A stretch of 64,000 nucleotides of DNA from Clostridiales bacterium (GTDB lineage: Bacteria; Bacillota; Clostridia; Christensenellales; CAG-138), in assembly GCA_019416935.1 (NCBI GenBank), contig DXWI01000002.1, positions 103,618-167,617 of the forward strand, given 5' to 3'. A program made the position numbers and the translations under genes. Below, piece by piece: positions 1 to 64,000 of this stretch. Position 1 is the first letter of the stretch; the number at the start of each line of letters is the position of its first letter. Under the pieces are notes generated by a model. It worked only from the letters and a program-made list of their open reading frames with translations. It searched no databases and was not told the origin of the DNA.

Positions 1-752
1 GCCAGTTCATCATTCTGCGCATCGACGAGAACGGCGAGCGCATCCCGCTGACCATTGCCGGCAGCGACCGGGAGAAGGGCACGATCACCATCATCTTCCA
101 GAAAGTCGGCTATACGACAAAGCGGCTGGACTTTCTCAATGAGGGGGACAGCATCCTCGATTTCGTCGGCCCGCTCGGCGTCGCCTCGGAGTTTGATGGC
201 ATGAAAAAGGTCGCGGTCATCGGCGGCGGTCTGGGCGTGGCCATCGCCTACCCGCAGGCAAAAGCGCTGCACGATCTCGGCGTAGAGGTGGATGTGATCG
301 TCGGCTTCCGCAACACCGGATTGATGATCCTGATGGACGAGCTCAAAGATGCCTCCACGAACCTGTTCGTCATGACCGACGACGGCTCGAACGGCCACAA
401 GGGCTTCGTGACCAACGCGCTCGAGGAGCAGCTCAAGGCGGGCGTGCAGTACGACCATGTCATCGCCATCGGCCCGCTGATGATGATGAAAAACGTGTGC
501 AGTCTGACCAAGGAATACAACATCCCCACGATCATTTCCATGAACCCGATCATGATCGACGGGACCGGCATGTGCGGCTGCTGCCGCGTTACGGTCGGCG
601 GCGAGATGAAGTTTGCGTGCGTCGACGGGCCCGATTTCGACGGGCATCAGGTCGATTGGGATGAAGCGATCGCCCGCGGCAGAATGTATAAAAAGGAAGA
701 GCAGGAGAGCATGGAACGCCATGTATGCAATCTGACAGGAGGTGTGCGCTGA
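1..752 (+). CDS. NfnA-like FAD/NAD(P)-binding electron-transfer subunit (sulfide/dihydroorotate-dehydrogenase-like); 5' end outside window
   Basis: Frame 3 is open from base 3 (QFIILRIDENGERIPLTIAG...) into ORF 201..752. C-terminal GMCGCCRV...FACVDGPDF is a PyrK-type 2Fe-2S cysteine cluster. The stop at 750-752 overlaps the ATG at 752 of the partner gene. Confidence 0.75.
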   Translation, partial: QFIILRIDENGERIPLTIAGSDREKGTITIIFQKVGYTTKRLDFLNEGDSILDFVGPLGVASEFDGMKKVAVIGGGLGVAIAYPQAKALHDLGVEVDVIVGFRNTGLMILMDELKDASTNLFVMTDDGSNGHKGFVTNALEEQLKAGVQYDHVIAIGPLMMMKNVCSLTKEYNIPTIISMNPIMIDGTGMCGCCRVTVGGEMKFACVDGPDFDGHQVDWDEAIARGRMYKKEEQESMERHVCNLTGGVR

Positions 753-2146
753 TGCCGAACATGAACCCGAAAAAGCTGCCCGCGCGCGAGCAGGCGCCGG
801 ACGTCCGCAATAAGAACTTCGACGAGGTTTCCCAGGGCTACGACGAGGCCATGGCCATGGAGGAGGCTGCGCGCTGCCTGAACTGCAAGCACAAGCCCTG
901 CGTGTCCGGCTGCCCGGTCAACGTGCGCATTCCGGAGTTTGTCCAGCTCGTCGCCGCCGGCAAATTCATGGAGGCGTATGACGTCATCACCTCAACGAAC
1001 GGTCTGCCCGCCATCTGCGGCCGCGTGTGCCCGCAGGAGACGCAGTGCGAATCCAAGTGCGTACGCGGCATCAAGGGTGAGCCGGTCGGCATCGGCCGCC
1101 TGGAGCGCTTTGTCGCCGACTATGCCATGAGCCACGGCGCAAAGAGCGCCGAGCCCGCCGCACCGAACGGGAAGCGCGTTGCCATCGTCGGCAGCGGCCC
1201 GGCCGGCCTGACCTGTGCGGGCGACCTGAAAAAGCTCGGCTATGACGTGACCGTGTTTGAAGCGCTGCATACCCCCGGCGGCGTGCTCGTATACGGCATT
1301 CCGGAGTTTCGTCTCCCGAAGAAGCTCGTGCGCCGCGAGATCAGCACGCTCGAGGCGATGGGCGTCAAGATCGAGACCAACATGGTCATCGGCCGCTGCA
1401 TCTCGCTCGATGAGCTGATGCAGGACGAGGGCTTCGACGCGGTGTTCGTCGGCTCCGGCGCGGGTCTGCCCCGCTTTCAGGGCATTCCGGGTGAAAACCT
1501 CAACGGCGTATATTCCGCCAACGAGTTTCTCACCCGCATCAACCTCATGAAAGCCTATTCCTTCCCCGAGACCGATACGCCCGTTCAGGTCGGCAATTCC
1601 GTCGCGGTCGTCGGCGGCGGCAACGTCGCGATGGACGCGGCGCGCTGCGCAAAGCGGCTCGGTGCGGAGCATGTTTATATCGTGTATCGCCGCAGCGAGG
1701 CGGAAATGCCCGCGCGCGTGGAGGAGGTACACCATGCCAAGGAGGAGGGCATCGTCTTTTTGATGCTCACCAACCCGACGGAGATCCTCGGCGATGAGAG
1801 CGGCCATGTCTCCGGCATGACCTGCGTGGAGATGGAGCTGGGCGAACCGGATGCTTCCGGTCGCCGCCGCCCGGTCGTCAAGCAGGGCAGCGAGCACAAG
1901 CTCGACGTGCAGACGGTCGTGATCGCCATCGGCAACAGCCCGAATCCGCTCATCAAGAACACGACGCCGGGCCTCGACACCCAGAAATGGGGCGGCATCA
2001 TCGCAGATGAGGAGACTGGCAAAACAAGCAAGCCCTTCGTCTATGCGGGCGGCGACGCCGTCACCGGTGCGGCGACCGTTATCCTCGCCATGGGCGCCGG
2101 CAAGAAGGCTGCAGCGGCCATCCATGCGGAGCTCTCGGCCAAATAA
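752..2146 (+). CDS. NfnB / NADPH-dependent glutamate synthase small-chain-like (homotetrameric GltA type) oxidoreductase
   Basis: AGGAGG at 737-742 lies upstream of the ATG at 752. Has an N-terminal 4Fe-4S Cys motif (CLNCKHKPCVSGCP...CGRVCP) and two Rossmann GxGxxG motifs (VGSGPAGL, VVGGGNVAMD). 464 aa. Confidence 0.85.
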   Translation: MPNMNPKKLPAREQAPDVRNKNFDEVSQGYDEAMAMEEAARCLNCKHKPCVSGCPVNVRIPEFVQLVAAGKFMEAYDVITSTNGLPAICGRVCPQETQCESKCVRGIKGEPVGIGRLERFVADYAMSHGAKSAEPAAPNGKRVAIVGSGPAGLTCAGDLKKLGYDVTVFEALHTPGGVLVYGIPEFRLPKKLVRREISTLEAMGVKIETNMVIGRCISLDELMQDEGFDAVFVGSGAGLPRFQGIPGENLNGVYSANEFLTRINLMKAYSFPETDTPVQVGNSVAVVGGGNVAMDAARCAKRLGAEHVYIVYRRSEAEMPARVEEVHHAKEEGIVFLMLTNPTEILGDESGHVSGMTCVEMELGEPDASGRRRPVVKQGSEHKLDVQTVVIAIGNSPNPLIKNTTPGLDTQKWGGIIADEETGKTSKPFVYAGGDAVTGAATVILAMGAGKKAAAAIHAELSAK

Positions 2147-2147
2147 A
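2114..2147. repeat. Copy 1 of a 34-bp direct repeat (native 3' end of the nfnB-like gene including the TAA stop)
   Basis: gcggccatccaTgcggagctctcggccaaataaa. Identical except for one base to 8201-8234. Confidence 0.9.
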
Positions 2148-2159
2148 GCGATACAAAAC

Positions 2160-2190
2160 AAACCGCCCGGGATGCGACCGGGCGGTTTGT
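2160..2190 (+). terminator. Rho-independent terminator after the nfnB-like gene
   Basis: 10-bp GC-rich stem aaccgcccgg/ccgggcggtt, 7-nt loop, followed by ttgtt. Confidence 0.7.
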
Positions 2191-2363
2191 TCATGCCTTC
2201 CGGCATACTTTTCACAAAACTGTACTCGGAGGATTGCAAGCTCGTTTCCATGGATTTGTGAAACCGGAAATCCTGCGGTGCGGCGGCTCATCTGTGCCAC
2301 CGCACCGCTTATTTACTGTTGTGCAGCACCGTGCCGCCGATCGGCTCCGGCTGCTGCGGGGCA

Positions 2364-4685
2364 TCACCGGGTCTGCGCTTTCTTTTCGCGAAGCGCTGCC
2401 AGCACAACGTCCGGCGTGAGCGGCATGCGGAGGAAGCGGCAGCCGATGGCGTTTGCAACGGCGTTGGCGATCGCCGGTGCGCCGGGCACCATGACGATCT
2501 CACCGATACCGCGCGCGCCATAGGGACCGGTGGGTTCCGGCTTCTCCACAGCCTCGACGATCATCTCCGGCATATCGTCAATGGTCGGGATCTTATAGTC
2601 CACAAAGCTCGGATTCATCACGCGGCCTTCCTTGAGCTTCAGCTCCTCAAACAGCGCGGTGCCGAGCGCCTGCACCATGGCGCCCTCGGCCTGACCCTCA
2701 TACATCTGCGGGTTGATGACCTTGCCCGCATCGAACACGGAGACCATCTTGAGCACCTTGATGTTGCCGGTTTCCGTATCGACCTCGACCTCGGCGCCGT
2801 TGACGCCCATGCTCCAGAAGGCGACGGGCTTGGGCGAAAGGCCGGTCTTGACGTCTGCCGCAATATTGTTCGGCACGGTGAACGCGCCCACGCCGATCAT
2901 CGGACCGCCGATGCCGCTCTGATCCGGCAGGGACAGGCCCAGCGCGAAGGTGCTGATCGGCACCTTGACGTCCGGATAGAACTTGCGGCAGACAAAGCCG
3001 TTCTCGAGATACAGATCGTTCTTCCAGGTCCCCATTTTGATCTGGGCAAGCTCCAGGATCTTGTTGCGCAGGTCCTCGGCTGCGAGCTTGGTCGCATTGC
3101 CCGCGCAGTAGGTCGAACGGGAGGCGACCGTCTGCCACTCATAGGGTGTATGGTCGGTATCGCCGGTGCGCACGGTGATCTTATCCGGGCTGACGGTCAG
3201 CGTTTCCGCTGCGATCTGCGCCATGACCGTATCGGAGCCCTGGCCCATGTCGTGGCAGGAGCAGAGCAGCACGAATGTGCCATCCTCGTTCATGCGGATG
3301 ATAACGGAGGATGCGACGTCCGTGGGCATGGACGGGGCTTTCCAGCCGCCCGCGATCCCCTTGCCGCGGAGCTTTGTCGGACTGCCGGAGGGCTCGCAGG
3401 GCTTGTCGTACTCGATGAGCTCCGCAGCGCGCTCCAGACACTCCTGATAGCCCGCGACCTCGATGGTCTGGCCCGTTGCGGACAGGCCGCCCTCGCGGAT
3501 GCCGTTTATGCGGCGGATTTCCAGCGGAGAAATGCCCATTTCGCCGGCGATCATATCGATGTTCTGCTCGATGGCAAAGTGGATCTCGCTCATGCCGAAG
3601 CCGCGGTACGGGCCGCCAACTGGGTGGTTGGTGTAGACGCAGTAACTGTCGGTGGCAATGTTTTCAATGTCGTACGGGCCCACGCAGCCCCAACCGGCGG
3701 CCTTGACGATGTTGACGCCGTACTCGGTGTACGCACCGCCGTCCCAGGCGAGGGTGTTCTTCGAGCCGATGATCTTGCCGTCCTTGCGCAGTGCGGTCTG
3801 GATGCGGATGTGCAGACCCTGCCGCACATAGGCGTACTGGAACTCATCCTCGCGCGTATAGGTCAGCTTGACCGGGCGGCCCGGACAGCGCATGGCCAGC
3901 GGGATCACGATGCCCTCCAGCGTGGTTCCGGCCTTGCAGCCGAAGCCGCCGCCGACCGCCTTGCTGATAACGCGGATCTTGTTGAGCGGAAAATCAAAGG
4001 TCTCCGCCAGCGCGCGGCGCACCGCGAACGGCGACTGGCAGGCGGCCCAGATGGTCAGCTCGCCATCGGGCATATACTGTGCGGTGCAGGCGTGCGGCTC
4101 AATCGGCACATGCTGCACATGCGGGATGTAGAAGCTGTGGTCGAACACGCGGTCAGCCTCGGCAAAGGCCTTCTCCGCATCGCCCTTTCTCAGCACATAG
4201 TGGTGCGAAATGTTCGTGCCCTTCTGCGGATAGAAGATGGGGAGCACCTTGTAGGTGTGCAGATCGGGATGAATGAGCGGCGCATCCGGCTTCATGCCCT
4301 CCAGCGCGTCAAACACCGCGGGCAGCTCCTCGTATTCCACCTCGATGAGGCGGCAGGCCTCTTCCGCAATCTCCGCGCTTTCCGCTGCGACGGCCGCCAC
4401 CGGCTCGCCGCGGAACTTTGCCGTACCCACGGCGAGGAAATTCTTGTCCTCCAGATACAGGCCGCTGCGCTTTTTATAGCAGTCGCCCGTGATCACGCAG
4501 CGAACGCCGTCCAGCGCCTCCGCCTTGCTGGTGTCGATGGAGAGGATCCTTGCATGCGCATACGGGCTGCGCTTGACCTGTGCGTACAGCGGCCGCGAAA
4601 AGCGGATATCGTCCGCGAACTGCGCGGTACCCGTGACCTTTTTGACGGCGTCGAGCCGCTCAACGGATTGACCTACGACCTTCAT
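2364..4685 (-). CDS. Xanthine dehydrogenase / aldehyde oxidoreductase family molybdopterin-binding subunit
   Basis: 773-aa ORF. The N-terminus MKVVGQSVERLDAVKKVTGTAQFADD is typical of the a/b-hammerhead domain. Size and operon context (FAD and 2Fe-2S subunits directly upstream, 4-nt overlap) fit. Confidence 0.85.
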   Translation of the reverse strand: MKVVGQSVERLDAVKKVTGTAQFADDIRFSRPLYAQVKRSPYAHARILSIDTSKAEALDGVRCVITGDCYKKRSGLYLEDKNFLAVGTAKFRGEPVAAVAAESAEIAEEACRLIEVEYEELPAVFDALEGMKPDAPLIHPDLHTYKVLPIFYPQKGTNISHHYVLRKGDAEKAFAEADRVFDHSFYIPHVQHVPIEPHACTAQYMPDGELTIWAACQSPFAVRRALAETFDFPLNKIRVISKAVGGGFGCKAGTTLEGIVIPLAMRCPGRPVKLTYTREDEFQYAYVRQGLHIRIQTALRKDGKIIGSKNTLAWDGGAYTEYGVNIVKAAGWGCVGPYDIENIATDSYCVYTNHPVGGPYRGFGMSEIHFAIEQNIDMIAGEMGISPLEIRRINGIREGGLSATGQTIEVAGYQECLERAAELIEYDKPCEPSGSPTKLRGKGIAGGWKAPSMPTDVASSVIIRMNEDGTFVLLCSCHDMGQGSDTVMAQIAAETLTVSPDKITVRTGDTDHTPYEWQTVASRSTYCAGNATKLAAEDLRNKILELAQIKMGTWKNDLYLENGFVCRKFYPDVKVPISTFALGLSLPDQSGIGGPMIGVGAFTVPNNIAADVKTGLSPKPVAFWSMGVNGAEVEVDTETGNIKVLKMVSVFDAGKVINPQMYEGQAEGAMVQALGTALFEELKLKEGRVMNPSFVDYKIPTIDDMPEMIVEAVEKPEPTGPYGARGIGEIVMVPGAPAIANAVANAIGCRFLRMPLTPDVVLAALREKKAQTR

Positions 4686-5164
4686 TTTTCGTATACCCCC
4701 TTTGCAGCGACTGCCTCAATGGCCTCGACGATCTTCTTGTAGCCCGTGCAGCGGCAGAGGTTGCCGCTCATAGCGCAGGCGATGTCCTCCCGCGAGGGAT
4801 GCGGGTTCTCGCGCAGCAGCGCTTCCGCGCTCATGAGCATGCCCGGCGTGCAGAAGCCGCACTGGAACGCCATGTGCTCGATGAACGCTTCCTGCAGGGG
4901 AGAAAGCTTATCCCCATCGGCGAGTCCCTCCACGGTTTCGATGTGTTTGCCGTTCAGCTCCGGCGCAAGGATCAGGCACGCGTTGACGGCTTTGCCGTCC
5001 ATAATGACCGTGCACGCGCCGCACTCGCCCGCGCCGCAGCCCTCCTTCGTACCGGTCAGCGCGAGATCATTCCGCAGCACGGACAGGAGCGTACGGTTTG
5101 CGGGAACGAGCAATTCGATCGGTTCTCCGTTGACAAAAAACTTTACCCGGTATTCCATCGTCAT
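4682..5164 (-). CDS. (2Fe-2S)-binding small subunit of the xanthine dehydrogenase-family enzyme
   Basis: 160 aa. Plant-type ferredoxin motif CGAGECGACTV and second cluster motif CGFCTPG...CRCTGY. Confidence 0.9.
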   Translation of the reverse strand: MTMEYRVKFFVNGEPIELLVPANRTLLSVLRNDLALTGTKEGCGAGECGACTVIMDGKAVNACLILAPELNGKHIETVEGLADGDKLSPLQEAFIEHMAFQCGFCTPGMLMSAEALLRENPHPSREDIACAMSGNLCRCTGYKKIVEAIEAVAAKGVYEK

Positions 5165-5170
5165 CCCTCC

Positions 5171-6001
5171 TTATGCCAGCTTGCCAAGGGCGTCGCGCAC
5201 GATATAGGAGACCATATCGAGACGGTACTGCCGGTCGGCGCGCACGTCATCGATGGGGCTGACCTCGGTTGCGGCCAGCGCGGCCGCTTCCTGTATGAGC
5301 GCTTCGTCCAGCACCTTTCCGGCGAGCAGCGCCTCCGTCTTGTCAAGGCGCAGCGGCATTGGCGCCACGGAGCCCATGGCGATACGCCAGCCATCCGCCG
5401 TCTTCAGCACGGTGCCGCATACGGTGGACAGGTCGACCTGACTGCGGCGGGAGATCTTGTAGAACTCGCCCTCCGCCTTCCGGACCGGCAGGCGGATGCC
5501 GGTGACCAGCTCGCCGTCCTGCAGATCCACCCTGCGGACAAACTTGATAAAATCGCGGATCGGGACCTCGCGCCGGCCGTCGGGGCCAGCGATCTCCACA
5601 ACCGCGTCGTAGCAGTAGAGCGGCGTTGCGGTATCCGCAAGCGGCGAGGCGTTGACAATGTTGCCGATGCAGGTGGCGCGGTTGCGCACCTGTTTGCTGC
5701 CGACGGAGCCCGCAGCCTTTGCGAGCGTCGGATAGTTGGCCCTGACAGCCTCGTTTGCGGTGATCTCATTCATCGTGACCAGCGCGCCGATATGGAGGCC
5801 GTCCTGTTCGGAGAAGGTGATCCCGTCAAGGCCCGGAACGGCTTTGAGGTCGATCACATAGTCCGGCGTCATCAGATTGTCGCGCATGCGCACGACCACA
5901 TCGGTCGCGCCCGCCATGAACACGGCGGATGCCCCGTGCTCCTTTTTGAACGCGATGGCTTCCTCCAGCGTCTGGGGAAGCAGGTACTGAAAGTCTCTCA
6001 A
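5171..6001 (-). CDS. FAD-binding subunit (CO dehydrogenase flavoprotein-like) of the xanthine dehydrogenase-family enzyme
   Basis: 276 aa. MRDFQYLLPQTLEEAIAFKKEH...AGATDVVVRMRD is the typical FAD_binding_5 N-terminus. First gene of the three-gene minus-strand operon. Confidence 0.85.
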   Translation of the reverse strand: MRDFQYLLPQTLEEAIAFKKEHGASAVFMAGATDVVVRMRDNLMTPDYVIDLKAVPGLDGITFSEQDGLHIGALVTMNEITANEAVRANYPTLAKAAGSVGSKQVRNRATCIGNIVNASPLADTATPLYCYDAVVEIAGPDGRREVPIRDFIKFVRRVDLQDGELVTGIRLPVRKAEGEFYKISRRSQVDLSTVCGTVLKTADGWRIAMGSVAPMPLRLDKTEALLAGKVLDEALIQEAAALAATEVSPIDDVRADRQYRLDMVSYIVRDALGKLA

Positions 6002-6037
6002 GATGGTGCTCCTTTCTGCTTGAAAATGGTGCCCGAT

Positions 6038-6955
6038 TTATGTTGGAAATTCGCGTTTGAGGATTTGTTCTGCGTGGTTCGTCAGCGATGCGGTGATGCG
6101 GCGGTAGGTTTTCAGCAGCGTCTGCGCCTCCTCTGTCAGCTCGCTCCCGCCGCCGGATGTGCCGCCGAGCTTTCGCACCAGCAGCGGTACGCCGAGGGCG
6201 CGCTCCGCGTCGCCCAGCAGCAGCCATGCGCGGCTGTAGGAGATGCCGCCCCCCGCGCAGGCCGAGCGGAGAGAGCCGCTCTCACAAACGGCGGAGAGCA
6301 GCTGGATCAGCCGCTCATCGACGGAGAAGTCCCCGTACTGCAGCGCGACGCCGAGCCGGATACCGTCCGGCCTCGCGGCCCGGTGCTGGGCCTGTACGGC
6401 CTGGAGCGTTTCCTCGGTGTTGACGGCGATGAGCACGCCCTCATCGTCCACCGCCACGCGCGTCACAAGCGCCGCGTTTTCTTCGACAAAGCCGCGCAGG
6501 CCGCGCCTGCCGCAATAGTCCTGCAGCGCCGCAAAGCAGGCCCGCCGCACCAGTACGGGGTGGCCGATGCGCCTGCCGTGCTGCGGCACGGCGATCGGTG
6601 TATCGCAGGCAAGCAGCGCGTGCAGCGTCTCCTTGCTCAGATAGGGAACGGCCGCGGGGGTGATCAGCACGGCGTCAACGTCACCGATGGCGGCAAGGCC
6701 GAGCTTGATCGAGTCGATCATCTCGGTATGCTCATAGTCCTCGTTGCGCACGAGCGTGACCGCGCTGTGCGCCAGATGCCGCTCGAGCATCGCCGCATGG
6801 TAGCCCGTCACCACAATGATGGGCGAGATGCCTGCGCGCCGGAAGGCCTGCACCTGCCGCTGGATCATGGTCGTTCCGCCAACCTTCAGCATGGGCAGAA
6901 AGCGCTCCGTCTGCGCGGGCACGCCCGCTGCCGAGATCAGTGCTGCGCAACGCAT
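6038..6955 (-). CDS. Fusion protein: MobA/MocA-like nucleotidyltransferase domain plus C-terminal ModE-N/LysR-type HTH domain
   Basis: The first ~195 aa align by eye with the neighbouring MocA-like protein, but the glycine-rich NTP loop is degenerate (ISAAGVPAQTERF versus IAAAGLSERMG). The C-terminus GGGISYSRAWLLLGDAERALGVPLLVRKLGGTSGGGSELTEEAQ matches the ModE N-terminal HTH pattern. Confidence 0.6.
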   Translation of the reverse strand: MRCAALISAAGVPAQTERFLPMLKVGGTTMIQRQVQAFRRAGISPIIVVTGYHAAMLERHLAHSAVTLVRNEDYEHTEMIDSIKLGLAAIGDVDAVLITPAAVPYLSKETLHALLACDTPIAVPQHGRRIGHPVLVRRACFAALQDYCGRRGLRGFVEENAALVTRVAVDDEGVLIAVNTEETLQAVQAQHRAARPDGIRLGVALQYGDFSVDERLIQLLSAVCESGSLRSACAGGGISYSRAWLLLGDAERALGVPLLVRKLGGTSGGGSELTEEAQTLLKTYRRITASLTNHAEQILKREFPT

Positions 6956-7566
6956 GCGTCCCTCCTGTGCAGCAGCATCCGCTGGTAGTCGGCGGGCGTA
7001 TCGACGTCGATCTCGCAGCCTTCATCGTCCGTCAGCACATAGGCAATGCGGCCGGCCAGCGAGGCAAAGGCGCCGCGCAGCCCGCCCTCGCCCGCATAAC
7101 CCTCGATGGTTGCAAAGCAGCTCCGGTGCAGAAGGGGAGGATGCAGGCGGCGCATATCGCGGCTCGGAAAAACGAGCGATGCGCCGGTCTGTTCCATGCG
7201 GCGGATCAGGCGGGGCAGCAGCGTATACGGCACCATGGGCATATCCGCAGGCAGCAGGAACACCGCTTCGGCGTCGGAGACGGACGCCAGATCCGCAAGA
7301 CCGATCTGAATGGAGAGCAGCATGTCCGAAGTCGCGTACGCGCAGTTGGGGACAAAGCGCACCGGCAGGTGCGAGAGCGCGCGAACCAGCGCGTCGCCGT
7401 TTTTGCCGACAACCACCCAGACATCCTCGATGCCCGCATCAAAAAAAGTCTGTACCGTATGCTCGATCATTGGTTTGCCGCCGATGGGAAGAAGCGGTTT
7501 GAATGCGCCCATGCGCTCCGACAGGCCGGCGGCGGCGATCAGTCCTGCAGCCTTCATAGATAACAT
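6937..7566 (-). CDS. Molybdenum cofactor cytidylyltransferase (MocA/MobA-like NTP transferase)
   Basis: LIAAAGLSERMGAFKPLLPIGGKPMIEH is the canonical MobA-like N-terminus. Start trimmed to the ATG at 7566 (ATG at 7557 is also possible). Overlaps the downstream fusion gene by 19 nt. Confidence 0.7.
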   Translation of the reverse strand: MLSMKAAGLIAAAGLSERMGAFKPLLPIGGKPMIEHTVQTFFDAGIEDVWVVVGKNGDALVRALSHLPVRFVPNCAYATSDMLLSIQIGLADLASVSDAEAVFLLPADMPMVPYTLLPRLIRRMEQTGASLVFPSRDMRRLHPPLLHRSCFATIEGYAGEGGLRGAFASLAGRIAYVLTDDEGCEIDVDTPADYQRMLLHRRDACVAQH

Positions 7567-7796
7567 CCCTGCCGTTGGAAAAGATATTTTCTCTTTTTCA
7601 GAATGCCAGAGGCGCTTTGAAAAGTCAATAGCGTTATTCTGAATCGGATATAACGCAAAGTGCCCGTTTTTGCCGCGTTTCGTTATCCTCAATCGTAAAC
7701 AATGATGCGCCGGATGCCCGGTTTTGGGGCAATAAAATAGCGCCGCCGTTCACCGGCAGCGCATACAAACCGACCGTTGGCCGCGCAAAAATTTTT

Positions 7797-8141
7797 TCAG
7801 AATTCCGGGATCGCGTCCGGAGGGCAGTTCCAGCTGTTTCGGATTCTGTGATGCTCCAGCCCCGCGTAAAACGAGCTTTCGCGCACCTGCATGGCGCATT
7901 TCGGCCCCGCCTGGAAGGAACCGTCGTCCGCAACGGAACGGAAAGCGAGCAGCAGGCAGGCCTCCCTGTCACCATCCGAGACGCGCACAAATACCATGAC
8001 GCGGCCGTAGGCATCCCGCTCAAGCTCCGCCACCTCCAAAAAGGCCAGCGTCTCCCGCTCCCGCTCAAACAGAGCCGAAGCGAGCTTTTCGGCGGCTTCC
8101 CGTACCGCCGCGGTCGCTTCCGTACCGCCATAGGTCAGCAT
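7797..8141 (-). CDS. Hypothetical protein (114 aa)
   Basis: ORF trimmed to the ATG at 8141, which is preceded by a GGGGGG purine run. High-GC third positions. No recognisable motif. Confidence 0.4.
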   Translation of the reverse strand: MLTYGGTEATAAVREAAEKLASALFERERETLAFLEVAELERDAYGRVMVFVRVSDGDREACLLLAFRSVADDGSFQAGPKCAMQVRESSFYAGLEHHRIRNSWNCPPDAIPEF

Positions 8142-8200
8142 ACAACATCCCCCCGCTTTTTTTTGCAGTATAGCACAGGTGCAGCGGCAATGCAAACCGC

Positions 8201-8234
8201 GCGGCCATCCACGCGGAGCTCTCGGCCAAATAAA
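8201..8234. repeat. Copy 2 of the 34-bp direct repeat (orphan remnant of the nfnB-like 3' end)
   Basis: gcggccatccaCgcggagctctcggccaaataaa. The single difference is a synonymous His codon change (cat to cac). Upstream similarity to nfnB is lost. Confidence 0.9.
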
Positions 8235-8261
8235 ACAACGGTATTTTGAAAAGAGCAGAAA

Positions 8262-8289
8262 CGGGAAGCGGGCAATCGCCCGCTTCCCG
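8262..8289 (-). terminator. Strong GC hairpin, probably a terminator for the minus-strand repeat-locus gene (possibly bidirectional)
   Basis: 11-bp stem cgggaagcggg/cccgcttcccg with a 6-nt loop. The minus-strand 3' flank is tttctgctctttt. Confidence 0.6.
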
Positions 8290-8450
8290 TTCGTTTCAGA
8301 GATCGTCTGCGTCCTGAACCGGTTCGCCGCCATCCACCGGACAGCCGGTATAGCTTCCCTGTACGTCGGACAGGATGTCGTTGTTCCGGTCACGCCGTCC
8401 GGTTTTGGGCAGTTGTGCGGCCGCCCTGGCCGCGCGCTTTCTCTCTCCCA

Positions 8451-8606
8451 TCAGAACTGGTTCTGATTCTGGTTCTGGTTCTGCCGGTTGTTCTGCTGCT
8501 TCTGCTGGTTCTGCTTCTGCTGCTGATTCTGGTTCTGCCGGTTGTTCTGCTGTTTCTGCTGGTTCTGGTTCTGTTGGTACTGGTTGTTCTCCTCGTAAAA
8601 GCTCAC
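8451..8606 (-). CDS. Small Q/N-rich repeat protein (51 aa); reading frame uncertain (alternative is the E/P/A-rich frame 8296..8649)
   Basis: GGAAAGGAG at 8616-8624 lies 9 nt upstream of the GTG at 8606, in the frame giving VSFYEENNQYQQNQNQQKQQNNRQ... The competing frame has no visible RBS, but it has GC-rich third positions through to 8296. Confidence 0.3.
   Translation of the reverse strand: MSFYEENNQYQQNQNQQKQQNNRQNQNQQQKQNQQKQQNNRQNQNQNQNQF
8455..8600. repeat. Imperfect tandem repeat, 54-nt period (about 2.5 units)
   Basis: ggttctgccggttgttctgctg recurs at 8477-8498 and 8531-8552. The surrounding ctggttctg-type units make several frames on both strands open. Confidence 0.8.
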
Positions 8607-8819
8607 CTGTTTTCGCTCCTTTCCAAAGTATGTTTGCGGCAGACAGCACGGACTGTGGTCCGCCACGAAATTAGTTTGCCCTTGCGCCGTCGACTTTTGC
8701 GTGCCAGTTTTGAACATTTTTTGACGCTATTTTCCGCCGGTGCCGCTCGGCTGCGGTTGCGCATCGCCGGCGCACGGCGTATAATAAATAGAAAACTTTT
8801 TTGGAACGGGGGCTTTTTC

Positions 8820-10181
8820 ATGGAAAGCTTGGAAAGCGCGCATCATATTCATCTGATCGGCATCGGCGGCTGCAGCATGAGCGGTCTTGCGCGCATTTTG
8901 AAAGCACACGGGCATATGGTCACCGGCAGCGACCGGGAGCGCACGCAGTTTACAGACAGTTTGGACGCGGCAGCCATTCCCTATTCGGTTGGCCACACGG
9001 GCGCATATCTCGACGGCGCGGATCTTGTGATCTACTCCGCCGCGATCAAGCCGGATAACCCGGAGCGCGTCATTGCAGCGCAGCGGGGCATTCCGGAGCT
9101 TGAGCGCAGCGTGGCGCTGGGCCAGATCTCCTCCCGATTCCATGAGGTTGTCGCCATCGCCGGCTGTCATGGCAAGACTACCATCACCTCTATGCTCGCC
9201 GGCATCACTGTGGCGGCGCACGCGGATGCGACCATCCACGTCGGCGGCTATGTGGATGCGCTCGGCGGCGGCGTTCGGGTCGGCAGCCGCGACCTGTTCA
9301 TCACGGAGGCCTGCGAATATGTGGAGAGCTTTTTGACGCTTTCCCCGACCATTGCGCTCATCAGCAACATCGATAACGATCATCTGGACTACTTCCAATC
9401 CATGGAGAACATCGTCCGTGCTTTTGAAAAATTTTTGGACCGGCTGCCCGCCGACGGCACGTTCATCGGCTGTGCGGACGATCCGTTTGTACGCGCGCTG
9501 GTCGAAAAGAGCGCGCACCGCACGTTGACCTACGGGCTGACCGGCGGTGATTACTGCGCCGCGGACGTCGCTTATGACGCGGAGGGCAACCCGTCCTTTA
9601 CCGCCGTGCGCGGCGATGAAGCGCTCGGCCGCGTGCAGCTCGGCGTTCCCGGCACGCACAATGTTTTGAACGCGCTCGGTGCGCTCGCCGTGTCCGACCG
9701 GATCGGCGTCCCCTTCGATCTCTATTGTTCCGCCATCGCCTCGTTCCGCAACACGCGCCGCCGGTTTGAATTCTATGGAGAGCGCGACGGCATTCGCGTG
9801 TTTCATGACTATGGACACCATCCGAATGAGATCCGCGCTACGCTGGAAGCCGCCGCGCGCTTGCCGCACAAGCACCTCTACTGCGTGTTTCAGTGCAACA
9901 GCTATACGCGCGCGCGAACGCTGTTCACCGAGGGGGTCACCTGCTTTGCCGGCGCAGACGCCGTGCTCGTGCCGGACATCTATCCCGGTCGGGAGAAGGA
10001 TACGGGCGTCGTCCATGCGCGCGATATGGTAGCGGCCATCCAAGCCGCCGGCACCGCCGCCCACTATCTTCCCACGTTTGAGGAAATCCGCTGCTGGCTC
10101 GATGCGCACGGCGAGACCGGCGACGTCGTCGTGACCGTCGGCTCCGGCGATGTCTACCGCCAGACGAGGAAACTGCTTTGA
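8820..10181 (+). CDS. murC: UDP-N-acetylmuramate--L-alanine ligase
   Basis: MESLESAHHIHLIGIGGCSMSGLARIL... is the typical MurC N-terminus, with the Mur ligase P-loop AGCHGKTTITSM. The ORF track start at 8415 is an upstream extension through the repeat region. Confidence 0.9.
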   Translation: MESLESAHHIHLIGIGGCSMSGLARILKAHGHMVTGSDRERTQFTDSLDAAAIPYSVGHTGAYLDGADLVIYSAAIKPDNPERVIAAQRGIPELERSVALGQISSRFHEVVAIAGCHGKTTITSMLAGITVAAHADATIHVGGYVDALGGGVRVGSRDLFITEACEYVESFLTLSPTIALISNIDNDHLDYFQSMENIVRAFEKFLDRLPADGTFIGCADDPFVRALVEKSAHRTLTYGLTGGDYCAADVAYDAEGNPSFTAVRGDEALGRVQLGVPGTHNVLNALGALAVSDRIGVPFDLYCSAIASFRNTRRRFEFYGERDGIRVFHDYGHHPNEIRATLEAAARLPHKHLYCVFQCNSYTRARTLFTEGVTCFAGADAVLVPDIYPGREKDTGVVHARDMVAAIQAAGTAAHYLPTFEEIRCWLDAHGETGDVVVTVGSGDVYRQTRKLL

Positions 10182-10987
10182 GCTTGTCCGGCTATGCGTT
10201 CGACAATCGCATTCTCGATGAACCGGCGGCGTTCGACACGCTGAGCGAGCCGTACTTCCGCGCCGGTCACAGCACGGTCGGCTGTCTTTTGCTGCACGGC
10301 ATCGGCGGCACGCCGGCCAATATGCGTGTCATCGCCGAGGCGCTGCAATCGCGCGGCTTTACCGTGTATGTCCCCCTGCTGCCCGGCCACGGAACGACCG
10401 TGCGCGCCCTGCAAGCCTCGACCGACGAGCAGTGGCTTGCCTGCGCGCAAGATGGCTATGACCGGCTGCGCGCGGTCGGCTGCACGCGCATCGTGCCGAT
10501 CGGTCTGTCGCTCGGCGGCATCCTCGCCGGCCTGATTGCAGCCGAGCGCGATTGCGCGGCGCTCTGCCTGATCAGCGCGCCCATTCGCATGCGCACCTAT
10601 CTGCATGTCGCGCGGGTGCTCAGCCCGCTCCTTCCCGCCATCCGTTTTTCGCAGGCCGATATCGACCGGTGCAGGAGCAAGCTGCCCTACGGGCAGTTGT
10701 ACGCGGGCTTTTCCACCCGCAAGCTGGCCGATCTGTACCGGCTGATTCGCCGCCTGCGCCGCGCGCTGCCCGGCATCACCTGTCCCACACTGGCGCTCTG
10801 GTCACGGTACGACAACAAGGTCGCCCCGTGTGCCGCGAAAACGCTTCAGCGCGGCCTATCCCATGCCGCGCTCACCATGCGTACCATGGAGCATTCCCCG
10901 CACGGCAGCACCTATGACCCGTGCGAACGCGATCTCGTTGCGCAGCTCGCGGCGGATTTTGTCTCCCAAGCTGCCGGCACAGAGTAA
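10178..10987 (+). CDS. Alpha/beta hydrolase (carboxylesterase / lysophospholipase-like)
   Basis: HG oxyanion motif LLLHGIGGTP and nucleophile elbow GLSLGG. The TTG start overlaps the murC stop. 269 aa. Confidence 0.75.
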   Translation: MSLSGYAFDNRILDEPAAFDTLSEPYFRAGHSTVGCLLLHGIGGTPANMRVIAEALQSRGFTVYVPLLPGHGTTVRALQASTDEQWLACAQDGYDRLRAVGCTRIVPIGLSLGGILAGLIAAERDCAALCLISAPIRMRTYLHVARVLSPLLPAIRFSQADIDRCRSKLPYGQLYAGFSTRKLADLYRLIRRLRRALPGITCPTLALWSRYDNKVAPCAAKTLQRGLSHAALTMRTMEHSPHGSTYDPCERDLVAQLAADFVSQAAGTE

Positions 10988-11001
10988 TGCGCCGCCCGTT
11001 C

Positions 11002-11031
11002 TTGACAAGCCCCGATCATACCCTCTATAAT
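11002..11031 (+). promoter_or_regulatory. Consensus sigma-70-type promoter upstream of the tRNA-Arg locus
   Basis: TTGACA (11002-11007), 18-nt spacer, TATAAT (11026-11031). Confidence 0.55.
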
Positions 11032-11143
11032 GCATAGGTGGGTTTGATGCGTGCGATGCGCCCCCGGCCCGCTGCCCGTCTGCGCACCGCGCAGCAAGCG
11101 TCCGCCCTCAGGTTTTGCGGAAAGCGGCAATCTTCGTGATCGT

Positions 11144-11185
11144 GTGCCCGCAGCGCAGCAGGATAGAGCGGTCGCCTCCTAAACC
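11144..11185 (+). pseudogene. Decayed tRNA-Arg(CCT) 5'-half copy A
   Basis: gtgcccgcagcgcagcaggatagagcggtcgcctcctaa aligns with positions 1-38 of the intact tRNA. No T-arm or 3' acceptor strand. Confidence 0.7.
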
Positions 11186-11215
11186 TGCCGATGCACACAA
11201 AATTTCATACACAAC

Positions 11216-11262
11216 TCTCCGTAGCTCAGCAGGATAGAGCATTCGCCTCCTAAGTGTGAGGA
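11216..11262 (+). pseudogene. Decayed tRNA-Arg(CCT) 5'-half copy B
   Basis: ctctccgtagctcagcaggatagagcattcgcctcctaagtgtgagg. Acceptor 5' strand, D-arm and anticodon loop are retained. The 3' half is absent. Confidence 0.75.
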
Positions 11263-11297
11263 CGTACACTCGCCTTGAGCACCACAATCCCATATAA

Positions 11298-11344
11298 GCG
11301 CCATTAGCTCAGCAGGATAGAGCGCACGCCTCCTAAGCGGAAGG
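11298..11344 (+). pseudogene. Decayed tRNA-Arg(CCT) 5'-half copy C
   Basis: gcgccattagctcagcaggatagagcgcacgcctcctaagcggaagg. D-arm and anticodon loop are retained. The 3' half is absent. Confidence 0.75.
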
Positions 11345-11390
11345 TGACCTATCACCAAACAGGGGGCAAAAACCGAAAAATTGAATACCT

Positions 11391-11466
11391 GTCTCCGTAG
11401 CTCAGTGGATAGAGCACTCGCCTCCTAAGCGAGGGGCCGCGCGTTCAAATCGCGCCGGGGACGCCA
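11391..11466 (+). tRNA. tRNA-Arg (anticodon CCT), 76 nt with encoded CCA
   Basis: Manual cloverleaf: acceptor GTCTCCG/CGGGGAC, D-arm GCTC-AGTGGATA-GAGC, anticodon stem CTCGC/GCGAG with loop CTCCTAA, T-arm GCGCG-TTCAAAT-CGCGC, discriminator G plus CCA. Confidence 0.9.
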
Positions 11467-11467
11467 A

Positions 11468-11505
11468 AAAGCCCGTAAAACAGCCGTTTTCGGGCTTTTG
11501 CTTTT
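11468..11505 (+). terminator. Rho-independent terminator after tRNA-Arg
   Basis: Stem aaagcccg/cgggcttt followed by ttgctttt. Confidence 0.6.
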
Positions 11506-11646
11506 GCCCGCCGTTGCTTTTACACTTTCTTATTACGCTCATGATTTTCTCATAGTGTTTTACTATTTTCTTTATTTTTTGCTAATTGGCGTTAGGTCGA
11601 TTTTTACGTCTTGGCACCAAAAAACACCTCGTTTGCTAATTTGAGA

Positions 11647-13023
11647 TTAGCAGACGTTTCCTGCAATCAAGCCCGCAAGAGTTTGAGCCAGCTCTGGTGA
11701 ATTCTTTAGCTGTTCAATGAGCTCGTTCAAATTGATATTTGCTGTCTGCTCTTTGGGTGGCTTGACTTCTCTTAGGTCGGGATTCGCATAAAATGCCGAC
11801 TCAAATTTCTGTGCATTGATTTTCCGATCTTCATCGAGAATATGTGCATACACCCTTGTGATCATATCAGCCTGGGAATGCCCTGTATCTCCCTGCGTCG
11901 CTTTAATATCTCCATGGTTAAGCTTCAGCTTGTAAGTAGTGCTGGAATGACGAAGGGAATGAAATACTACATTTGGCAGTCCGGCATCTTCTTTCAAACG
12001 ATTAAAGCCTTTTTCAATCAGCTTAATGTCACAAGGCCGTCCATTACCCTGTGCTACTACAAGATTATAGTCCAAATACTCGTTTCCGAGAAACTCTTTT
12101 TGTTTTTCTTGTGTATCACGCCATTCTCGAAGAATATAGGCAAGTGTTTTGGGGAGCCATACTCGTCTGACGCTTGTCGCTGTCTTTGGAGTTTTCAGAA
12201 CCAGCCTTGTTTTTGGGCAGCTCATAACTGGCGGAAACACGAATAATATATCCCTGTTCCCGAGAGTGTCCATTACATCTTTAGAAGCTCTGAAAAGCTC
12301 CTTTTCCACATAAATGGACGCATTATCCTGTGCAATGTCTGCCTCCTCAATATGCACATTATCCCATGTAAGCCCAAGTATTTCGCCTACGCGCAGAGAA
12401 CAGGCAAACGCTAAATTCATAGCAAGATACAGCTTTGCATCTTTACAGCAATCCAAAGCCTTTCGTATCGTTTCTGCTGTCCATATATCCCTTGGTTTAC
12501 TCTCGACTTTGGGAAGCGTTACGAAATCAAAGGGATTACGGGCAATAATTTCCCAACGTACAGCCTGTTTGAAAGCACAGCGCAATAGTTTTATGATCTT
12601 TTCAATGTTCGCCGGAGTTAAATACTCCGTTTTCCGTCGGCGTCCACCTACCTCAACAGGCTGTGTATTTTGCAGTGTTTTGATAAATTTGTCAGCTTCT
12701 CTTGGATTGATTTCCTTCATTTCCTTTTGTCCGATGAGCGGCAAAATATAGTTGGAAATCAACGCGCAGTTTGAGTTGTAGGTAGAATACGACCACGTTT
12801 TTTCACCATAAAGCAGTATGTAGTCTTGCAAAACATCTTTTACGGTCTGCTTGTTTGGGGGAAGAAATGTTCCATCGTTCTTTTTGTATTCAATTTCTGC
12901 CCTCCGCTTATGCGCTTCTGCATAAGTCTTAAATGTTTCCCAACGCTGCTTTTTTTCTCCCTTGTCATTTTCATAATTATAGACAACAGAGTAAGTTCCT
13001 CTCCTTTTTTTAATAGACGCCAT
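11647..13023 (-). CDS. int: Tyrosine site-specific integrase (Tn916/Tn1549 Int-like)
   Basis: 458 aa. N-terminal arm-binding-like MASIKKRRGTYSVVYNYENDKGEKKQRWETF. Catalytic residues in context: LRVGEILGL (R), HSLRHSSTTY (H-x-x-R), RVYAHI (Y). Confidence 0.9.
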   Translation of the reverse strand: MASIKKRRGTYSVVYNYENDKGEKKQRWETFKTYAEAHKRRAEIEYKKNDGTFLPPNKQTVKDVLQDYILLYGEKTWSYSTYNSNCALISNYILPLIGQKEMKEINPREADKFIKTLQNTQPVEVGGRRRKTEYLTPANIEKIIKLLRCAFKQAVRWEIIARNPFDFVTLPKVESKPRDIWTAETIRKALDCCKDAKLYLAMNLAFACSLRVGEILGLTWDNVHIEEADIAQDNASIYVEKELFRASKDVMDTLGNRDILFVFPPVMSCPKTRLVLKTPKTATSVRRVWLPKTLAYILREWRDTQEKQKEFLGNEYLDYNLVVAQGNGRPCDIKLIEKGFNRLKEDAGLPNVVFHSLRHSSTTYKLKLNHGDIKATQGDTGHSQADMITRVYAHILDEDRKINAQKFESAFYANPDLREVKPPKEQTANINLNELIEQLKNSPELAQTLAGLIAGNVC

Positions 13024-13044
13024 TGTTTTTCTCCTTTGATATGA

Positions 13045-13239
13045 TTAAATTTCCTGTTTGTCCAACCATTCATCAAAGGACTTTTTAGATATTCGTATTG
13101 AAGCACCTATACGAACGGATTTCACTTCACCTTTCTTAACAAATTCATAGGCTGCGGTACGGCTGATTCCAAGTAAGGTGGAAATTTCTTCTACTGTATA
13201 GGTGCGTTTTTCGCAGATGTGCTTTGGCATTTGTTCCAT
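13045..13239 (-). CDS. xis: Excisionase-family HTH DNA-binding protein
   Basis: 64 aa. YTVEEISTLLGISRTAAYEFVKKGEVKSVRIGASIRISKKSFDEWL is the typical excisionase/MerR-like HTH. Located directly upstream of int. Confidence 0.8.
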   Translation of the reverse strand: MEQMPKHICEKRTYTVEEISTLLGISRTAAYEFVKKGEVKSVRIGASIRISKKSFDEWLDKQEI

Positions 13240-13370
13240 TTGCCATGCCTCCTTTCTATGTTAATTTGCTGCCGCAATTCATCTGCTATATTTAGCATAC
13301 AGATAAATTGGTTAGGGCGCAAATGTGTCAAGTCGAATCATCTGTTTTTTAGTTGGTGCCATTCAAGATA

Positions 13371-13421
13371 AAGCGGCGGTCAAAATGGATTCTGCATAAA
13401 GGCAGAACAAGACCGCCGCTT
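13371..13421 (-). promoter_or_regulatory. Long stem-loop in the xis-int leader (candidate attenuator/terminator)
   Basis: 11-bp stem aagcggcggtc/gaccgccgctt enclosing an inner hairpin tctgc/gcaga. It lies between a promoter-like element at 13676-13704 and xis. Confidence 0.4.
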
Positions 13422-13675
13422 CCTCCATTTTTCTTGTATAATCACGCACACCTATTCGACACTACTCCCCGATGTGCAGGGCGACAACATAAACCGGCCT
13501 TACGGTCTGCATAGGAATCTCACCTCTCCCGGGTTCTCCGCGAGCTGCTCCCATTGCCTGCGACGCCATATACTTTTTTCAGTATGTACGCACGGACTGT
13601 GGCTAAACAGAAGTATCATTATCAGCAGGACAGGTCATGGCGAACTTCATGGAGCGCTCACTGTACTGCAAATGT

Positions 13676-13704
13676 ATCTATGCTGTCGGATATATGATTG
13701 TCAA
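13676..13704 (-). promoter_or_regulatory. Sigma-70-like promoter facing xis-int
   Basis: Minus strand: TTGACA (13704-13699), 17-nt spacer, ATAGAT (13681-13676). Confidence 0.4.
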
Positions 13705-13767
13705 GGTGCAAGAGAAAATTGATCTCTTCATAAACCACCAGAAAAAAATGGGAAATGGGGGTGTCTT

Positions 13768-14193
13768 TTAGAAAAAATAATTTATTTTTTTCTTAAGCCG
13801 GTTTAATGCACTTTTAATAGATTGCCTAACTGTGCTTCTGTCAACGCCTTGCATACGGGCAATCCCTGCATAACTCATACCAAGAAAAAAGTGAGCATAC
13901 AGCCTTTCTAATTGTTTATCCGTAAGCTCACTCATAGCAGAATAAAGGAGCTCTTGTACAATCTTAAATAAGTACAACTCCTCGGGAGATTGTACAAGCG
14001 ACACAGCGGCGTTATCTATTCCTTGATTGTTGTCAAGAGAGTAATAAGCCTTATGGTAGCGAATACACTCGCGCTGTGCCTTTTCTTTCTTTTGGTATAG
14101 AATCAGCAGATCTGCTACTTCGTCTGGTACATCATAAAATGAGTCTTGGTTATATAAAGTTGAATAAAAATCTCTGAGATTGATTGTTTTCAT
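13768..14193 (-). CDS. Sigma-70 family (region 4 / Tn916 Orf7-like) transcription factor
   Basis: 141 aa from the ATG at 14193, preceded by GGAGG. C-terminal ELTDKQLERLYAHFFLGMSYAGIARMQGVDRSTVRQSIKSALNRLKKK is a sigma region-4 HTH. Confidence 0.7.
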   Translation of the reverse strand: MKTINLRDFYSTLYNQDSFYDVPDEVADLLILYQKKEKAQRECIRYHKAYYSLDNNQGIDNAAVSLVQSPEELYLFKIVQELLYSAMSELTDKQLERLYAHFFLGMSYAGIARMQGVDRSTVRQSIKSALNRLKKKINYFF

Positions 14194-14717
14194 TTGAATC
14201 CTCCATTTTCTTGACTTCATTGATGAGAGCAACAAGAAAAATGGAGGTGGTGATCGGCAATGAAATGTTAAATTGAAGAATAGAGCGCATATAAAAACAC
14301 ATTTCCACAAAGCTAATGTTTTGAGAAATGTGTATTTGTTCGTGTTTTGGTATTCTGTTAGTTCGCGTCTGTGGCTATAAAATCCCCATTGCCGGATTGC
14401 GCTTTTTTTAGCTGTAAACTACAGCTTATGATACGCAATGCAGCATTCGGAGCTTTCTTTTCACAAGCTGCCGCTGCAGAACGGCGGCATTACATTTTTA
14501 CTTTCAGCATAATACATAAATCCCCCAACAGCTACCGACTTTGTTGGGGGATGCATGCGAAAATGCCCACCAGACAAAGTCTTTTTTTTGTTTGGTGAGG
14601 AATGAGTATATCTTATTGCAATACGATAGTGCTCCATTTGTTCGTGTTTTTCAGAACTAATGTATCGTGTTACGCCAATTCCGGGAACTATATGATGTAT
14701 ATGGAGGTGAACAATTA

Positions 14718-15047
14718 GTGAGTGTTAAGAAGCATGATTTCGGACATATTATTAAGCAAGCTCGTATAAAGAATAATTTTACTCAGGAACAGTTAGCTGA
14801 AACTCTGGATATCAGCGCCAGATATATGATGTCGATTGAAGGAGGTCAGCGTTCTCCCAGTTTATCGCTATTTTTTCAGATTATCCGCACACTTGAAATT
14901 GATGCAAATCAAATCATCTATCCCGAAAGAAACATATCTGATGAAGAGAAAATACGAGCCAATCTTTCTGTACTGCTTTCACGTTGCAATCAGCATCAAT
15001 TAAAAGTAATTATTGCTGCAACGCGCGCATTACTTGAAAATACATGA
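14718..15047 (+). CDS. XRE-family HTH transcriptional regulator
   Basis: GGAGGTGA at 14703-14710, then the GTG at 14718. IKQARIKNNFTQEQLAETLDISARYMMSIEGGQRSPS is a Cro/C1-type HTH. This is the only clearly plus-strand gene in the ICE part. Confidence 0.75.
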   Translation: MSVKKHDFGHIIKQARIKNNFTQEQLAETLDISARYMMSIEGGQRSPSLSLFFQIIRTLEIDANQIIYPERNISDEEKIRANLSVLLSRCNQHQLKVIIAATRALLENT

Positions 15048-15090
15048 ACGATCCTAAGGATCATTCTGCGAGCATGAAAAAATTAAGACT

Positions 15091-15306
15091 CTACAAATTT
15101 AATAGGATAACATCCAGATAATCCATCAGATTTTTCTTTTCAAGCTGCTTTATTTTTTGCCTTGCGCCGCCGTAACGGGTAATGTAAGTAACGTCCCCCG
15201 TCACTAAATAAGCGTAAATTTGTACCTTTGGATCATAGCCTCTCTCTTCAAGAAGGGCAATAATCTCTTTTAACTTTGGTTCAAACTCTTTTTCTTTCAT
15301 TTTCAT
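15091..15306 (-). CDS. IreB-family (UPF0297 / YrzL-like) small regulatory protein paralog, N-terminally short
   Basis: 71 aa. ERGYDPKVQIYAYLVTGDVTYITRYGGARQKIKQLEKKNL parallels the IreB core [40 protein letters not shown]. The ATG at 15306 overlaps the upstream stop (ATGA). Confidence 0.65.
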   Translation of the reverse strand: MKMKEKEFEPKLKEIIALLEERGYDPKVQIYAYLVTGDVTYITRYGGARQKIKQLEKKNLMDYLDVILLNL

Positions 15307-16787
15307 TTCATTTTTGAATTGCGGAGCACTTTTGCTACGACTACTACAGCGACAATCACAGCGATGATGGCAAATCCCACAAGAATGGTTACCCACCACT
15401 GAAAAACAGGTTCTTCCGTTTCGTCCGTTGGTTCCCCGTCTGTTTCAATCACCATTTCCTTAATCTCAATGGAAAAATCAATTTCCTTTTTTTGTTCTTC
15501 TCCGGCTTCGTTAATGTAAGTGATCGTATAAAGCCCGGTTGTTTTTCCATATCCGCCGTTTACCTGACCGGCAAACACGGAGATTTCGCCGTTACCCGTT
15601 CCGCCGGGGACAATGTCGCCTAAGAACGCGGCAGCTTTGGGGAAAAGTCCCTCTCCCGTGACTTCAATCATCACATTTTTCAGTGTGCTTTTGCCTGTAT
15701 TATAGACGTTTGCGGGAATCGTAAAGGATTCTCCCGCGGTAACACTCTCCGGAATAACAGCGAGGATATCATCATAAGTAAAATCAGCCGGCTGGGTGAC
15801 GGCGATGAGAAATGTCCGAGAGGAGGTATACACTCCTCCGTATGCGTCCGTATAGTCAAGGGTTACGCTGAAAGGCTGGTTGCCCGATGTGGCGTCCGCC
15901 GTTGTTTTCAGCTTAAAAGAAGCCTTCTCGCTTTCTCCGTCTGCAATATTCTCAAGATGAATGGCGTTATTGGTTGCAACGGGGACGATGCTGCTTGCTA
16001 CAGCCGTGCCCTCACCGCCAGAGGACGTGCTTCCATAGGTAAGCCGCACGCTTCTTGCCCGAAGCGTCCCAATGTTTTCCACCGTAAGCGTCACCTCAAA
16101 CTCCTCATTGCCGCCGACGCTCGCAGGATTGATTTCACAGGAGCTGATGAACAACTCCGGTTTATCTACTGTTTCTTTTGTGGGTGTGGTGTTCTGCACT
16201 GCGTTTGGATCGACAGGCTCTTTGCCGTCCGTAATGGTGACGTAAATGATAAAGGTTTGTGTCATGAGAGAACCGTTTACGTCCAGATAAGAGGCGTTCA
16301 GTGTAACAGGATAGACGCCGTTAATTCTCCCGCTTGTAAGAGGTATGGTAAGCGTAAATACATAAGGTTCTCCGCCCTCTCTTGTCTGAGCGTAATTTCC
16401 AAATATAAACGGACTGTCCGCTGTCTGCCCAAGATCGGCGCTGAGCGTTACTTTCCCGTCCTGCGTTTTCCCAATCAGAGGCAATATGATAGACACATTC
16501 CCGTCCTTTACGATAGGGATATAGCCGTCTTCATAGGCTTTATTCATGCCGGGATACAGGTTCTTGCTGTCTATGGTAAGCTGTCCGGCAGAGATGACAG
16601 GCTCCGGTGTATCCATGTCCGGCGTGTCGGTTGGCGAAGTCGTGGGAGACGGCGTATCCGACGGCGATGACACGGGCGAAGAGTATGGCGTCGAAACCGG
16701 AGCAGGTGCTTCCTCGGCAAAAGCCGTAAGTGGTATTGTAAGGGTAAGCAATATCGTAAACAATAATATGAAGTATTTTCTTTTCAT
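15303..16787 (-). CDS. Exported Ig-like/CARDB-like repeat protein with signal peptide and C-terminal TM anchor
   Basis: 494 aa. Signal peptide MKRKYFILLFTILLTLTIPLTAFA, a P/S/T-rich linker, beta-rich body, and C-terminal WWVTILVGFAIIAVIVAVVVVAKVLR. Last large gene of the ABC operon. Confidence 0.6.
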   Translation of the reverse strand: MKRKYFILLFTILLTLTIPLTAFAEEAPAPVSTPYSSPVSSPSDTPSPTTSPTDTPDMDTPEPVISAGQLTIDSKNLYPGMNKAYEDGYIPIVKDGNVSIILPLIGKTQDGKVTLSADLGQTADSPFIFGNYAQTREGGEPYVFTLTIPLTSGRINGVYPVTLNASYLDVNGSLMTQTFIIYVTITDGKEPVDPNAVQNTTPTKETVDKPELFISSCEINPASVGGNEEFEVTLTVENIGTLRARSVRLTYGSTSSGGEGTAVASSIVPVATNNAIHLENIADGESEKASFKLKTTADATSGNQPFSVTLDYTDAYGGVYTSSRTFLIAVTQPADFTYDDILAVIPESVTAGESFTIPANVYNTGKSTLKNVMIEVTGEGLFPKAAAFLGDIVPGGTGNGEISVFAGQVNGGYGKTTGLYTITYINEAGEEQKKEIDFSIEIKEMVIETDGEPTDETEEPVFQWWVTILVGFAIIAVIVAVVVVAKVLRNSKMK

Positions 16788-16790
16788 GGT

Positions 16791-17438
16791 TTATTCCTCC
16801 CGTATCATGGTCATATTGCCCGCGTCCATTTCGCAGACGGTATCGCACAGCTCGTCGATGTCGCCCTGGTTGTGGCTGGCAAGCAATATGGTTTTCCCAT
16901 CCTCCTTTAAGCTCTTGATCAGATCGCGCATTTCGCGAACGCCGTGTTTATCAAGACCATTCAGCGGCTCATCTAAGATAAGCAAAGATGGATCTTCCAT
17001 AATCGCCTGTGCGATGCCGAGGCGCTGACGCATACCAAGCGAATATTTCCCTACGGGCTTTTTCATCATCGGATCAAGCCCGACGCGGCGTATGGAATCG
17101 GCTATTTCCGCGAGTCCTATTTTTTTGTTGAGGGACGCCAGTATTTCAAGGTTTTTTACTCCTGTTATATTCGGCAGGAACCCCGGCGTTTCGATGATGA
17201 TACCGAGGTCTTTGGGGAAATCCACATCCTTCCCAATCCGCTTGCCATTTACGATGACTTTTCCTTCTGTGGGCAACAGAAAGCCGCAAATGCATTTCAT
17301 AAGCACGGTTTTACCGCTGCCATTGTTGCCGACAATGCCGTGAATCTTGCCTTTTTCAAAATCTCGACTCACACTTTTCAATACTCGTTCCTGCCCAAAA
17401 TCCTTTGATATTTTTTGAACGCTAATGGCTATCTCCAT
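16791..17438 (-). CDS. ABC transporter ATP-binding protein (LanF/BcrA-like)
   Basis: Walker A GNNGSGKT, signature YSLGMRQRL, Walker B LLILDEP. 215 aa. Confidence 0.9.
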   Translation of the reverse strand: MEIAISVQKISKDFGQERVLKSVSRDFEKGKIHGIVGNNGSGKTVLMKCICGFLLPTEGKVIVNGKRIGKDVDFPKDLGIIIETPGFLPNITGVKNLEILASLNKKIGLAEIADSIRRVGLDPMMKKPVGKYSLGMRQRLGIAQAIMEDPSLLILDEPLNGLDKHGVREMRDLIKSLKEDGKTILLASHNQGDIDELCDTVCEMDAGNMTMIREE

Positions 17439-17441
17439 GTT

Positions 17442-18335
17442 TCAGCCCTCCGTTCCTGTAAAGTTAAAATTATAGGTTCGTATTGCCCGAAGCGACAGAA
17501 CAAACAGAAGGATAATCAGCACCCCAAAGATGACATAGGTCTGCCACAGCCTGGGCAATAAGTCATAGCCAAAATTGTGCATATGATAAGTAGCATGGTT
17601 TAAGGGGGAAAGCCAGCCCACCGCCACATTCGCCTTATACATTAGCTCGTCCGGGAGCTGAAAGATTGCTTTAATCGTTTCGGGATTCAAGAGAAACCCA
17701 TAGAGGCTGAAGGCAAATACGCCGATCACGCCTCCAAACTGCCCTTTTTTCAAATTGAACAGCAGCATGATAAACGCCATTACAAGCGTATACAGCAGCA
17801 TGAGCAGAAAGATCGTTCCCATGCAGGCATAAGGCGTGCTCATTTCAAGGGTTTTCACAAGAGCGGGAAGCGCCACCGCTTGCCCCGCGCCCGAGTAGCC
17901 AAGGATTGCTGCCGTTTCGCTCCACATATCGCCCATAAAGCTCTGCGTCATGCAGACAAGAGAAGTGGCGATCAGAATAAAGATGAGATAAATCGCCGTC
18001 GCCGCAATAATATACGCCGCCTGCCCGGCGATCCATATTTTGCGGTCTATCCGCATGAGATAGAATGGCGTTCCCGAACTGATAAAGGGCATATCCGCAA
18101 AAAGCAGCAACAGCAGCAGCGAGGACAAAAGGATGGAATTTGCGTCTCCGAACGTCCATACAAAGGCTTCCACGATCTGCATCGTCGTTTCATATTCCCG
18201 CGCAAACTGCACTGCCTTGTCGGACAGCAAAAAACACAGAATAAAGGCGAGGCAAAATGTGATAATGATGCGGGGGTTTTTATGCCAACCGCGAAAGTTA
18301 TATAGCATAACAGATAGTATCTGTTTGATTTTCAT
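17442..18335 (-). CDS. ABC-2-type transporter permease (multi-TM)
   Basis: 297 aa with about 6 hydrophobic segments. Overlaps the neighbouring permease gene by 4 nt. Confidence 0.7.
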   Translation of the reverse strand: MKIKQILSVMLYNFRGWHKNPRIIITFCLAFILCFLLSDKAVQFAREYETTMQIVEAFVWTFGDANSILLSSLLLLLLFADMPFISSGTPFYLMRIDRKIWIAGQAAYIIAATAIYLIFILIATSLVCMTQSFMGDMWSETAAILGYSGAGQAVALPALVKTLEMSTPYACMGTIFLLMLLYTLVMAFIMLLFNLKKGQFGGVIGVFAFSLYGFLLNPETIKAIFQLPDELMYKANVAVGWLSPLNHATYHMHNFGYDLLPRLWQTYVIFGVLIILLFVLSLRAIRTYNFNFTGTEG

Positions 18336-19096
18336 ATCTGTTCAAGCCTCCTTTTTGCAGCGTGGGAGAATAGCAGGCTAAATAGGATGATCAACTCCAA
18401 AAGCAGCAGCACCACGCCCGTATTGCCCCACATCCAAAACTCTGAGGGATTCGTCCACTCTTTTGGATAGAGGACATAAAACGTGTCAAAATACCGCTCA
18501 TAGAGAATGATGAGTACATAGTAAAGTACAAACGGCGAAGCGTACGCCATATATTTGCTGTTGGTAAGCGTGGCAAAGGTAAGACCGACAAGCGACCAGA
18601 ACGCACCGGAACAGACGAACAGCAGGACTTTTCCCATCAGCTCTTCAAAATAGGGCTGGGAAGCCGCGCCGTGTTCCAACGCCGCTTCCATGGGGGAGAA
18701 AACAAGCGCGGCAACCACATACCCCAGCAGCACGCCGAGGCATACCGAAAGTCCGCCCGAAACAAGGCTGCCGAGGATTTTTCCCAAAAGATATCCGCTT
18801 TTTGTCGTGCGGGGCAGGTATTCCTTTACAAAGCCGCTTTTGATGTCGTCAATAAAAGAGGAGGTAAAAGGCAGCGCCGCGATGATGGGAAGCGCCAGCG
18901 TCATGGCGTCAGAGGTGAGGGCGTTCATGATAAAGGTATGGTGAAAGCCGTTCTCTAGCAGTTCTTCTGAGCGGAATGCTTGAAGCACATCCTGCACCGA
19001 GGAAAGGAGAAGTATGGTAGCTGCCGCCAATATTCCGATATACATACCCTTGCCGGATACAGCCTGCTTTATGGCTCCCGGAATTGCTTTTTTCAT
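18332..19096 (-). CDS. ABC-2-type transporter permease (LanE/G-like size)
   Basis: 254 aa, multi-TM. First gene of the operon, with AGGAGGAG upstream of the ATG at 19096. Confidence 0.7.
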   Translation of the reverse strand: MKKAIPGAIKQAVSGKGMYIGILAAATILLLSSVQDVLQAFRSEELLENGFHHTFIMNALTSDAMTLALPIIAALPFTSSFIDDIKSGFVKEYLPRTTKSGYLLGKILGSLVSGGLSVCLGVLLGYVVAALVFSPMEAALEHGAASQPYFEELMGKVLLFVCSGAFWSLVGLTFATLTNSKYMAYASPFVLYYVLIILYERYFDTFYVLYPKEWTNPSEFWMWGNTGVVLLLLELIILFSLLFSHAAKRRLEQI

Positions 19097-19134
19097 AATC
19101 TCCTCCTTTCCTTTACAAGATCATCTTTTTTTCT

Positions 19135-19190
19135 ATTCTAAAGATCTTATTTACAAAAGTCGTTTTCAAAGTATTATCGTTTTGTTATCG
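19135..19190 (-). promoter_or_regulatory. Activator-type promoter of the ABC operon: phased direct repeat plus -10
   Basis: Gene-sense CGATAACAAAACGATAAT (ATAAC/ATAAT half-sites 11 bp apart, 19172-19190) upstream of TAGAAT (19140-19135). No good -35. Confidence 0.45.
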
Positions 19191-19302
19191 CGCAGGGATT
19201 TTTTCATGTTTTTCTCCCTCCTTTCCACGGTTTTGGGTAATAGGAAAGTAGGCATGGCGGTTTTCCATGCGGTCATGCCTGCTATAGACTACTCTTTTCA
19301 AC

Positions 19303-20706
19303 TCAATATCCTATACTTCTGTCAACCAGCGTTCCATCTATTGCATTAATTGTTAAAACGGAATTGAGTGGATCATCATCTAACTCGGAATAGGATTTTT
19401 CTCCATTTTTGAATGCAGTCGTTACGTTACCAAAGAAATCCCATACCGGAATGACAAGACCTGCGCTTCTTGTAGCGGGATCTGTGATTCGCATAAGGCC
19501 GAGTTCAATTCGATCAATATTGATCGTTTTGGACATATCATCACTTAGATAAGCATTTGTTACAACGATCATTTTATTGAATATATCCATAATTTTGTTA
19601 AAGTCCATCATCGTCGTGTTGTCTGTTATGACCTCGCTCACATCATAGGGGTTGATCCACTCCATGCTGACAATACCATCATTATTCACGAGAAATGTTA
19701 GGCTTTCATATTCCCATCCCTCTATAAAACCGCCTTTGCCATCGTCAATAGCTCCGCTACCACCAGCAGAGCCGGATGTCAGCGTAAAAGAGTTGTCCCC
19801 CAATACCCTTGAATAACTCAACTTATACGCTTTTTGTAATGTTCCGTTAATTTTACCAAATACAAGTGTCGATGTTTTATATGAGTAATCTGATATTCCC
19901 ATCAAAGATAACAATGTGTTTGCAGCATCAACTGCCTGATTTTGTGTAATCATAGGTGCAGGTAACAGGTCGGGGCTACCATATTCGTCAGTTCCAAATT
20001 TAATGTCGCTTTTTACGGCAGTATTCCATAGGTTTCCTATCTCAGCATAACTATCTTGACCTATTGAATATATGAGCCGATATTGGTTCGTGCTCGAGTT
20101 ATTTTCAATGAATATTTTTCTGTATTTACCGTCGCTACCATCCGACACGAGAAATATGGTTGGCACCCCGCTTAAAGTGGTAGAGAATTCGATAGGAGCT
20201 TCCACCAACCCCTCTCCTTCAGGCAGACTCTCCATTGCCATTTGAAATTTTGTAATGCTTCCTTGTATTTCTTGCCTTTTCTGTTCATCTGTTTCTAAAG
20301 CAAGCTGTCTCTGCCAATCTAAAATTGTTTGCTGATAATATGCTTTTGTCTCGAATACATCGCCGGAATAGGTGGTTTGGCCGTCAAACAATGCTGCAAT
20401 ATATGTCTGGCATTCCGCCTCTGTAAAAAGATGCTTTTCGACACGCGCAGTAGAAAGCCCGTCAGAATTAGGCACAATAACTGCGGCATCAACATTGACG
20501 GTAAGACTGCCTTGTGGGTTCGTTAATGGCTCATCAGCAGAATATCGGCTGGGCGCTGAAAAAGGAGTATCTCTGGATGTAACGGCTTTTTCAATCAGCT
20601 TCTCATTATCCTTACCAACTACAATCGGGCTTTCCGGCGTTTTCTGACAGGCGGCAGCGCCAAATGCCATAACTGTGATAAGCAATATAGCAATTACCTT
20701 TTTCAT
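19303..20706 (-). CDS. Lipoprotein, paralog 1 of a four-member uncharacterised family
   Basis: Lipobox MKKVIAILLITVMAFGAAAC, then the conserved QKTPESPIVVGKDNEKLIEKA. The conserved C-terminus is GLVIPVWDFFG...LTINAIDGTLVDRSIGY. 467 aa. Confidence 0.8.
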   Translation of the reverse strand: MKKVIAILLITVMAFGAAACQKTPESPIVVGKDNEKLIEKAVTSRDTPFSAPSRYSADEPLTNPQGSLTVNVDAAVIVPNSDGLSTARVEKHLFTEAECQTYIAALFDGQTTYSGDVFETKAYYQQTILDWQRQLALETDEQKRQEIQGSITKFQMAMESLPEGEGLVEAPIEFSTTLSGVPTIFLVSDGSDGKYRKIFIENNSSTNQYRLIYSIGQDSYAEIGNLWNTAVKSDIKFGTDEYGSPDLLPAPMITQNQAVDAANTLLSLMGISDYSYKTSTLVFGKINGTLQKAYKLSYSRVLGDNSFTLTSGSAGGSGAIDDGKGGFIEGWEYESLTFLVNNDGIVSMEWINPYDVSEVITDNTTMMDFNKIMDIFNKMIVVTNAYLSDDMSKTINIDRIELGLMRITDPATRSAGLVIPVWDFFGNVTTAFKNGEKSYSELDDDPLNSVLTINAIDGTLVDRSIGY

Positions 20707-20779
20707 ATCTGAACTACCTCGCTTTGCTGTTGTTGACACCATGATACGGGGAGCGCCGATGCAAAATCCATCACCAAAC

Positions 20780-20798
20780 TGTAATTAAAATGTAATTA
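20780..20798 (-). promoter_or_regulatory. Module-1 operator upstream of lipoprotein 1 (11-bp-phased direct repeat)
   Basis: Gene-sense TAATTACA-ttt-TAATTACA, overlapping the HK1 stop codon. TATCAT lies about 33 nt downstream. Confidence 0.5.
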
Positions 20799-22175
20799 TT
20801 GAAAGTGTACCCGCACGGTTGTGCCTTTTTCAACGCTGCTCTCCACCGTAAGTTCCGCATCGTGGGCGTCCGCGATCTTCCTGACCAGCGCGAGACCCAG
20901 ACCGCTACCTCCGCTTTTTTTGCTGCGGGATTTGTCCACCATGTAAAAGGGCTCGAATATGCGCTCCATTGCCTGCTCGGGTATACCACGGCCAAAATCT
21001 CTGACCTCTATGGTATCGCCGGAGAAGGTGAGGAGAACCCGCTTGTCCGGCGCGTCAGCGTCGTATGCCTTTGCCGCATTGTCCACAAGGTTGATGAGCA
21101 GGGACTGGATAAGGTCCGCGTTGCAGTTTAGTGTCCCGCCGCCGGAATGGGTGGCAAGAGTCACGCCCCGGTCGGCAAGGCTTTTCTGCGCGTTCTGCCG
21201 CACCCGGTCAAAGAGCACGTCAACCTCGCAGGACTTACGCTCGATCTCACGATCCAGAGTAATGATCCGAAGCAGCGTCTGCACCAGCCGCTCCAGCCAT
21301 TCGCACTGCGTTTCGATATGCTCTAAGGATGCATCCTTTTCCTCGTTCGTCATATTAGCACGGCGCAACATACGGGAATGGAGCAGCAGCGCCGTCAGCG
21401 GCGTCTTGAATTCATGGGTCACGCCGCCGATAAAGAGCCGCTGCCGCTCAGCGGTTTCCATAAGCTCAGCGATGCGCGTCTCCATAGCCTCCGCCATCCG
21501 ATTGAAATCGTCTGCCAGCGCGCCCACCTCGTCATGGGTGTCAACGCTGGCGCGGATGCCGTATTCACCGCCCGCAATGCGGCGGGCGGTGAGCGCAAGG
21601 GCGGTCAGCGGCCTTGTGCTGCGGTGCATTATGAGCGCGATGCAGCCCGCGCCCAAAAGGATGCCCGCGAGGCTTACGGCGGCGAACGTCCACGCCAGGC
21701 TTACGATGCTGTTATAGGTCGTGGAGATGTCCTCCACCACGTACACGGCGTAGGGCGTGCTCTTCACCATAACAAGGCTTCCCACAATGAGCACATTGCG
21801 CCCCTCTATCTCCCTCTCCGTAAGCCGGGCGCCGTATTCCCCATCGGACAGCGGCATAAGCGCGCGCGGGTCAACCGAAACGCCGGAACAGAGGGTTTCT
21901 TCCCCGCGCATCAAAACGGAGGAGGCGTCCGCAAAGCGGGAAAAGCAGTAGTTGACGAGAGAGGTCTCCACCGTTTTTGAATCGCCCTCCGCAAGATAAT
22001 AGCCCGCCATCTCGGAAAAAGAGGAAGCAAGGCTTTTCTGCTTGTCCCTTGCATAGCTGTAAGTAAGCTCCAGTATGCTGTTTTTGGAATGGATAAGGAG
22101 CACGGCGGAGCAGGCGGAGACGATGAAAAGCAGCACGGCGATGCAGATGAGGGAGGTCTTTTGCCAAAGCTTCAT
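20796..22175 (-). CDS. Sensor histidine kinase, module 1
   Basis: Two TM segments flank an extracytoplasmic domain of about 150 aa. HAMP region, H-box HEFKTPLTAL, N-box NLVDNAAKAY, G-box GSGLGLALV. The start ATG lies 1 nt after the RR stop (TAG-n-ATG). Confidence 0.85.
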   Translation of the reverse strand: MKLWQKTSLICIAVLLFIVSACSAVLLIHSKNSILELTYSYARDKQKSLASSFSEMAGYYLAEGDSKTVETSLVNYCFSRFADASSVLMRGEETLCSGVSVDPRALMPLSDGEYGARLTEREIEGRNVLIVGSLVMVKSTPYAVYVVEDISTTYNSIVSLAWTFAAVSLAGILLGAGCIALIMHRSTRPLTALALTARRIAGGEYGIRASVDTHDEVGALADDFNRMAEAMETRIAELMETAERQRLFIGGVTHEFKTPLTALLLHSRMLRRANMTNEEKDASLEHIETQCEWLERLVQTLLRIITLDREIERKSCEVDVLFDRVRQNAQKSLADRGVTLATHSGGGTLNCNADLIQSLLINLVDNAAKAYDADAPDKRVLLTFSGDTIEVRDFGRGIPEQAMERIFEPFYMVDKSRSKKSGGSGLGLALVRKIADAHDAELTVESSVEKGTTVRVHFQ

Positions 22176-22176
22176 A

Positions 22177-22842
22177 CTATCGTTCCTCCAATCGGTAGCC
22201 AAGCTTCGGTATGGCCCGTATCGCATCGCCAAGGTCCAGCTTCTTGCGCAGATTGGATATCTTTACATCTACCGCACGGGTCTCGCCCGCATACTCGTAG
22301 CCCCAAACCTCGCTAAGGAGCTGCTCCCTTGATACGGTCAGGTTCTTGTTCTTTAAGAGCATCAGCAGCACGTCAAATTCCAGCGGCTGAAGCTCCACCT
22401 CCTCACCGGCCTTTGTAACGACGCGTGTTTCGCTGTTTACCTCAATGTCCCGGATCCGGTAGATCGCGTTCAGCCGGCCGGTGCGCTTTAATACCTTCTC
22501 TATGCGCACCATAAGCGCAAGCATATCGAAGGGCTTGACGATATAATCCTCCGCGCCGTCCATAAGGCCTTTAATTTCTGATGCGGAGTCCGTCTTTGCG
22601 GTCATGTATATGACGGGAATATTGTATTTCTCCATGTAGGAAAACAGCTCAAAGCCGTCTATGCCCGGCAGCATGATATCCAGCAGGGCCAGATCATAAG
22701 CGTGGTCGTCCGCGAGGCTATCCGCGGCCTTTTTTCCATCGTCAAACACGGCATATGCATAGCCGACAAACTGCATGTTAAGCGCAACGGCTTCGGATAT
22801 GCCCTTGTCATCTTCGATGATGAGTATCCTGTTTCTTGCCAT
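22177..22842 (-). CDS. OmpR-family response regulator, module 1
   Basis: Receiver RILIIEDD...LALLDIMLPGIDG and winged-helix C-terminus RAVDVKISNLRKKL...GYRLEE. 221 aa. Confidence 0.9.
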   Translation of the reverse strand: MARNRILIIEDDKGISEAVALNMQFVGYAYAVFDDGKKAADSLADDHAYDLALLDIMLPGIDGFELFSYMEKYNIPVIYMTAKTDSASEIKGLMDGAEDYIVKPFDMLALMVRIEKVLKRTGRLNAIYRIRDIEVNSETRVVTKAGEEVELQPLEFDVLLMLLKNKNLTVSREQLLSEVWGYEYAGETRAVDVKISNLRKKLDLGDAIRAIPKLGYRLEER

Positions 22843-22901
22843 AGAAATTAACACCTCCGTCCATAATTTTATTATACACCCTGTAAGCAAGTCTACATCG
22901 G

Positions 22902-22919
22902 ATTGTAAGCGAATTGTAA
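22902..22919 (-). promoter_or_regulatory. Module-1 operator upstream of RR1 (autoregulation candidate)
   Basis: Gene-sense ATTACAATtcgcTTACAAT, with TTACAAT half-sites 11 bp apart. TATAAT is downstream. Confidence 0.45.
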
Positions 22920-22940
22920 TTTATGATGTCCGGTGTATGC

Positions 22941-22970
22941 AAAAAGGACGCAGAGGTTTTCTACGTCCTA
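22941..22970 (-). terminator. Terminator after lipoprotein 2
   Basis: Minus strand aggacgtagaaaacctctgcgtcc followed by ttttt. Confidence 0.65.
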
Positions 22971-22984
22971 AATAGTTTTGTTGC

Positions 22985-24394
22985 TTAATACCCTTTGCTT
23001 ATGTCAATGATCGTGCCGTCAATAGCGTTGACCGAGAGCAATATCATTTTGCTTGTGGTATCTTCCTCGTCACCATACTGACGGCTTCGCGTTCCGTAAA
23101 AATTCCATACAGGAACAAGCAGGCCCTGCCGCTCATCGGCGTTTTGTTCTATAATGCGCAGACTTTCCAATCGAATATCTGTAACATCAAGAATAAGAGC
23201 ATCTATATCGCGCGCTTGAAACTTATAGGTAACAAACATCATTTTCCTGAAAATATTCTGAATATCAGAAAAGGGTAAAAGCGAACTATCATCAACAACC
23301 TTCTCAATCATTTCAACAGGATATTCCCACGAGATGCCCCGTATGCCGCTGTCATCCACGGATACGGTTACGGTTTCATAATTCCATGACTCCATATAGC
23401 TGTTGCTTCCATCCTGCTGTTTATAGTAAGACTCCCCTAAAATAAATGCTGACGGTATATCCCCTGCTAATCGTGTACAGAAAGCAGTATATTTCCATGT
23501 GTTGTTGTCTTTATCATTTTTCAGCATCATTTCTGATGCGGCAAAAGGAAGGTTAACCTTCTCAAAAAAGTCATTAATCAGATCGACGGCAGCGGCGGGC
23601 GACAGCGCAAGTCCTTCTGCTTGTTTTGGAACAGATTCATCGTTAAGAGAGACTGTAATAGACTCTATGTTCGGCGCTCCGTCTGTGGGTGTTTCCGTAC
23701 CTGCCGCTAATCTGGAATATTCCAGTCGTGCGTCATGCATAATCCCATCATTCCCACGATAGGGGTTTTCTACAGAAAACCGCACCATACCGTCTTGACT
23801 GACGGCATGAATTCCTGTATACTCGCTTCCCCGGCCGTCATCACATACATCCAAACGCCCGTCCACCCGCTCGGGAGTGCTGGTTTCCGGTGCTTCTTCA
23901 TATAAAGCATTATAGTAGTTTAATTTTTCTTCATGATAAGCTCTAACATCCTCGTCCTCCGCTTTGGATATTGCCTCCTTGTGAAACAAAATGGCTTGTT
24001 CAATCTCCTGCTTTGTTAACTGAACAGATTCCTCAAACATTTCCATATCATTAACAAGCGCATCCCATAGAGGCGTTATCTGCTCCTGTGTAAATTCGCC
24101 AGGCTTTATACGGATAATATTCATTTCAGTACCATCAGGTACTTGTATCTGTGCATTTACGAAAATCGAAACATTCCCGTCCGTTTCCTCAAACGATACC
24201 TCCTCAAACGATATCTGCGTTTTTTCTTTCAAAGATAAATCATTATTTTCTGAATGTTCTGTTTCCTGCGCTTTTTCCAGCATGTTTTCCATGTTTTTCT
24301 CCACTACAAGTGGATTATCCGGCGTCTTTTGGCATCCGGAACATACCGCAAGCGTCATGAATGCGGCAAGTAATATGCAAATTGTTTTTTTCAT
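22985..24394 (-). CDS. Lipoprotein, paralog 2
   Basis: MKKTICILLAAFMTLAVCSGCQKTPDNPLVVEKNMENMLEKA. C-terminus GLLVPVWNFYGTRS...LLSVNAIDGTIIDISKGY. 469 aa. Confidence 0.8.
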   Translation of the reverse strand: MKKTICILLAAFMTLAVCSGCQKTPDNPLVVEKNMENMLEKAQETEHSENNDLSLKEKTQISFEEVSFEETDGNVSIFVNAQIQVPDGTEMNIIRIKPGEFTQEQITPLWDALVNDMEMFEESVQLTKQEIEQAILFHKEAISKAEDEDVRAYHEEKLNYYNALYEEAPETSTPERVDGRLDVCDDGRGSEYTGIHAVSQDGMVRFSVENPYRGNDGIMHDARLEYSRLAAGTETPTDGAPNIESITVSLNDESVPKQAEGLALSPAAAVDLINDFFEKVNLPFAASEMMLKNDKDNNTWKYTAFCTRLAGDIPSAFILGESYYKQQDGSNSYMESWNYETVTVSVDDSGIRGISWEYPVEMIEKVVDDSSLLPFSDIQNIFRKMMFVTYKFQARDIDALILDVTDIRLESLRIIEQNADERQGLLVPVWNFYGTRSRQYGDEEDTTSKMILLSVNAIDGTIIDISKGY

Positions 24395-24460
24395 ATGAAA
24401 ACCTCGCTTTCCTGTTTTACCACCATTATGAAAGCAGCCGCAAAGGATTTGGTTATCAAG
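24319..24460. repeat. Copy 1 of a ~142-bp near-identical repeat (5' end and promoter of the lipoprotein 2 gene)
   Basis: 76 bp are identical to 25852-25927. The next 66 bp differ mainly in the first 6-7 nt after the start codon plus one further mismatch. Confidence 0.9.
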
Positions 24461-24490
24461 CGGTCATGCCTGCTTTTTTCATTCAGCCGT

Positions 24491-25927
24491 TCAGTAACCC
24501 TTGGCAGAATCTATAACAGCCCCCGTAACAGCGTTGACGGAAAGCATGACTCCGGGAATTGTTTCGTCTGTCTCGCCATTTGTAAAAGTTCGCTGCCGCG
24601 TGCCATAGAAGTTCCAGACGGGGATCAGCAGTCCGTTCTCCGTAGAGCCCTGTTCCAGCACGCGCATCAGCTCCAACCGGGCTTCCGTAATATTGCAGGT
24701 AAGGTTCCGGTAATCTTGAGACTGGTATTGCCAGATCACCTGCATCATTTTTTCGAATATCGACTGTATTTCGGCAAAAGGCAACAGTTTGCAGGAATCC
24801 ACCCTAATATCGCCGATTTCCAACGGAGAGTCCCATTCGGCGTATACAATTCCACTGTCGTTTACAAGAAATACCAGCCGCTCATAGATCCATGCCGAGC
24901 CAAACTCGCTGTCGCTACCCGGAGTTCCGGAATAGCCGAATATTGCCGCGCACGCATATTGCTCCACCATACGCTGACAGGTGACGAGATAGCACCAGTC
25001 CGATGCGTCCTTCGCCGCATCCCCCTCCGTTGCGGCGTTATCATATAGCGCAATGCGCTCCACCCGCATCGGAACGTCCAACTCTGAAACAAACTGCCGC
25101 ACGATCTCCGCCGCCTGCTTGGGTTGCATGGACAAGCCCGGGTACGCCGTATTGTCGAGGGTATCGTTCTCTTTTACTTCTTTTGTGCTGTTTTTTCCGT
25201 GCACGACGCCGTTGTGTCCCGGTGTGCAATATACAAACTTGCTGTTTTGGATTCCACCTTTTCCAAGCGGCTCATACCACGATTCGTTGGATACACGGAA
25301 GACGGTTCCGGCGTTGTCCGTTGCATCCACCCCCATAAAGCGTCTGGAAGGATTACCGGAATCCACATATTGCTCGATTTCCGGTGTAACAGCCGTCGGC
25401 TCATAGGTATCCGGCGCCGTGCTGTACAGTTCCCCCAAATGCGCAAGCTCAGCCTCCCGCAGGGCCTTGTTCTCCTCGTAATACTCGTTCTGTTCAATTC
25501 GTTCCATATCGCTCTGAAGGGTGAGAATCGCCTGCTCAAGCTCTGTTTTCGTCCTGTCAGCCTCTGTACGCGGCTTGTACATGTTCTTATCTCTTATGAG
25601 CAAATCCCACAGCCCGTTTATCAGTTCCTGCGAAAAAGAGCCTGCCTTTACAGTAATTATGGGAATGGTATCTGTTTCCGGCAGGCGGACAGCAGCATTC
25701 GCAAGGATTGTAAAATGATCTTCCTCCACCATGACATCCATCATGTCCGGTGCGGACAGCTGCTCCCGAAGCGACAATGCCACCGATCCGTCATCGGCCG
25801 TCGCCTGCTCGATCAGATTTTCCGCATTTTTTCCAACCACAATCGGGCTCTCCGGCGTCTTTTGGCATCCGGAACATACCGCAAGCGTCATGAATGCGGC
25901 AAGTAATATGCAAATTGTTTTTTTCAT
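24491..25927 (-). CDS. Lipoprotein, paralog 3
   Basis: MKKTICILLAAFMTLAVCSGCQKTPESPIVVGKNAENLIEQA. C-terminus GLLIPVWNFYGTRQ...MLSVNAVTGAVIDSAKGY. 478 aa. Confidence 0.8.
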   Translation of the reverse strand: MKKTICILLAAFMTLAVCSGCQKTPESPIVVGKNAENLIEQATADDGSVALSLREQLSAPDMMDVMVEEDHFTILANAAVRLPETDTIPIITVKAGSFSQELINGLWDLLIRDKNMYKPRTEADRTKTELEQAILTLQSDMERIEQNEYYEENKALREAELAHLGELYSTAPDTYEPTAVTPEIEQYVDSGNPSRRFMGVDATDNAGTVFRVSNESWYEPLGKGGIQNSKFVYCTPGHNGVVHGKNSTKEVKENDTLDNTAYPGLSMQPKQAAEIVRQFVSELDVPMRVERIALYDNAATEGDAAKDASDWCYLVTCQRMVEQYACAAIFGYSGTPGSDSEFGSAWIYERLVFLVNDSGIVYAEWDSPLEIGDIRVDSCKLLPFAEIQSIFEKMMQVIWQYQSQDYRNLTCNITEARLELMRVLEQGSTENGLLIPVWNFYGTRQRTFTNGETDETIPGVMLSVNAVTGAVIDSAKGY

Positions 25928-25993
25928 GTGCTGACCTCGCTTTCCTGTTTTACCACCATTATGAAAGCTGCCGCAAAGGATTTGGTTATCAAG
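25852..25993. repeat. Copy 2 of the ~142-bp near-identical repeat (5' end and promoter of the lipoprotein 3 gene)
   Basis: See 24319-24460. Confidence 0.9.
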
Positions 25994-27374
25994 TTGTTTT
26001 CAAATTGTTTTCGGAAAAAATAATTTTTACAACCGTACCCTTGCCGACTTCACTCTTGATGGATAATGTTGCGCCGTGCGCCCGGACGATCTCCGCCACA
26101 AGGGCAAGCCCTAGGCCGCTTCCGCCTTTTTTCTTGCTGCGGGAGGGATCCGACATATAAAACGGCTCGGTAATCCGCGAAATTTCGCTTTTGGGGATAC
26201 CCTCGCCGCTGTCTGCGACTTCAATCGTGCTGCCGTAAGCGCGAAGAACTACAACTTGTCCCTCCGAAGAGGCTTTGGAGGCGTTGTCTACCAGGTTGAT
26301 AAGAGCGGAGCGCATAAGATCTGCGTCCATAACAAGAATATCTGTTTTGCACTCGGTTTTGAGGGTCGTGTGACGCTCCTGCATGGTACCAGCCGTACTC
26401 TCGATAACAATATCAAATAACTCGGATACATCCGTTTCACATAGCTTGATATCTTCCTTTAAGGTGATAAGCCGCAACAGCTTTTGCGTCATGCGCTCCA
26501 GCCACCGGCATTGATTGTTGATGTGCTTAAGCGAAACGTCCATCTGCCGACGGTTCACGTTGGCATTCAGAAGCGTATCCGAATGGATCAGCATCGTGGC
26601 AAGCGGCGTTTTGAACTCATGCGTCACGCCGCCGATGAAAAGCCGCTGCCGGTCTGCCGTTTCGATAAGCTCTGCAATATGCGTTTCTACGGCGTCCGCC
26701 ATAACATTGAAATCCGCTGCAAGGGAGCCGACTTCATCATGGGAAGTCACCTCTGCCCGCCGGGCATATTCGCCGCTCGATATGCGCTTTGTCGTTTCGG
26801 AGAGCGCATTAAGGGGCTTTGTAGCTTTGCGTACCAGCAGAACGATAAGGGCAACGCCCACAAGAGTGCCCGCTGCGCTGATAGCGATAAAGCTCCATGC
26901 CATCCGGGCGATATCGTGATAGACGGAGGAAACATCCTCCACAACATAGATCATAGCTTCCTTGTCGTTTACAACAGTACTGCTTCCTACGATAAGAATG
27001 TGGCGTCCGTCTGTTTCTCCAAGATAAGTTTGCTGCTCATGACCTGTGACCGGCAAGATGGTTTCGGGCAGGAGGTTTATGTTGGAATAGACCGTTTCAC
27101 CGTCCATGATGAAAACGGAAGTGTTGTCTGCAAATTGAGAAAAGCAGTAGACGGCGAGGGAATATTCCGTGATGGGCGAATCATTCTTGTCGCCATAATA
27201 GGAGAACATCTGAGAAAACGAGGTTTCAAGCGTCAGCTGCTTCTCCTCAGCCTGCTTTACCGTCAGATTCAGAATGTTGCTTTTCGATTGGAGTAAAAGA
27301 AGCGTGCAGCAGACCGTGACGATACAGATAAGAACGCAAACGCAGACAAGGGATATTTTCTGCCATAATTTCAT
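25989..27374 (-). CDS. Sensor histidine kinase, module 2
   Basis: Same architecture as HK1. H-box HEFKTPLATM, N-box NLVDNASKAS, G-box GSGLGLALV. TAG-n-ATG junction with RR2. Confidence 0.85.
   Translation of the reverse strand: MKLWQKISLVCVCVLICIVTVCCTLLLLQSKSNILNLTVKQAEEKQLTLETSFSQMFSYYGDKNDSPITEYSLAVYCFSQFADNTSVFIMDGETVYSNINLLPETILPVTGHEQQTYLGETDGRHILIVGSSTVVNDKEAMIYVVEDVSSVYHDIARMAWSFIAISAAGTLVGVALIVLLVRKATKPLNALSETTKRISSGEYARRAEVTSHDEVGSLAADFNVMADAVETHIAELIETADRQRLFIGGVTHEFKTPLATMLIHSDTLLNANVNRRQMDVSLKHINNQCRWLERMTQKLLRLITLKEDIKLCETDVSELFDIVIESTAGTMQERHTTLKTECKTDILVMDADLMRSALINLVDNASKASSEGQVVVLRAYGSTIEVADSGEGIPKSEISRITEPFYMSDPSRSKKKGGSGLGLALVAEIVRAHGATLSIKSEVGKGTVVKIIFSENNLKTT
25994..26012 (-). 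promoter_or_regulatory. Module-2 operator upstream of lipoprotein 3
   Basis: Gene-sense GAAAACAA-ttt-GAAAACAA (11-bp period) inside the last codons of HK2. CATAAT lies about 30 nt downstream. Confidence 0.5.
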
Positions 27375-27375
27375 G

Positions 27376-28041
27376 TCAGTGTTCCTCCAATCGGTATCCC
27401 GTTTTGGATATCGTCTTGATTTCATCTGTAAGGCCAAGTTTTCTTCGGATGTTTGCGATGTGCACATCTACGGTGCGCGGGCCGCCGAAATAATCGATGC
27501 CCCATATTTCATTTAACAGCCGGTCGCGGGGAACGGTACGGTTTTTATTGCGTACCAGCATGACGAGTACATCAAATTCCAATGGCTTTAGGGCGATTTC
27601 CTTTCCTAAGTGCGTTACAGTACGGTTTTCGGTGTCTATGGTGTAGTCGGAAAAGCGGAGCACCTTATTGAGTTTTCCCGTGCGCGCAAGCACCTTTTCC
27701 ATTCGCACCAGCAGTGTAACCACGTCAAAAGGTTTTACGAGATAATCCTCTGCGCCGTCCCGAAGCCCTTTGATCTCCGAGGCGGAATCCGTCTTTGCCG
27801 TCATGTAGATGACGGGGATATTATACTTTTCCATATAGGAAAAAAGCTCAAACCCGTCGATGCCGGGGAGCATGATGTCAAGAAGGGCGAGATCAAAGGA
27901 ATGATCGTTTTCAAGATAATCCGCCGCATTTTTGCCGTCGTCAAATATCATGTATTCATAGCCCACATATTGCAGGTTGACGGCAATACCATCCGCGAGA
28001 GCTGCGTCATCTTCGACGACTAATATTCTGTTCGCTGCCAT
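27376..28041 (-). CDS. OmpR-family response regulator, module 2
   Basis: The receiver is nearly identical to RR1 over LALLDIMLPGIDGFELFSYMEKYNIPVIYMTAKTDSASEIKGL. The winged-helix domain is divergent. Confidence 0.9.
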   Translation of the reverse strand: MAANRILVVEDDAALADGIAVNLQYVGYEYMIFDDGKNAADYLENDHSFDLALLDIMLPGIDGFELFSYMEKYNIPVIYMTAKTDSASEIKGLRDGAEDYLVKPFDVVTLLVRMEKVLARTGKLNKVLRFSDYTIDTENRTVTHLGKEIALKPLEFDVLVMLVRNKNRTVPRDRLLNEIWGIDYFGGPRTVDVHIANIRRKLGLTDEIKTISKTGYRLEEH

Positions 28042-28185
28042 TTGCTGTTTCCTCCATTCGGGTATACCTGTTTTTATTTTAGCATTTCGGTATGATAAAA
28101 AGGTTATCAAAATATTAACGATAAAAATACCACTGTTTTGAGCATATAGCAGGCGGCGTCCGACGTCAAAGATATGGGTTGAACA

Positions 28186-28220
28186 TAAAAAGGGCGCAGG
28201 AGATTTCTGCGCCCGAAAAA
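28186..28220 (-). terminator. Terminator after lipoprotein 4
   Basis: Minus strand gggcgcag-aaatctc-ctgcgccc followed by ttttta. Confidence 0.7.
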
Positions 28221-28236
28221 ATCACTATTTTTGGCT

Positions 28237-29778
28237 TTAATATCCCTTATCTAAATCAATAATACTGCCGTCGATGGCGTTGATTGCAAACAACACAATG
28301 GGAGCTTCCGGCCAGCTTTTGCCGCCGCGCCCTCCCGAAAAGTCAAAAGACTGTCCCCCGGCCTTATCCGTTGCAATGTTGTGTCCGTAGAACACCCACG
28401 CGGGAACGAGCAAACCCGTTGTACCGTCGCCGTTTGGCTCCCGAGTACGCATCAAGCACAGCTCGATGTCGTCCACATTAATCTCGATCTGTCCGCCGGG
28501 ATACCGTGTATCAAGCATCGATTCGTATTGTATCCTTACCATTTTCTCAAAGACGTCCATTATTTCGGGAAAACTCTTTAGCACAGCATTTTCCTGTACG
28601 ACCTCGCCAACGGCGATAGGCGACAACCATGTTATTGAAGCAAAGCCGTTGTTATCCACGGTGAAGCAGATATACTCATAATCCCAACCGATTTGGAATA
28701 CGCCGCTATTGCTTCCACCGGCGATGGTATTTATCATAACTGGGACATCTTCGGCCATTCTTGCATAGTAGAATTGCCAAGCGTAGTTTTGCGCGGGGTT
28801 CTTCGGACCTTCTATGTATTTTCCGTTCTCCCATCTTCCATCGACAAGCCCCGTGCCTTTGTCGTCCACGACGAACGCCGCTCCCAGGCGGAAATCATCG
28901 CTCATTCCTGCGGCAGTGAAAAAACCGTCGCACGTCTTCTTCGCTTCCTCATAAGAAATTGTGAGCTTTCCTTGCGCCGCATCTGGAAGCGAGCTTCCAT
29001 CCGTGCGCAGCATTCCTTTCGTGGTATATGCCGGGGCGGAATTATCCCAATAGGATAAATATCCCGATTTGCCGTTGGCGGCTTCTAAGTCCTGCAAGGA
29101 GGCGGAGGGCGCCATACAAACGGTGATGCCTCGGCTGTTATCCTCAAATGCGGCGCTCAACAGATAGAATCGTCCGGTTTTCCCGGCGATCGGGAATCCG
29201 TTTTCATCGGTAGCCTGCGTTTCGCGCAACGTCATTGTGCCGTCAGAAACGGCGGGTGCGGATAGTGTTTCCGGCGCCGACTTATACCGTTCTTCCGCAG
29301 CGGAAATCAAAGCGAGTATCTCCTCTTCGGTTTGGTCGTTGTTCAAATAGCTCTTATCTTCCAGTTTCTGCCTGAGAGCGAGTATCTGCTTTTCAATATC
29401 AGCCTTGGTTTCTCTGATGTGCCCTTGGTCGAGAGGTTTTTCATCGGGGAAAAGATAATTGAATATCCCCGTCACCTGCTCCTGCGTAAAGACAGACATG
29501 GCAGCTTTTCGTATAGGCATACCGCCGACATCGGGTTTGTGGACTTCAGCGTCCACATGAATGCGCAGCCTTCCATCCTCCATTTCGCTGTTAAAGATGT
29601 AGTTGTCCTCCGGAATAGCCAGATCATTCAGCATCTGCCCGTTCTCGGGCTTAGCAGCTTGCTCCACCATACGCTCCGTGTCCTTTTTTACCACGACCAC
29701 CTCATCCGGCGTTTCCTGGCAGGCCGCGAGGGAGAGCGTTAAACTTACAGCAAGCAATATTGCAAATACTTTTTTCAT
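28237..29778 (-). CDS. Lipoprotein, paralog 4 (most divergent)
   Basis: MKKVFAILLAVSLTLSLAACQETPDEVVVVKKDTERMVEQA. C-terminus GLLVPAWVFYGHN...LFAINAIDGSIIDLDKGY. 513 aa. Confidence 0.8.
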   Translation of the reverse strand: MKKVFAILLAVSLTLSLAACQETPDEVVVVKKDTERMVEQAAKPENGQMLNDLAIPEDNYIFNSEMEDGRLRIHVDAEVHKPDVGGMPIRKAAMSVFTQEQVTGIFNYLFPDEKPLDQGHIRETKADIEKQILALRQKLEDKSYLNNDQTEEEILALISAAEERYKSAPETLSAPAVSDGTMTLRETQATDENGFPIAGKTGRFYLLSAAFEDNSRGITVCMAPSASLQDLEAANGKSGYLSYWDNSAPAYTTKGMLRTDGSSLPDAAQGKLTISYEEAKKTCDGFFTAAGMSDDFRLGAAFVVDDKGTGLVDGRWENGKYIEGPKNPAQNYAWQFYYARMAEDVPVMINTIAGGSNSGVFQIGWDYEYICFTVDNNGFASITWLSPIAVGEVVQENAVLKSFPEIMDVFEKMVRIQYESMLDTRYPGGQIEINVDDIELCLMRTREPNGDGTTGLLVPAWVFYGHNIATDKAGGQSFDFSGGRGGKSWPEAPIVLFAINAIDGSIIDLDKGY

Positions 29779-29844
29779 TGTTTTTCCCCTTTCTCATGAT
29801 AAGGGTATTGTGTCATAATTTGCAGTCAAAATGGTTTGCAAACG

Positions 29845-29864
29845 GTTATTATTTTGTTATTATT
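29845..29864 (-). promoter_or_regulatory. Module-3 operator upstream of lipoprotein 4
   Basis: Gene-sense AATAATAAC-aa-AATAATAAC (11-bp period), overlapping the HK3 stop. Confidence 0.5.
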
Positions 29865-31266
29865 TTCGCTTTGCGAAAATCAGTCGTACCGTTGTACCCA
29901 TATTTTCGGCGCTTTCTATGACAAGCTCCGCGCCATGTGCCTTGGCAATTCTCTTAACCAGCGCCATGCCAAGGCCGCTGCTGCCGTTGAGCTTGCTGCG
30001 GGAGCGGTCTACCATGTAGAACGGTTCGGTGATACGGGGAATCTCTTCCTTTGGAATACCCTTGCCGTGGTCGATGACTTCTATGCTGTTATCGTGTGCG
30101 AAAAGCAAAATGCTTTCTCCCGGACTGCTTGCCCGCCTGGCATTTTCCACAAGATTGACAAGCGCCGAACGCATAAGATCAAAATCCATGGGCAGCGTGT
30201 TCATACTGCATTTTATAATAAGCTTAATATTTTTCTCCTGCAAGAGACCCTCGGATGTCGCTTTCACCGCTGCAAGCAGCTTTTCTACGCTTTCCTCCCG
30301 CAATTCGATTTCGCCTTGCAGCATGATAAGCGTCATCAGCTTCTGACTTAAGCGTTCCAGCCATTTTCCCTGGTCGTATATGCGTTCCAGCGCATTTTGG
30401 AGCACATCGGGTGCGACTTTTCTGCCGAGCAGCATTTCCGCATTTAGCAGAATGGAGGTGACAGGAGTTTTCATTTCGTGGGAAAGATCGTTAATAAACG
30501 TCTGCTGCCGCTCGGATTTTTCGCGCAGCTGCATGGATGTATCATGCAGCTCAGCAATATTTGTCTCAATGGCGTCCGCCATGCTGTTAAAGTCGGCGGC
30601 AAGCTCGGCAAGCTCATCTCTCCCCGTCAGTTTTATGCGGTTTTCATAATTGCCGCGCGCCAGCGCTGATGCACCCTCTTTTAGCCTTTTTACGGGTTTT
30701 AATGACCTTGATACCATAAGCCGCATAAGCGATGCGGCAATTACAATAATAACCGTACTTGTGATCATGCATTTAACAGCCAGTGACGTAACGCTTGCCG
30801 TTAACTCGGAAATGTCTCTCACAAGACAGACGGAATATTCTCTTGATCCCAGTTTCATCACCTTGCCCAAAATCAGATAGCTTGTGCCGTTTATTTTAAC
30901 ATTCCTATATTGAACCGTTCCGTCCAAAGACATAGAGGAGCTGTTTGCGAGCAGGGCTTCCGGTGCAAACCCGACGTTATTCGAGAGATATTCTCCGTTT
31001 TCATAAAGCGTAAACTCATTCGATCCTGGGGCGGCGTGGAATCTATACAGGACATAGCTACGAAAAGCGATCTGTTCTTCGGAAATATCCTGATCATAAG
31101 CCTGTGAAAACGAACTGCAAAATTGCTCAAAATCTGAAAGTGCGGTTGTTACCGATTGTGAAAGCGTCATATCCCATGTAAATCCCACGATCAGCGCACA
31201 GCATACGGATACGGCAACAATGACGAGCAGCACAGCAAAAACAGTCATCTTTGTTTGGAGCTTCAT
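29860..31266 (-). CDS. Sensor histidine kinase, module 3
   Basis: Two TM segments, HAMP region, H-box HEMKTPVTSI, N-box NLVENARRAS, G-box SSGLGMALV. Start lies 2 nt after the RR3 stop. Confidence 0.85.
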   Translation of the reverse strand: MKLQTKMTVFAVLLVIVAVSVCCALIVGFTWDMTLSQSVTTALSDFEQFCSSFSQAYDQDISEEQIAFRSYVLYRFHAAPGSNEFTLYENGEYLSNNVGFAPEALLANSSSMSLDGTVQYRNVKINGTSYLILGKVMKLGSREYSVCLVRDISELTASVTSLAVKCMITSTVIIVIAASLMRLMVSRSLKPVKRLKEGASALARGNYENRIKLTGRDELAELAADFNSMADAIETNIAELHDTSMQLREKSERQQTFINDLSHEMKTPVTSILLNAEMLLGRKVAPDVLQNALERIYDQGKWLERLSQKLMTLIMLQGEIELREESVEKLLAAVKATSEGLLQEKNIKLIIKCSMNTLPMDFDLMRSALVNLVENARRASSPGESILLFAHDNSIEVIDHGKGIPKEEIPRITEPFYMVDRSRSKLNGSSGLGMALVKRIAKAHGAELVIESAENMGTTVRLIFAKRK

Positions 31267-31268
31267 GG

Positions 31269-31928
31269 CTAATCCTCCAGCCGATACCCAATCTTTGTCA
31301 CGGCGACGATACCGCTTTCCAGTCCGAGTTTCTTTCTTAACATGGCGATGTGAGTGTCTACCGTGCGCACTCCCAAATACTCGATGCCCCATATTTCGTT
31401 TAGCAGCCGCTCACGGGAGAGGGTGCAGTTTTTGAACCTTACAAGCATAGCAAACAGGTCAAATTCCAGCGGCTGTAATGCCACAACCTCGCCGCATTTT
31501 GTTACGGTGCGTTTTTCGGTATCTATGGTAATGTCCCGATAGCGCAGTATCTTGCCCAGTTTTCCGGTGCGGTCAAGTATCTTTTCTATGCGCACAAGCA
31601 GTTCCAGCATTTCAAATGGCTTTATGATATAATCCTCCGCGCCACCCTTCAACCCTTTAATCCGTGAGGGAACATCCGTTTTCGCCGTGAGGTAGAGGGC
31701 GGGAATATTGTATTTTTGCATATGCTCCATAAGCGCAAAGCCATTGAGCCCCGGAAGCATGATATCAAGAAGGGCAAGATCATAGGAATGGTCGTTTTTC
31801 AGATGATTTGCTGCACAAAGCCCGTCACTTAATATCGTGTAATCATAGCCGGACATATCGAGATTTATCCCTATATTCTCCGCTATGTATTTATCATCTT
31901 CTACAATAAGTATTCTGTTTTTTGCCAT
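31269..31928 (-). CDS. OmpR-family response regulator, module 3
   Basis: MAKNRILIVEDD...LALLDIMLPGLNG, with winged-helix C-terminus RTVDTHIAMLRKKL...GYRLED. Confidence 0.9.
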   Translation of the reverse strand: MAKNRILIVEDDKYIAENIGINLDMSGYDYTILSDGLCAANHLKNDHSYDLALLDIMLPGLNGFALMEHMQKYNIPALYLTAKTDVPSRIKGLKGGAEDYIIKPFEMLELLVRIEKILDRTGKLGKILRYRDITIDTEKRTVTKCGEVVALQPLEFDLFAMLVRFKNCTLSRERLLNEIWGIEYLGVRTVDTHIAMLRKKLGLESGIVAVTKIGYRLED

Positions 31929-31999
31929 TGGTTCCGCTCCTTTGAAGGGTATATCTTATTATATTTTATCATATATGGTAAGCAAAAAAAGGCTGCTGA

Positions 32000-32020
32000 T
32001 TGTTATCGTTTTGTTATTAT
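32000..32020 (-). promoter_or_regulatory. Module-3 operator upstream of RR3
   Basis: Gene-sense AATAATAACAAAACGATAACAA (ATAAC half-sites 11 bp apart), followed by TTGCTT, 17 nt, then ATAATA. Confidence 0.5.
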
Positions 32021-32045
32021 TTCCATAAATTATAATATCACTGTT

Positions 32046-32687
32046 TTATTTCAGCATAGCCGTTACAACATATTTTCCAGGGGCGTTTCCCGAATATCTA
32101 AACGGGTAACAGGTGGTAAGGATAAGTATTTTGCCATCAGCAGCGGACAACCTAAAATCTTCCGTATTCTCATAAATTTTGATGTCGCTAACGGTATAGG
32201 TATAGACCGTTTTGTCCTGCATGATTACACTGATAGTATCGCCAAACTCTACTTTTTCCAGCACCCGCAAATGCGTCCGGTTTCTGTGTCCATATACTAC
32301 ACACATTCCGTCCTGTCCGGGCATGGCGGAAGAAGGAAGCCACCCCGGAGTTTTATCTAAAGTATCCTCATCGACGCCATATGCGACAGATACATTTTTC
32401 CCTTCAATGATAAGGGTAAAAAAGTCGCCGTTTTCAATTTCGTTCGATAGTTCTATCGGAGATGTAGTTTTTTCTGGCAGTATCCATGACGGAGAATTCT
32501 GCGGTGTTAAAGTAGGGGCCTGAGATATCGTATCTGTTGCCGCCGGCGTTGGTGTCGTAACGGGAACGATGTCAATGGACTGAATTTCGGTATCACGCTT
32601 TTCACTGAACGCAAATATGCCAAGAAGTATGGCAATGATAGAAAGGACGACAATTACTGCCGTCCTTTTTCTGTTTTCCTTTTTCAT
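32046..32687 (-). CDS. Sortase-family transpeptidase-like protein
   Basis: N-terminal TM anchor. VVYGHRN (His motif), ILILTTCYPF (TxxTC Cys motif) and a C-terminal YVVTA strand. 213 aa. Confidence 0.65.
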   Translation of the reverse strand: MKKENRKRTAVIVVLSIIAILLGIFAFSEKRDTEIQSIDIVPVTTPTPAATDTISQAPTLTPQNSPSWILPEKTTSPIELSNEIENGDFFTLIIEGKNVSVAYGVDEDTLDKTPGWLPSSAMPGQDGMCVVYGHRNRTHLRVLEKVEFGDTISVIMQDKTVYTYTVSDIKIYENTEDFRLSAADGKILILTTCYPFRYSGNAPGKYVVTAMLK

Positions 32688-32707
32688 ACACGATTCCCTT
32701 TCGTTAT

Positions 32708-34441
32708 TTAAGTAGTCGGTCTGCCAAAGCAAACCCATTCCCATTCAGAACCGCTGATTCCCCAGTGTTTTCGTATTTGAACGCTGTTATCGCCGCCTGT
32801 GCTGTCAATCAAAAACTCATCGTTGATGTAGATAGCAACGTGATGAATCTGCATCCAGCGTTTACATTTTCCGTTGCCGCACCGATTTCTGTCTGTGCAG
32901 TAGCCCGGTCCGCGTTCCGCATCCTTCCGTGCGAAGAAAATAAGATCACCGGCCTGAAGCTGGGAAGCGTCGGTAAAGAGAACCCCCATATCCCTGCATT
33001 TTTCAGCCATACCCGTAGACGTCAGCCCATTCATAGAAGACAGCCCACAATCGCGGTATGCCGCCCGCACTAAGCCGGAACAGTCCATACTGGAATAACT
33101 GCGCCCGATATACTTTTTCGCGGCTTCTACGATTTGTGCGCCGAGCGTATTGGGAGGGAGATCGGGGTTGATGTTAAGTCCAAAACCATATTCACCGCCG
33201 TCGCCGACGGTATCTCCAAGCAGTTCTGCAAAGAGAGGATAATAGTCCGGTAACATCAGTTCTGACAGCATTTGCCTTTGATCTTTCGTAAGCGCATATT
33301 GTTCTGCTGCTTCCAGATAATCTGCACTAATCACGTTTACATAAATATAGCATGTCGTAACCTCCTGTGTGATGGGGTCGCCGTTATCATCAAGAATAGT
33401 CGTTCCCGTTTCATCGGTCGCGATGATGGTTTCGGTTTCTTCCTCTGCACGATAAGTAACCTTGTTCATGTCATAAAAGACTTCTTTTAAGCGTTCGATA
33501 TTTTCTTCATCTACAACGGTTACGTCAGCAGGATTTTCGGGATCAAGACTCGTTTTGGCTGCATATATGGCGATTACGTCCGGCCAATTCGGGAGAGGAC
33601 TGTCCAAACTTTCAAGATCACCTTCATAGATCACCTCTACCGTTTCTGCGCCTTCGGATAGTTCATCAATTTTTTCCTGTGCAGAATCGTAAAATGCAGC
33701 GTTTATGGTTTCGATGCTTTCTGTCATGGGCTTGCTCCCGTCAGAAGCTTCGTTGGCAGAAAACACGCCAAACACGGAAAGCAGCGCAATTACCAATACG
33801 ACAACAATCAAGATGATAACCGCTACCCAGCCGCCTGCTGCAATGGCGGCAATGAGAGCCTTGATCGCGGCAATAATTGCCTTGATAATGGCTATGGTCA
33901 CTTTCACGGCTGCTTTGGCTGCCGCTGCCGCAGCTCTCGCCGCAGCCTGTGCTGCTTTTGCGGTCACCTGCGCCGCTTTTGCTGCTGCCTGCATACCTTT
34001 TTGTGCTGCTTTTGCCGCCTGCTGCGCGGTTTTCACTGTTCGCTGTGCCGTTTTTACGCTTGTCTTTGCTGCTTTTGCGGTTTTTTGTGTCGTTTTTACA
34101 GTTCCTTTTGCAGCTTTTTCGGTGTTTTTGACGATGTTTTTGGTACTTTTTATCGCCTGCTTCTTTTTGCGGCGAATATCGTTCATTTTTCTTGCAAAGC
34201 GTTTGCCGCTCTGCACGGTATTTTGCTTTACTCTGTCTGCTGCGCTTTTTGTTTTCTCGCCAATCTGGTTTTCCGCATATTCTGTGAGAGATTCACTATA
34301 ATCAGATTTTACTATCGTTTCTTCTGCCTGTTTTTTCGATGAAATAAGAGAACGCCGCGCAAGCTCTTTCGGTGCTCGTGCGGCGTTATTCATCACGCGG
34401 GGCGTTCGGTCTGATGATCTTCTTGTTTTTATGTCTCTCAA
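32708..34441 (-). CDS. Conjugation-associated NlpC/P60 cell-wall hydrolase (Tn916 Orf14 analogue)
   Basis: TTG start with GAGGTGA 7 nt upstream. K/A-rich repeat region, a TM segment, and a C-terminal NlpC/P60 motif YSSMDCSGLVRAAY...GDLIFF...HHVAIY. Confidence 0.8.
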   Translation of the reverse strand: MRDIKTRRSSDRTPRVMNNAARAPKELARRSLISSKKQAEETIVKSDYSESLTEYAENQIGEKTKSAADRVKQNTVQSGKRFARKMNDIRRKKKQAIKSTKNIVKNTEKAAKGTVKTTQKTAKAAKTSVKTAQRTVKTAQQAAKAAQKGMQAAAKAAQVTAKAAQAAARAAAAAAKAAVKVTIAIIKAIIAAIKALIAAIAAGGWVAVIILIVVVLVIALLSVFGVFSANEASDGSKPMTESIETINAAFYDSAQEKIDELSEGAETVEVIYEGDLESLDSPLPNWPDVIAIYAAKTSLDPENPADVTVVDEENIERLKEVFYDMNKVTYRAEEETETIIATDETGTTILDDNGDPITQEVTTCYIYVNVISADYLEAAEQYALTKDQRQMLSELMLPDYYPLFAELLGDTVGDGGEYGFGLNINPDLPPNTLGAQIVEAAKKYIGRSYSSMDCSGLVRAAYRDCGLSSMNGLTSTGMAEKCRDMGVLFTDASQLQAGDLIFFARKDAERGPGYCTDRNRCGNGKCKRWMQIHHVAIYINDEFLIDSTGGDNSVQIRKHWGISGSEWEWVCFGRPTT

Positions 34442-34458
34442 ATTATCATCACCTCATT

Positions 34459-34485
34459 AAAAAGGCTGCGAATCCGCAGCCCTTT
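34459..34485 (-). terminator. Terminator between the anti-sigma gene and the hydrolase gene
   Basis: Minus strand ggctgcg-gatt-cgcagcc followed by ttttt. Confidence 0.6.
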
Positions 34486-34550
34486 GTAATATTTGTCTAA
34501 ACCGTTCTGTTTCGGTTTACCTCTGACTCCTAACTTTTGCCATGTATTTT

Positions 34551-35285
34551 TCAACATGACTGATTCTTTTTCTTTTTTGTATGGGAAATGGCTTCTGCGA
34601 TACATCCTCCGCAAACACATCCAACAAACACGAAAATCCATATCAGCCAACCGTTATGCAGCAATCCGCCGCCCGGATCATAACTTACCCTCCCGAACAG
34701 CCCTCCTGCAATTACACCGAGATGATATCCTGCAAATGTAAAAGCAGCAATCCATCTTTTATTGAAATAAGCAGCCGTTATGCAAATAAACGCTGCGACA
34801 AACGTACCGTTCTTCGCCACCCATGCACCGACATCATATTCGAAGAAAGCAACATTGTCCCACAAAAAATATGCTCCGATGAATCCAATAACCGCTCCTA
34901 AAACCCAGCACATTCTCGCAATACTTTCTTTGCCGCGAACAACCGATAGGATTGCGAAAGCTGCTACGGGAACCACAAACATAAGCCGAGAACCTGTAAC
35001 GCTTATATCAATTCCCAAGAACAGACCGAGCAACAGCAACGCAGCAGCGCCTACCCATATACACAGCTTCGCTTTTTTCATTATTTTTTTGTCCGCAATC
35101 TCGTCAACAGTTTCCGTCGGTATTGCGGAATAGCAGCTATATTCCTCTCGGCACGCATCACAGCTTTCTATATGTGTCAATACGAATTTGCGGCTGTTTT
35201 CACTGGCCACATTGTCCCGAACAAGCGGAATAAGGTCTCTGCAAATATCACAACAGTTTTTGTCATTCTGTAACATGGTTATCAT
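34551..35285 (-). CDS. Membrane anti-sigma factor (zf-HC2 type)
   Basis: N-terminal CCDICRDLIPLV...HIESCDACREEY zinc-finger anti-sigma motif followed by about 6 TM segments. Overlaps the sigma gene by 23 nt. Confidence 0.7.
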   Translation of the reverse strand: MITMLQNDKNCCDICRDLIPLVRDNVASENSRKFVLTHIESCDACREEYSCYSAIPTETVDEIADKKIMKKAKLCIWVGAAALLLLGLFLGIDISVTGSRLMFVVPVAAFAILSVVRGKESIARMCWVLGAVIGFIGAYFLWDNVAFFEYDVGAWVAKNGTFVAAFICITAAYFNKRWIAAFTFAGYHLGVIAGGLFGRVSYDPGGGLLHNGWLIWIFVFVGCVCGGCIAEAISHTKKKKNQSC

Positions 35286-35766
35286 ATCCTTCCTGAATCA
35301 GTATCTCTCGAATACGCTTCCTTGTGCGATGGTCTATTACGCGCACCGCACCTTCGGAAATACCTAATTGCATGGCTATCTCCCTGTGCGAATAGCCATT
35401 TATGCGCATATTGACTATCTTTTGTGTACGCTCATTCTCCTGCCCGAGCAATGCGATGATCCGCTCGCATAGCTGTCGGTTAATCACCTGCCCTGCGATG
35501 TCCTCCGCCAGATATACTTCGATCAAATCATCCAAAGTTATGGTGGGATGCTGCTTTCGCAGATATTGCAACCAACAGTTCCGCGCTATTCCAAACAACC
35601 AAGTTTTAACAGTAGATTCCCCGCGAAAAAAGGGTAGCTTCCGTATTACAATCAGAAAGCATTCTGACAGCAGATCTTCAGCAACATCTGTATCACGCGT
35701 TAAGCTAAGAAGGTAGCGATAAACGTCTTGTCTATATTTTTCATATAGTTTTTCAATTGCAAGCAT
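35263..35766 (-). CDS. ECF-type sigma-70 family RNA polymerase sigma factor
   Basis: 167 aa. Region 2 is DVAEDLLSECFLIV...WLFGIARN. Region 4 HTH is YSHREIAMQLGISEGAVRVIDHRTRKRIR. Confidence 0.8.
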   Translation of the reverse strand: MLAIEKLYEKYRQDVYRYLLSLTRDTDVAEDLLSECFLIVIRKLPFFRGESTVKTWLFGIARNCWLQYLRKQHPTITLDDLIEVYLAEDIAGQVINRQLCERIIALLGQENERTQKIVNMRINGYSHREIAMQLGISEGAVRVIDHRTRKRIREILIQEGYDNHVTE

Positions 35767-35993
35767 CTCACCACCTCCTTGTATTCACAAGTCCCATTTT
35801 CAGAGTTAACGTTACATTTTCTTCAGTTTATCATACTTGGCAATGCGAGAGAAGAAAGCCGATATCTCAACATTATTAACAATGCAGAGTCGTTGCTCCG
35901 AATACTTATCCTTATTGTCTTTCCAAACGCTGCATTTATATCACATGAAAATGCAGCGGCCAATATCAAATATCAGCCGCTGCATCATCATTC

Positions 35994-38321
35994 TTATCCC
36001 CACATTTCCGTTTCACCGGGCTTGGTCGTCATATTGCGGTACAGCTCGGTATTCTTCGGGAACCTGTTTACGAAAGGTACCAACGCGTTGCCAATCTTCA
36101 TCAGCCCGTGTCCGGCTTCTGCATTTGTGATAAACTTCATCTGATCTTCAGAGATATTGAACAGTTCGGCAAGTCGTTCCCTGTCGCTGGAAGCCTGGTT
36201 GTGCATAACGATCAGCTCCGAGTTAGAGAGCAGCGAACGGGCAGAAGCATTGTCCAGCAGATATTCCACGTTTTGGGTGATTCCCGTGGGGAAGGCATTG
36301 CGCTTTCTGAAGCGCCGCCATGCAGAGGTGAAGAACATACTGCTGTATGGATTTTCATATACCACATGAAACTCATCGAGATAAACATGGGTACGTTTGC
36401 CCTTTTTCCAGTTTTCCGTCACTCGGTTTAAGATAGCGTCGGTAATCACGAGAAGTCCCATGGTTTTCAGCTGCTCTCCGAGATCGAGAATATCATATAC
36501 GACAATCCGGCTGTTGGTATTTACGTTGGTTGGATATGCAAAGGCGTTGAGGCTGCCCTCCGTAAACAGTTCAAGGGACAGGGCAAGATCACGCGCCTCC
36601 GGCTCCGGCTGCGCAATGAGGAGTTCTCTAAGGGAAAGAAGCGTAGGCAGCGGGCCACCGTGTCTGTAGTTCTTGTAGAGGTCGCCCGTACAGCGGTCGA
36701 TGATGCTCTTATCTTTCGAGGAAAGCTCGTGTTCCTGGTCAAGCTGCTCTAACAGGGACATGACAAATTGGGATTTCTGTGCAACAGGGCTTCCCACGTC
36801 GGAATAGCCCTCTACCATGTCCATTGCGTTGATATGGTCGGGACTGCCTGCCGCAATGCGGATAATCTCACCGCCAAACTTCTCCAGCATGGTGTACTCG
36901 CGCTCGGGATCGCAGACAAGAATATCGTCGTCGGTATTAAGCGCAAGCTGCTCCATTTCGTCTTTCGCACCAAAGGATTTGCCAGAACCCGGCACGCCAA
37001 AGCGCAGTGCAGAACCGTTCATCAGTTCCGATTTATTGACGATAATCATGTTGCCGCTGATGGCGTTTTTGCCATAGTAAACTCCGCCGTTATGGAACAC
37101 TTCCTGCACACGAAACGGAATAAACACAGCTGCGCTCTCCGTGGTAAGCGTGCGAAGCGCGTCTATCTTCCTTACGCCATAGGGCAGCACGGTTTTGAGT
37201 CCCTCAAGCTGTTGATATTTGAGTGTGGCAAACTGACAGAGTCTTCCACTGCCGATGGTAAACAGCGTTTCGGTATAGTTGTCCAGTTCCTCTTTGCTGT
37301 CTGCGGTGATGACTACAGTCAATACGCCGGACATCATGCGCTGATCTCGGTTGGTAAGGTCGTTTAGGAAATCACGGCTTTCGGTGCGCTGCACCTCCAT
37401 GTCAAAGGGAATGGTTGCGGAGAAGTTATTGTTTTGATTCTGCCTCCTTTGCCAGTTGGCGATATTTGTCTCAACCCCCAAAAGGCGATTTTCGACTTCC
37501 CGGACAGCTTCGTCCATGGGAATGGGGATAATGTCAAGGGAGAGCATGATGTCTGTGCCAATATCGCAGATTTCCTTAATCATGTCATCCTTAATATAGT
37601 TGGCATAGTCTTTGAGATATACAACACGCCCGTATCTTTCATCGATTTTGAAGTGATCTTTTTCATATTCAAACGTGTCGGGGCAGATGTAGTCCTTAAA
37701 ATCATGCCCCTTTTTTGCCATATCCACAGCGTCAAAGTAAAAGGTTGTTTTCTCGTTCGGACGAAAAAAGTTATACAGAAGCGCCAGCTTGTCTGTCGTC
37801 TCCAATTCCTCGCAGCGGGAGCCAAGACGGGAAAGTGTAGTGGACAGTTCGCTTGCAATGCGGTTAAAGTAGGCGCGTGCTTCTTTAATATCTTTTTTGT
37901 AGGCGCTGACGGTAAGATACCTCAAATGACGGAAATTACCTGCGCTCATAGCGTCATGCATGATTCGAGCGTTAGATTCTTTTCGCAGGCGGTCTAATTC
38001 ATCTTCGCGCATGGGCATGAGCACCGATTCCTGTAGTGCCTTTTGATTGTATCGTTCAAGCGCAATCGTCAGCTTGTAGGTTGCTCCATATTCAAAGGAG
38101 TTAATAACGTCGCTGTACTTTAGAAACAGGTCTTTGGTATCTTCTGCCGAAAGCATGGCATAGTTAATATCCGAAAATTGAAAAGTTTTGGAAAACAGGT
38201 TTCCGACTTTGAAAATTCCGTCGTTCCAGATGGTTTTGACAGGAATAATATCCTGCACGGTTTTCGGAATGGTAAACCTTTCTCTGTCGCGTTTTAATAC
38301 ATTATGCAATGTCTTGATCAT
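35994..38321 (-). CDS. VirB4-family conjugative transfer ATPase (Tn916 Orf16-like)
   Basis: 775 aa. Walker A GVPGSGKSF. Size and position next to PrgI-like and VirB6-like genes fit. Confidence 0.85.
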   Translation of the reverse strand: MIKTLHNVLKRDRERFTIPKTVQDIIPVKTIWNDGIFKVGNLFSKTFQFSDINYAMLSAEDTKDLFLKYSDVINSFEYGATYKLTIALERYNQKALQESVLMPMREDELDRLRKESNARIMHDAMSAGNFRHLRYLTVSAYKKDIKEARAYFNRIASELSTTLSRLGSRCEELETTDKLALLYNFFRPNEKTTFYFDAVDMAKKGHDFKDYICPDTFEYEKDHFKIDERYGRVVYLKDYANYIKDDMIKEICDIGTDIMLSLDIIPIPMDEAVREVENRLLGVETNIANWQRRQNQNNNFSATIPFDMEVQRTESRDFLNDLTNRDQRMMSGVLTVVITADSKEELDNYTETLFTIGSGRLCQFATLKYQQLEGLKTVLPYGVRKIDALRTLTTESAAVFIPFRVQEVFHNGGVYYGKNAISGNMIIVNKSELMNGSALRFGVPGSGKSFGAKDEMEQLALNTDDDILVCDPEREYTMLEKFGGEIIRIAAGSPDHINAMDMVEGYSDVGSPVAQKSQFVMSLLEQLDQEHELSSKDKSIIDRCTGDLYKNYRHGGPLPTLLSLRELLIAQPEPEARDLALSLELFTEGSLNAFAYPTNVNTNSRIVVYDILDLGEQLKTMGLLVITDAILNRVTENWKKGKRTHVYLDEFHVVYENPYSSMFFTSAWRRFRKRNAFPTGITQNVEYLLDNASARSLLSNSELIVMHNQASSDRERLAELFNISEDQMKFITNAEAGHGLMKIGNALVPFVNRFPKNTELYRNMTTKPGETEMWG

Positions 38322-38682
38322 GCTCTTTCATTGCCTCCTTCTCTTTTTTTCTGATTGCGTCTTTGGTCAGTTCGTAGTATAGGTTTGTTGAGCGAAAAAC
38401 GAGTTTCTTTGGCATGAGAAATTCTGAGCGGATAAATGCCGCTATGAACTTTTCTGCGGGCATACCGTTATACTTTACAAATCCCAGTGCAGCAAACGGG
38501 ACTGCGCCCAGAATACAAAGCCAGCTTACGGTTTCCGTTCCAAGGTGATTTCTCAGTCCGAAATAGATGGCGACTGCTACGCCAACCGCCAACACCGAGA
38601 ACAAAAACTGGCGCAGATTGAGTCCGAAAAACATACTCTCTGTATATCCACGTATTTCTTTGTTGATTTTTATTTCCATCAT
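38302..38682 (-). CDS. PrgI-family small membrane protein (Tn916 Orf17-like)
   Basis: 126 aa with two TM segments. The 20-nt overlap with the virB4-like gene is the typical synteny. Confidence 0.55.
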   Translation of the reverse strand: MMEIKINKEIRGYTESMFFGLNLRQFLFSVLAVGVAVAIYFGLRNHLGTETVSWLCILGAVPFAALGFVKYNGMPAEKFIAAFIRSEFLMPKKLVFRSTNLYYELTKDAIRKKEKEAMKEHDQDIA

Positions 38683-38701
38683 GTTTCCTCCTTTTTTACA
38701 A

Positions 38702-39544
38702 TTAATGCAGTCCGAACATTTCTCTTACCACTCTGTCCGCCATCTTGACTGCTCCGGTCAATACCAGAAGATTAAATATCAGCTCACCCATATAGCTCCA
38801 TACCATGGTTACAGGCGTTGCTTCTTCAGCGACCATAGGTGGGCTTGCCGCAAATACACTGAAGATAATACACGCCAGCACGATGACCGCCCCCTCTAAG
38901 CACACGGCAGCATAGCTTTTTAAGAAGCTTTTACCGATGTTCGCAGACGGCTCACCCGCAAAAGCAGATAGGGGAATGGGTGCAATAGCCGTGTAAAGAT
39001 ATAACTTAAAAAATCGCCCGTATACGGACATAATCATGATAAATGAGAGGACTATGACAACAAGACTACCGATAAGTGATACCGCCCAGGCCGGAATAGA
39101 TTCCCAAAAAGTTAGCCCCCGTATTGCTTCTTCCATCTCCGGCGGCATGGTTACTGCTGTCTGTGCTGCAACGCCTGCTGTGTTCATTGCAGTAGAGATA
39201 ATTCCTTGCACAATACGGAACAGAGCCATCATGAGCTCAAGTCCATAGCCCACAACTGCTTTTGCAAGCACAAAGCGGATAAACAATTTTAGTGCGTGTT
39301 CCGGTTTTTTAATTTCTGTAAAACTGCCACAGGTTTTCACAACGCCCACAACAAAAAACAATACCAGCAAGGCATAGCCGATGGCTTTGAGAGCGCCGTT
39401 GATGTCTACAATAACATTCCATATTCCACCGCCCTTAAATGTTTCGGGCGATTGCGTCAGCAACAGCCATATTTCAGCAAGTTTTTCGTTCCATGTTTTA
39501 AGCGCATTGGCGATATTATCAATGATCCAGTTTCCGCTGCTCAA
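38702..39544 (-). CDS. VirB6/TrbL-like polytopic conjugal transfer membrane protein
   Basis: 280 aa, 5-6 TM segments, located in the T4SS operon. Confidence 0.6.
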   Translation of the reverse strand: MSSGNWIIDNIANALKTWNEKLAEIWLLLTQSPETFKGGGIWNVIVDINGALKAIGYALLVLFFVVGVVKTCGSFTEIKKPEHALKLFIRFVLAKAVVGYGLELMMALFRIVQGIISTAMNTAGVAAQTAVTMPPEMEEAIRGLTFWESIPAWAVSLIGSLVVIVLSFIMIMSVYGRFFKLYLYTAIAPIPLSAFAGEPSANIGKSFLKSYAAVCLEGAVIVLACIIFSVFAASPPMVAEEATPVTMVWSYMGELIFNLLVLTGAVKMADRVVREMFGLH

Positions 39545-39605
39545 GTTACTTCACCTCGCTTTCTAAAGAGGAACCTGCCGTACGGCAGGTTCCTCTTTTC
39601 ATATT

Positions 39606-39827
39606 TTATCGGGACAGTTCCGGCTTTTTAGGGGGGCGGTCTGGGATTATGCCGTATTTATCGTCCACATAGAATTCTCCTACGAAAGGGTTAAAAATCG
39701 CAGAGCACTTTACGCCATTGTAATCAGCAATATATTTGTTATCTCCGACTCGCTCTACAATCGTTGCTTCACGAAGTTCCCCTTCAAGGGAATGAATGTG
39801 CATGGGTTTTGTAAGATTCATTTTCAT
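39606..39827 (-). CDS. Small conserved ICE protein, function unknown
   Basis: 73-aa ORF in the operon. No motif recognised. Confidence 0.45.
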   Translation of the reverse strand: MKMNLTKPMHIHSLEGELREATIVERVGDNKYIADYNGVKCSAIFNPFVGEFYVDDKYGIIPDRPPKKPELSR

Positions 39828-39840
39828 AGTTGCCTCCTAA

Positions 39841-40143
39841 TCAGCCTGTAATAAGGGTTAAAATCTCGCGTGCAAAAGTAATGATAATACCGCCGGCAAG
39901 GGTCAAAAAGCCGTTTGCGCGTTGGCTTGGATCGTGGCTCTTTAATGACAACCCTACCTGCACAATACCGAATGCCAGCAGGATAATGCCGATAGCACGA
40001 ATCAAACCAAAGATAAATTCAGAAAGGTTGTTGACCACTTGTAGTGGATCGTCTGCCGCAAAGGCGGTTGTTGTGATAGAAAACACCAGCACCAACACTG
40101 CAAACAGGGTAAAAAACAGTTTCGCTTTTTTAGAGAGTTTCAT
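39841..40143 (-). CDS. Maff2-like small membrane protein
   Basis: 100 aa, signal/TM N-terminus plus two further TM segments. Lies directly downstream of the coupling protein gene (14-nt overlap), as is typical for Maff2 genes. Confidence 0.5.
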   Translation of the reverse strand: MKLSKKAKLFFTLFAVLVLVFSITTTAFAADDPLQVVNNLSEFIFGLIRAIGIILLAFGIVQVGLSLKSHDPSQRANGFLTLAGGIIITFAREILTLITG

Positions 40144-41938
40144 TTGTTGTTTCCTCCTTTTGTTGTTCTAATAATTGGTTTATTTCTTCTTCTGAGAGCA
40201 CCTCATAGTCGTCTGGGTCGCCGTCAAGGAAGATATCAGTCGGTTCAAAAGCGTAGGGAGTTTCGCCATAAACATAGGACGGGGTGCCGCCGTCCGTGGT
40301 GAGTTTCAGATCGGGGTGTTTTAAGATGTCGTACTTTTCGTCCTGCAAAGGGCGTTCGCCTCGGATAAAGAGCAGCGCATAACGATTGTCAAGCATTCTA
40401 ACCTCGTCCTGCGTTAAAAGCTCACGCCCGCTGATTTGGTAGTTGGTAGAGTAATTGCCGCTTCTGCCTGTGCTCTTTCCGTAAGTGTTCGTATCTATTG
40501 TCTCCTTGCCAAGATAGGATTCTGAGATGAGTTTGTGCGTGCTGCTTTCATTGCCGCCAAGGTACAAAAATGTGTCGCAGTTGCCGATAATGCTCTCCCA
40601 TTGCTTCTCAAACAGCGCCTTTAATTGCGCGATATTCTGGATAATGATTGACACGGAGATTTCGCGGCTTCTCATGGTCGCAAGTAGTTTGTCAAACTCA
40701 TCTGGCAGGGCGACGTTCGCAAATTCGTCCATCACGCAATGCACATGAACGGGAAGCCTTCCTCCGTGAACATGGTCAGCAATAAAATACAATTCCTGAA
40801 ATATACAGGAATACATCATGCCGATGATGAAGTTCAAGCTGCTGTCGCTGTCCGGTATAATGGCAAACAGCGCGGTCTTTCTTTCGCCAAGAGAACGAAT
40901 ATCCAGCTCGTCATGGCACATAAAGGAAGCAACCTGTGGAATATTGAATTTTTCCAGCCGAACGCCCAGCGAAATCAGAATAGATTTTGCCGTCTTACCG
41001 GCAGCCATTTTGAAAATATGGTATTGTTTCACGGCAAGATGCTCCGGCTCCCGCATGGCAAGCCGCTCAAACAGCTCGTCCAGGATACTCGCATAACTTT
41101 CATCTTCCTCGCGGACTTCCGCAGCGTTCAACATTTCCATTACCATCGGGAAATTCTGCTCATAGGACGGCGCTTCACTCATCAAGTAGAGGATCATGGC
41201 TTCCAGCAGTGCCGTTTCCGCACGTTCCCAAAAGGGATCGTTTGACGATGAGCCTTTGGGGGTGGTATTGCGGATTAAGTTATTGACCAGCTTCAGCACG
41301 TCTTTTTCGTCTCGGAGGTAGGAAAAGGGATTGAAGCCATGACTTTTTTCTGTGTTAATAAGGTCAAGCACGCGAATGTCATAGCCTTTTTCTTTCAGAA
41401 GTCCGCCTGTGTCCCTTAAAATCTCGCCTTTTGGGTCAAGTACCACAAAGGAAGTGTTCGCTTGCATGACGTTGGGTTTGGCGTAAAACCGTGTCTTGCC
41501 GGCGCCGCTGCCACCTACCACAAGAATATTGAGATTGCGGCGGTGTTTGCGTCCATCAAGCCCCATTCGGGTGTTTTGGGTTAGAATGATATTCTTTGAA
41601 AAGTCTTTATCGGCATATTTTTTGCAAACCTGTTTGGAGCTTCCCCATTGTGCGCTGCCGTGTTCTTCGCCCTTGCGGTAATTTCGGCGTGTAGCATAAT
41701 AAATACCCACGCCCAGCCCATAACAGACGAGGAAAATGAGGATTGTTTTTAAGCTATCCTCGCACCACTTTATGGCGAAAGGGCTATTCATGCCGTCCGT
41801 AAATCCTCGAATGATACCTGACAGTCCCTCCGATAAAAAAGGGGCGACCAATAAGGCCGCCCATATCACGGGAAACAATAACAAAAGAAGCAGAATCTTT
41901 GCTGTCTGCTTCTCTTCATGAGGATTCTTCATCTTCAT
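40130..41938 (-). CDS. Type IV coupling protein (VirD4/TraG family)
   Basis: 602 aa. Two N-terminal TM segments, Walker A VGGSGAGKT, Walker B-like VHCVMDEF. Confidence 0.85.
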   Translation of the reverse strand: MKMKNPHEEKQTAKILLLLLLFPVIWAALLVAPFLSEGLSGIIRGFTDGMNSPFAIKWCEDSLKTILIFLVCYGLGVGIYYATRRNYRKGEEHGSAQWGSSKQVCKKYADKDFSKNIILTQNTRMGLDGRKHRRNLNILVVGGSGAGKTRFYAKPNVMQANTSFVVLDPKGEILRDTGGLLKEKGYDIRVLDLINTEKSHGFNPFSYLRDEKDVLKLVNNLIRNTTPKGSSSNDPFWERAETALLEAMILYLMSEAPSYEQNFPMVMEMLNAAEVREEDESYASILDELFERLAMREPEHLAVKQYHIFKMAAGKTAKSILISLGVRLEKFNIPQVASFMCHDELDIRSLGERKTALFAIIPDSDSSLNFIIGMMYSCIFQELYFIADHVHGGRLPVHVHCVMDEFANVALPDEFDKLLATMRSREISVSIIIQNIAQLKALFEKQWESIIGNCDTFLYLGGNESSTHKLISESYLGKETIDTNTYGKSTGRSGNYSTNYQISGRELLTQDEVRMLDNRYALLFIRGERPLQDEKYDILKHPDLKLTTDGGTPSYVYGETPYAFEPTDIFLDGDPDDYEVLSEEEINQLLEQQKEETTNETL

Positions 41939-41992
41939 TTTCCTCGGTTTCTTTTTCGTATCTTCCCAAGCTCTCTATACACAGTATCATAG

Positions 41993-42190
41993 TTATCTCT
42001 CCATTTCCCGCATTTTGCGTTTCTGTTTTCTGGTCGGCGCGTCGATTACGTCCAGAAGTACATCGTCCACATGGTCGGTGTCTGCGCCTTTTTCAATGAG
42101 TGCGTTTCGCTTATCATTGAGGGAGTCAATGATCAAACGCCGTTCGTATTCGTCTACTTCTATCACTCTTTTTTCTTCCATATGCATCAC
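41993..42190 (-). CDS. Small acidic hypothetical protein
   Basis: 65-aa ORF overlapping the upstream gene by 4 nt. Confidence 0.4.
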   Translation of the reverse strand: MMHMEEKRVIEVDEYERRLIIDSLNDKRNALIEKGADTDHVDDVLLDVIDAPTRKQKRKMREMER

Positions 42191-43056
42191 CTCTCGGGCT
42201 GATTTTTCTGCTGCTGCCGTTCGGCATACAGGTTTTTGTCTACGCGCTCAATTATGTCGTTTGCCGCACTGCGCATTTCACCTAAAGCCGCTCGTTTTTC
42301 CCGTGTATCAAGGTTTGCATATTCTTCAGGAATTTGGTCGCAGAATTGGGGCGCTACTCCAAAGCGAATACAGGCAATATTTGCCGCACAATCACACAAA
42401 AATGTATTCGCGCTGCCATCGGCTCGCGCCATTTCACGCGAGATAGAATAGAACAGTGTGTCTCCGTCCAATCCTCTTGCGATATGAATGGCGTTTTCTT
42501 TTGGAGAATATAGCGCACCTACGGATTGCGGTACTTCACCGGACAGTTTCACCGGGACAGCAGAATTCGTCATAAGTGCTTTCAGCTTGGATTTCATCGG
42601 CATGGAAAGCGCTGCCCTTTTGTAGACTGGTTTTCCATAGGTTTGAGAAATGTCAAAACAGCGCACGACCTTGTAACCCATGGCAACGCTGCCATCTTCA
42701 CGGGTATATTCCTTGTCCTGCACGAATTGTTTAATCACTTTTTTTCCCTCGCCCTTACGAATACCACGCCCGCGTTCCTGCCAGGCTTCCGCGTCGCAGA
42801 CAAAGGTAGCGTCCGGTTTTTGCGCCATCACAAGCAGCGTGTTGTTTACCGAGGTTCTTCCGAGGTTTGCTTGCAAAGTGAGAAAGGAGCAAAGCGCCTC
42901 TTTATCACAAAGCGCCTTTTCTGCCATATTGTCAATGGCAGCATAAAGCTCTGCGCGTTCTTGTTTTTTCATTTCGACCCATTTCTCGGTCGAAAGGCGG
43001 GGCTGGGCAGATCCATACGTTCCATTGTCAAAGATTTCGTCAAAGTTTTCCATCAA
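42187..43056 (-). CDS. ArdC-N-like (ssDNA-binding, antirestriction-type) domain protein
   Basis: FLTLQANLGRTSVNNTLLVMAQKPDATFVCDAEAWQERGRGIRKGE parallels the N-terminus of the polyvalent protein (FLDSAAWLYKYPWHEQVMIYAQRPDATACAPIELWN...VNKGAKGI). The family assignment is from memory. Confidence 0.5.
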   Translation of the reverse strand: MMENFDEIFDNGTYGSAQPRLSTEKWVEMKKQERAELYAAIDNMAEKALCDKEALCSFLTLQANLGRTSVNNTLLVMAQKPDATFVCDAEAWQERGRGIRKGEGKKVIKQFVQDKEYTREDGSVAMGYKVVRCFDISQTYGKPVYKRAALSMPMKSKLKALMTNSAVPVKLSGEVPQSVGALYSPKENAIHIARGLDGDTLFYSISREMARADGSANTFLCDCAANIACIRFGVAPQFCDQIPEEYANLDTREKRAALGEMRSAANDIIERVDKNLYAERQQQKNQPER

Positions 43057-43058
43057 TA

Positions 43059-43874
43059 TTACCTCTCTTTTGTTTTTTTGCGTTTCGGTGGTTGCTTATG
43101 CTGTGTTTGTTTTGTTTTAGAACGGGCAGGGGCAGAAGAATGGTTTTGCCGCTCCTCTTTCATATCCCTGATCTGCTGTCTGACAGACGGACGCTCACGA
43201 GTATTCACCGTTTCTGTATTTTCGCTGTGCTCGGATAAAGGCGCGGACGGACTCGATTTCGCCATCCCCGCCTTCGTAGGGTTTGGGCAATCTTCCGAAA
43301 TCTCCACAGGCTGCTTCTGCGGCGTTTGCTGTATAGGCTCTGCATTGCCCATCATCTCGTCCAGTGTTGCGTCGTCTATGGTATGTGCATCTTTTTCCGC
43401 CGTGGGGTCTGTACGTTCCTTATGATCTGTATTTTGGGATTTTTCCTCCTTTGCTTTGAGTATGGTTTCGCGCAGTTTTTCAACTTCTTCGGCTGACATG
43501 GCAAAGCGTTCGGAGATACGGTTCACCCTTGCCGCGTCATTGGCATTGACAACGACGTCTACCATACCATCGTTGTCTTTTTTGCTCATGATAGCGGCAT
43601 ACAGGACGCCGTATTTTTTTGCCTCCACAGCAAACTGCGAAAAATCCTCCCTGCGCATGACAAATACTTTTGTCGGTTTTCCGCGAAAGGCTTCAATACG
43701 GGTTTTTCCTTTGGTTCGCTTTTGTTCCTTAAGTGCTGCTATTAAAAAAGTTGCAAGGGAAATCAGTCCCTTGCCGGTTAAATTTGCGACGACCTCAACA
43801 CCCTTTACGGTCGTTCTTGTCGCCAGATCGACCACCTGTTCCGCTGCTTCTCCGTGTGCAGACATTTTCATCAT
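43059..43874 (-). CDS. PcfB-family (DUF3801-like) conjugation protein
   Basis: AEQVVDLATRTTVKGVEVVANLTGKGLISLATFLIAALKEQKRTKGKTRI... is the typical PcfB N-terminus. Start ambiguous: ATGs at 43874, 43871 and 43865, with AAGGAG upstream. Confidence 0.6.
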   Translation of the reverse strand: MMKMSAHGEAAEQVVDLATRTTVKGVEVVANLTGKGLISLATFLIAALKEQKRTKGKTRIEAFRGKPTKVFVMRREDFSQFAVEAKKYGVLYAAIMSKKDNDGMVDVVVNANDAARVNRISERFAMSAEEVEKLRETILKAKEEKSQNTDHKERTDPTAEKDAHTIDDATLDEMMGNAEPIQQTPQKQPVEISEDCPNPTKAGMAKSSPSAPLSEHSENTETVNTRERPSVRQQIRDMKEERQNHSSAPARSKTKQTQHKQPPKRKKTKER

Positions 43875-44002
43875 CTCCTTTTCATGTATTTTGAGGTATA
43901 TAAAAAGGCACTCCGATTCGGAGTGCCTTGTGTAGAAAAAACATAAATTGCTTAACAAGCCCATGTATAGAAACGTAATATCATTTGCAACAGTTTATCC
44001 GC

Positions 44003-45181
44003 TTATTTCAACACCTCAAATTCATACCGCCGTTTTACCAGCTTACGCTTTACAATTCCCGCTTCTTCCAGCTTGAATAAGTCCTGTCGAGCGGTTTCCG
44101 TTACGACGCCAAATTTCTTTTCCCATGCTTTAATGGTAACGTTGTTATTTGGACTTTTCAGCAGCCACTCTGCGCCTGCAAGGAGGCGATCATTTGCGCC
44201 GGACGCTTTGAGCTGTTTTAATTGTTCCTCCATGACGACCTTGTTTACCAGTCTGTCTTCCATCGTTTTTACTGCACGAGCCAGCATACCGATATAATAG
44301 TCGATAAAATAAGTCATATCAAAATCGTCATCTTCCACATCTTTAATCGCTTTGTAGTATTTCGACCGTTCTTCTGCAATGACGCCGGAGATAGAGAAAT
44401 ACCGAAAGAAATCATACCCCGCTTGCAGTAATATCATATAGGAAAGAGCGCGGGCGGTTCTGCCGTTTCCATCTATAAACGGATGAACATACACAAAGTA
44501 GAAGTGTGCAACACACGCCTTAATAAGAGGTGAAAGTTCGCTTTCTGCAATAAAAGTAATCAGAGCGCCCATCATTTTGGGTACTTTTTCTGCCTCCGGA
44601 GCGGTATGCACAATTTCGCCTCTTTGGGAGCGGACAAACACCAGCTCGCTGCGGTAACGGTCGCTTGCCGCCGATTCTTCCAAGGTATCCTTTGTTACCA
44701 GCGAATAGATTTGGAATATCGTTTTCTCCGTGATAGGCGCGTCGATATTTTCAAGCACATAGGTCAGCGCCTCGTAATTATTTTTTACCATCTGTTCCGA
44801 TTTGTTTTTCGGCGTGCGACCTTCTCGGATAAATGCCTGCGCTTCTTTTCTGGTAGTAAATGCGCCCTCGATGACGCTGGAGTATACGGCTTCGTCTAAA
44901 ACAGCTTCTTCAAAAGCCGCTTTATATTCCGGGCGGTCAAATATGATTTCGCGCCGTGCAAGAGCAATGACCTTCTCCGATTCATCTATGATATGATCCG
45001 TAAGAACCCACCAAAAGGCACTTCCGTCTATCGCAGAAAGCGGCAGCTTTTCTGATGCTTCCTTTCTTGCTTTTTGCAGCTCGGGCCACACCTGGGAGAT
45101 GGGCGTGGATACCGGCAGGCGATGAATGATCTCCCGCCTCGGAAGATAGTTTTTCAAATATTGTTCTACGATTTCACGCAT
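44003..45181 (-). CDS. Fic-family protein (class II-like, with C-terminal wHTH-like region)
   Basis: Canonical Fic motif HPFIDGNGRTAR. Upstream SSVIEG fits the inhibitory [ST]xxxE[GN] motif. 392 aa. Confidence 0.85.
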   Translation of the reverse strand: MREIVEQYLKNYLPRREIIHRLPVSTPISQVWPELQKARKEASEKLPLSAIDGSAFWWVLTDHIIDESEKVIALARREIIFDRPEYKAAFEEAVLDEAVYSSVIEGAFTTRKEAQAFIREGRTPKNKSEQMVKNNYEALTYVLENIDAPITEKTIFQIYSLVTKDTLEESAASDRYRSELVFVRSQRGEIVHTAPEAEKVPKMMGALITFIAESELSPLIKACVAHFYFVYVHPFIDGNGRTARALSYMILLQAGYDFFRYFSISGVIAEERSKYYKAIKDVEDDDFDMTYFIDYYIGMLARAVKTMEDRLVNKVVMEEQLKQLKASGANDRLLAGAEWLLKSPNNNVTIKAWEKKFGVVTETARQDLFKLEEAGIVKRKLVKRRYEFEVLK

Positions 45182-45234
45182 AACAGTTCTCCATTTATAT
45201 TCTAATTATCTTCTATTTTACTTCTAATCATGTC

Positions 45235-46608
45235 CTATTTCAAGACGGAATATTCATTTTTTTCGGTTTGCCTGTTCGCACATTTTTTACGATACAGGCT
45301 TTGCTCCTTTGTCTGCTCGTTTTGCCGTAAAATCTTCTCTGCCCGCTCTGCAATATCGCCGCACACTCGCACATCTCGGCGCAGTGTTTTTAGCTCGCCA
45401 GATATACTGCTGATTTGCGCCATGATTTCTGCTTCCCGCATGGGGGAAGTGCCTATGCGTCGTTTTTCATTCATCAGCCCCTTTCTTTCAGAGGTCAATT
45501 TTTCAATCGTTTGCTCCGCATTTTTCTCAAAATCTGCAAGCTGCTCAGGCGTATCTATTTTGTGCCGGATCAGAAATTTGTTCTGCTCGCTGATCTTGTC
45601 CAACTGCCGGAGATCTTCCCGAATGAGATAGGACACACGTTCTGAGGGTTGGTGTTGTGCTATCCGCAGCTTTCTGAGGTAGAAAAAATACAGCGCACGA
45701 AGTCCTTTCCAGGTAATCTTGGATAATCGAAAATCTCCATACACCTTTACATGAATTACTCTTTTAGGCTTTGGCTCATGCGTTTTCCGTGGAGAGCGTT
45801 GTCGTAATATCCGTTGCCTGATAGCTTCTTCCGTATAGTTTTCACCTAAGGAGCGCAGGCGCACAAAGCGCTCTTTTCCCGGTGGACGCACTGCGATATG
45901 CTTTACACCTGTCTTTACTTCGTAGCCCTGTTCTCTAAGCGCACGCACAAAGGCGCTCCACGTCATGGACACTAACACTGACCGGTCTACATCCTCGCGA
46001 ATGGCGCTGCGCCATGTGCGTTGTCCATTTTGTTCTGCCTGCCATTCCGCATAATGTTTGGGATAATACGCCTGGTGTTCCGTAATGACCGACAAGCCAT
46101 ATTCCCGGCACAACCTGTCGGAGGCTGCACGCATTTTTTTGTAGCTTTCCCGGCAGGCGTTAAATTTTCTGCCATGCAGAAAGGATACGGAATTGAGAAC
46201 AAAGTGGTTATGGAAGCAGTGGGTGTCGAGATGCGTCGCCACGATCACCTCAAAATCCGGCCACAGCTCCTTTGCCAGCGTCACGCCGATTTTATGCGCC
46301 GTGTCCGCGTCCACCTCGCCTTCGACAAAGGATTGATACCCGTGCCATGCAAGAATCCCGTCCGTTTTGTCGTACCGGCGTTTGGTCATCTGCATTTGCT
46401 CCCGAGCATAGTCGGTATTGCAGTTTAAGGCGGTCACATAAAACTGCTTCTCTGTTTTCGCGTCGTCCATTGCATAGTCCATCACATCTCTCATGGTCTG
46501 ATAATCCGTCTTGCTCCACGCAGGGTTTTCCGTCTTTATTTCGTCTTTTGCGTAATCCACTACGCGTGAAAGGTTGCTGCCGACCTTCCAGATTCGCGTC
46601 GTCGCCAT
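45235..46608 (-). CDS. Relaxase/mobilisation nuclease domain protein
   Basis: 457 aa. His triad in HLDTHCFHNHFVLN. N-terminal MATTRIWKV...YAKDE is typical of the relaxase family that is paired with MobC. Confidence 0.85.
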   Translation of the reverse strand: MATTRIWKVGSNLSRVVDYAKDEIKTENPAWSKTDYQTMRDVMDYAMDDAKTEKQFYVTALNCNTDYAREQMQMTKRRYDKTDGILAWHGYQSFVEGEVDADTAHKIGVTLAKELWPDFEVIVATHLDTHCFHNHFVLNSVSFLHGRKFNACRESYKKMRAASDRLCREYGLSVITEHQAYYPKHYAEWQAEQNGQRTWRSAIREDVDRSVLVSMTWSAFVRALREQGYEVKTGVKHIAVRPPGKERFVRLRSLGENYTEEAIRQRILRQRSPRKTHEPKPKRVIHVKVYGDFRLSKITWKGLRALYFFYLRKLRIAQHQPSERVSYLIREDLRQLDKISEQNKFLIRHKIDTPEQLADFEKNAEQTIEKLTSERKGLMNEKRRIGTSPMREAEIMAQISSISGELKTLRRDVRVCGDIAERAEKILRQNEQTKEQSLYRKKCANRQTEKNEYSVLK

Positions 46609-46609
46609 A

Positions 46610-46933
46610 TCATAACCTTTCCGGCTGCGTGACCGCCGCCTGTATCTCCAGTACCTTTTCCATGAGCCGTCTGTAATTTAGGGCATAACCCTCTTTCAAG
46701 AAAAAACCCGTGGCATTTGCACGGGCAGCGATCTGGTGGAGGTTGTTGCCGATGGCATTTAGTTCTCGTATTAGACGGTGATACTCAAGCGGCGGCGCTT
46801 CTTTTGGAGAATAGCCATTCAGCAGGAAACGCAGATAGGCTTCCTCGGAAAGTCCGCATTTCTTTGCATGGTTTCTAAGTCTTTGCTGTTCTTTTGCAGT
46901 TAACCGTACCAGTTTTCCAATTGTTCTTTTCAA
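46610..46933 (-). CDS. MobC-family relaxosome accessory protein
   Basis: RLTAKEQQRLRNHAKKCGLSEEAYLRFLL...LNAIGNNLHQIAARAN. 107 aa, located directly upstream of the relaxase. Confidence 0.8.
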   Translation of the reverse strand: MKRTIGKLVRLTAKEQQRLRNHAKKCGLSEEAYLRFLLNGYSPKEAPPLEYHRLIRELNAIGNNLHQIAARANATGFFLKEGYALNYRRLMEKVLEIQAAVTQPERL

Positions 46934-46959
46934 ACCTGCACCTCCTTTTTTGTATCGGG

Positions 46960-47035
46960 GTTTAAGGGTACTCCCTTACGGGCGGATTGTGATATCACAA
47001 TCCAATGCTCGTTAGTGAAACGCAAAAGCGTTTCC
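46960..47035. promoter_or_regulatory. Candidate oriT region
   Basis: Three hairpins lie immediately upstream of mobC: taaggg/ccctta (46963-46978), the perfect 20-bp palindrome ggattgtgatatcacaatcc (46984-47003), and gaaacgc/gcgtttc (47017-47034). Confidence 0.45.
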
Positions 47036-47061
47036 CCAATGATTACTTCCCGAAAGAAAGA

Positions 47062-47250
47062 TTATCTTTCATGTGTTCGTTCGGGTAACCGCGCTCTGAA
47101 TGTAACGCCTTGAAAAGCTTCCGCATTGAGAATATAATCGCCATCTCTCCATCTGTCAGATACGATTTGTTCCGCCTCCAGACGATTCTTGGCTTCCACT
47201 TCTACGGTCATTCTAAGCGTTTCTGTAATAGTCACTTCATAGGTTTTCAT
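47062..47250 (-). CDS. DpnD/PcfM-like small protein
   Basis: 62 aa. MKTYEVTITETLRMTVEVEAKNRLEAEQIVSDRWRDGDYIL resembles the PcfM/DpnD pattern (from memory). Confidence 0.5.
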   Translation of the reverse strand: MKTYEVTITETLRMTVEVEAKNRLEAEQIVSDRWRDGDYILNAEAFQGVTFRARLPERTHER

Positions 47251-48245
47251 CGTGCTATTTCCTCCTTTGAGAGTTTCTTTTTTGTGCTTCGCGTTTTGAT
47301 ATCGGCGTCAATTCCTTTCTCTTTCATGAGCATTTCGTTGTAGTCCTTGCCGTAAGTGGGTGGGAGATAGGTGATCTCGTAGCCTTTCTTCAGTAACGAG
47401 ATCAGCGTTTGCGCCGCGCTCTGTCCTGCTTCGTCCGCGTCAAGACAAAGCCTAATCTTTTCTATCTGCGGGCTGCTCTCCAAAAACTGTGCAAGCGCAA
47501 GCGGCAAAGGGGTATCCAGTGAAAACTCGTCACAGGACTGATAAACACCGGAAAGAGAGAGGTAGTTATCCGGTTTCCACATCCGGTTTCCTTCGCGCTG
47601 CAATTCCACAAAGGAAAGGCAGTCTATGGCGCTTTCAAATACATATAGCGTTTTTTTCTCGTTGCGTGGCAGAGAAAAGGAGAACCTCTTGTCGCTGCCC
47701 TCCGATTCGCGTAAAAAAACAGAAGCGGGATTACTGCTTCTCATCATGGCGTATCTCGGGGTTTTTTTCTCGTCAAAGCCGACAAACACACAGTTGTGAC
47801 GGGTATCCTCATAAAGAAGTCCCATATCAATACACTTTTTGAGTAATTCCTGCGACAATCCTCGCGCACGAAGATAGCGAACCGCCCGTTCGTTGTCCGC
47901 ATTTGCAGGAGGCAAACAAAAGGGCTTTTTCTTAGGTGGCTTTGACGTGTAGACGGGGGAAGGCGGAGCATATCCCGCCTTATCACACAGATAGCGGACG
48001 GCGCTTACAAAGCCCATTTCCCGCACCTTTACGAGATAATCAAGGGCGGACACGCCGCCATAGCCCCGTGACCAGCGATACCACTTGCCGTTGGAGATTT
48101 TAAGGCTGTCGTTGGATCGGGTAGAATACACACCCGACGCTACTTTTACCAGCTCATGCGGTTCATACTGCTGTAAATATGAAAGCAGATCGAGTTTTCG
48201 TGCCTGCTCGATCTGCTCTTTTGATACCTGTTTATCTGATAGCAT
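47247..48245 (-). CDS. DUF3991/Toprim-domain protein (primase-like)
   Basis: GAGGTGA upstream of the ATG at 48245. N-terminal IEQARKLDLLSYLQQYEPHELVKV and a C-terminal Toprim-like LYVFESAIDCLS...RLCLDADEAG. Confidence 0.65.
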   Translation of the reverse strand: MLSDKQVSKEQIEQARKLDLLSYLQQYEPHELVKVASGVYSTRSNDSLKISNGKWYRWSRGYGGVSALDYLVKVREMGFVSAVRYLCDKAGYAPPSPVYTSKPPKKKPFCLPPANADNERAVRYLRARGLSQELLKKCIDMGLLYEDTRHNCVFVGFDEKKTPRYAMMRSSNPASVFLRESEGSDKRFSFSLPRNEKKTLYVFESAIDCLSFVELQREGNRMWKPDNYLSLSGVYQSCDEFSLDTPLPLALAQFLESSPQIEKIRLCLDADEAGQSAAQTLISLLKKGYEITYLPPTYGKDYNEMLMKEKGIDADIKTRSTKKKLSKEEIAR

Positions 48246-48249
48246 TTTG

Positions 48250-51200
48250 TCACCTCGCTTCACCGACACATAGCGGCGATATTTCCTCCTGTTCTTCCGG
48301 CAGGGTATCCAGATTTTCCGGCTCTCGTTTGTCAATGCTTAACAGTGCATCGAGTGTGGCGAGCCGCTTCGTTTTTTCTGCAAGCTCCTGTTCCTGCTGA
48401 AAGGGTTTCTGAATCTCCAGCTTTGCATTTTCAAGCTGTGTATTTAACTCCTGTATGCTTTTGTTGCAGGTATCCAGACGCTCCGGCAATTTACTCAGTG
48501 CATTTTCCATGCGCTGTATATTGCCAAGCACATCTGCGCCAAGGTCTACGGTATGCGACGCCATACCTTTCATCGTCAAACGGAAGGTTTTTGCAACCGT
48601 GTCATAGTGCAAAAGCAGTGTGAATCCGCGATACATACCGATTTCCCTTTGCTCCGGGTTGGTCATGGACTTACAAATACCGATCAGCTCCGTACCGGCG
48701 TCCTTCTTTTCCGCATATTGCTGATCCTGCAAGGTCATTCCCGGAAAGTCGTCCGTTTTGTTTTGCCCGTATAACGCAATGTCGGCAGCATAATCCTGAG
48801 CCCGTTCCGTCATATAGCGGATTTCACTCGGGAAGTATTTGAGCACTTTATCTTCCAGCGCGTATTTCTGGCTCAGGTAGTTGGCTTTTACGAGTTTGAG
48901 CCGTGCAACTTCCACGTCAAGTGTCATCTTTTCCATGATATATGGATTGTCTACGGCAAGCGCCTTTACCTCTGCATAAGAAAGCGCCTGTTCGTCGATG
49001 TCCTCACAAGAGCGAACAGGCGTTTTGGAAGTCATGATTTGGCTGATAAATTTCTGTTTGTTTTCAATCGTTTGCCACATATAGGCGTCAAACGTACCTT
49101 TAGTCACATATCGGTATACCTCCACATGATTGTTTTCGTTTCCCTGCCGAATCATTCTGCCTTCGCGCTGTTCAATATCCGATGGCCTCCAGGGAATGTC
49201 CAGATGGTGCAAGGCAATCAGTTTGCGCTGCACATTCGTTCCTGCGCCCATCTTAAAGGTGCTGCCGATCAGTACCCGCACCTGTCCGGCGCGGACTTTG
49301 GAAAAGAGGGCGCTTTTCTGCACCTCGGTCTTTGCGTCATGGATAAAGGCAATCTCAGACTTGGGAATCCCTTGCTCCATGAGTCTTTCTTTCAAATCCG
49401 TATACACGTCCTGAAAGATTGGTGCTGCTTCCAGCTCGTTTCCGGCACTTTCTCCCGGATTCGCGGATTTTGGTGTAGACAGGTCGCAAAAGACAAGCTG
49501 CGTCAGCGCCTGTTCTCGCGTTCTTTCCCATACGGAGTAAATGTTTGCGGCGCAGATGTTGACTTTGCTGTTTTCATCATCGGGCAGCATACTGTTTACC
49601 AGCCGCTGTTCGAGTGCGAGTTTGCGCCCGTCATTTGTAATACGGAGCATATTGTCGATATGCGGATCCACATCACCGCTGCGCACTTTTTCTGCCCGGT
49701 CTGCAAGAGCCGATACCATATCTTTCTGATATCCAGACGGTTCAAGAGACACATTGATATACTCTGCTTCCGGTACGGGGAGATTCAGCATATCTGCGGT
49801 TTGAATGTCCGCGACCTCCTTGAACATGGAAATCAGCTCGGGCAGATTGTAGAACCGCGAAAACCGCGTTTTTGCCCGGTAACCCGTTCCCTCCGGCGCA
49901 AGCTCGATGGCTGTGACCGTCTCTCCGAAAGTGGAAGCCCATGCGTCAAAGTGCGTCAAATTTTTTGCCTTCAAAAGATCATATTGCAAATATCGCTGCA
50001 TGGTATACATCTCCGTCATGGAATTGCTGATAGGCGTTCCTGTTGCAAACACAACTCCTTTGCCGCCCGTCAGCTCGTCCATGTATCTGCATTTCATAAA
50101 CAGATCGCTGCTTTTTTGCGCTTCAGTCTGAGATAGTCCTGCCACATTGCGCATTTTTGTGACGAGAAACAGGTTCTTGTAGAAATGCGCCTCGTCCACA
50201 AACAATCTGTCTACGCCGAGTTCCTCAAAGGTGATGACGTCGTCTTTGCGGCTCTGGTCACTGAGTTTTTCCAGCTTCAGTTTCAAGTTTTTTCGGAGCT
50301 TCTCCATTTGCTTGATGGTGAAGCGCTCTGCCCGCTCCTGTTTCGCCTGGGCGATTCCCTGGGTGATTTCGTCGATCTGCTCTTGCAATATTGCCGCCTG
50401 TTTCTCCCTGCTCAACGGGATTTTTTCAAACTGAGAGTGCCCGATGATAACGGCGTCGTAGTCGCCCGTGGCGATTCTGGAGCAGAACCGCTTGCGATTG
50501 TGCGTTTCAAAGTCCCGCTTCGTCGCAACAAGGATATTTGCTGCCGGATAAAGCTGTAAGAACTCGCTTGCCCATTGTTCGGTTAAATGATTGGGAACAA
50601 CGAACAGGCTTTTTTCACAAAGGCCAAGCCGTTTACTCTCCATGGCAGCAGCGGTCATTTCAAAGGTTTTGCCTGCACCTACCACATGACCTAACAGGGT
50701 GTTGCCGCCGTACAATATCCTCGCCACGGCGTTTGTCTGGTGCTGCCGCAGCGTAATTTCGGGGTTCATGCCCACAAACCGAATATGGCTGCCGTCGTAT
50801 TCCCGGGGACGAATGGAGTTAAATTCCTCGTTATACAGTTTGGTAAGCAAATCGCGCCTCGCTGCGTCCTTCCAGATCCATTCGGCAAACTGGTCCTTGA
50901 TTGCCTGCTGCTTTTGCTGTGCAAGAATCGTTTCCTTTTTGTTCAGTACCCGCTGTTCATTTCCGTTGATATCCTGAACGGTATCAAACACACGGACGTC
51001 TTTGAGGTTCAGCGTTTCTTCGATGATCTTGTAGGCATTTACCCGTTTTGTCCCATAGGTGATATTGACTGCGACATTTTCGTAGTCGGCGTTTTTGTTC
51101 TCGATATTCCAGATTGCCGTCGGTCTGGAATAACGTACTTTGATCTTGTTTCTGGCGTAATAAGAAGGAGACAGGAGATCAAATATAAATTGCTGAACCG

Positions 51201-54200
51201 TCTCCACGGGAAGCCAGGTTGCGCCAAGCCGCACGTCGATCTCACTGGCGCTAAGATCTTTCGGCTGCACGCTTGTAAGGGCTTCCACATTGGCGGTGTA
51301 ATCTTCTGAATTTAGCGCCATGCTGCGCTTTGCCCATTCCAGCTTTTCGCGGACATTGCCCGAAAGATATTCATCGGCGGGTAGATATTTCTCCTGCTCT
51401 TTGCTGCCGTAACCATGCATGGGATTTAAGAAGATAGCCCCTTTTAGCTCATCGAAAAGCTGTTCTTCCGTCTTTCCGGTAAGCTCAATCATATATGCCA
51501 TATCCACTTTAGCCTTTTCACCAATGGACAGGGCAAGTGCTTCCGAAGCCGTATCGACCGACGTAATAGTGCTTTGCTGCCGGATCGTGCGCTTTGTAAA
51601 CATATCCGCTTTGCGCTTCAGATTTCCATACTCGTCCAGTTCCTCGAGCGAACAGAGCAGCGGATAGCTGCTGTCGTCTGAAAAAGCCAGCCTGTTAGCG
51701 CGGGAATTGAGCAATCCGTACTGCTTCGTATAACCGTCGTACAGGGTGTTTAAGTTTTTCTGTTCCCGCTCTATGACCTCGTCCGGATAGCCTTCCATCT
51801 GGTATTCGATCAAGCGCCTTGTACAGTCTCGGATCTCCATCATGCCTTTCACGCGGTTCTCGGCGGTGAGCGACATTTCTATCCTTTTCATGCGGCTGTT
51901 TTCGCGGTAATAGATATTGCCGTCTGCAAGAGTGAATGAGAAATTCCGTACAGACGGATCGGCGGGAATACTTTCTTCTGTTTCTTCGGCGAATTCTTCC
52001 TGCTGGTCACGGTCGTATTCCGTGATGTTGCCATGTATATTGGAAATGGCGTCCGCAAGCTGATCGGAAAGTTCTGCACCGGCAAGCGGCTTCACAGTAC
52101 ATTCCTGTTTGCCGTACTGCGTGCTTTCCTCGGTCAGTTCACCCAGCACCATGTCGGGATTGTCCACAAAGTATTGGTTTATGGCATATCCCTGTTCCGT
52201 TTTACCAAGATGTACCCATGCAGGCTCGATAGCAACGGGGCGGTCACGCTTTTGTAGAAACAAAATGTCGGTTACGACGCCTGTACCTGCGTTGGCAAGA
52301 AAGGCATTGTTTGGCAAGCGGATTGCTCCCAGAAGTTCTGCCCGCTCGGCAATGTACTTGCGAACCGCAGGATTCTTTTTGTCCATCGTACCCGATGAGG
52401 TAATGAACGCCACCACGCCGCCGGGGCGCACCTTGTCCAAAGTTTTGGCAAAAAAGTAGTCGTGAATTAAAAAACGGTGTTTGTCATATCGTTTATCTGC
52501 GACGCCATAATCGCCGAACGGAACATTGCCGATGGCGAGATCGAAAAAGCTGTCTGGCAGATTGGTTGCTTCAAAACCTTCAATCGCAATGTTTGCCGTC
52601 TGATAAAGCTGCCGTGCGATTCTGCCCGTGATCGGGTCAAGTTCCACACCGTAGAGCTTGCTGTTCTTCATACTTTCGGGCAGTAAGCCAAAGAAATTGC
52701 CGATCCCGCAGGACGGCTCTAGCACATTGCCCGTGGTGAAACCCATGTTCTCAATGCACTTGTAAATCGCCCTTATGACCGTGGGACTGGTATAATGCGC
52801 GTTGAGCGTGGAAGCTCTTGCCGCCTCGTATTCTTCGGGGGATAAAGCTGTGTACAGCTCCATAAACTCAGATGCCCATGCAGCGTTGTCCTCGTCAAAG
52901 GCTTGAGGAATGCCGCCCCAGCCCACATAGCGGGATAAAACCTCCTGTTCCTCGGGGGTTGCAAGGCGGTTTCCCAGCTCAATGGTCTGCAAGGTGTTGA
53001 TCGCGTCCATATTCATGCGAAACTTGGCTTTTGCACCGCCGTGACCGAGGTTGTCGTCCGTGATATGGAAATTGTGTTTTAATGGTTTTTCCTGATCGGG
53101 CGCTGTTTTCAGCGTTCTAATTTCTATATCAAAGGGAAGATTGTTTTTTTCGGCAGGGTAAAAAGCGACGGTGGTTTCGAGTGTAGATGGTTGTTCATGA
53201 TTGCTTTCTTCTGAAAACTTATCTATCGCCAGTATGCCATCAAATGCTTCAATTTCTTCCCGTGTTTCAGCAACAGCTTCCGTGCCATCGTCATAGCAGA
53301 GGTAAACGATTTCACCCATATCAAACATTTCAAGAGCCTCAGTTTTATCCAGCAGCTCCATGTCGGCAAATCTGTCGCTTTCTTCTTCGGGCAGTTTCTC
53401 TTGAAGATTTGGCTCGGTCACAGTTCGATGGGTCATGGTGGGATAAAAGGCTGCGTTGCGCTCGTCCTGTTCCAACAAATGATGGAATGTCTCGCGATTT
53501 TCCGCCCGAAAAACAGGGTACAGGAGCGCGGGGTCAAGGAGCTGCACCTCGCTGTCCGTAATACGGGTAATCTGAAAAGCGGTACCTTCAAGGTAGACGG
53601 TATCTCCTACGGCGTACACATAAGGGGTTTCCCCTTCAGAGCGTTGAGGCGCTTTCGCCGGCTGCTCTGCGTTTTCCACGATCAGATGGTCGTTCTGTGG
53701 ATTTTCCCGCAAACGCCTCTCGAACACATCTCGTGGCATATCTTCCGACAGCAGGGGGTATTTCGGGTCGGATAGCGTAACGGTATTCTCGTCGTATCCA
53801 AGTACGGTATAACTTTGCGCGCCAAGCTGTACTTCGTCGCCAAGAGAATAGCGGTATTGCGCGTCCTTACGTTTTTCGTCCATAGCAGCGGCAGCAGCCT
53901 GCAAGGCTTCCCGTGCTGCTGCTTCTTCGCGCATGACAGCACGGCGCTGCGCTTCTTCCTTTTCATATGCAGGCAAACTTGCCTTTTCTTTTTCGGACAG
54001 GTAACGATCAAGCGCAATCAGTTCTGAAATACGGGAATGTACGGCGTTCCACCGAAACAGCATTTTATGGCGAAAACCACTATCCGAAAACTCAATCCCT
54101 TTTCCGTCGTGGCCAACAAAACCGCTGCTACCGTCCAGATAAGTGTGGGAATGACCACCGATCCCGTATTCTTTTTTCAAAAATTGAATGGCGCTCTCTT

Positions 54201-55563
54201 TGCTTGGCTGCGTTTGATAGAAAGCATAGATGCGATACTTACCATGGGAAAATCCGCTTCCCAAGCACAATTCGTTATCAAAATCCGCTTGAGAGACAGA
54301 AAAGACGGAGGATGTTTTGTCCTCCGTCTTTTCAAGTAGGGAAAGCTGTTCCTTTTCTGTGGGAAAAAGCGAGGTTAGCTGTAGATCACCTCTTTGAGAA
54401 CGATCTCCTCCGCTGTGTGCAGCAGATTGTTCATCAGCCCCACCCATTTCATCTGATCGTGGGCTTTCAGTTCCTCCGTCACTCCCTCGGCTTTCGCCAT
54501 GTGTTTCATGATCTGTTCGACCTGTGTCCTCGCTAATCTGTCCGTCTCCAGAAGATGTTCGTCCAGCTTCCCCGTCAGCAGCAGTTCGTTGTAAGTCCCC
54601 TTGCGGTGCTCTTTGAGAAACGCTTTGCGCATTCTGCCGTATTTCCCGATCAGTTCCGTTGGCTGTTCGTCCATCTCCAGATTCGGAATCAGATAATCTC
54701 CGTTCTGCCTGTATGTCAGTTCCATGTTCACGGCTCCTTTCATGCTTTGTATTTTCATCTATATTTTGCAAAACGTGGTTTTGATTTGCAAGTGTACGAC
54801 TTCTTTCAAACGCAATGCTTCTCACGCTGCGTTCGATCTGCCGCAATACCATCTCGGAAATATCCGCCGTTGCCGCGCCAAGCTGGGAGATTGTTGCAGG
54901 CGTGTTAAAATCCATGACCGCTATGAAATCCTGTTTTTCAAAGTATTCCCGCGGGGAAAGCCCAAGACGTCTCATGACCACATAGGCGGCGCTTTTCTCC
55001 AACATTTCCTCAAACCATACGGAGATATTAAACTCGTCATATTCTTCCAGATTGCTTCCGGAAAGGGATTGCAAAAGCGCACTCTTGTAATCTGCGCTGT
55101 TATCCTGGACTGCATTATGAATCACCCCGTTCAGCTGATCGGAAAAAGGCAGCTCCGCATACTCTTCAATCTCACCGAATCTGTTCGTGAGTTCTTCCAG
55201 AATCCTATCTTTCTGTTCCTCTCCAAGCTGCCAGAGCGCAAACGGAATATTACTCCGCGTATGGGTATCTGATACATCAAAGACGTAACGCAGTCGCGTC
55301 CTATCACCGGAATCATCGATCAAGGCGATTCCTTTCGCGCCTTTGTTCACCCAGCGTTTGAACTGGGGCGAGTTCCATAGTTCGATGGGGGCACAGGCAG
55401 TGGCGTCCGGTCGCTGTGCGTAAATCATGACCTGCTCGTGCCACGGGTACTTGTACAGCCACGCCGCAGAATCTAAAAAGCTTAACCACTCATCGGTAGA
55501 ATGGGTGAGCCTGTTCATGGTATCATGCGATAGCGCAGATACCTTTTGCAGTTTTGTCGCCAA
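48250..55563 (-). CDS. Polyvalent conjugative-element protein: ArdC-N-like domain, low-complexity linker, N6-adenine DNA methyltransferase, SNF2/DEAD-like helicase
   Basis: The frame is open continuously to 55617. The proposed start is the TTG at 55563, 8 nt after a GGAGG that directly follows the upstream stop. MTase motifs VLEPSCGIGNFFG (I) and GNVPFGDY (IV). Helicase motifs GHVVGAGKTFEM (I) and FVDEAHFYKN (II). Confidence 0.8.
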   Translation of the reverse strand: MATKLQKVSALSHDTMNRLTHSTDEWLSFLDSAAWLYKYPWHEQVMIYAQRPDATACAPIELWNSPQFKRWVNKGAKGIALIDDSGDRTRLRYVFDVSDTHTRSNIPFALWQLGEEQKDRILEELTNRFGEIEEYAELPFSDQLNGVIHNAVQDNSADYKSALLQSLSGSNLEEYDEFNISVWFEEMLEKSAAYVVMRRLGLSPREYFEKQDFIAVMDFNTPATISQLGAATADISEMVLRQIERSVRSIAFERSRTLANQNHVLQNIDENTKHERSREHGTDIQAERRLSDSESGDGRTANGTDREIRQNAQSVSQRAPQGDLQRTAADGEAGRTSSGDGQISEDTGRTDHETHGESRGSDGGTESPRSDEMGGADEQSAAHSGGDRSQRGDLQLTSLFPTEKEQLSLLEKTEDKTSSVFSVSQADFDNELCLGSGFSHGKYRIYAFYQTQPSKESAIQFLKKEYGIGGHSHTYLDGSSGFVGHDGKGIEFSDSGFRHKMLFRWNAVHSRISELIALDRYLSEKEKASLPAYEKEEAQRRAVMREEAAAREALQAAAAAMDEKRKDAQYRYSLGDEVQLGAQSYTVLGYDENTVTLSDPKYPLLSEDMPRDVFERRLRENPQNDHLIVENAEQPAKAPQRSEGETPYVYAVGDTVYLEGTAFQITRITDSEVQLLDPALLYPVFRAENRETFHHLLEQDERNAAFYPTMTHRTVTEPNLQEKLPEEESDRFADMELLDKTEALEMFDMGEIVYLCYDDGTEAVAETREEIEAFDGILAIDKFSEESNHEQPSTLETTVAFYPAEKNNLPFDIEIRTLKTAPDQEKPLKHNFHITDDNLGHGGAKAKFRMNMDAINTLQTIELGNRLATPEEQEVLSRYVGWGGIPQAFDEDNAAWASEFMELYTALSPEEYEAARASTLNAHYTSPTVIRAIYKCIENMGFTTGNVLEPSCGIGNFFGLLPESMKNSKLYGVELDPITGRIARQLYQTANIAIEGFEATNLPDSFFDLAIGNVPFGDYGVADKRYDKHRFLIHDYFFAKTLDKVRPGGVVAFITSSGTMDKKNPAVRKYIAERAELLGAIRLPNNAFLANAGTGVVTDILFLQKRDRPVAIEPAWVHLGKTEQGYAINQYFVDNPDMVLGELTEESTQYGKQECTVKPLAGAELSDQLADAISNIHGNITEYDRDQQEEFAEETEESIPADPSVRNFSFTLADGNIYYRENSRMKRIEMSLTAENRVKGMMEIRDCTRRLIEYQMEGYPDEVIEREQKNLNTLYDGYTKQYGLLNSRANRLAFSDDSSYPLLCSLEELDEYGNLKRKADMFTKRTIRQQSTITSVDTASEALALSIGEKAKVDMAYMIELTGKTEEQLFDELKGAIFLNPMHGYGSKEQEKYLPADEYLSGNVREKLEWAKRSMALNSEDYTANVEALTSVQPKDLSASEIDVRLGATWLPVETVQQFIFDLLSPSYYARNKIKVRYSRPTAIWNIENKNADYENVAVNITYGTKRVNAYKIIEETLNLKDVRVFDTVQDINGNEQRVLNKKETILAQQKQQAIKDQFAEWIWKDAARRDLLTKLYNEEFNSIRPREYDGSHIRFVGMNPEITLRQHQTNAVARILYGGNTLLGHVVGAGKTFEMTAAAMESKRLGLCEKSLFVVPNHLTEQWASEFLQLYPAANILVATKRDFETHNRKRFCSRIATGDYDAVIIGHSQFEKIPLSREKQAAILQEQIDEITQGIAQAKQERAERFTIKQMEKLRKNLKLKLEKLSDQSRKDDVITFEELGVDRLFVDEAHFYKNLFLVTKMRNVAGLSQTEAQKSSDLFMKCRYMDELTGGKGVVFATGTPISNSMTEMYTMQRYLQYDLLKAKNLTHFDAWASTFGETVTAIELAPEGTGYRAKTRFSRFYNLPELISMFKEVADIQTADMLNLPVPEAEYINVSLEPSGYQKDMVSALADRAEKVRSGDVDPHIDNMLRITNDGRKLALEQRLVNSMLPDDENSKVNICAANIYSVWERTREQALTQLVFCDLSTPKSANPGESAGNELEAAPIFQDVYTDLKERLMEQGIPKSEIAFIHDAKTEVQKSALFSKVRAGQVRVLIGSTFKMGAGTNVQRKLIALHHLDIPWRPSDIEQREGRMIRQGNENNHVEVYRYVTKGTFDAYMWQTIENKQKFISQIMTSKTPVRSCEDIDEQALSYAEVKALAVDNPYIMEKMTLDVEVARLKLVKANYLSQKYALEDKVLKYFPSEIRYMTERAQDYAADIALYGQNKTDDFPGMTLQDQQYAEKKDAGTELIGICKSMTNPEQREIGMYRGFTLLLHYDTVAKTFRLTMKGMASHTVDLGADVLGNIQRMENALSKLPERLDTCNKSIQELNTQLENAKLEIQKPFQQEQELAEKTKRLATLDALLSIDKREPENLDTLPEEQEEISPLCVGEAR
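54375..54725 (-). CDS. tnpV: TnpV-family protein gene nested out of frame within the polyvalent ORF
   Basis: AAAGGAG lies 8 nt upstream of the ATG at 54725. The 116-aa product MELTYRQNGDYLIPNL...IGKYGRMRKAFLKEHRKGTYNELLLTGKLDEHL...AEGVTEELKAHDQMKWVGLMNN...EIVLKEVIYS follows the TnpV (Tn4451-type) pattern end to end. Confidence 0.65.
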   Translation of the reverse strand: MELTYRQNGDYLIPNLEMDEQPTELIGKYGRMRKAFLKEHRKGTYNELLLTGKLDEHLLETDRLARTQVEQIMKHMAKAEGVTEELKAHDQMKWVGLMNNLLHTAEEIVLKEVIYS

Positions 55564-55576
55564 TTCTATCGCCTCC

Positions 55577-56167
55577 TTATCGTTCAAACTGATTCTGTTT
55601 CTTTTTTTGCTCTTCAAACAGGCGCTCTTTTGCCCAGCCCGGAATACGCTCCGGTTTTATTACGCCGAAAATATCCTCTCGGTTATAACGCATTTCACGG
55701 TTATCGTACACAGCCCTTACATAAACGGCTCTGCCGCGTGCAGATTCGCTGCACCCAAAGCCACTCTCCGCTCTGCAAAGCTGATAGTCCGCTGTCTGTT
55801 TGTCCCTTTGCAGAATTTCAGATCGGATAACAATGAGCTTGCCTGCATAATGTTCGTGTTCGCTGCCGGGAATACAATCATCATAGGAAAGTGTTTCAAA
55901 AATGCCGCGTTCCTGTTGTATGGAAAATGATTTTTCCGCTTCCGTTCGAACACGCTCACCAAACTCCTTCAAGGCTTCTGCATAGCTGTCTGTGGCAATG
56001 CAGTTATGATAATGCTCAATGCCGAAAATGGGGTCAAGACTGCAAAAACCGACCATATATCGTAACTCTGCCTTTTCGTCTGCACCGAACACAATCTCTT
56101 TTCCATTGATCATTAAGGCAGATTCTATTTCATAAGAATCTGCCGTGCGTTTTTCGTTTTGATTCAT
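55577..56167 (-). CDS. Hypothetical ICE protein (196 aa)
   Basis: ORF trimmed to the ATG at 56167, just after the upstream stop. No motif recognised. Confidence 0.5.
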   Translation of the reverse strand: MNQNEKRTADSYEIESALMINGKEIVFGADEKAELRYMVGFCSLDPIFGIEHYHNCIATDSYAEALKEFGERVRTEAEKSFSIQQERGIFETLSYDDCIPGSEHEHYAGKLIVIRSEILQRDKQTADYQLCRAESGFGCSESARGRAVYVRAVYDNREMRYNREDIFGVIKPERIPGWAKERLFEEQKKKQNQFER

Positions 56168-56171
56168 TCTT

Positions 56172-56711
56172 TTACCTTTCCGGCTCATCGCGTCTTTGTG
56201 ATACAAGTCTTTTGCCTTCGTCATCATAGTTCTTTGGGTTTGCCGCAGGACAGCCCCAGCCAAACATACTACCGTAAAGCATTGCCGCTTCCTGCGCCCG
56301 GGAGATATGTAGTCCTTCATTTGCAAAATCTGCCGTCCTACGGTTATACTCCCGTTCTCCCGGTCTGTTCCAATCCGATGGAAAGTAGCCGCTGATCCCT
56401 CGTTTAATATTGATTAGGTCGCCGCTCGACGGTTCTATACTGAGACACAAGGGAGGAATATAGAAGGGCTTGCCTGTTTTTTGTTCTATGTGCTCCGCTT
56501 CCTGCCGGATTCGTTCTTCGTAGTCCCGGTATGCCTTATCTTTTTCGGAAAAGTAATGTCCCCAAAAGAAGTGGTTAGGAGCGTCGGTGCGACATTGCCA
56601 AGTGACATAAGGCTGCGGCGCATTTGGATTTTCGCCAAGTACAAATCCCTGCACGCCTACATGGAATCGTTCGATAATGCTATAACCTTGGTTGTTTGCT
56701 ATGACCTTCAT
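56172..56711 (-). CDS. Hypothetical ICE protein (179 aa)
   Basis: AAAGGAG lies 8 nt upstream of the ATG at 56711. Confidence 0.5.
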   Translation of the reverse strand: MKVIANNQGYSIIERFHVGVQGFVLGENPNAPQPYVTWQCRTDAPNHFFWGHYFSEKDKAYRDYEERIRQEAEHIEQKTGKPFYIPPLCLSIEPSSGDLINIKRGISGYFPSDWNRPGEREYNRRTADFANEGLHISRAQEAAMLYGSMFGWGCPAANPKNYDDEGKRLVSQRRDEPER

Positions 56712-56766
56712 TGCAAAATCTCCTTTCAAATTTTTGTATTAAAAAAGAGCGCCGCAGCGCTCTTTA

Positions 56767-57063
56767 TCATTCAAAGTCATTTTTCGGTTTTATGTGCGGT
56801 ATCTCCAGCCCTGCAAGCGTTAGCTGCATACCTAATTGAAAGCCCTTTTTGAAGTTAAGTACATCGTACTCACGGTCATTTTCATTTTTGATGTATTTTA
56901 TCTGCTCAAATTGAGCTTTTTGCGTTTCATTTAGAGTTTCGCAAAACTTCTGTACTGCGTCATCATATGCGGCAGTTATGCGCTTAAACTCCTTATCAGA
57001 TATGTCAAGCTGCTCCTCCGGTTCGATCAGTCCCAAATATAACTGTTTTAATATCTCCGCCAT
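56767..57063 (-). CDS. Hypothetical small helical protein (98 aa)
   Basis: ORF with GGAGG upstream of the ATG at 57063. Confidence 0.45.
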   Translation of the reverse strand: MAEILKQLYLGLIEPEEQLDISDKEFKRITAAYDDAVQKFCETLNETQKAQFEQIKYIKNENDREYDVLNFKKGFQLGMQLTLAGLEIPHIKPKNDFE

Positions 57064-57119
57064 GTCTTTGCCTCCTGTTTTTTCTAAACAGTAGCATTAC
57101 GGAAAGAAAATGTATAGTG

Positions 57120-57146
57120 TGCGAGGGAGGGCAAAAGCCCTCCCAG
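57120..57146 (-). terminator. Terminator after the adhesin/small-peptide pair
   Basis: Hairpin gggagggc-tttt-gccctccc. Confidence 0.55.
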
Positions 57147-57156
57147 CACAAGTCGT

Positions 57157-57246
57157 TTACTTACGCTTTTTCCTCATGTGCAAAAAAATTGCTCCGCCTA
57201 CGATTACAAGGCAAAGCGTAATCGCCAGTATTGTCTTTATTTCCAT
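57157..57246 (-). CDS. 29-aa single-TM peptide translationally coupled to the adhesin gene
   Basis: MEIKTILAITLCLVIVGGAIFLHMRKKRK. The ATG lies 3 nt after the adhesin TAA, and GGAGGA in the adhesin's last codons serves as the RBS. Too small for the ORF track. Confidence 0.4.
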   Translation of the reverse strand: MEIKTILAITLCLVIVGGAIFLHMRKKRK

Positions 57247-57249
57247 TCC

Positions 57250-60200
57250 TTATTCCTCCTCATTCTTTTTCTTTTTGAGCGCCCTTTTCGCCGCAATTAC
57301 GCGCCAGGCAATTACGCCTACGCCTAGCAGCGTAATGCCAATGGCAATCGGCACGTCGTATTTATCCGAGTCGATCCCCAGCTTGACCGACGGCGTGTTG
57401 GTTATGGTGGTTTCCAAGGGGACTTCAAAGGTGTAATCTTCGGTCAGTATCACTTTGTCGGCTGGATTGGGGAAGAAGCCGTTTGGTACGGTGGATTCCT
57501 CGATGTAGACCTCGGCAGCAAGCGGCAAGCCCAGCACGGTAATCTCACCTTTGTCGTCCACCATGATTTCCGTCACGCTGCCATTATCGTCACGCATATA
57601 CCAGCCGTTTTCGAGTTTCGTAAATCTGAGCGTTTCAAAGCCGAGGAATGCTTTTGTCTTAAAGGTAAATCCCGCGTCTGTAAGCGGCTGTCTGGTTTCT
57701 GCATGTACCTTTCTTACCTTGAGCGCCGTGGGGCTATTGGCAATGTTAGCTCGGTAGGGGTTTCCCGTCCCGTTTTCCCTGGTCACGGTCATGGTAAAGT
57801 TTTCTGCACCCACAAAGCCTACAGGCGTTTCTTCAACAAGCGTGTAGTTTCCGACTTTGAGGTAACGTATCTCCGCTTTACCGTTCTCATCGACAGCGAA
57901 CCTTGTGCTGCCTTCCTTTTCGTCCGGCACAAAATAGCCATTGCCGGTGGATTTCACCTTGACGGGGTTCCCGTCCTCATCTTGCAATGAGAACACAACG
58001 CCGCCCATGGGGCTGCTGTCATAGGCATTCTTTTTCTCAACAAAAACACTGATCGGCTCGTCGGTGATTTCCGTGTAGCCCGTAATATTGCCGTACTCGT
58101 CAATTTCAAAGAAAAACTCTGAAGTATTGACGGCAAATCCGTCCGGGCTGTAGCTTTCTACAAATCTGTACTTCCTGTCTGCGGGCAGCTCGTGAATGAT
58201 CACACAGCCTTCCATATTGGTTTCGCCCTCAAATACAATCTCGCCTGTCACGTCGTCATAGATGGTGATGCCTGCGCCGGGTACTGCTTCGCCCGTGGCC
58301 ACATCGGTCTTTTCAATCGTTACTTCCGTCGGTTCGTCCTCAAAGGTAAACTTCACAACCTCATTGCTGCTTACTTTTAAGGTAAAGTGTACTTCTTCCT
58401 TTGAGAGGCAGAAGCCCTCCGGGGCAACCTTTTCACGCAGGATAAACTCGCGCTGGATGGGGAGCTCGCCGCTTGTGCCTACGCCATTTTCGCCAACTTC
58501 AATCAGCCCGACTACCGATTTTGTCTCCGCGTCCACGATCTCAAACACCGCTCCGGCAAGCGTCCGCTCGGTATCACGGGAGTCCACCTTGATAACCCGG
58601 ATACGCTTTGTAATGAGTTCATTAAAAACAGGGGTTACAGCATGAGCGTCGTCCACGATGATTTCATCGGCTGCGTTTTTACTCGTCACATCAACCGGAT
58701 AGATATTGGAGGACAGCGCATATCCTGCCTTGGGCGCTGCCAGTTCTTTTAGATACATCTCGCAAAGCGGGAGGTCTGCGCTGCTCTGTGCTTTTCCGTC
58801 CTTGCCGGTGGTCAGAATATCAAGCAGTACATTTTCGGGAATCGTTCCAACCGCAGCTTTGGTATATAGCCCAAATACAAATCCTGTGCCGTAATCGGTG
58901 TAGATTGCACCTGTATTCGGATCAAAATGTTCCGCATTCTTTTGCAGCTCCACCGCAGCCTTTTGCCGCTGGTTTTCTCTTGTCAGCGTTTCGGTTACAA
59001 CGGCGGTGTGCTGGTCTGCATAGGAGAGAATCACTTCGTATTCGGCGGTATCGAGAACAAACCCCGATAAGGTCTTTTTCTCTTTTACCACATATTTGCC
59101 GAGGTACAGTTTATCTGATGTTGCCACGCCGCTCTGATCGGTGGTGAGTTCACAAACCTTTTCACCCGCTTTGTGGTACACCTTGCCCGGCACACCGATG
59201 TTCTCGGTGGCAAATACCTCGTATACGACGCCCTTCAAGCCTTTTAATTCATAGGTGGGAATGTACTTTGTTCCGTATTTGGTGTTCTCCGTCGTATAGC
59301 CCGTCAGAATTTCTCCCTTTTTCTCAATGGAGATCGTCCCTTTAACGGGCGTATCCTTCATCGCGACAGTGACGGTTCCGTTCTCTGAATTAGCCTCACT
59401 GACCGTAAACGTGACGGGTTCTCCGTTTAAGAGGTAGGGTTCGGGCGCAGATATTTCGATGAGTTTGAATGTGCCTGTAGGGAGCGTTCCGGGCAGATAC
59501 AGCGTCCCGCTGGAATCCGTTTGAAATTCGGACAGGGTTTGCGGCTGCGGGTAGAGGAGATCGAAAGTGACAGGCTCGCCATTACTGTTCTCAATACGGA
59601 AAGTCGTTCCGGCAACAGGGATCGTGTGACCGCTCTCCGCGTCCTGCTTTACAATCCGCACCATCATCTCAATACTCTTATCCTCTAAGATATACGAGTA
59701 GGTCTTTTCGTTCTCGCAGACAAATACCTCAAACGGCTCTACCAGCTTGTAGCCTTCATTTGCCTCGCTTCTCACCTCAGAAATTACATACAATCCGTAA
59801 GGGAGAAGCGTGGATATGCCGCGTCCGTTTTCTCCGGTTGTAATCGTATCAAAGAGTTCGCCGGAGGATTTTAGGCGCACCTCAAACTGCACACCTGAAA
59901 GCGGTGGTTTTATGTCGGGATCGTCCTCGCTGCTGTCAAGCTCCCTCTCGCCAAACTTGGTGAGTTCAATCTTGCCCTTTATAACCTCGTCTTCCACGGT
60001 GGCGTTTTCCGTCACAACCGAGATATTCTGCCCGCCATAGGAGAGAGTAACAGAAACAGGCGAAGAGTTGAGAAGATAGCCTGTAGGAGCAGGAGAAATT
60101 TCCTGCACAGAATATGTTCCCAAAGGCAATTCCTTTGATGTTACGACGCGGCTTCCGAGAGCATAAAGCGTATACACTACGTTGCCATCCTTATCCCGTA

Positions 60201-61770
60201 TCTCGTACTTTGCACCAAAAAGCGAGGCGTCGCCCTGGGGTGTGCCGCCCGTTTCCGCGTCTGCTTTGGAGACGATGATTTTTCCTGTTTGCGGCGTATT
60301 AGGGATCGTCGCTTCATCGTAGACAATTGCAGTCGTCTGTCCGGCGTAGGAGAGCGTAACGGGATATTCCTGTTTGTTCAGTACAAAACCCGTGCTTGCC
60401 TGCCGTTCCTTTACGACATAGCTTCCCAGCTTGACAGGCGAGGAAATGCCTTTGCCGGACGAATCGATGGTAATGGACGTGACCACTTTTCCGTTCTGAT
60501 ACACGTCAAAGACGCTGCCCGCAAGGGAATACTCTCCCATATCCGGGTTGGCATTGGTTTTTGTCACCCGAATCTGCCCCATGGCTTCTTTGTTGGAAGC
60601 GGTCACCGTCACGGTCTGCGCCGCCTGTACGTTGACGGGATATACGATATCCGAAAGGATATATGGTTCTATCGTTGATATTTCCTTGAGGTAGAAGGTG
60701 GACAGTTCCAGATCGCCCGACACGGCTTTTCCGTTGCTGCCCGTCGTAAGTTTTGCCACTAGATTTTTGCAGGCTGCGTCGCTGTATATGCCAAACACCA
60801 CGCCGGAGAGCAGTTTACCGTCCTCGCTCTTTTTTAAGAGTTCGATTTTCCCGTAAGCGGGTGTGGTCATGCGGAGTACGCCGTCCGTTGCAGGTGCGTA
60901 GTTGCCAGAAGTATAGGTGATGACTTTCTGGTAGTCTCCGTTGTCCGGTGCATACCAGAACAGATTCGCAGTCACGCGGTTGTCATAGCCTGTGGCGTCC
61001 AGTCGTATGCTCTGGTTACCGTATTTTTTGGGTACTTTAATCGTCAGTGTATCGCCGTTCTTTCCGGTAAAGCCTGTGACTACCGTACCCGAGGGAAGAG
61101 AGGATTTATCTATGGTATAACCCCCCGAACAGTTTTGGAGCGTCACCCTCGTGCTACCCATAAAGTATTCTCCCGAAACCGTAAGCTCCATAGACGCGGG
61201 CGAAAACGAAACGCTGTGAGAGATGAGCTGCTGGTTTCGCGCCATCTGTAATAGCTCGTCCGCCCAGTTGAGCAGGCTTTGGTAGCCGGACTTTGCGCGG
61301 ATGAGATTGGGATTTTCCCTTCGGTTGGTAAAATTCCATTGGGAGTCCGCGCCTTCCTCGGACAGCCAGAACCGCAGTGCGTTTGCCGTAGCCTGCCGCG
61401 CCTGGTCTGCTGTAAATCCGTTTGTCGTGCAGGGATAGCCGTTCTCCAAAATGATTTGGATGCCGCGCACAGTACGAGTGGAGTAGCTGTTAAGCGGGTC
61501 GATCTCACTGTAACCTACGCCGTGGGGGTTGCCGAGTTTGTGCTGGATACAGTAGGCGATCTGTCCTGTCTCCAATATGGTATGTTTGGGTGTGTTTAGG
61601 TCAACCCACTTGCCATCGGCATTGTAATACTCAAAATAGTCAAAGCCTTCTGAGTTAAACTGCGAGTCGATGGTCACTCTTGTGGCTGCCGAGGCTGTCA
61701 TGGGCAAAAGGGACAGTACCGCAAGCAGGCACAAAAACAGCGCCACAGGGCGCTTCAGTCGTTGCTTCAT
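57250..61770 (-). CDS. Giant surface adhesin: signal peptide, N-terminal thioester-like domain, at least 11 Cna-B/SpaA-type repeats, C-terminal TM anchor
   Basis: Signal peptide MKQRLKRPVALFLCLLAVLSLLPMTASA. A YCIQ motif occurs in the N-terminal domain. The G-x-Y-x-[LVI]-x-E...P-x-G[YF] module recurs (LGTYSVQEISPAPTGY, GKYVVKEKKTLSGF, GNYTLVEETPVGF and others). C-terminus IAIGITLLGVGVIAWRVIAAKRALKKKK. Confidence 0.8.
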   Translation of the reverse strand: MKQRLKRPVALFLCLLAVLSLLPMTASAATRVTIDSQFNSEGFDYFEYYNADGKWVDLNTPKHTILETGQIAYCIQHKLGNPHGVGYSEIDPLNSYSTRTVRGIQIILENGYPCTTNGFTADQARQATANALRFWLSEEGADSQWNFTNRRENPNLIRAKSGYQSLLNWADELLQMARNQQLISHSVSFSPASMELTVSGEYFMGSTRVTLQNCSGGYTIDKSSLPSGTVVTGFTGKNGDTLTIKVPKKYGNQSIRLDATGYDNRVTANLFWYAPDNGDYQKVITYTSGNYAPATDGVLRMTTPAYGKIELLKKSEDGKLLSGVVFGIYSDAACKNLVAKLTTGSNGKAVSGDLELSTFYLKEISTIEPYILSDIVYPVNVQAAQTVTVTASNKEAMGQIRVTKTNANPDMGEYSLAGSVFDVYQNGKVVTSITIDSSGKGISSPVKLGSYVVKERQASTGFVLNKQEYPVTLSYAGQTTAIVYDEATIPNTPQTGKIIVSKADAETGGTPQGDASLFGAKYEIRDKDGNVVYTLYALGSRVVTSKELPLGTYSVQEISPAPTGYLLNSSPVSVTLSYGGQNISVVTENATVEDEVIKGKIELTKFGERELDSSEDDPDIKPPLSGVQFEVRLKSSGELFDTITTGENGRGISTLLPYGLYVISEVRSEANEGYKLVEPFEVFVCENEKTYSYILEDKSIEMMVRIVKQDAESGHTIPVAGTTFRIENSNGEPVTFDLLYPQPQTLSEFQTDSSGTLYLPGTLPTGTFKLIEISAPEPYLLNGEPVTFTVSEANSENGTVTVAMKDTPVKGTISIEKKGEILTGYTTENTKYGTKYIPTYELKGLKGVVYEVFATENIGVPGKVYHKAGEKVCELTTDQSGVATSDKLYLGKYVVKEKKTLSGFVLDTAEYEVILSYADQHTAVVTETLTRENQRQKAAVELQKNAEHFDPNTGAIYTDYGTGFVFGLYTKAAVGTIPENVLLDILTTGKDGKAQSSADLPLCEMYLKELAAPKAGYALSSNIYPVDVTSKNAADEIIVDDAHAVTPVFNELITKRIRVIKVDSRDTERTLAGAVFEIVDAETKSVVGLIEVGENGVGTSGELPIQREFILREKVAPEGFCLSKEEVHFTLKVSSNEVVKFTFEDEPTEVTIEKTDVATGEAVPGAGITIYDDVTGEIVFEGETNMEGCVIIHELPADRKYRFVESYSPDGFAVNTSEFFFEIDEYGNITGYTEITDEPISVFVEKKNAYDSSPMGGVVFSLQDEDGNPVKVKSTGNGYFVPDEKEGSTRFAVDENGKAEIRYLKVGNYTLVEETPVGFVGAENFTMTVTRENGTGNPYRANIANSPTALKVRKVHAETRQPLTDAGFTFKTKAFLGFETLRFTKLENGWYMRDDNGSVTEIMVDDKGEITVLGLPLAAEVYIEESTVPNGFFPNPADKVILTEDYTFEVPLETTITNTPSVKLGIDSDKYDVPIAIGITLLGVGVIAWRVIAAKRALKKKKNEEE

Positions 61771-61842
61771 TTGTGAAACCTCCTTTGTTTTTTGCATAAG
61801 AAAAGCGCCGGATTGCTCCGACGCTTCTTTTGTTCATAGTTG

Positions 61843-62676
61843 TTAATCTCTTGGACTGAACACGCAGGTATACTGCTTGTCTCCGATTTTTACGCTACCC
61901 ACGCCCAGCCTTGATCTGTCTGCGTCAAGGGCAAGCCCGGTCGCATGAGCGGCGCTCCTTGTTCCGATGGTGCTGCCGTTTCCGGCTGCATTGCTGACGC
62001 TCTCCGCGCCGCCGCAGGAGTGGAAAATCTCTCCGCGCTCTGCCATCTCCTTTGCATGGGTAAGGGCTTTGGCGCATAGGCTGCTGTCAAGCAACATTGG
62101 GGCGTTGCCGTTTTCCGCCCGTGCCGCATTGACTGCTGCCAACACCGCACTGTTAAAGCTGCTGCTCATGATCTCCATTTCCGGCTCCGGTTCGGGGGTA
62201 GGTGCAGGCTCTTGTGTTGGCTCCGGCGTGGGTTTAGGCGTAGGCTTCGGCGTCACCGGTGTAGCTGCTTCCTGTGATTTCGTTGCTGCTGGCATTTGTG
62301 GCGCTTTTGTTGCTACCGTTTGGGGCTTCTCGGTTTTCTGCGGTTTCTCAGTCGGTTCTTCTGCCTTGGCAGGCGTGTTGGACACTTTCGGCGCTGACGA
62401 TGGTTTTTCCGGCTGCTGTTCATGTTCTTTACCCTGTGGTGCAGGTGTGTGGATTTCCGGGATTTCGCTCTGCTGCGGCGTATTGTTGTTTTGATTACTG
62501 CCCGAGAGAGTCAATTCGCTGGTCGTCTGCAAAGATTCACTGGGGGTAGATGTTTCAGCCGTGTGAATTGATTCCTCATTGGTCGAAATAGATGTGTCTG
62601 GCGATTCTGCCGCACACCCTGCACACAATACTCCGATTAGGGCGATTATGGCAAATGCTGAAATAGCTTTTTTCAT
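61843..62676 (-). CDS. Lipoprotein with P/T/E-rich linker and C-terminal CAP (SCP/PR1-like) domain
   Basis: AAAGGAG upstream of the ATG at 62676. Lipobox LIGVLCAGC, linker PKPTPKPTPEPTQEPAPTPEPEPE, and C-terminal AVNAARAENG...HAKEMAERGEIFHS. Confidence 0.65.
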   Translation of the reverse strand: MKKAISAFAIIALIGVLCAGCAAESPDTSISTNEESIHTAETSTPSESLQTTSELTLSGSNQNNNTPQQSEIPEIHTPAPQGKEHEQQPEKPSSAPKVSNTPAKAEEPTEKPQKTEKPQTVATKAPQMPAATKSQEAATPVTPKPTPKPTPEPTQEPAPTPEPEPEMEIMSSSFNSAVLAAVNAARAENGNAPMLLDSSLCAKALTHAKEMAERGEIFHSCGGAESVSNAAGNGSTIGTRSAAHATGLALDADRSRLGVGSVKIGDKQYTCVFSPRD

Positions 62677-62875
62677 GATAAGTGCTCCTTTCTGCTTTTT
62701 ACAGCACCAGCATATCTTTTTCCGGAAGATATCGCAAAGGTGTGAAAGCCTTTCTTTTCTCGGGTAGTAATTTTCCGGTGAGTAATCAAGGGTTGGGGGT
62801 TTGGGGGAAGGGAACAAGAGAACCAAACCCTTTGCCGAAAAAAGGACAGACTACCCCCTTGGTGTGGAATAATTT

Positions 62876-63055
62876 TTACTCAAAGACCACGCATTTTTCA
62901 AGACCGCATTTGCCCTCTTTGTTAGAATAATACAGGCAATGTGGACAATCCCGTTCCTTAAAAAGCATAGCTTCGCTTTTGCTTCGCCCGGGCGCCCTGG
63001 GCTTTTCGCGCATCATGCGCTCATATTTTCTATGCTTTCCTTCGGTAAACAGCAT
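62876..63055 (-). CDS. Small basic Cys-containing protein (59 aa)
   Basis: AAGGAGGTGA upstream. CPHC...C...C spacing suggests a small zinc-ribbon. Start ambiguous (63055 or 63064). Confidence 0.4.
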   Translation of the reverse strand: MLFTEGKHRKYERMMREKPRAPGRSKSEAMLFKERDCPHCLYYSNKEGKCGLEKCVVFE

Positions 63056-63122
63056 ACGAATCATCACCTCCTTTCGCATAAAAGGGAAAATAAAAACGCC
63101 CATGCTCGTCAGCACAGACGTT

Positions 63123-64000
63123 TTAGCGTTCGTATTCCCGCTCCTGCTTCATTCGCAGCATCCGCTTATGGTAATATTCGCAGGCTTTTATGATGAAATC
63201 TTCTCGCTGTTTCGGGGTGTAGTCTCGCGGGATATATTGATCCAGTTTGTTCCCTTTGATCGTAATGTTATTTTGCTGCGGCTTTTCCTCCTGCATAACG
63301 AGTTCCATGCCGTTTCTGTCAAGAATCCCTTTCTGCGCTGCCGCTTTCATGCGCTGCGCCTGCGACAAAGAGGGCGTACATTCCTCGGCTTGTATCACGT
63401 CAAACAGGTCGGTTTGCAGTTCTTTTGAGAGGTAAGAGAGTTCCACAGCAGGATTAAAAGCCATTTTCTTATCGTCTACCATTTGCAATAGGGGCTGGAT
63501 TAACTCGGTAAGGCGGATATATCTTGTAACTTCCATCCTATTTACTCCCGCTTCTTGTGCTATCCTTTCTCTTGCGGTTAACTTCGGCACAATTTGTGCC
63601 GAAGTTAAATCATTCCTTTCTCCTTGTCTTTTTATGGCTTCCAGCTTCATTTTATATGCTTTCGCCTTTTCGCTTGGCAAAATAGTTTCCCTTTGAATGT
63701 TACCGTCTACCACGAGGATCGTCGCCGTATCGTCGTCGATGTTTCTCACAATGATAGGTAGCGCATCCTTTCCCGCAATCATGCTGGCTGCTTTGCGTCG
63801 ATGTCCCGATAGCAGCTCATACCCGCCGTCTTTGCGTGGGCGGGCAAGGCAGGGCGTGTGTACCCCGAGACGGGCGATGCTTTCCGCCATATTCATCAGC
63901 TCAGCGTCGTTCCTTACTTGATAGGGGTTGTTTTCAAAGTCATGCACTTCTGCAATAGGTACGGTCAAGATTTGTTCGCCCTGCTGCCGCGCTTCTGCCT
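63123..64000 (-). CDS. ParB/Srx-like nuclease-domain protein; 5' end outside window
   Basis: NPYQVRNDAELMNMAESIARLGVHTPCLARPRKDGGYELLSGHRRKAAS is the ParB N-terminal domain. The frame stays open to the window edge. Confidence 0.75.
   Translation of the reverse strand, partial: AEARQQGEQILTVPIAEVHDFENNPYQVRNDAELMNMAESIARLGVHTPCLARPRKDGGYELLSGHRRKAASMIAGKDALPIIVRNIDDDTATILVVDGNIQRETILPSEKAKAYKMKLEAIKRQGERNDLTSAQIVPKLTARERIAQEAGVNRMEVTRYIRLTELIQPLLQMVDDKKMAFNPAVELSYLSKELQTDLFDVIQAEECTPSLSQAQRMKAAAQKGILDRNGMELVMQEEKPQQNNITIKGNKLDQYIPRDYTPKQREDFIIKACEYYHKRMLRMKQEREYER

Follow-up and report, generated by a model that had tools for sequence, protein, structure and literature searches.

The window, the whole 64,000-nucleotide stretch of DNA that was analysed, carries on its minus strand an open reading frame of 2,455 codons at its maximal extent (48250..55617), in agreement with the roughly 2,450 stop-free codons counted in an earlier, sequence-only reading. 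Translation of this giant gene likely begins at TTG 55563; an AAGGAGG sits just upstream (55577..55571) and homologues begin MATKLQ. The product joins an N-terminal domain, a linker, a methylase region and a helicase (Table 1), the Pfam Eco57I match to the methylase scoring under the gathering threshold. Neighbouring genes encode ParB, a relaxase, a NikA-like protein and a Toprim primase, a conjugative context. With several unrelated conflict-type domains on a conjugative element, the protein meets the polyvalent-protein criterion of Iyer et al. (2017). In related loci the host frame likewise spans the nested gene described below, as an ORF of 2,000–2,770 codons wherever the contig permits.

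Table 1 Features of the giant gene and of the gene nested within it, in window coordinates
Feature	Position	Strand	Remarks
Giant polyvalent gene	48250..55563	-	2437 aa; ArdC-like N-domain, linker, N6-methylase region, SNF2/ResIII helicase
N-terminal domain, giant protein (~275 aa)	54739..55563	-	ArdC-like by fold
tnpV Shine–Dalgarno site, GAAAGGAG	54734..54741	-	8 nt upstream of ATG; host frame reads E-R-S
Host-frame linker (~122 codons)	54373..54738	-	same bases as tnpV; disordered-type, stop-free
tnpV CDS	54375..54725	-	116 aa + TAA; +1 frame relative to giant gene
Terminator-like element in giant ORF	54296..54332	-	AAAA-GACGGAGGA-caaaaca-TCCTCCGTC-TTTTCTGT
DNA methyltransferase region, giant protein	52321..52791	-	Pfam Eco57I; PADLOC MTase_II and orphan-methylase models
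SNF2/ResIII helicase core and Helicase_C, giant protein	49141..50757	-	Pfam SNF2-rel_dom, ResIII, Helicase_C; DrmD-like matches

The N-terminal domain is confidently modelled (AF2 pLDDT 93.8), and its best fold match in the PDB is ArdC of R388 (6sna_A; probability 1.0, E 5.8e-3, TM 0.45). The earlier designation 'ArdC-N-like' holds only weakly, by this fold match and by the NCBI name 'ArdC-like ssDNA-binding' borne by distant plasmid homologues. It has no support at the sequence level: searching Pfam at E values up to 1 gave no match to the domain, hence none to the ArdC-N family profile, and a profile search of PDB sequences returned no ArdC. Short 'ArdC-like' genes of Listeria were considered as natural unfused variants and rejected. 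In the single record inspected, the 500-residue CDS is followed after about 0.6 kb by an IS6 transposase gene, a hint of truncation by insertion.

Exactly between this domain and the next lies a second gene on the same strand, in the +1 frame. The nested ORF covers 127 codons at full extent (54375..54758), but ATG 54725 is its likely start, shared by homologues and a database entry. It had been read as a full-length TnpV, and the product does match PF14198 from end to end (E 3.6e-43; 146.5 bits against a cut-off of 27; profile positions 1–111 of 111), as well as phrog_24764, a family of unknown function (E 7e-37). At 116 residues and among mobile-element neighbours, it fits the size (about 110–125 residues) and setting of the family. 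The AF2 model (pLDDT 80.9) comprises a β-hairpin plus helices, for which a fold search of the PDB found no match; nor did NCBIfam or PADLOC yield a family. An Xis-like role for TnpV is no more than a postulate in the literature.

We followed the pair through its relatives with tblastn. Genome matches exceed 600 overall, from which a census of 80 loci from different species was drawn. All 80 have a TnpV frame of full length, invariably +1 relative to the host frame, as anticipated by the suggestion that the nested frame would be widely conserved. The most distant plasmid homologues in C. botulinum, E. faecalis, Listeria innocua, C. perfringens and S. suis still contain it (HMM E values of 4e-11 to 4e-24), and the full-length frame with its Shine–Dalgarno site, spacing and ATG is kept down to 23–31% identity in the N-terminal domain. 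Because every relative examined across the Firmicutes retains the same layout, we regard the nested pair as real and ancient, not as an artefact. Since the loci are related by descent and the elements are transferred horizontally, locus counts are not counts of independent events.

The start signals bear on how TnpV might be made. The ribosome-binding site proposed for the nested ORF is in place, 8 nt before the ATG, and AAAGGAG precedes tnpV in 68 of 79 loci, with a spacer of 8 nt in 68 of 79 and ATG as start codon in 78 of 79. Frameshift-dependent expression had been put forward as one interpretation: a programmed +1 shift would yield an ArdC-like/TnpV fusion besides or instead of free TnpV, with the internal site acting as a Shine–Dalgarno-like stimulator of the kind that promotes frameshifting in prfB and dnaX. 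Fusion-type proteins do exist in the database (P0003 and P0107, both in-frame fusions of N-domain and TnpV). We set them aside as evidence, as the contig of P0107 carries a fragmented giant gene, although the locus of P0003 was left unexamined. We judge frameshifting very unlikely, given an ATG conserved at canonical distance from its Shine–Dalgarno site. In 19 of 79 loci the TnpV frame is closed by a stop 1–12 codons ahead of the ATG, leaving almost no room for a shift site, and no shared slippery motif is evident upstream (by eye; no formal search was made). We infer instead that TnpV arises by internal initiation.

Over the bases of tnpV the host frame translates, as described earlier, into a peptide rich in G, S, D, E and R, with no Pfam match. 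Across loci, 89% of its residues are of disorder type. That two frames should be open by chance was already thought unlikely, and the calculation agrees: conditional on the TnpV protein and on local codon usage, an open host frame has a probability of 1e-4 in the window, with a median of 3e-3 across loci. The host frame is nonetheless free of stops in 78 of 79 loci, against an average of 11.6 stops in the third frame. At codon junctions at risk of creating a stop, wobble T occurs in 0 of 2,619 cases, and the sole exception, L010, owes its one TGA to a TnpV-synonymous change. Stand-alone tnpV genes (n = 5) contain 3–14 stops in the frame that corresponds to the host frame. Composition is biased too: stop-free synonymous recoding would predict a hydrophobic fraction of 0.181 for the host frame, but 0.111 is observed, and the fraction falls below expectation in 62 of 78 loci. 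Judged from these patterns, the linker is kept stop-free and hydrophilic by selection, and only those properties appear to be selected. A linker motif that the earlier reading expected in other giant proteins does recur in the homologues, but as a by-product of the conservation of TnpV and its Shine–Dalgarno site: the host 'ERS', for example, is GAAAGGAG read in the host frame.

It could still be argued that TnpV alone is translated here, the ArdC-like part and the helicase being separate products and the open host frame having no role at the protein level. The neutral amino-acid sequence of that frame (below) would accord with this, as would the terminator-like hairpin that follows tnpV here as it does stand-alone copies. 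Such an account is most unlikely: it explains neither a frame open in nearly every locus nor the absence of wobble T, it leaves the selection against hydrophobic residues without a cause, and the homologue comparison found no conserved methionine with which the downstream part could start. Translation of the linker as part of the giant protein remains an inference only, since it rests on stop avoidance, composition and that missing start.

Selection was estimated in both frames from 28 independent close pairs. The TnpV frame is under purifying selection (dNN/dSN 0.25, dNS/dSS 0.20), comparable to the flanking host domains (dN/dS 0.18 and 0.28). For the host frame within the overlap, amino-acid identity is neutral (dNN/dNS 1.05, dSN/dSS 0.86), and no purifying selection on its sequence was found in these pairs. 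Consistently, amino-acid divergence in the overlap is equal for the host frame (0.637) and the non-coding third frame (0.632), and codon positions vary in the order 3>1>2 of the TnpV frame. The converse proposal, that only the giant protein is translated and the TnpV frame is an unexpressed relic of a captured gene, can draw on RefSeq records that annotate nothing but a helicase over the region. We consider it extremely unlikely, as a relic would hardly show a dN/dS equal to that of the flanking domains or a codon-position pattern tracking its own frame, or keep full length, Shine–Dalgarno site, spacing and ATG in every locus (exact-motif counts as above). That sequencing or assembly error merged separate ArdC-like, tnpV and helicase genes through a one-base indel in the contig can practically be excluded: the two in-frame fusions and the giant gene in pieces on the P0107 contig indicate that indels do occur in such assemblies, but 78 of the 79 independent loci show the two-frame layout, among them complete genomes and finished plasmids, and stand-alone tnpV genes behave differently.

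Which frame came first could not be read from a neighbour-joining tree of TnpV, in which stand-alone copies interleave with nested clades at weak resolution; we turned to codon usage instead. Relative synonymous codon usage in the TnpV frame resembles that of the flanks (r 0.71); in the overlap, the host frame lacks this resemblance (r -0.30). TnpV therefore appears, on codon usage, to be the older frame.

Downstream of tnpV, 47 nt past its stop, the giant ORF encloses a hairpin (-14.6 kcal/mol) whose GC-rich stem is followed directly by a T-tract. In 58 of 79 loci a terminator-like site is found in the 230 nt that follow tnpV, whereas the rest of these ORFs has 0.048 per 230 nt. This count comes from an energy-based detector; a strict perfect-stem detector gave 27 of 79 and missed the window's own hairpin, which a promoter and terminator scan of the window also did not report, possibly because A–T pairs lengthen the stem into the T-tract. 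Compensatory changes are seen in 6 of 10 pairs, the observed values being reached by 0 of 500 shuffles, with the proviso that the hairpins entering this count were picked because they pair. A covariance model matches the window at 54295..54333 (E 1.2e-10), and over 1.09 Mb searched its best matches fall directly downstream of tnpV in about 70 loci. Rfam has no family for the element, offering only a sub-threshold miRNA-like match. The hairpin is retained even where the encoded amino acids differ. On this comparative evidence, hairpin and T-tract are a selected RNA structure. Most likely it serves as a partial intrinsic terminator or attenuator, termination being inferred without transcript-end data. 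Where extra sequence is inserted after tnpV, the hairpin stays with the conserved 'AE.EK.SAFS.SQ' start of the next domain, so that its tie to tnpV rather than to the domain boundary is not proven. A separate point tells against termination here: ending transcripts within an ORF leaves non-stop host-frame mRNAs, which is costly.

Taken together, we are confident that the locus holds a genuine, ancient same-strand nested gene pair, in which the alternative frame of tnpV serves as a disordered linker and TnpV is produced by internal initiation. Comparative and selection evidence supports two of the interpretations offered before us, an overlapping gene pair and a tnpV whose shifted frame acts as interdomain linker. 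No Ribo-seq, proteomics or Term-seq data stand behind this reading. A complete tnpV unit (Shine–Dalgarno site, ATG, 116 codons, stop, GC hairpin and T-tract) lies in the +1 frame of the giant gene, precisely at a domain junction. Of the two frames, that of TnpV is the older and is constrained in sequence; the protein would most likely come from ordinary internal initiation on the mRNA of the giant gene. Ribosomes arriving from the giant start would read the same bases one position earlier and produce a hydrophilic, disordered tether, free to drift in sequence provided that it acquired no stops and few hydrophobic residues, and so keeping the ArdC-like domain fused to the methylase–helicase. 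The hairpin would give short transcripts ending past tnpV, full-length ones arising on read-through only.

A further step is possible but doubtful, and we offer it tentatively: Shine–Dalgarno site, tnpV and hairpin may together form a built-in expression switch for the polyvalent gene, with TnpV perhaps acting alongside the giant protein. Were this true, a translated intragenic terminator would halt most transcription past tnpV and TnpV would be made constitutively, while the methylase–helicase, costly to make, would appear only when a host-frame ribosome trails the polymerase closely enough to keep the hairpin from forming, or upon antitermination during transfer. The need to translate through the terminator would then have kept the two genes interlocked since before the Clostridia and Bacilli elements diverged.

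The closest cellular parallel is comS inside srfAB of Bacillus subtilis, also a small same-strand, out-of-frame gene that has a ribosome-binding site to itself and lies wholly within a very large, multidomain Firmicute gene, both products coming from one mRNA. There the nested gene has 46 codons, occurs in a narrow group and is the younger frame. The nested tnpV, by contrast, has 116 codons, belongs to a large Pfam family with stand-alone members, is apparently the older frame and occurs in both Clostridia and Bacilli; a terminator-like hairpin comes after it within the host ORF. Overprinted phage pairs (lambda Rz/Rz1, phiX174 E in D and B in A) share the fully nested +1-frame gene, its own start and the asymmetric constraint between frames. 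There, novelty lies with the nested gene; here it lies with the frame of the long gene, which is of low complexity and confined to a linker, and the setting is a conjugative element in cellular genomes. Stand-alone TnpV of Tn4451-type mobilisable transposons belongs to the same PF14198 family, and its unit is alike in AAAGGAG, an ORF of about 115 codons and a terminator hairpin, but adjoins serine recombinase, Mob or resistance genes and has a -1 frame closed by the stops counted above.

Polyvalent proteins as described by Iyer et al. (2017; PMC5512222) resemble the giant protein in their multidomain size, ArdC-like module, methylase–helicase dyad and conjugative element. The text of that paper mentions neither TnpV nor overlapping, linker, frameshift or terminator, which places the nested gene outside the described architecture. 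In Gram-positive conjugation operons, internal intrinsic terminators with processive antitermination, and hence control by read-through, are established (PMC8955417, PMC8191782). The likeness lies in terminator-like hairpins within long conjugative transcription units; the difference is that the tnpV hairpin sits in an ORF and, we infer, is translated. Of six words that would denote an intragenic or intergenic position, none occurs in the review text (PMC8955417).

Co-directional overlaps above 60 bp are said to be nearly absent from cellular genomes (bioRxiv 10.1101/724807). Although long examples are considered so rare, a same-strand nesting of 351 nt extends across conjugative elements of Clostridia and Bacilli, its plasmid carriers including Listeria, Enterococcus, S. 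suis, C. botulinum and C. perfringens. The selection signals are clean, a known family supplying the constrained frame and the giant protein borrowing the other as a linker; a conserved 'linker motif' of polyvalent proteins is thereby explained as a shadow of TnpV and its Shine–Dalgarno site. Internal initiation, intragenic termination and the origin of disordered linkers by overprinting could all be studied in this natural system, which also links TnpV, still uncharacterised, with the module of conjugative elements that serves establishment and anti-restriction.

Our literature search found no paper describing tnpV nesting. The expectation that the nested frame would prove unannotated was wrong, since NCBI already names many of the nested ORFs 'TnpV protein'. 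Gene callers forbid long same-strand nested genes, and the nesting explains why records of giant-gene loci are inconsistent, giving TnpV alone, the helicase alone, or a truncated giant gene accompanied by spurious antisense ORFs. A contig of F. prausnitzii apparently has the two together, giant protein and nested TnpV.

The giant ORF runs for 2,455 codons on the minus strand (48250..55617) and contains, in the +1 frame, a second ORF (54375..54758) whose product matches Pfam TnpV (PF14198) across the full profile (E 3.6e-43; 146.5 bits, with the cut-off at 27). A Shine–Dalgarno site, GAAAGGAG (54741..54734), lies 8 nt before the tnpV ATG at 54725, bearing out the sequence-only reading, which had placed a TnpV ORF with its own ribosome-binding site inside the giant one. 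Starting at this ATG gives the 116-residue protein that homologues have and that the protein collection lists. The giant gene itself most likely starts at TTG 55563, with AAGGAGG ahead of it, because homologues begin MATKLQ. It bears methylase and SNF2/ResIII/Helicase_C signatures, and residues 1–250 of its product have a high-confidence predicted fold (pLDDT 93.8), with ArdC of plasmid R388 as the top structural match (6sna_A; probability 1.0, E 5.8e-3, TM 0.45). NCBI names distant plasmid homologues ArdC-like; sequence searches with this N-domain against Pfam and the PDB gave no matches. TnpV is predicted to form an N-terminal β-hairpin plus helices (pLDDT 80.9), a fold with no match in the PDB. 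Read in the frame of the giant gene (the host frame), the tnpV bases encode the same G/S/D/E/R-rich linker quoted from sequence alone, for which a Pfam search found no match. The window belongs to a conjugative element, because the neighbours are ParB, a SpaA-type surface protein, a Toprim (DUF3991) primase, a NikA-like protein and a relaxase; DUF6809 and DpnD-PcfM also lie around the surface-protein ORF.

Features within the giant genes and their surroundings.
Feature	Location	Strand	Details
Terminator-like hairpin	window 54332..54296	−	AAAA-GACGGAGGA-caaaaca-TCCTCCGTC-TTTTCTGT; −14.6 kcal/mol; 47 nt past tnpV stop
Two terminator-like hairpins	L057 about 7246..7283 and 7636..7674
Two terminator-like hairpins	L089 about 4355..4384 and 4738..4776
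1,515-aa ORF	window 57250..61797	−	SpaA/bMG3-type domains; in conjugative element
Long antisense ORFs	window 53967..54536, 54555..54908, 54724..55272	+	over tnpV/linker region
Long antisense ORF	L010 6752..7231	−	over tnpV/linker region

Scanning one genome per species for relatives of the N-terminal 556 residues gave 80 loci (35–59% identity), mostly from Clostridia. All 80 carry a full-length TnpV frame (40–71% identity), in every case +1 relative to the host frame, which continues through tnpV as an ORF of 2,000–2,770 codons where the contig permits; the third frame meets a stop within a few codons. Four loci are exceptions. L010 (Lutispora thermophila) has a lone host-frame TGA (6895..6897), derived from a TnpV-synonymous Pro codon CCT, that divides the giant ORF into ORFs of 291 and 2,063 residues and leaves TnpV unharmed: in effect, the decisive mutant already occurring in nature. 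L052 is truncated immediately past tnpV, L066 has both frames broken and L009 stops at a contig edge. Through plasmid records the pattern reaches Bacilli and the most distant homologues (23–31% N-domain identity). The giant genes inspected on plasmids of C. perfringens, S. suis, C. botulinum (pCDC3875), E. faecalis (pMP8-1) and Listeria innocua (pLIS40) each have a sole long +1-frame ORF (115–151 codons) at the tnpV position, matching a TnpV HMM (E 4e-24 to 4e-11) and equipped with a Shine–Dalgarno site and ATG. On a Monoglobus plasmid (L086, ~7160..7306) the host frame stops after about 49 codons and then stays open for 2,193; the only PLSDB entries there are TnpV and a hypothetical protein of 49 aa. 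On Listeria monocytogenes pLM1-2cUG1 (L094, 6962..9710) the giant gene appears in the annotation as an ArdC-like CDS of 500 aa that still covers the tnpV region; an IS6 transposase gene about 0.6 kb downstream suggests truncation. Most Listeria matches among distant homologues carry the same ArdC-like name.

Start signals are widely retained: of 79 loci, 68 have AAAGGAG, 68 have an 8-nt spacer and 78 have ATG. A TnpV-frame stop lies no more than 12 codons upstream of the ATG in 19 of the 79 (minimum 1), therefore leaving almost no room for a frameshift from the host frame; frameshift-dependent expression, one of the possibilities raised from sequence alone, is not supported. Two database proteins, P0003 and P0107, join the N-domain to TnpV in frame; indels are the best explanation of both, and the giant gene is fragmented on the P0107 contig. 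The simple reading is that TnpV is made by internal initiation, translation being inferred.

An open host frame is not expected by chance. With the TnpV protein of each locus fixed and its synonymous codons sampled according to local codon usage in the giant gene, a stop-free host frame has a median probability of 3e-3 (1e-4 in the window); the frame is open in 78 of 79 loci, and the third frame has a mean of 11.6 stops. Wobble T never precedes TnpV codons starting AA, AG or GA (0/2,619 junctions). Five stand-alone tnpV genes serving as controls (Pusillibacter, C. coli, Salmonella IncHI2 and S. gallolyticus plasmids, and a second copy in locus L035) carry 3–14 stops in the equivalent frame. 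The L035 copy (13127..13465) is 5′-truncated, lies directly past the giant-gene stop and has 3 stops in its −1 frame; its protein and displayed downstream sequence are identical to the tnpV preceding tet(O/W/32/O) on S. gallolyticus pSGG1.

Variability at TnpV codon positions 1, 2 and 3 (0.347, 0.309 and 0.472) fits coding in that frame, and within the overlap the host frame diverges in amino acids as much as the non-coding third frame does (0.637 and 0.632, respectively). An OLGenie-style count over 28 independent close pairs gave dNN/dSN 0.25 and dNS/dSS 0.20 for TnpV, dNN/dNS 1.05 and dSN/dSS 0.86 for the host frame in the overlap, and dN/dS 0.18 and 0.28 for the host-only flanking domains. 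From these ratios, constraint on TnpV is as strong as on the giant protein's globular domains, and linker residues are free to drift. The linker still matters: stops are avoided and hydrophobic residues depleted (fraction 0.111 against 0.181 expected from stop-free synonymous recoding; below expectation in 62 of 78 loci), and disorder-type residues make up 89% of it. Together, the comparative and selection data contradict each of the rivals: an artefact of assembly, translation confined to a single frame, and a frameshift fusion of the host frame into TnpV. In relative synonymous codon usage the TnpV frame resembles the flanks (r 0.71), unlike the host frame within the overlap (r −0.30); the codon-usage criterion applied to viral overprinting (PMC3744397) thus marks TnpV as the older frame. 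The recurrent linker motif mentioned in the sequence-only reading is present and conserved in homologues (ERS..GTDLQ.ERRLSDS...), where it is a shadow of the Shine–Dalgarno site and conserved TnpV residues.

A terminator-like hairpin follows tnpV within the giant ORF. In 58 of 79 loci an energy-based scan detected one no more than 230 nt past tnpV, whereas the rate in the remainder of these ORFs is 0.048 per 230 nt; most loci missed have a hairpin further downstream. Stems vary by compensatory changes, partly at host-synonymous positions (for example, GCA...TCT versus GCG...TCC). Across 21 hairpins 95.7% of cells pair and both sides have changed in 6 of 10 pairs, values attained in 0 of 500 shuffles, in a set selected for pairing, so that the count is biased. 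A covariance model built from this set and run over 1.09 Mb gave strong matches immediately downstream of tnpV in about 70 loci, many outside the model-building set; the element matches no Rfam family. The hairpin is kept despite a different encoded peptide (EEAVEEAFPASLF in the L016 clade; also loci L057, L068 and L013), and stand-alone tnpV genes finish with comparable terminators. Hairpin and T-tract are clear in the Listeria, C. perfringens and S. suis plasmid genes, weaker in C. botulinum and E. faecalis. As a caveat, in loci with extra sequence after tnpV the main hairpin remains beside the conserved 'SAFS.SQ.DID' stretch that opens the next domain. Loci L057 and L089 have an additional hairpin adjoining tnpV, the second lying ~400 nt on at the SAFS motif, with extra coding sequence between.

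We propose that an older tnpV unit sits between an ArdC-like module and a methylase–helicase body, its −1-shifted reading held open and hydrophilic such that a single polypeptide may span it, with TnpV itself produced by putative internal initiation. The hairpin would probably end a fraction of transcripts after tnpV, termination being inferred. Internal terminators are known in Gram-positive conjugation operons, where processive antitermination overcomes them (PMC8955417, PMC8191782); by analogy alone, it is plausible that full-length expression is gated in this way.

We found no description of the nesting in the searchable literature, nor of a nested tnpV in that on overlapping genes; the polyvalent-protein paper lacks the words TnpV, overlapping, linker, frameshift and terminator, and papers mentioning TnpV describe a stand-alone gene with a postulated Xis-like role. 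The nested frame is not unannotated, as had been supposed: NCBI already names many such ORFs 'TnpV protein' (for example, WP_249320055.1, WP_243127745.1 and WP_339362176.1). In F. prausnitzii the giant protein (WP_113993121.1) and nested TnpV (WP_242983515.1) appear to be annotated on one contig, because each lists a 69.5-kb longest contig. Annotation is inconsistent, with the helicase alone in some records and TnpV alone in others. On the window's contig a metagenome gene caller called tnpV and two antisense ORFs, which replace the N-terminal part of the giant gene, cut to 1,894 aa. The antisense ORFs across tnpV and the linker (117–189 aa) probably arise only because the sense strand is purine-rich; one is entered as a hypothetical protein in Cohnella RefSeq.
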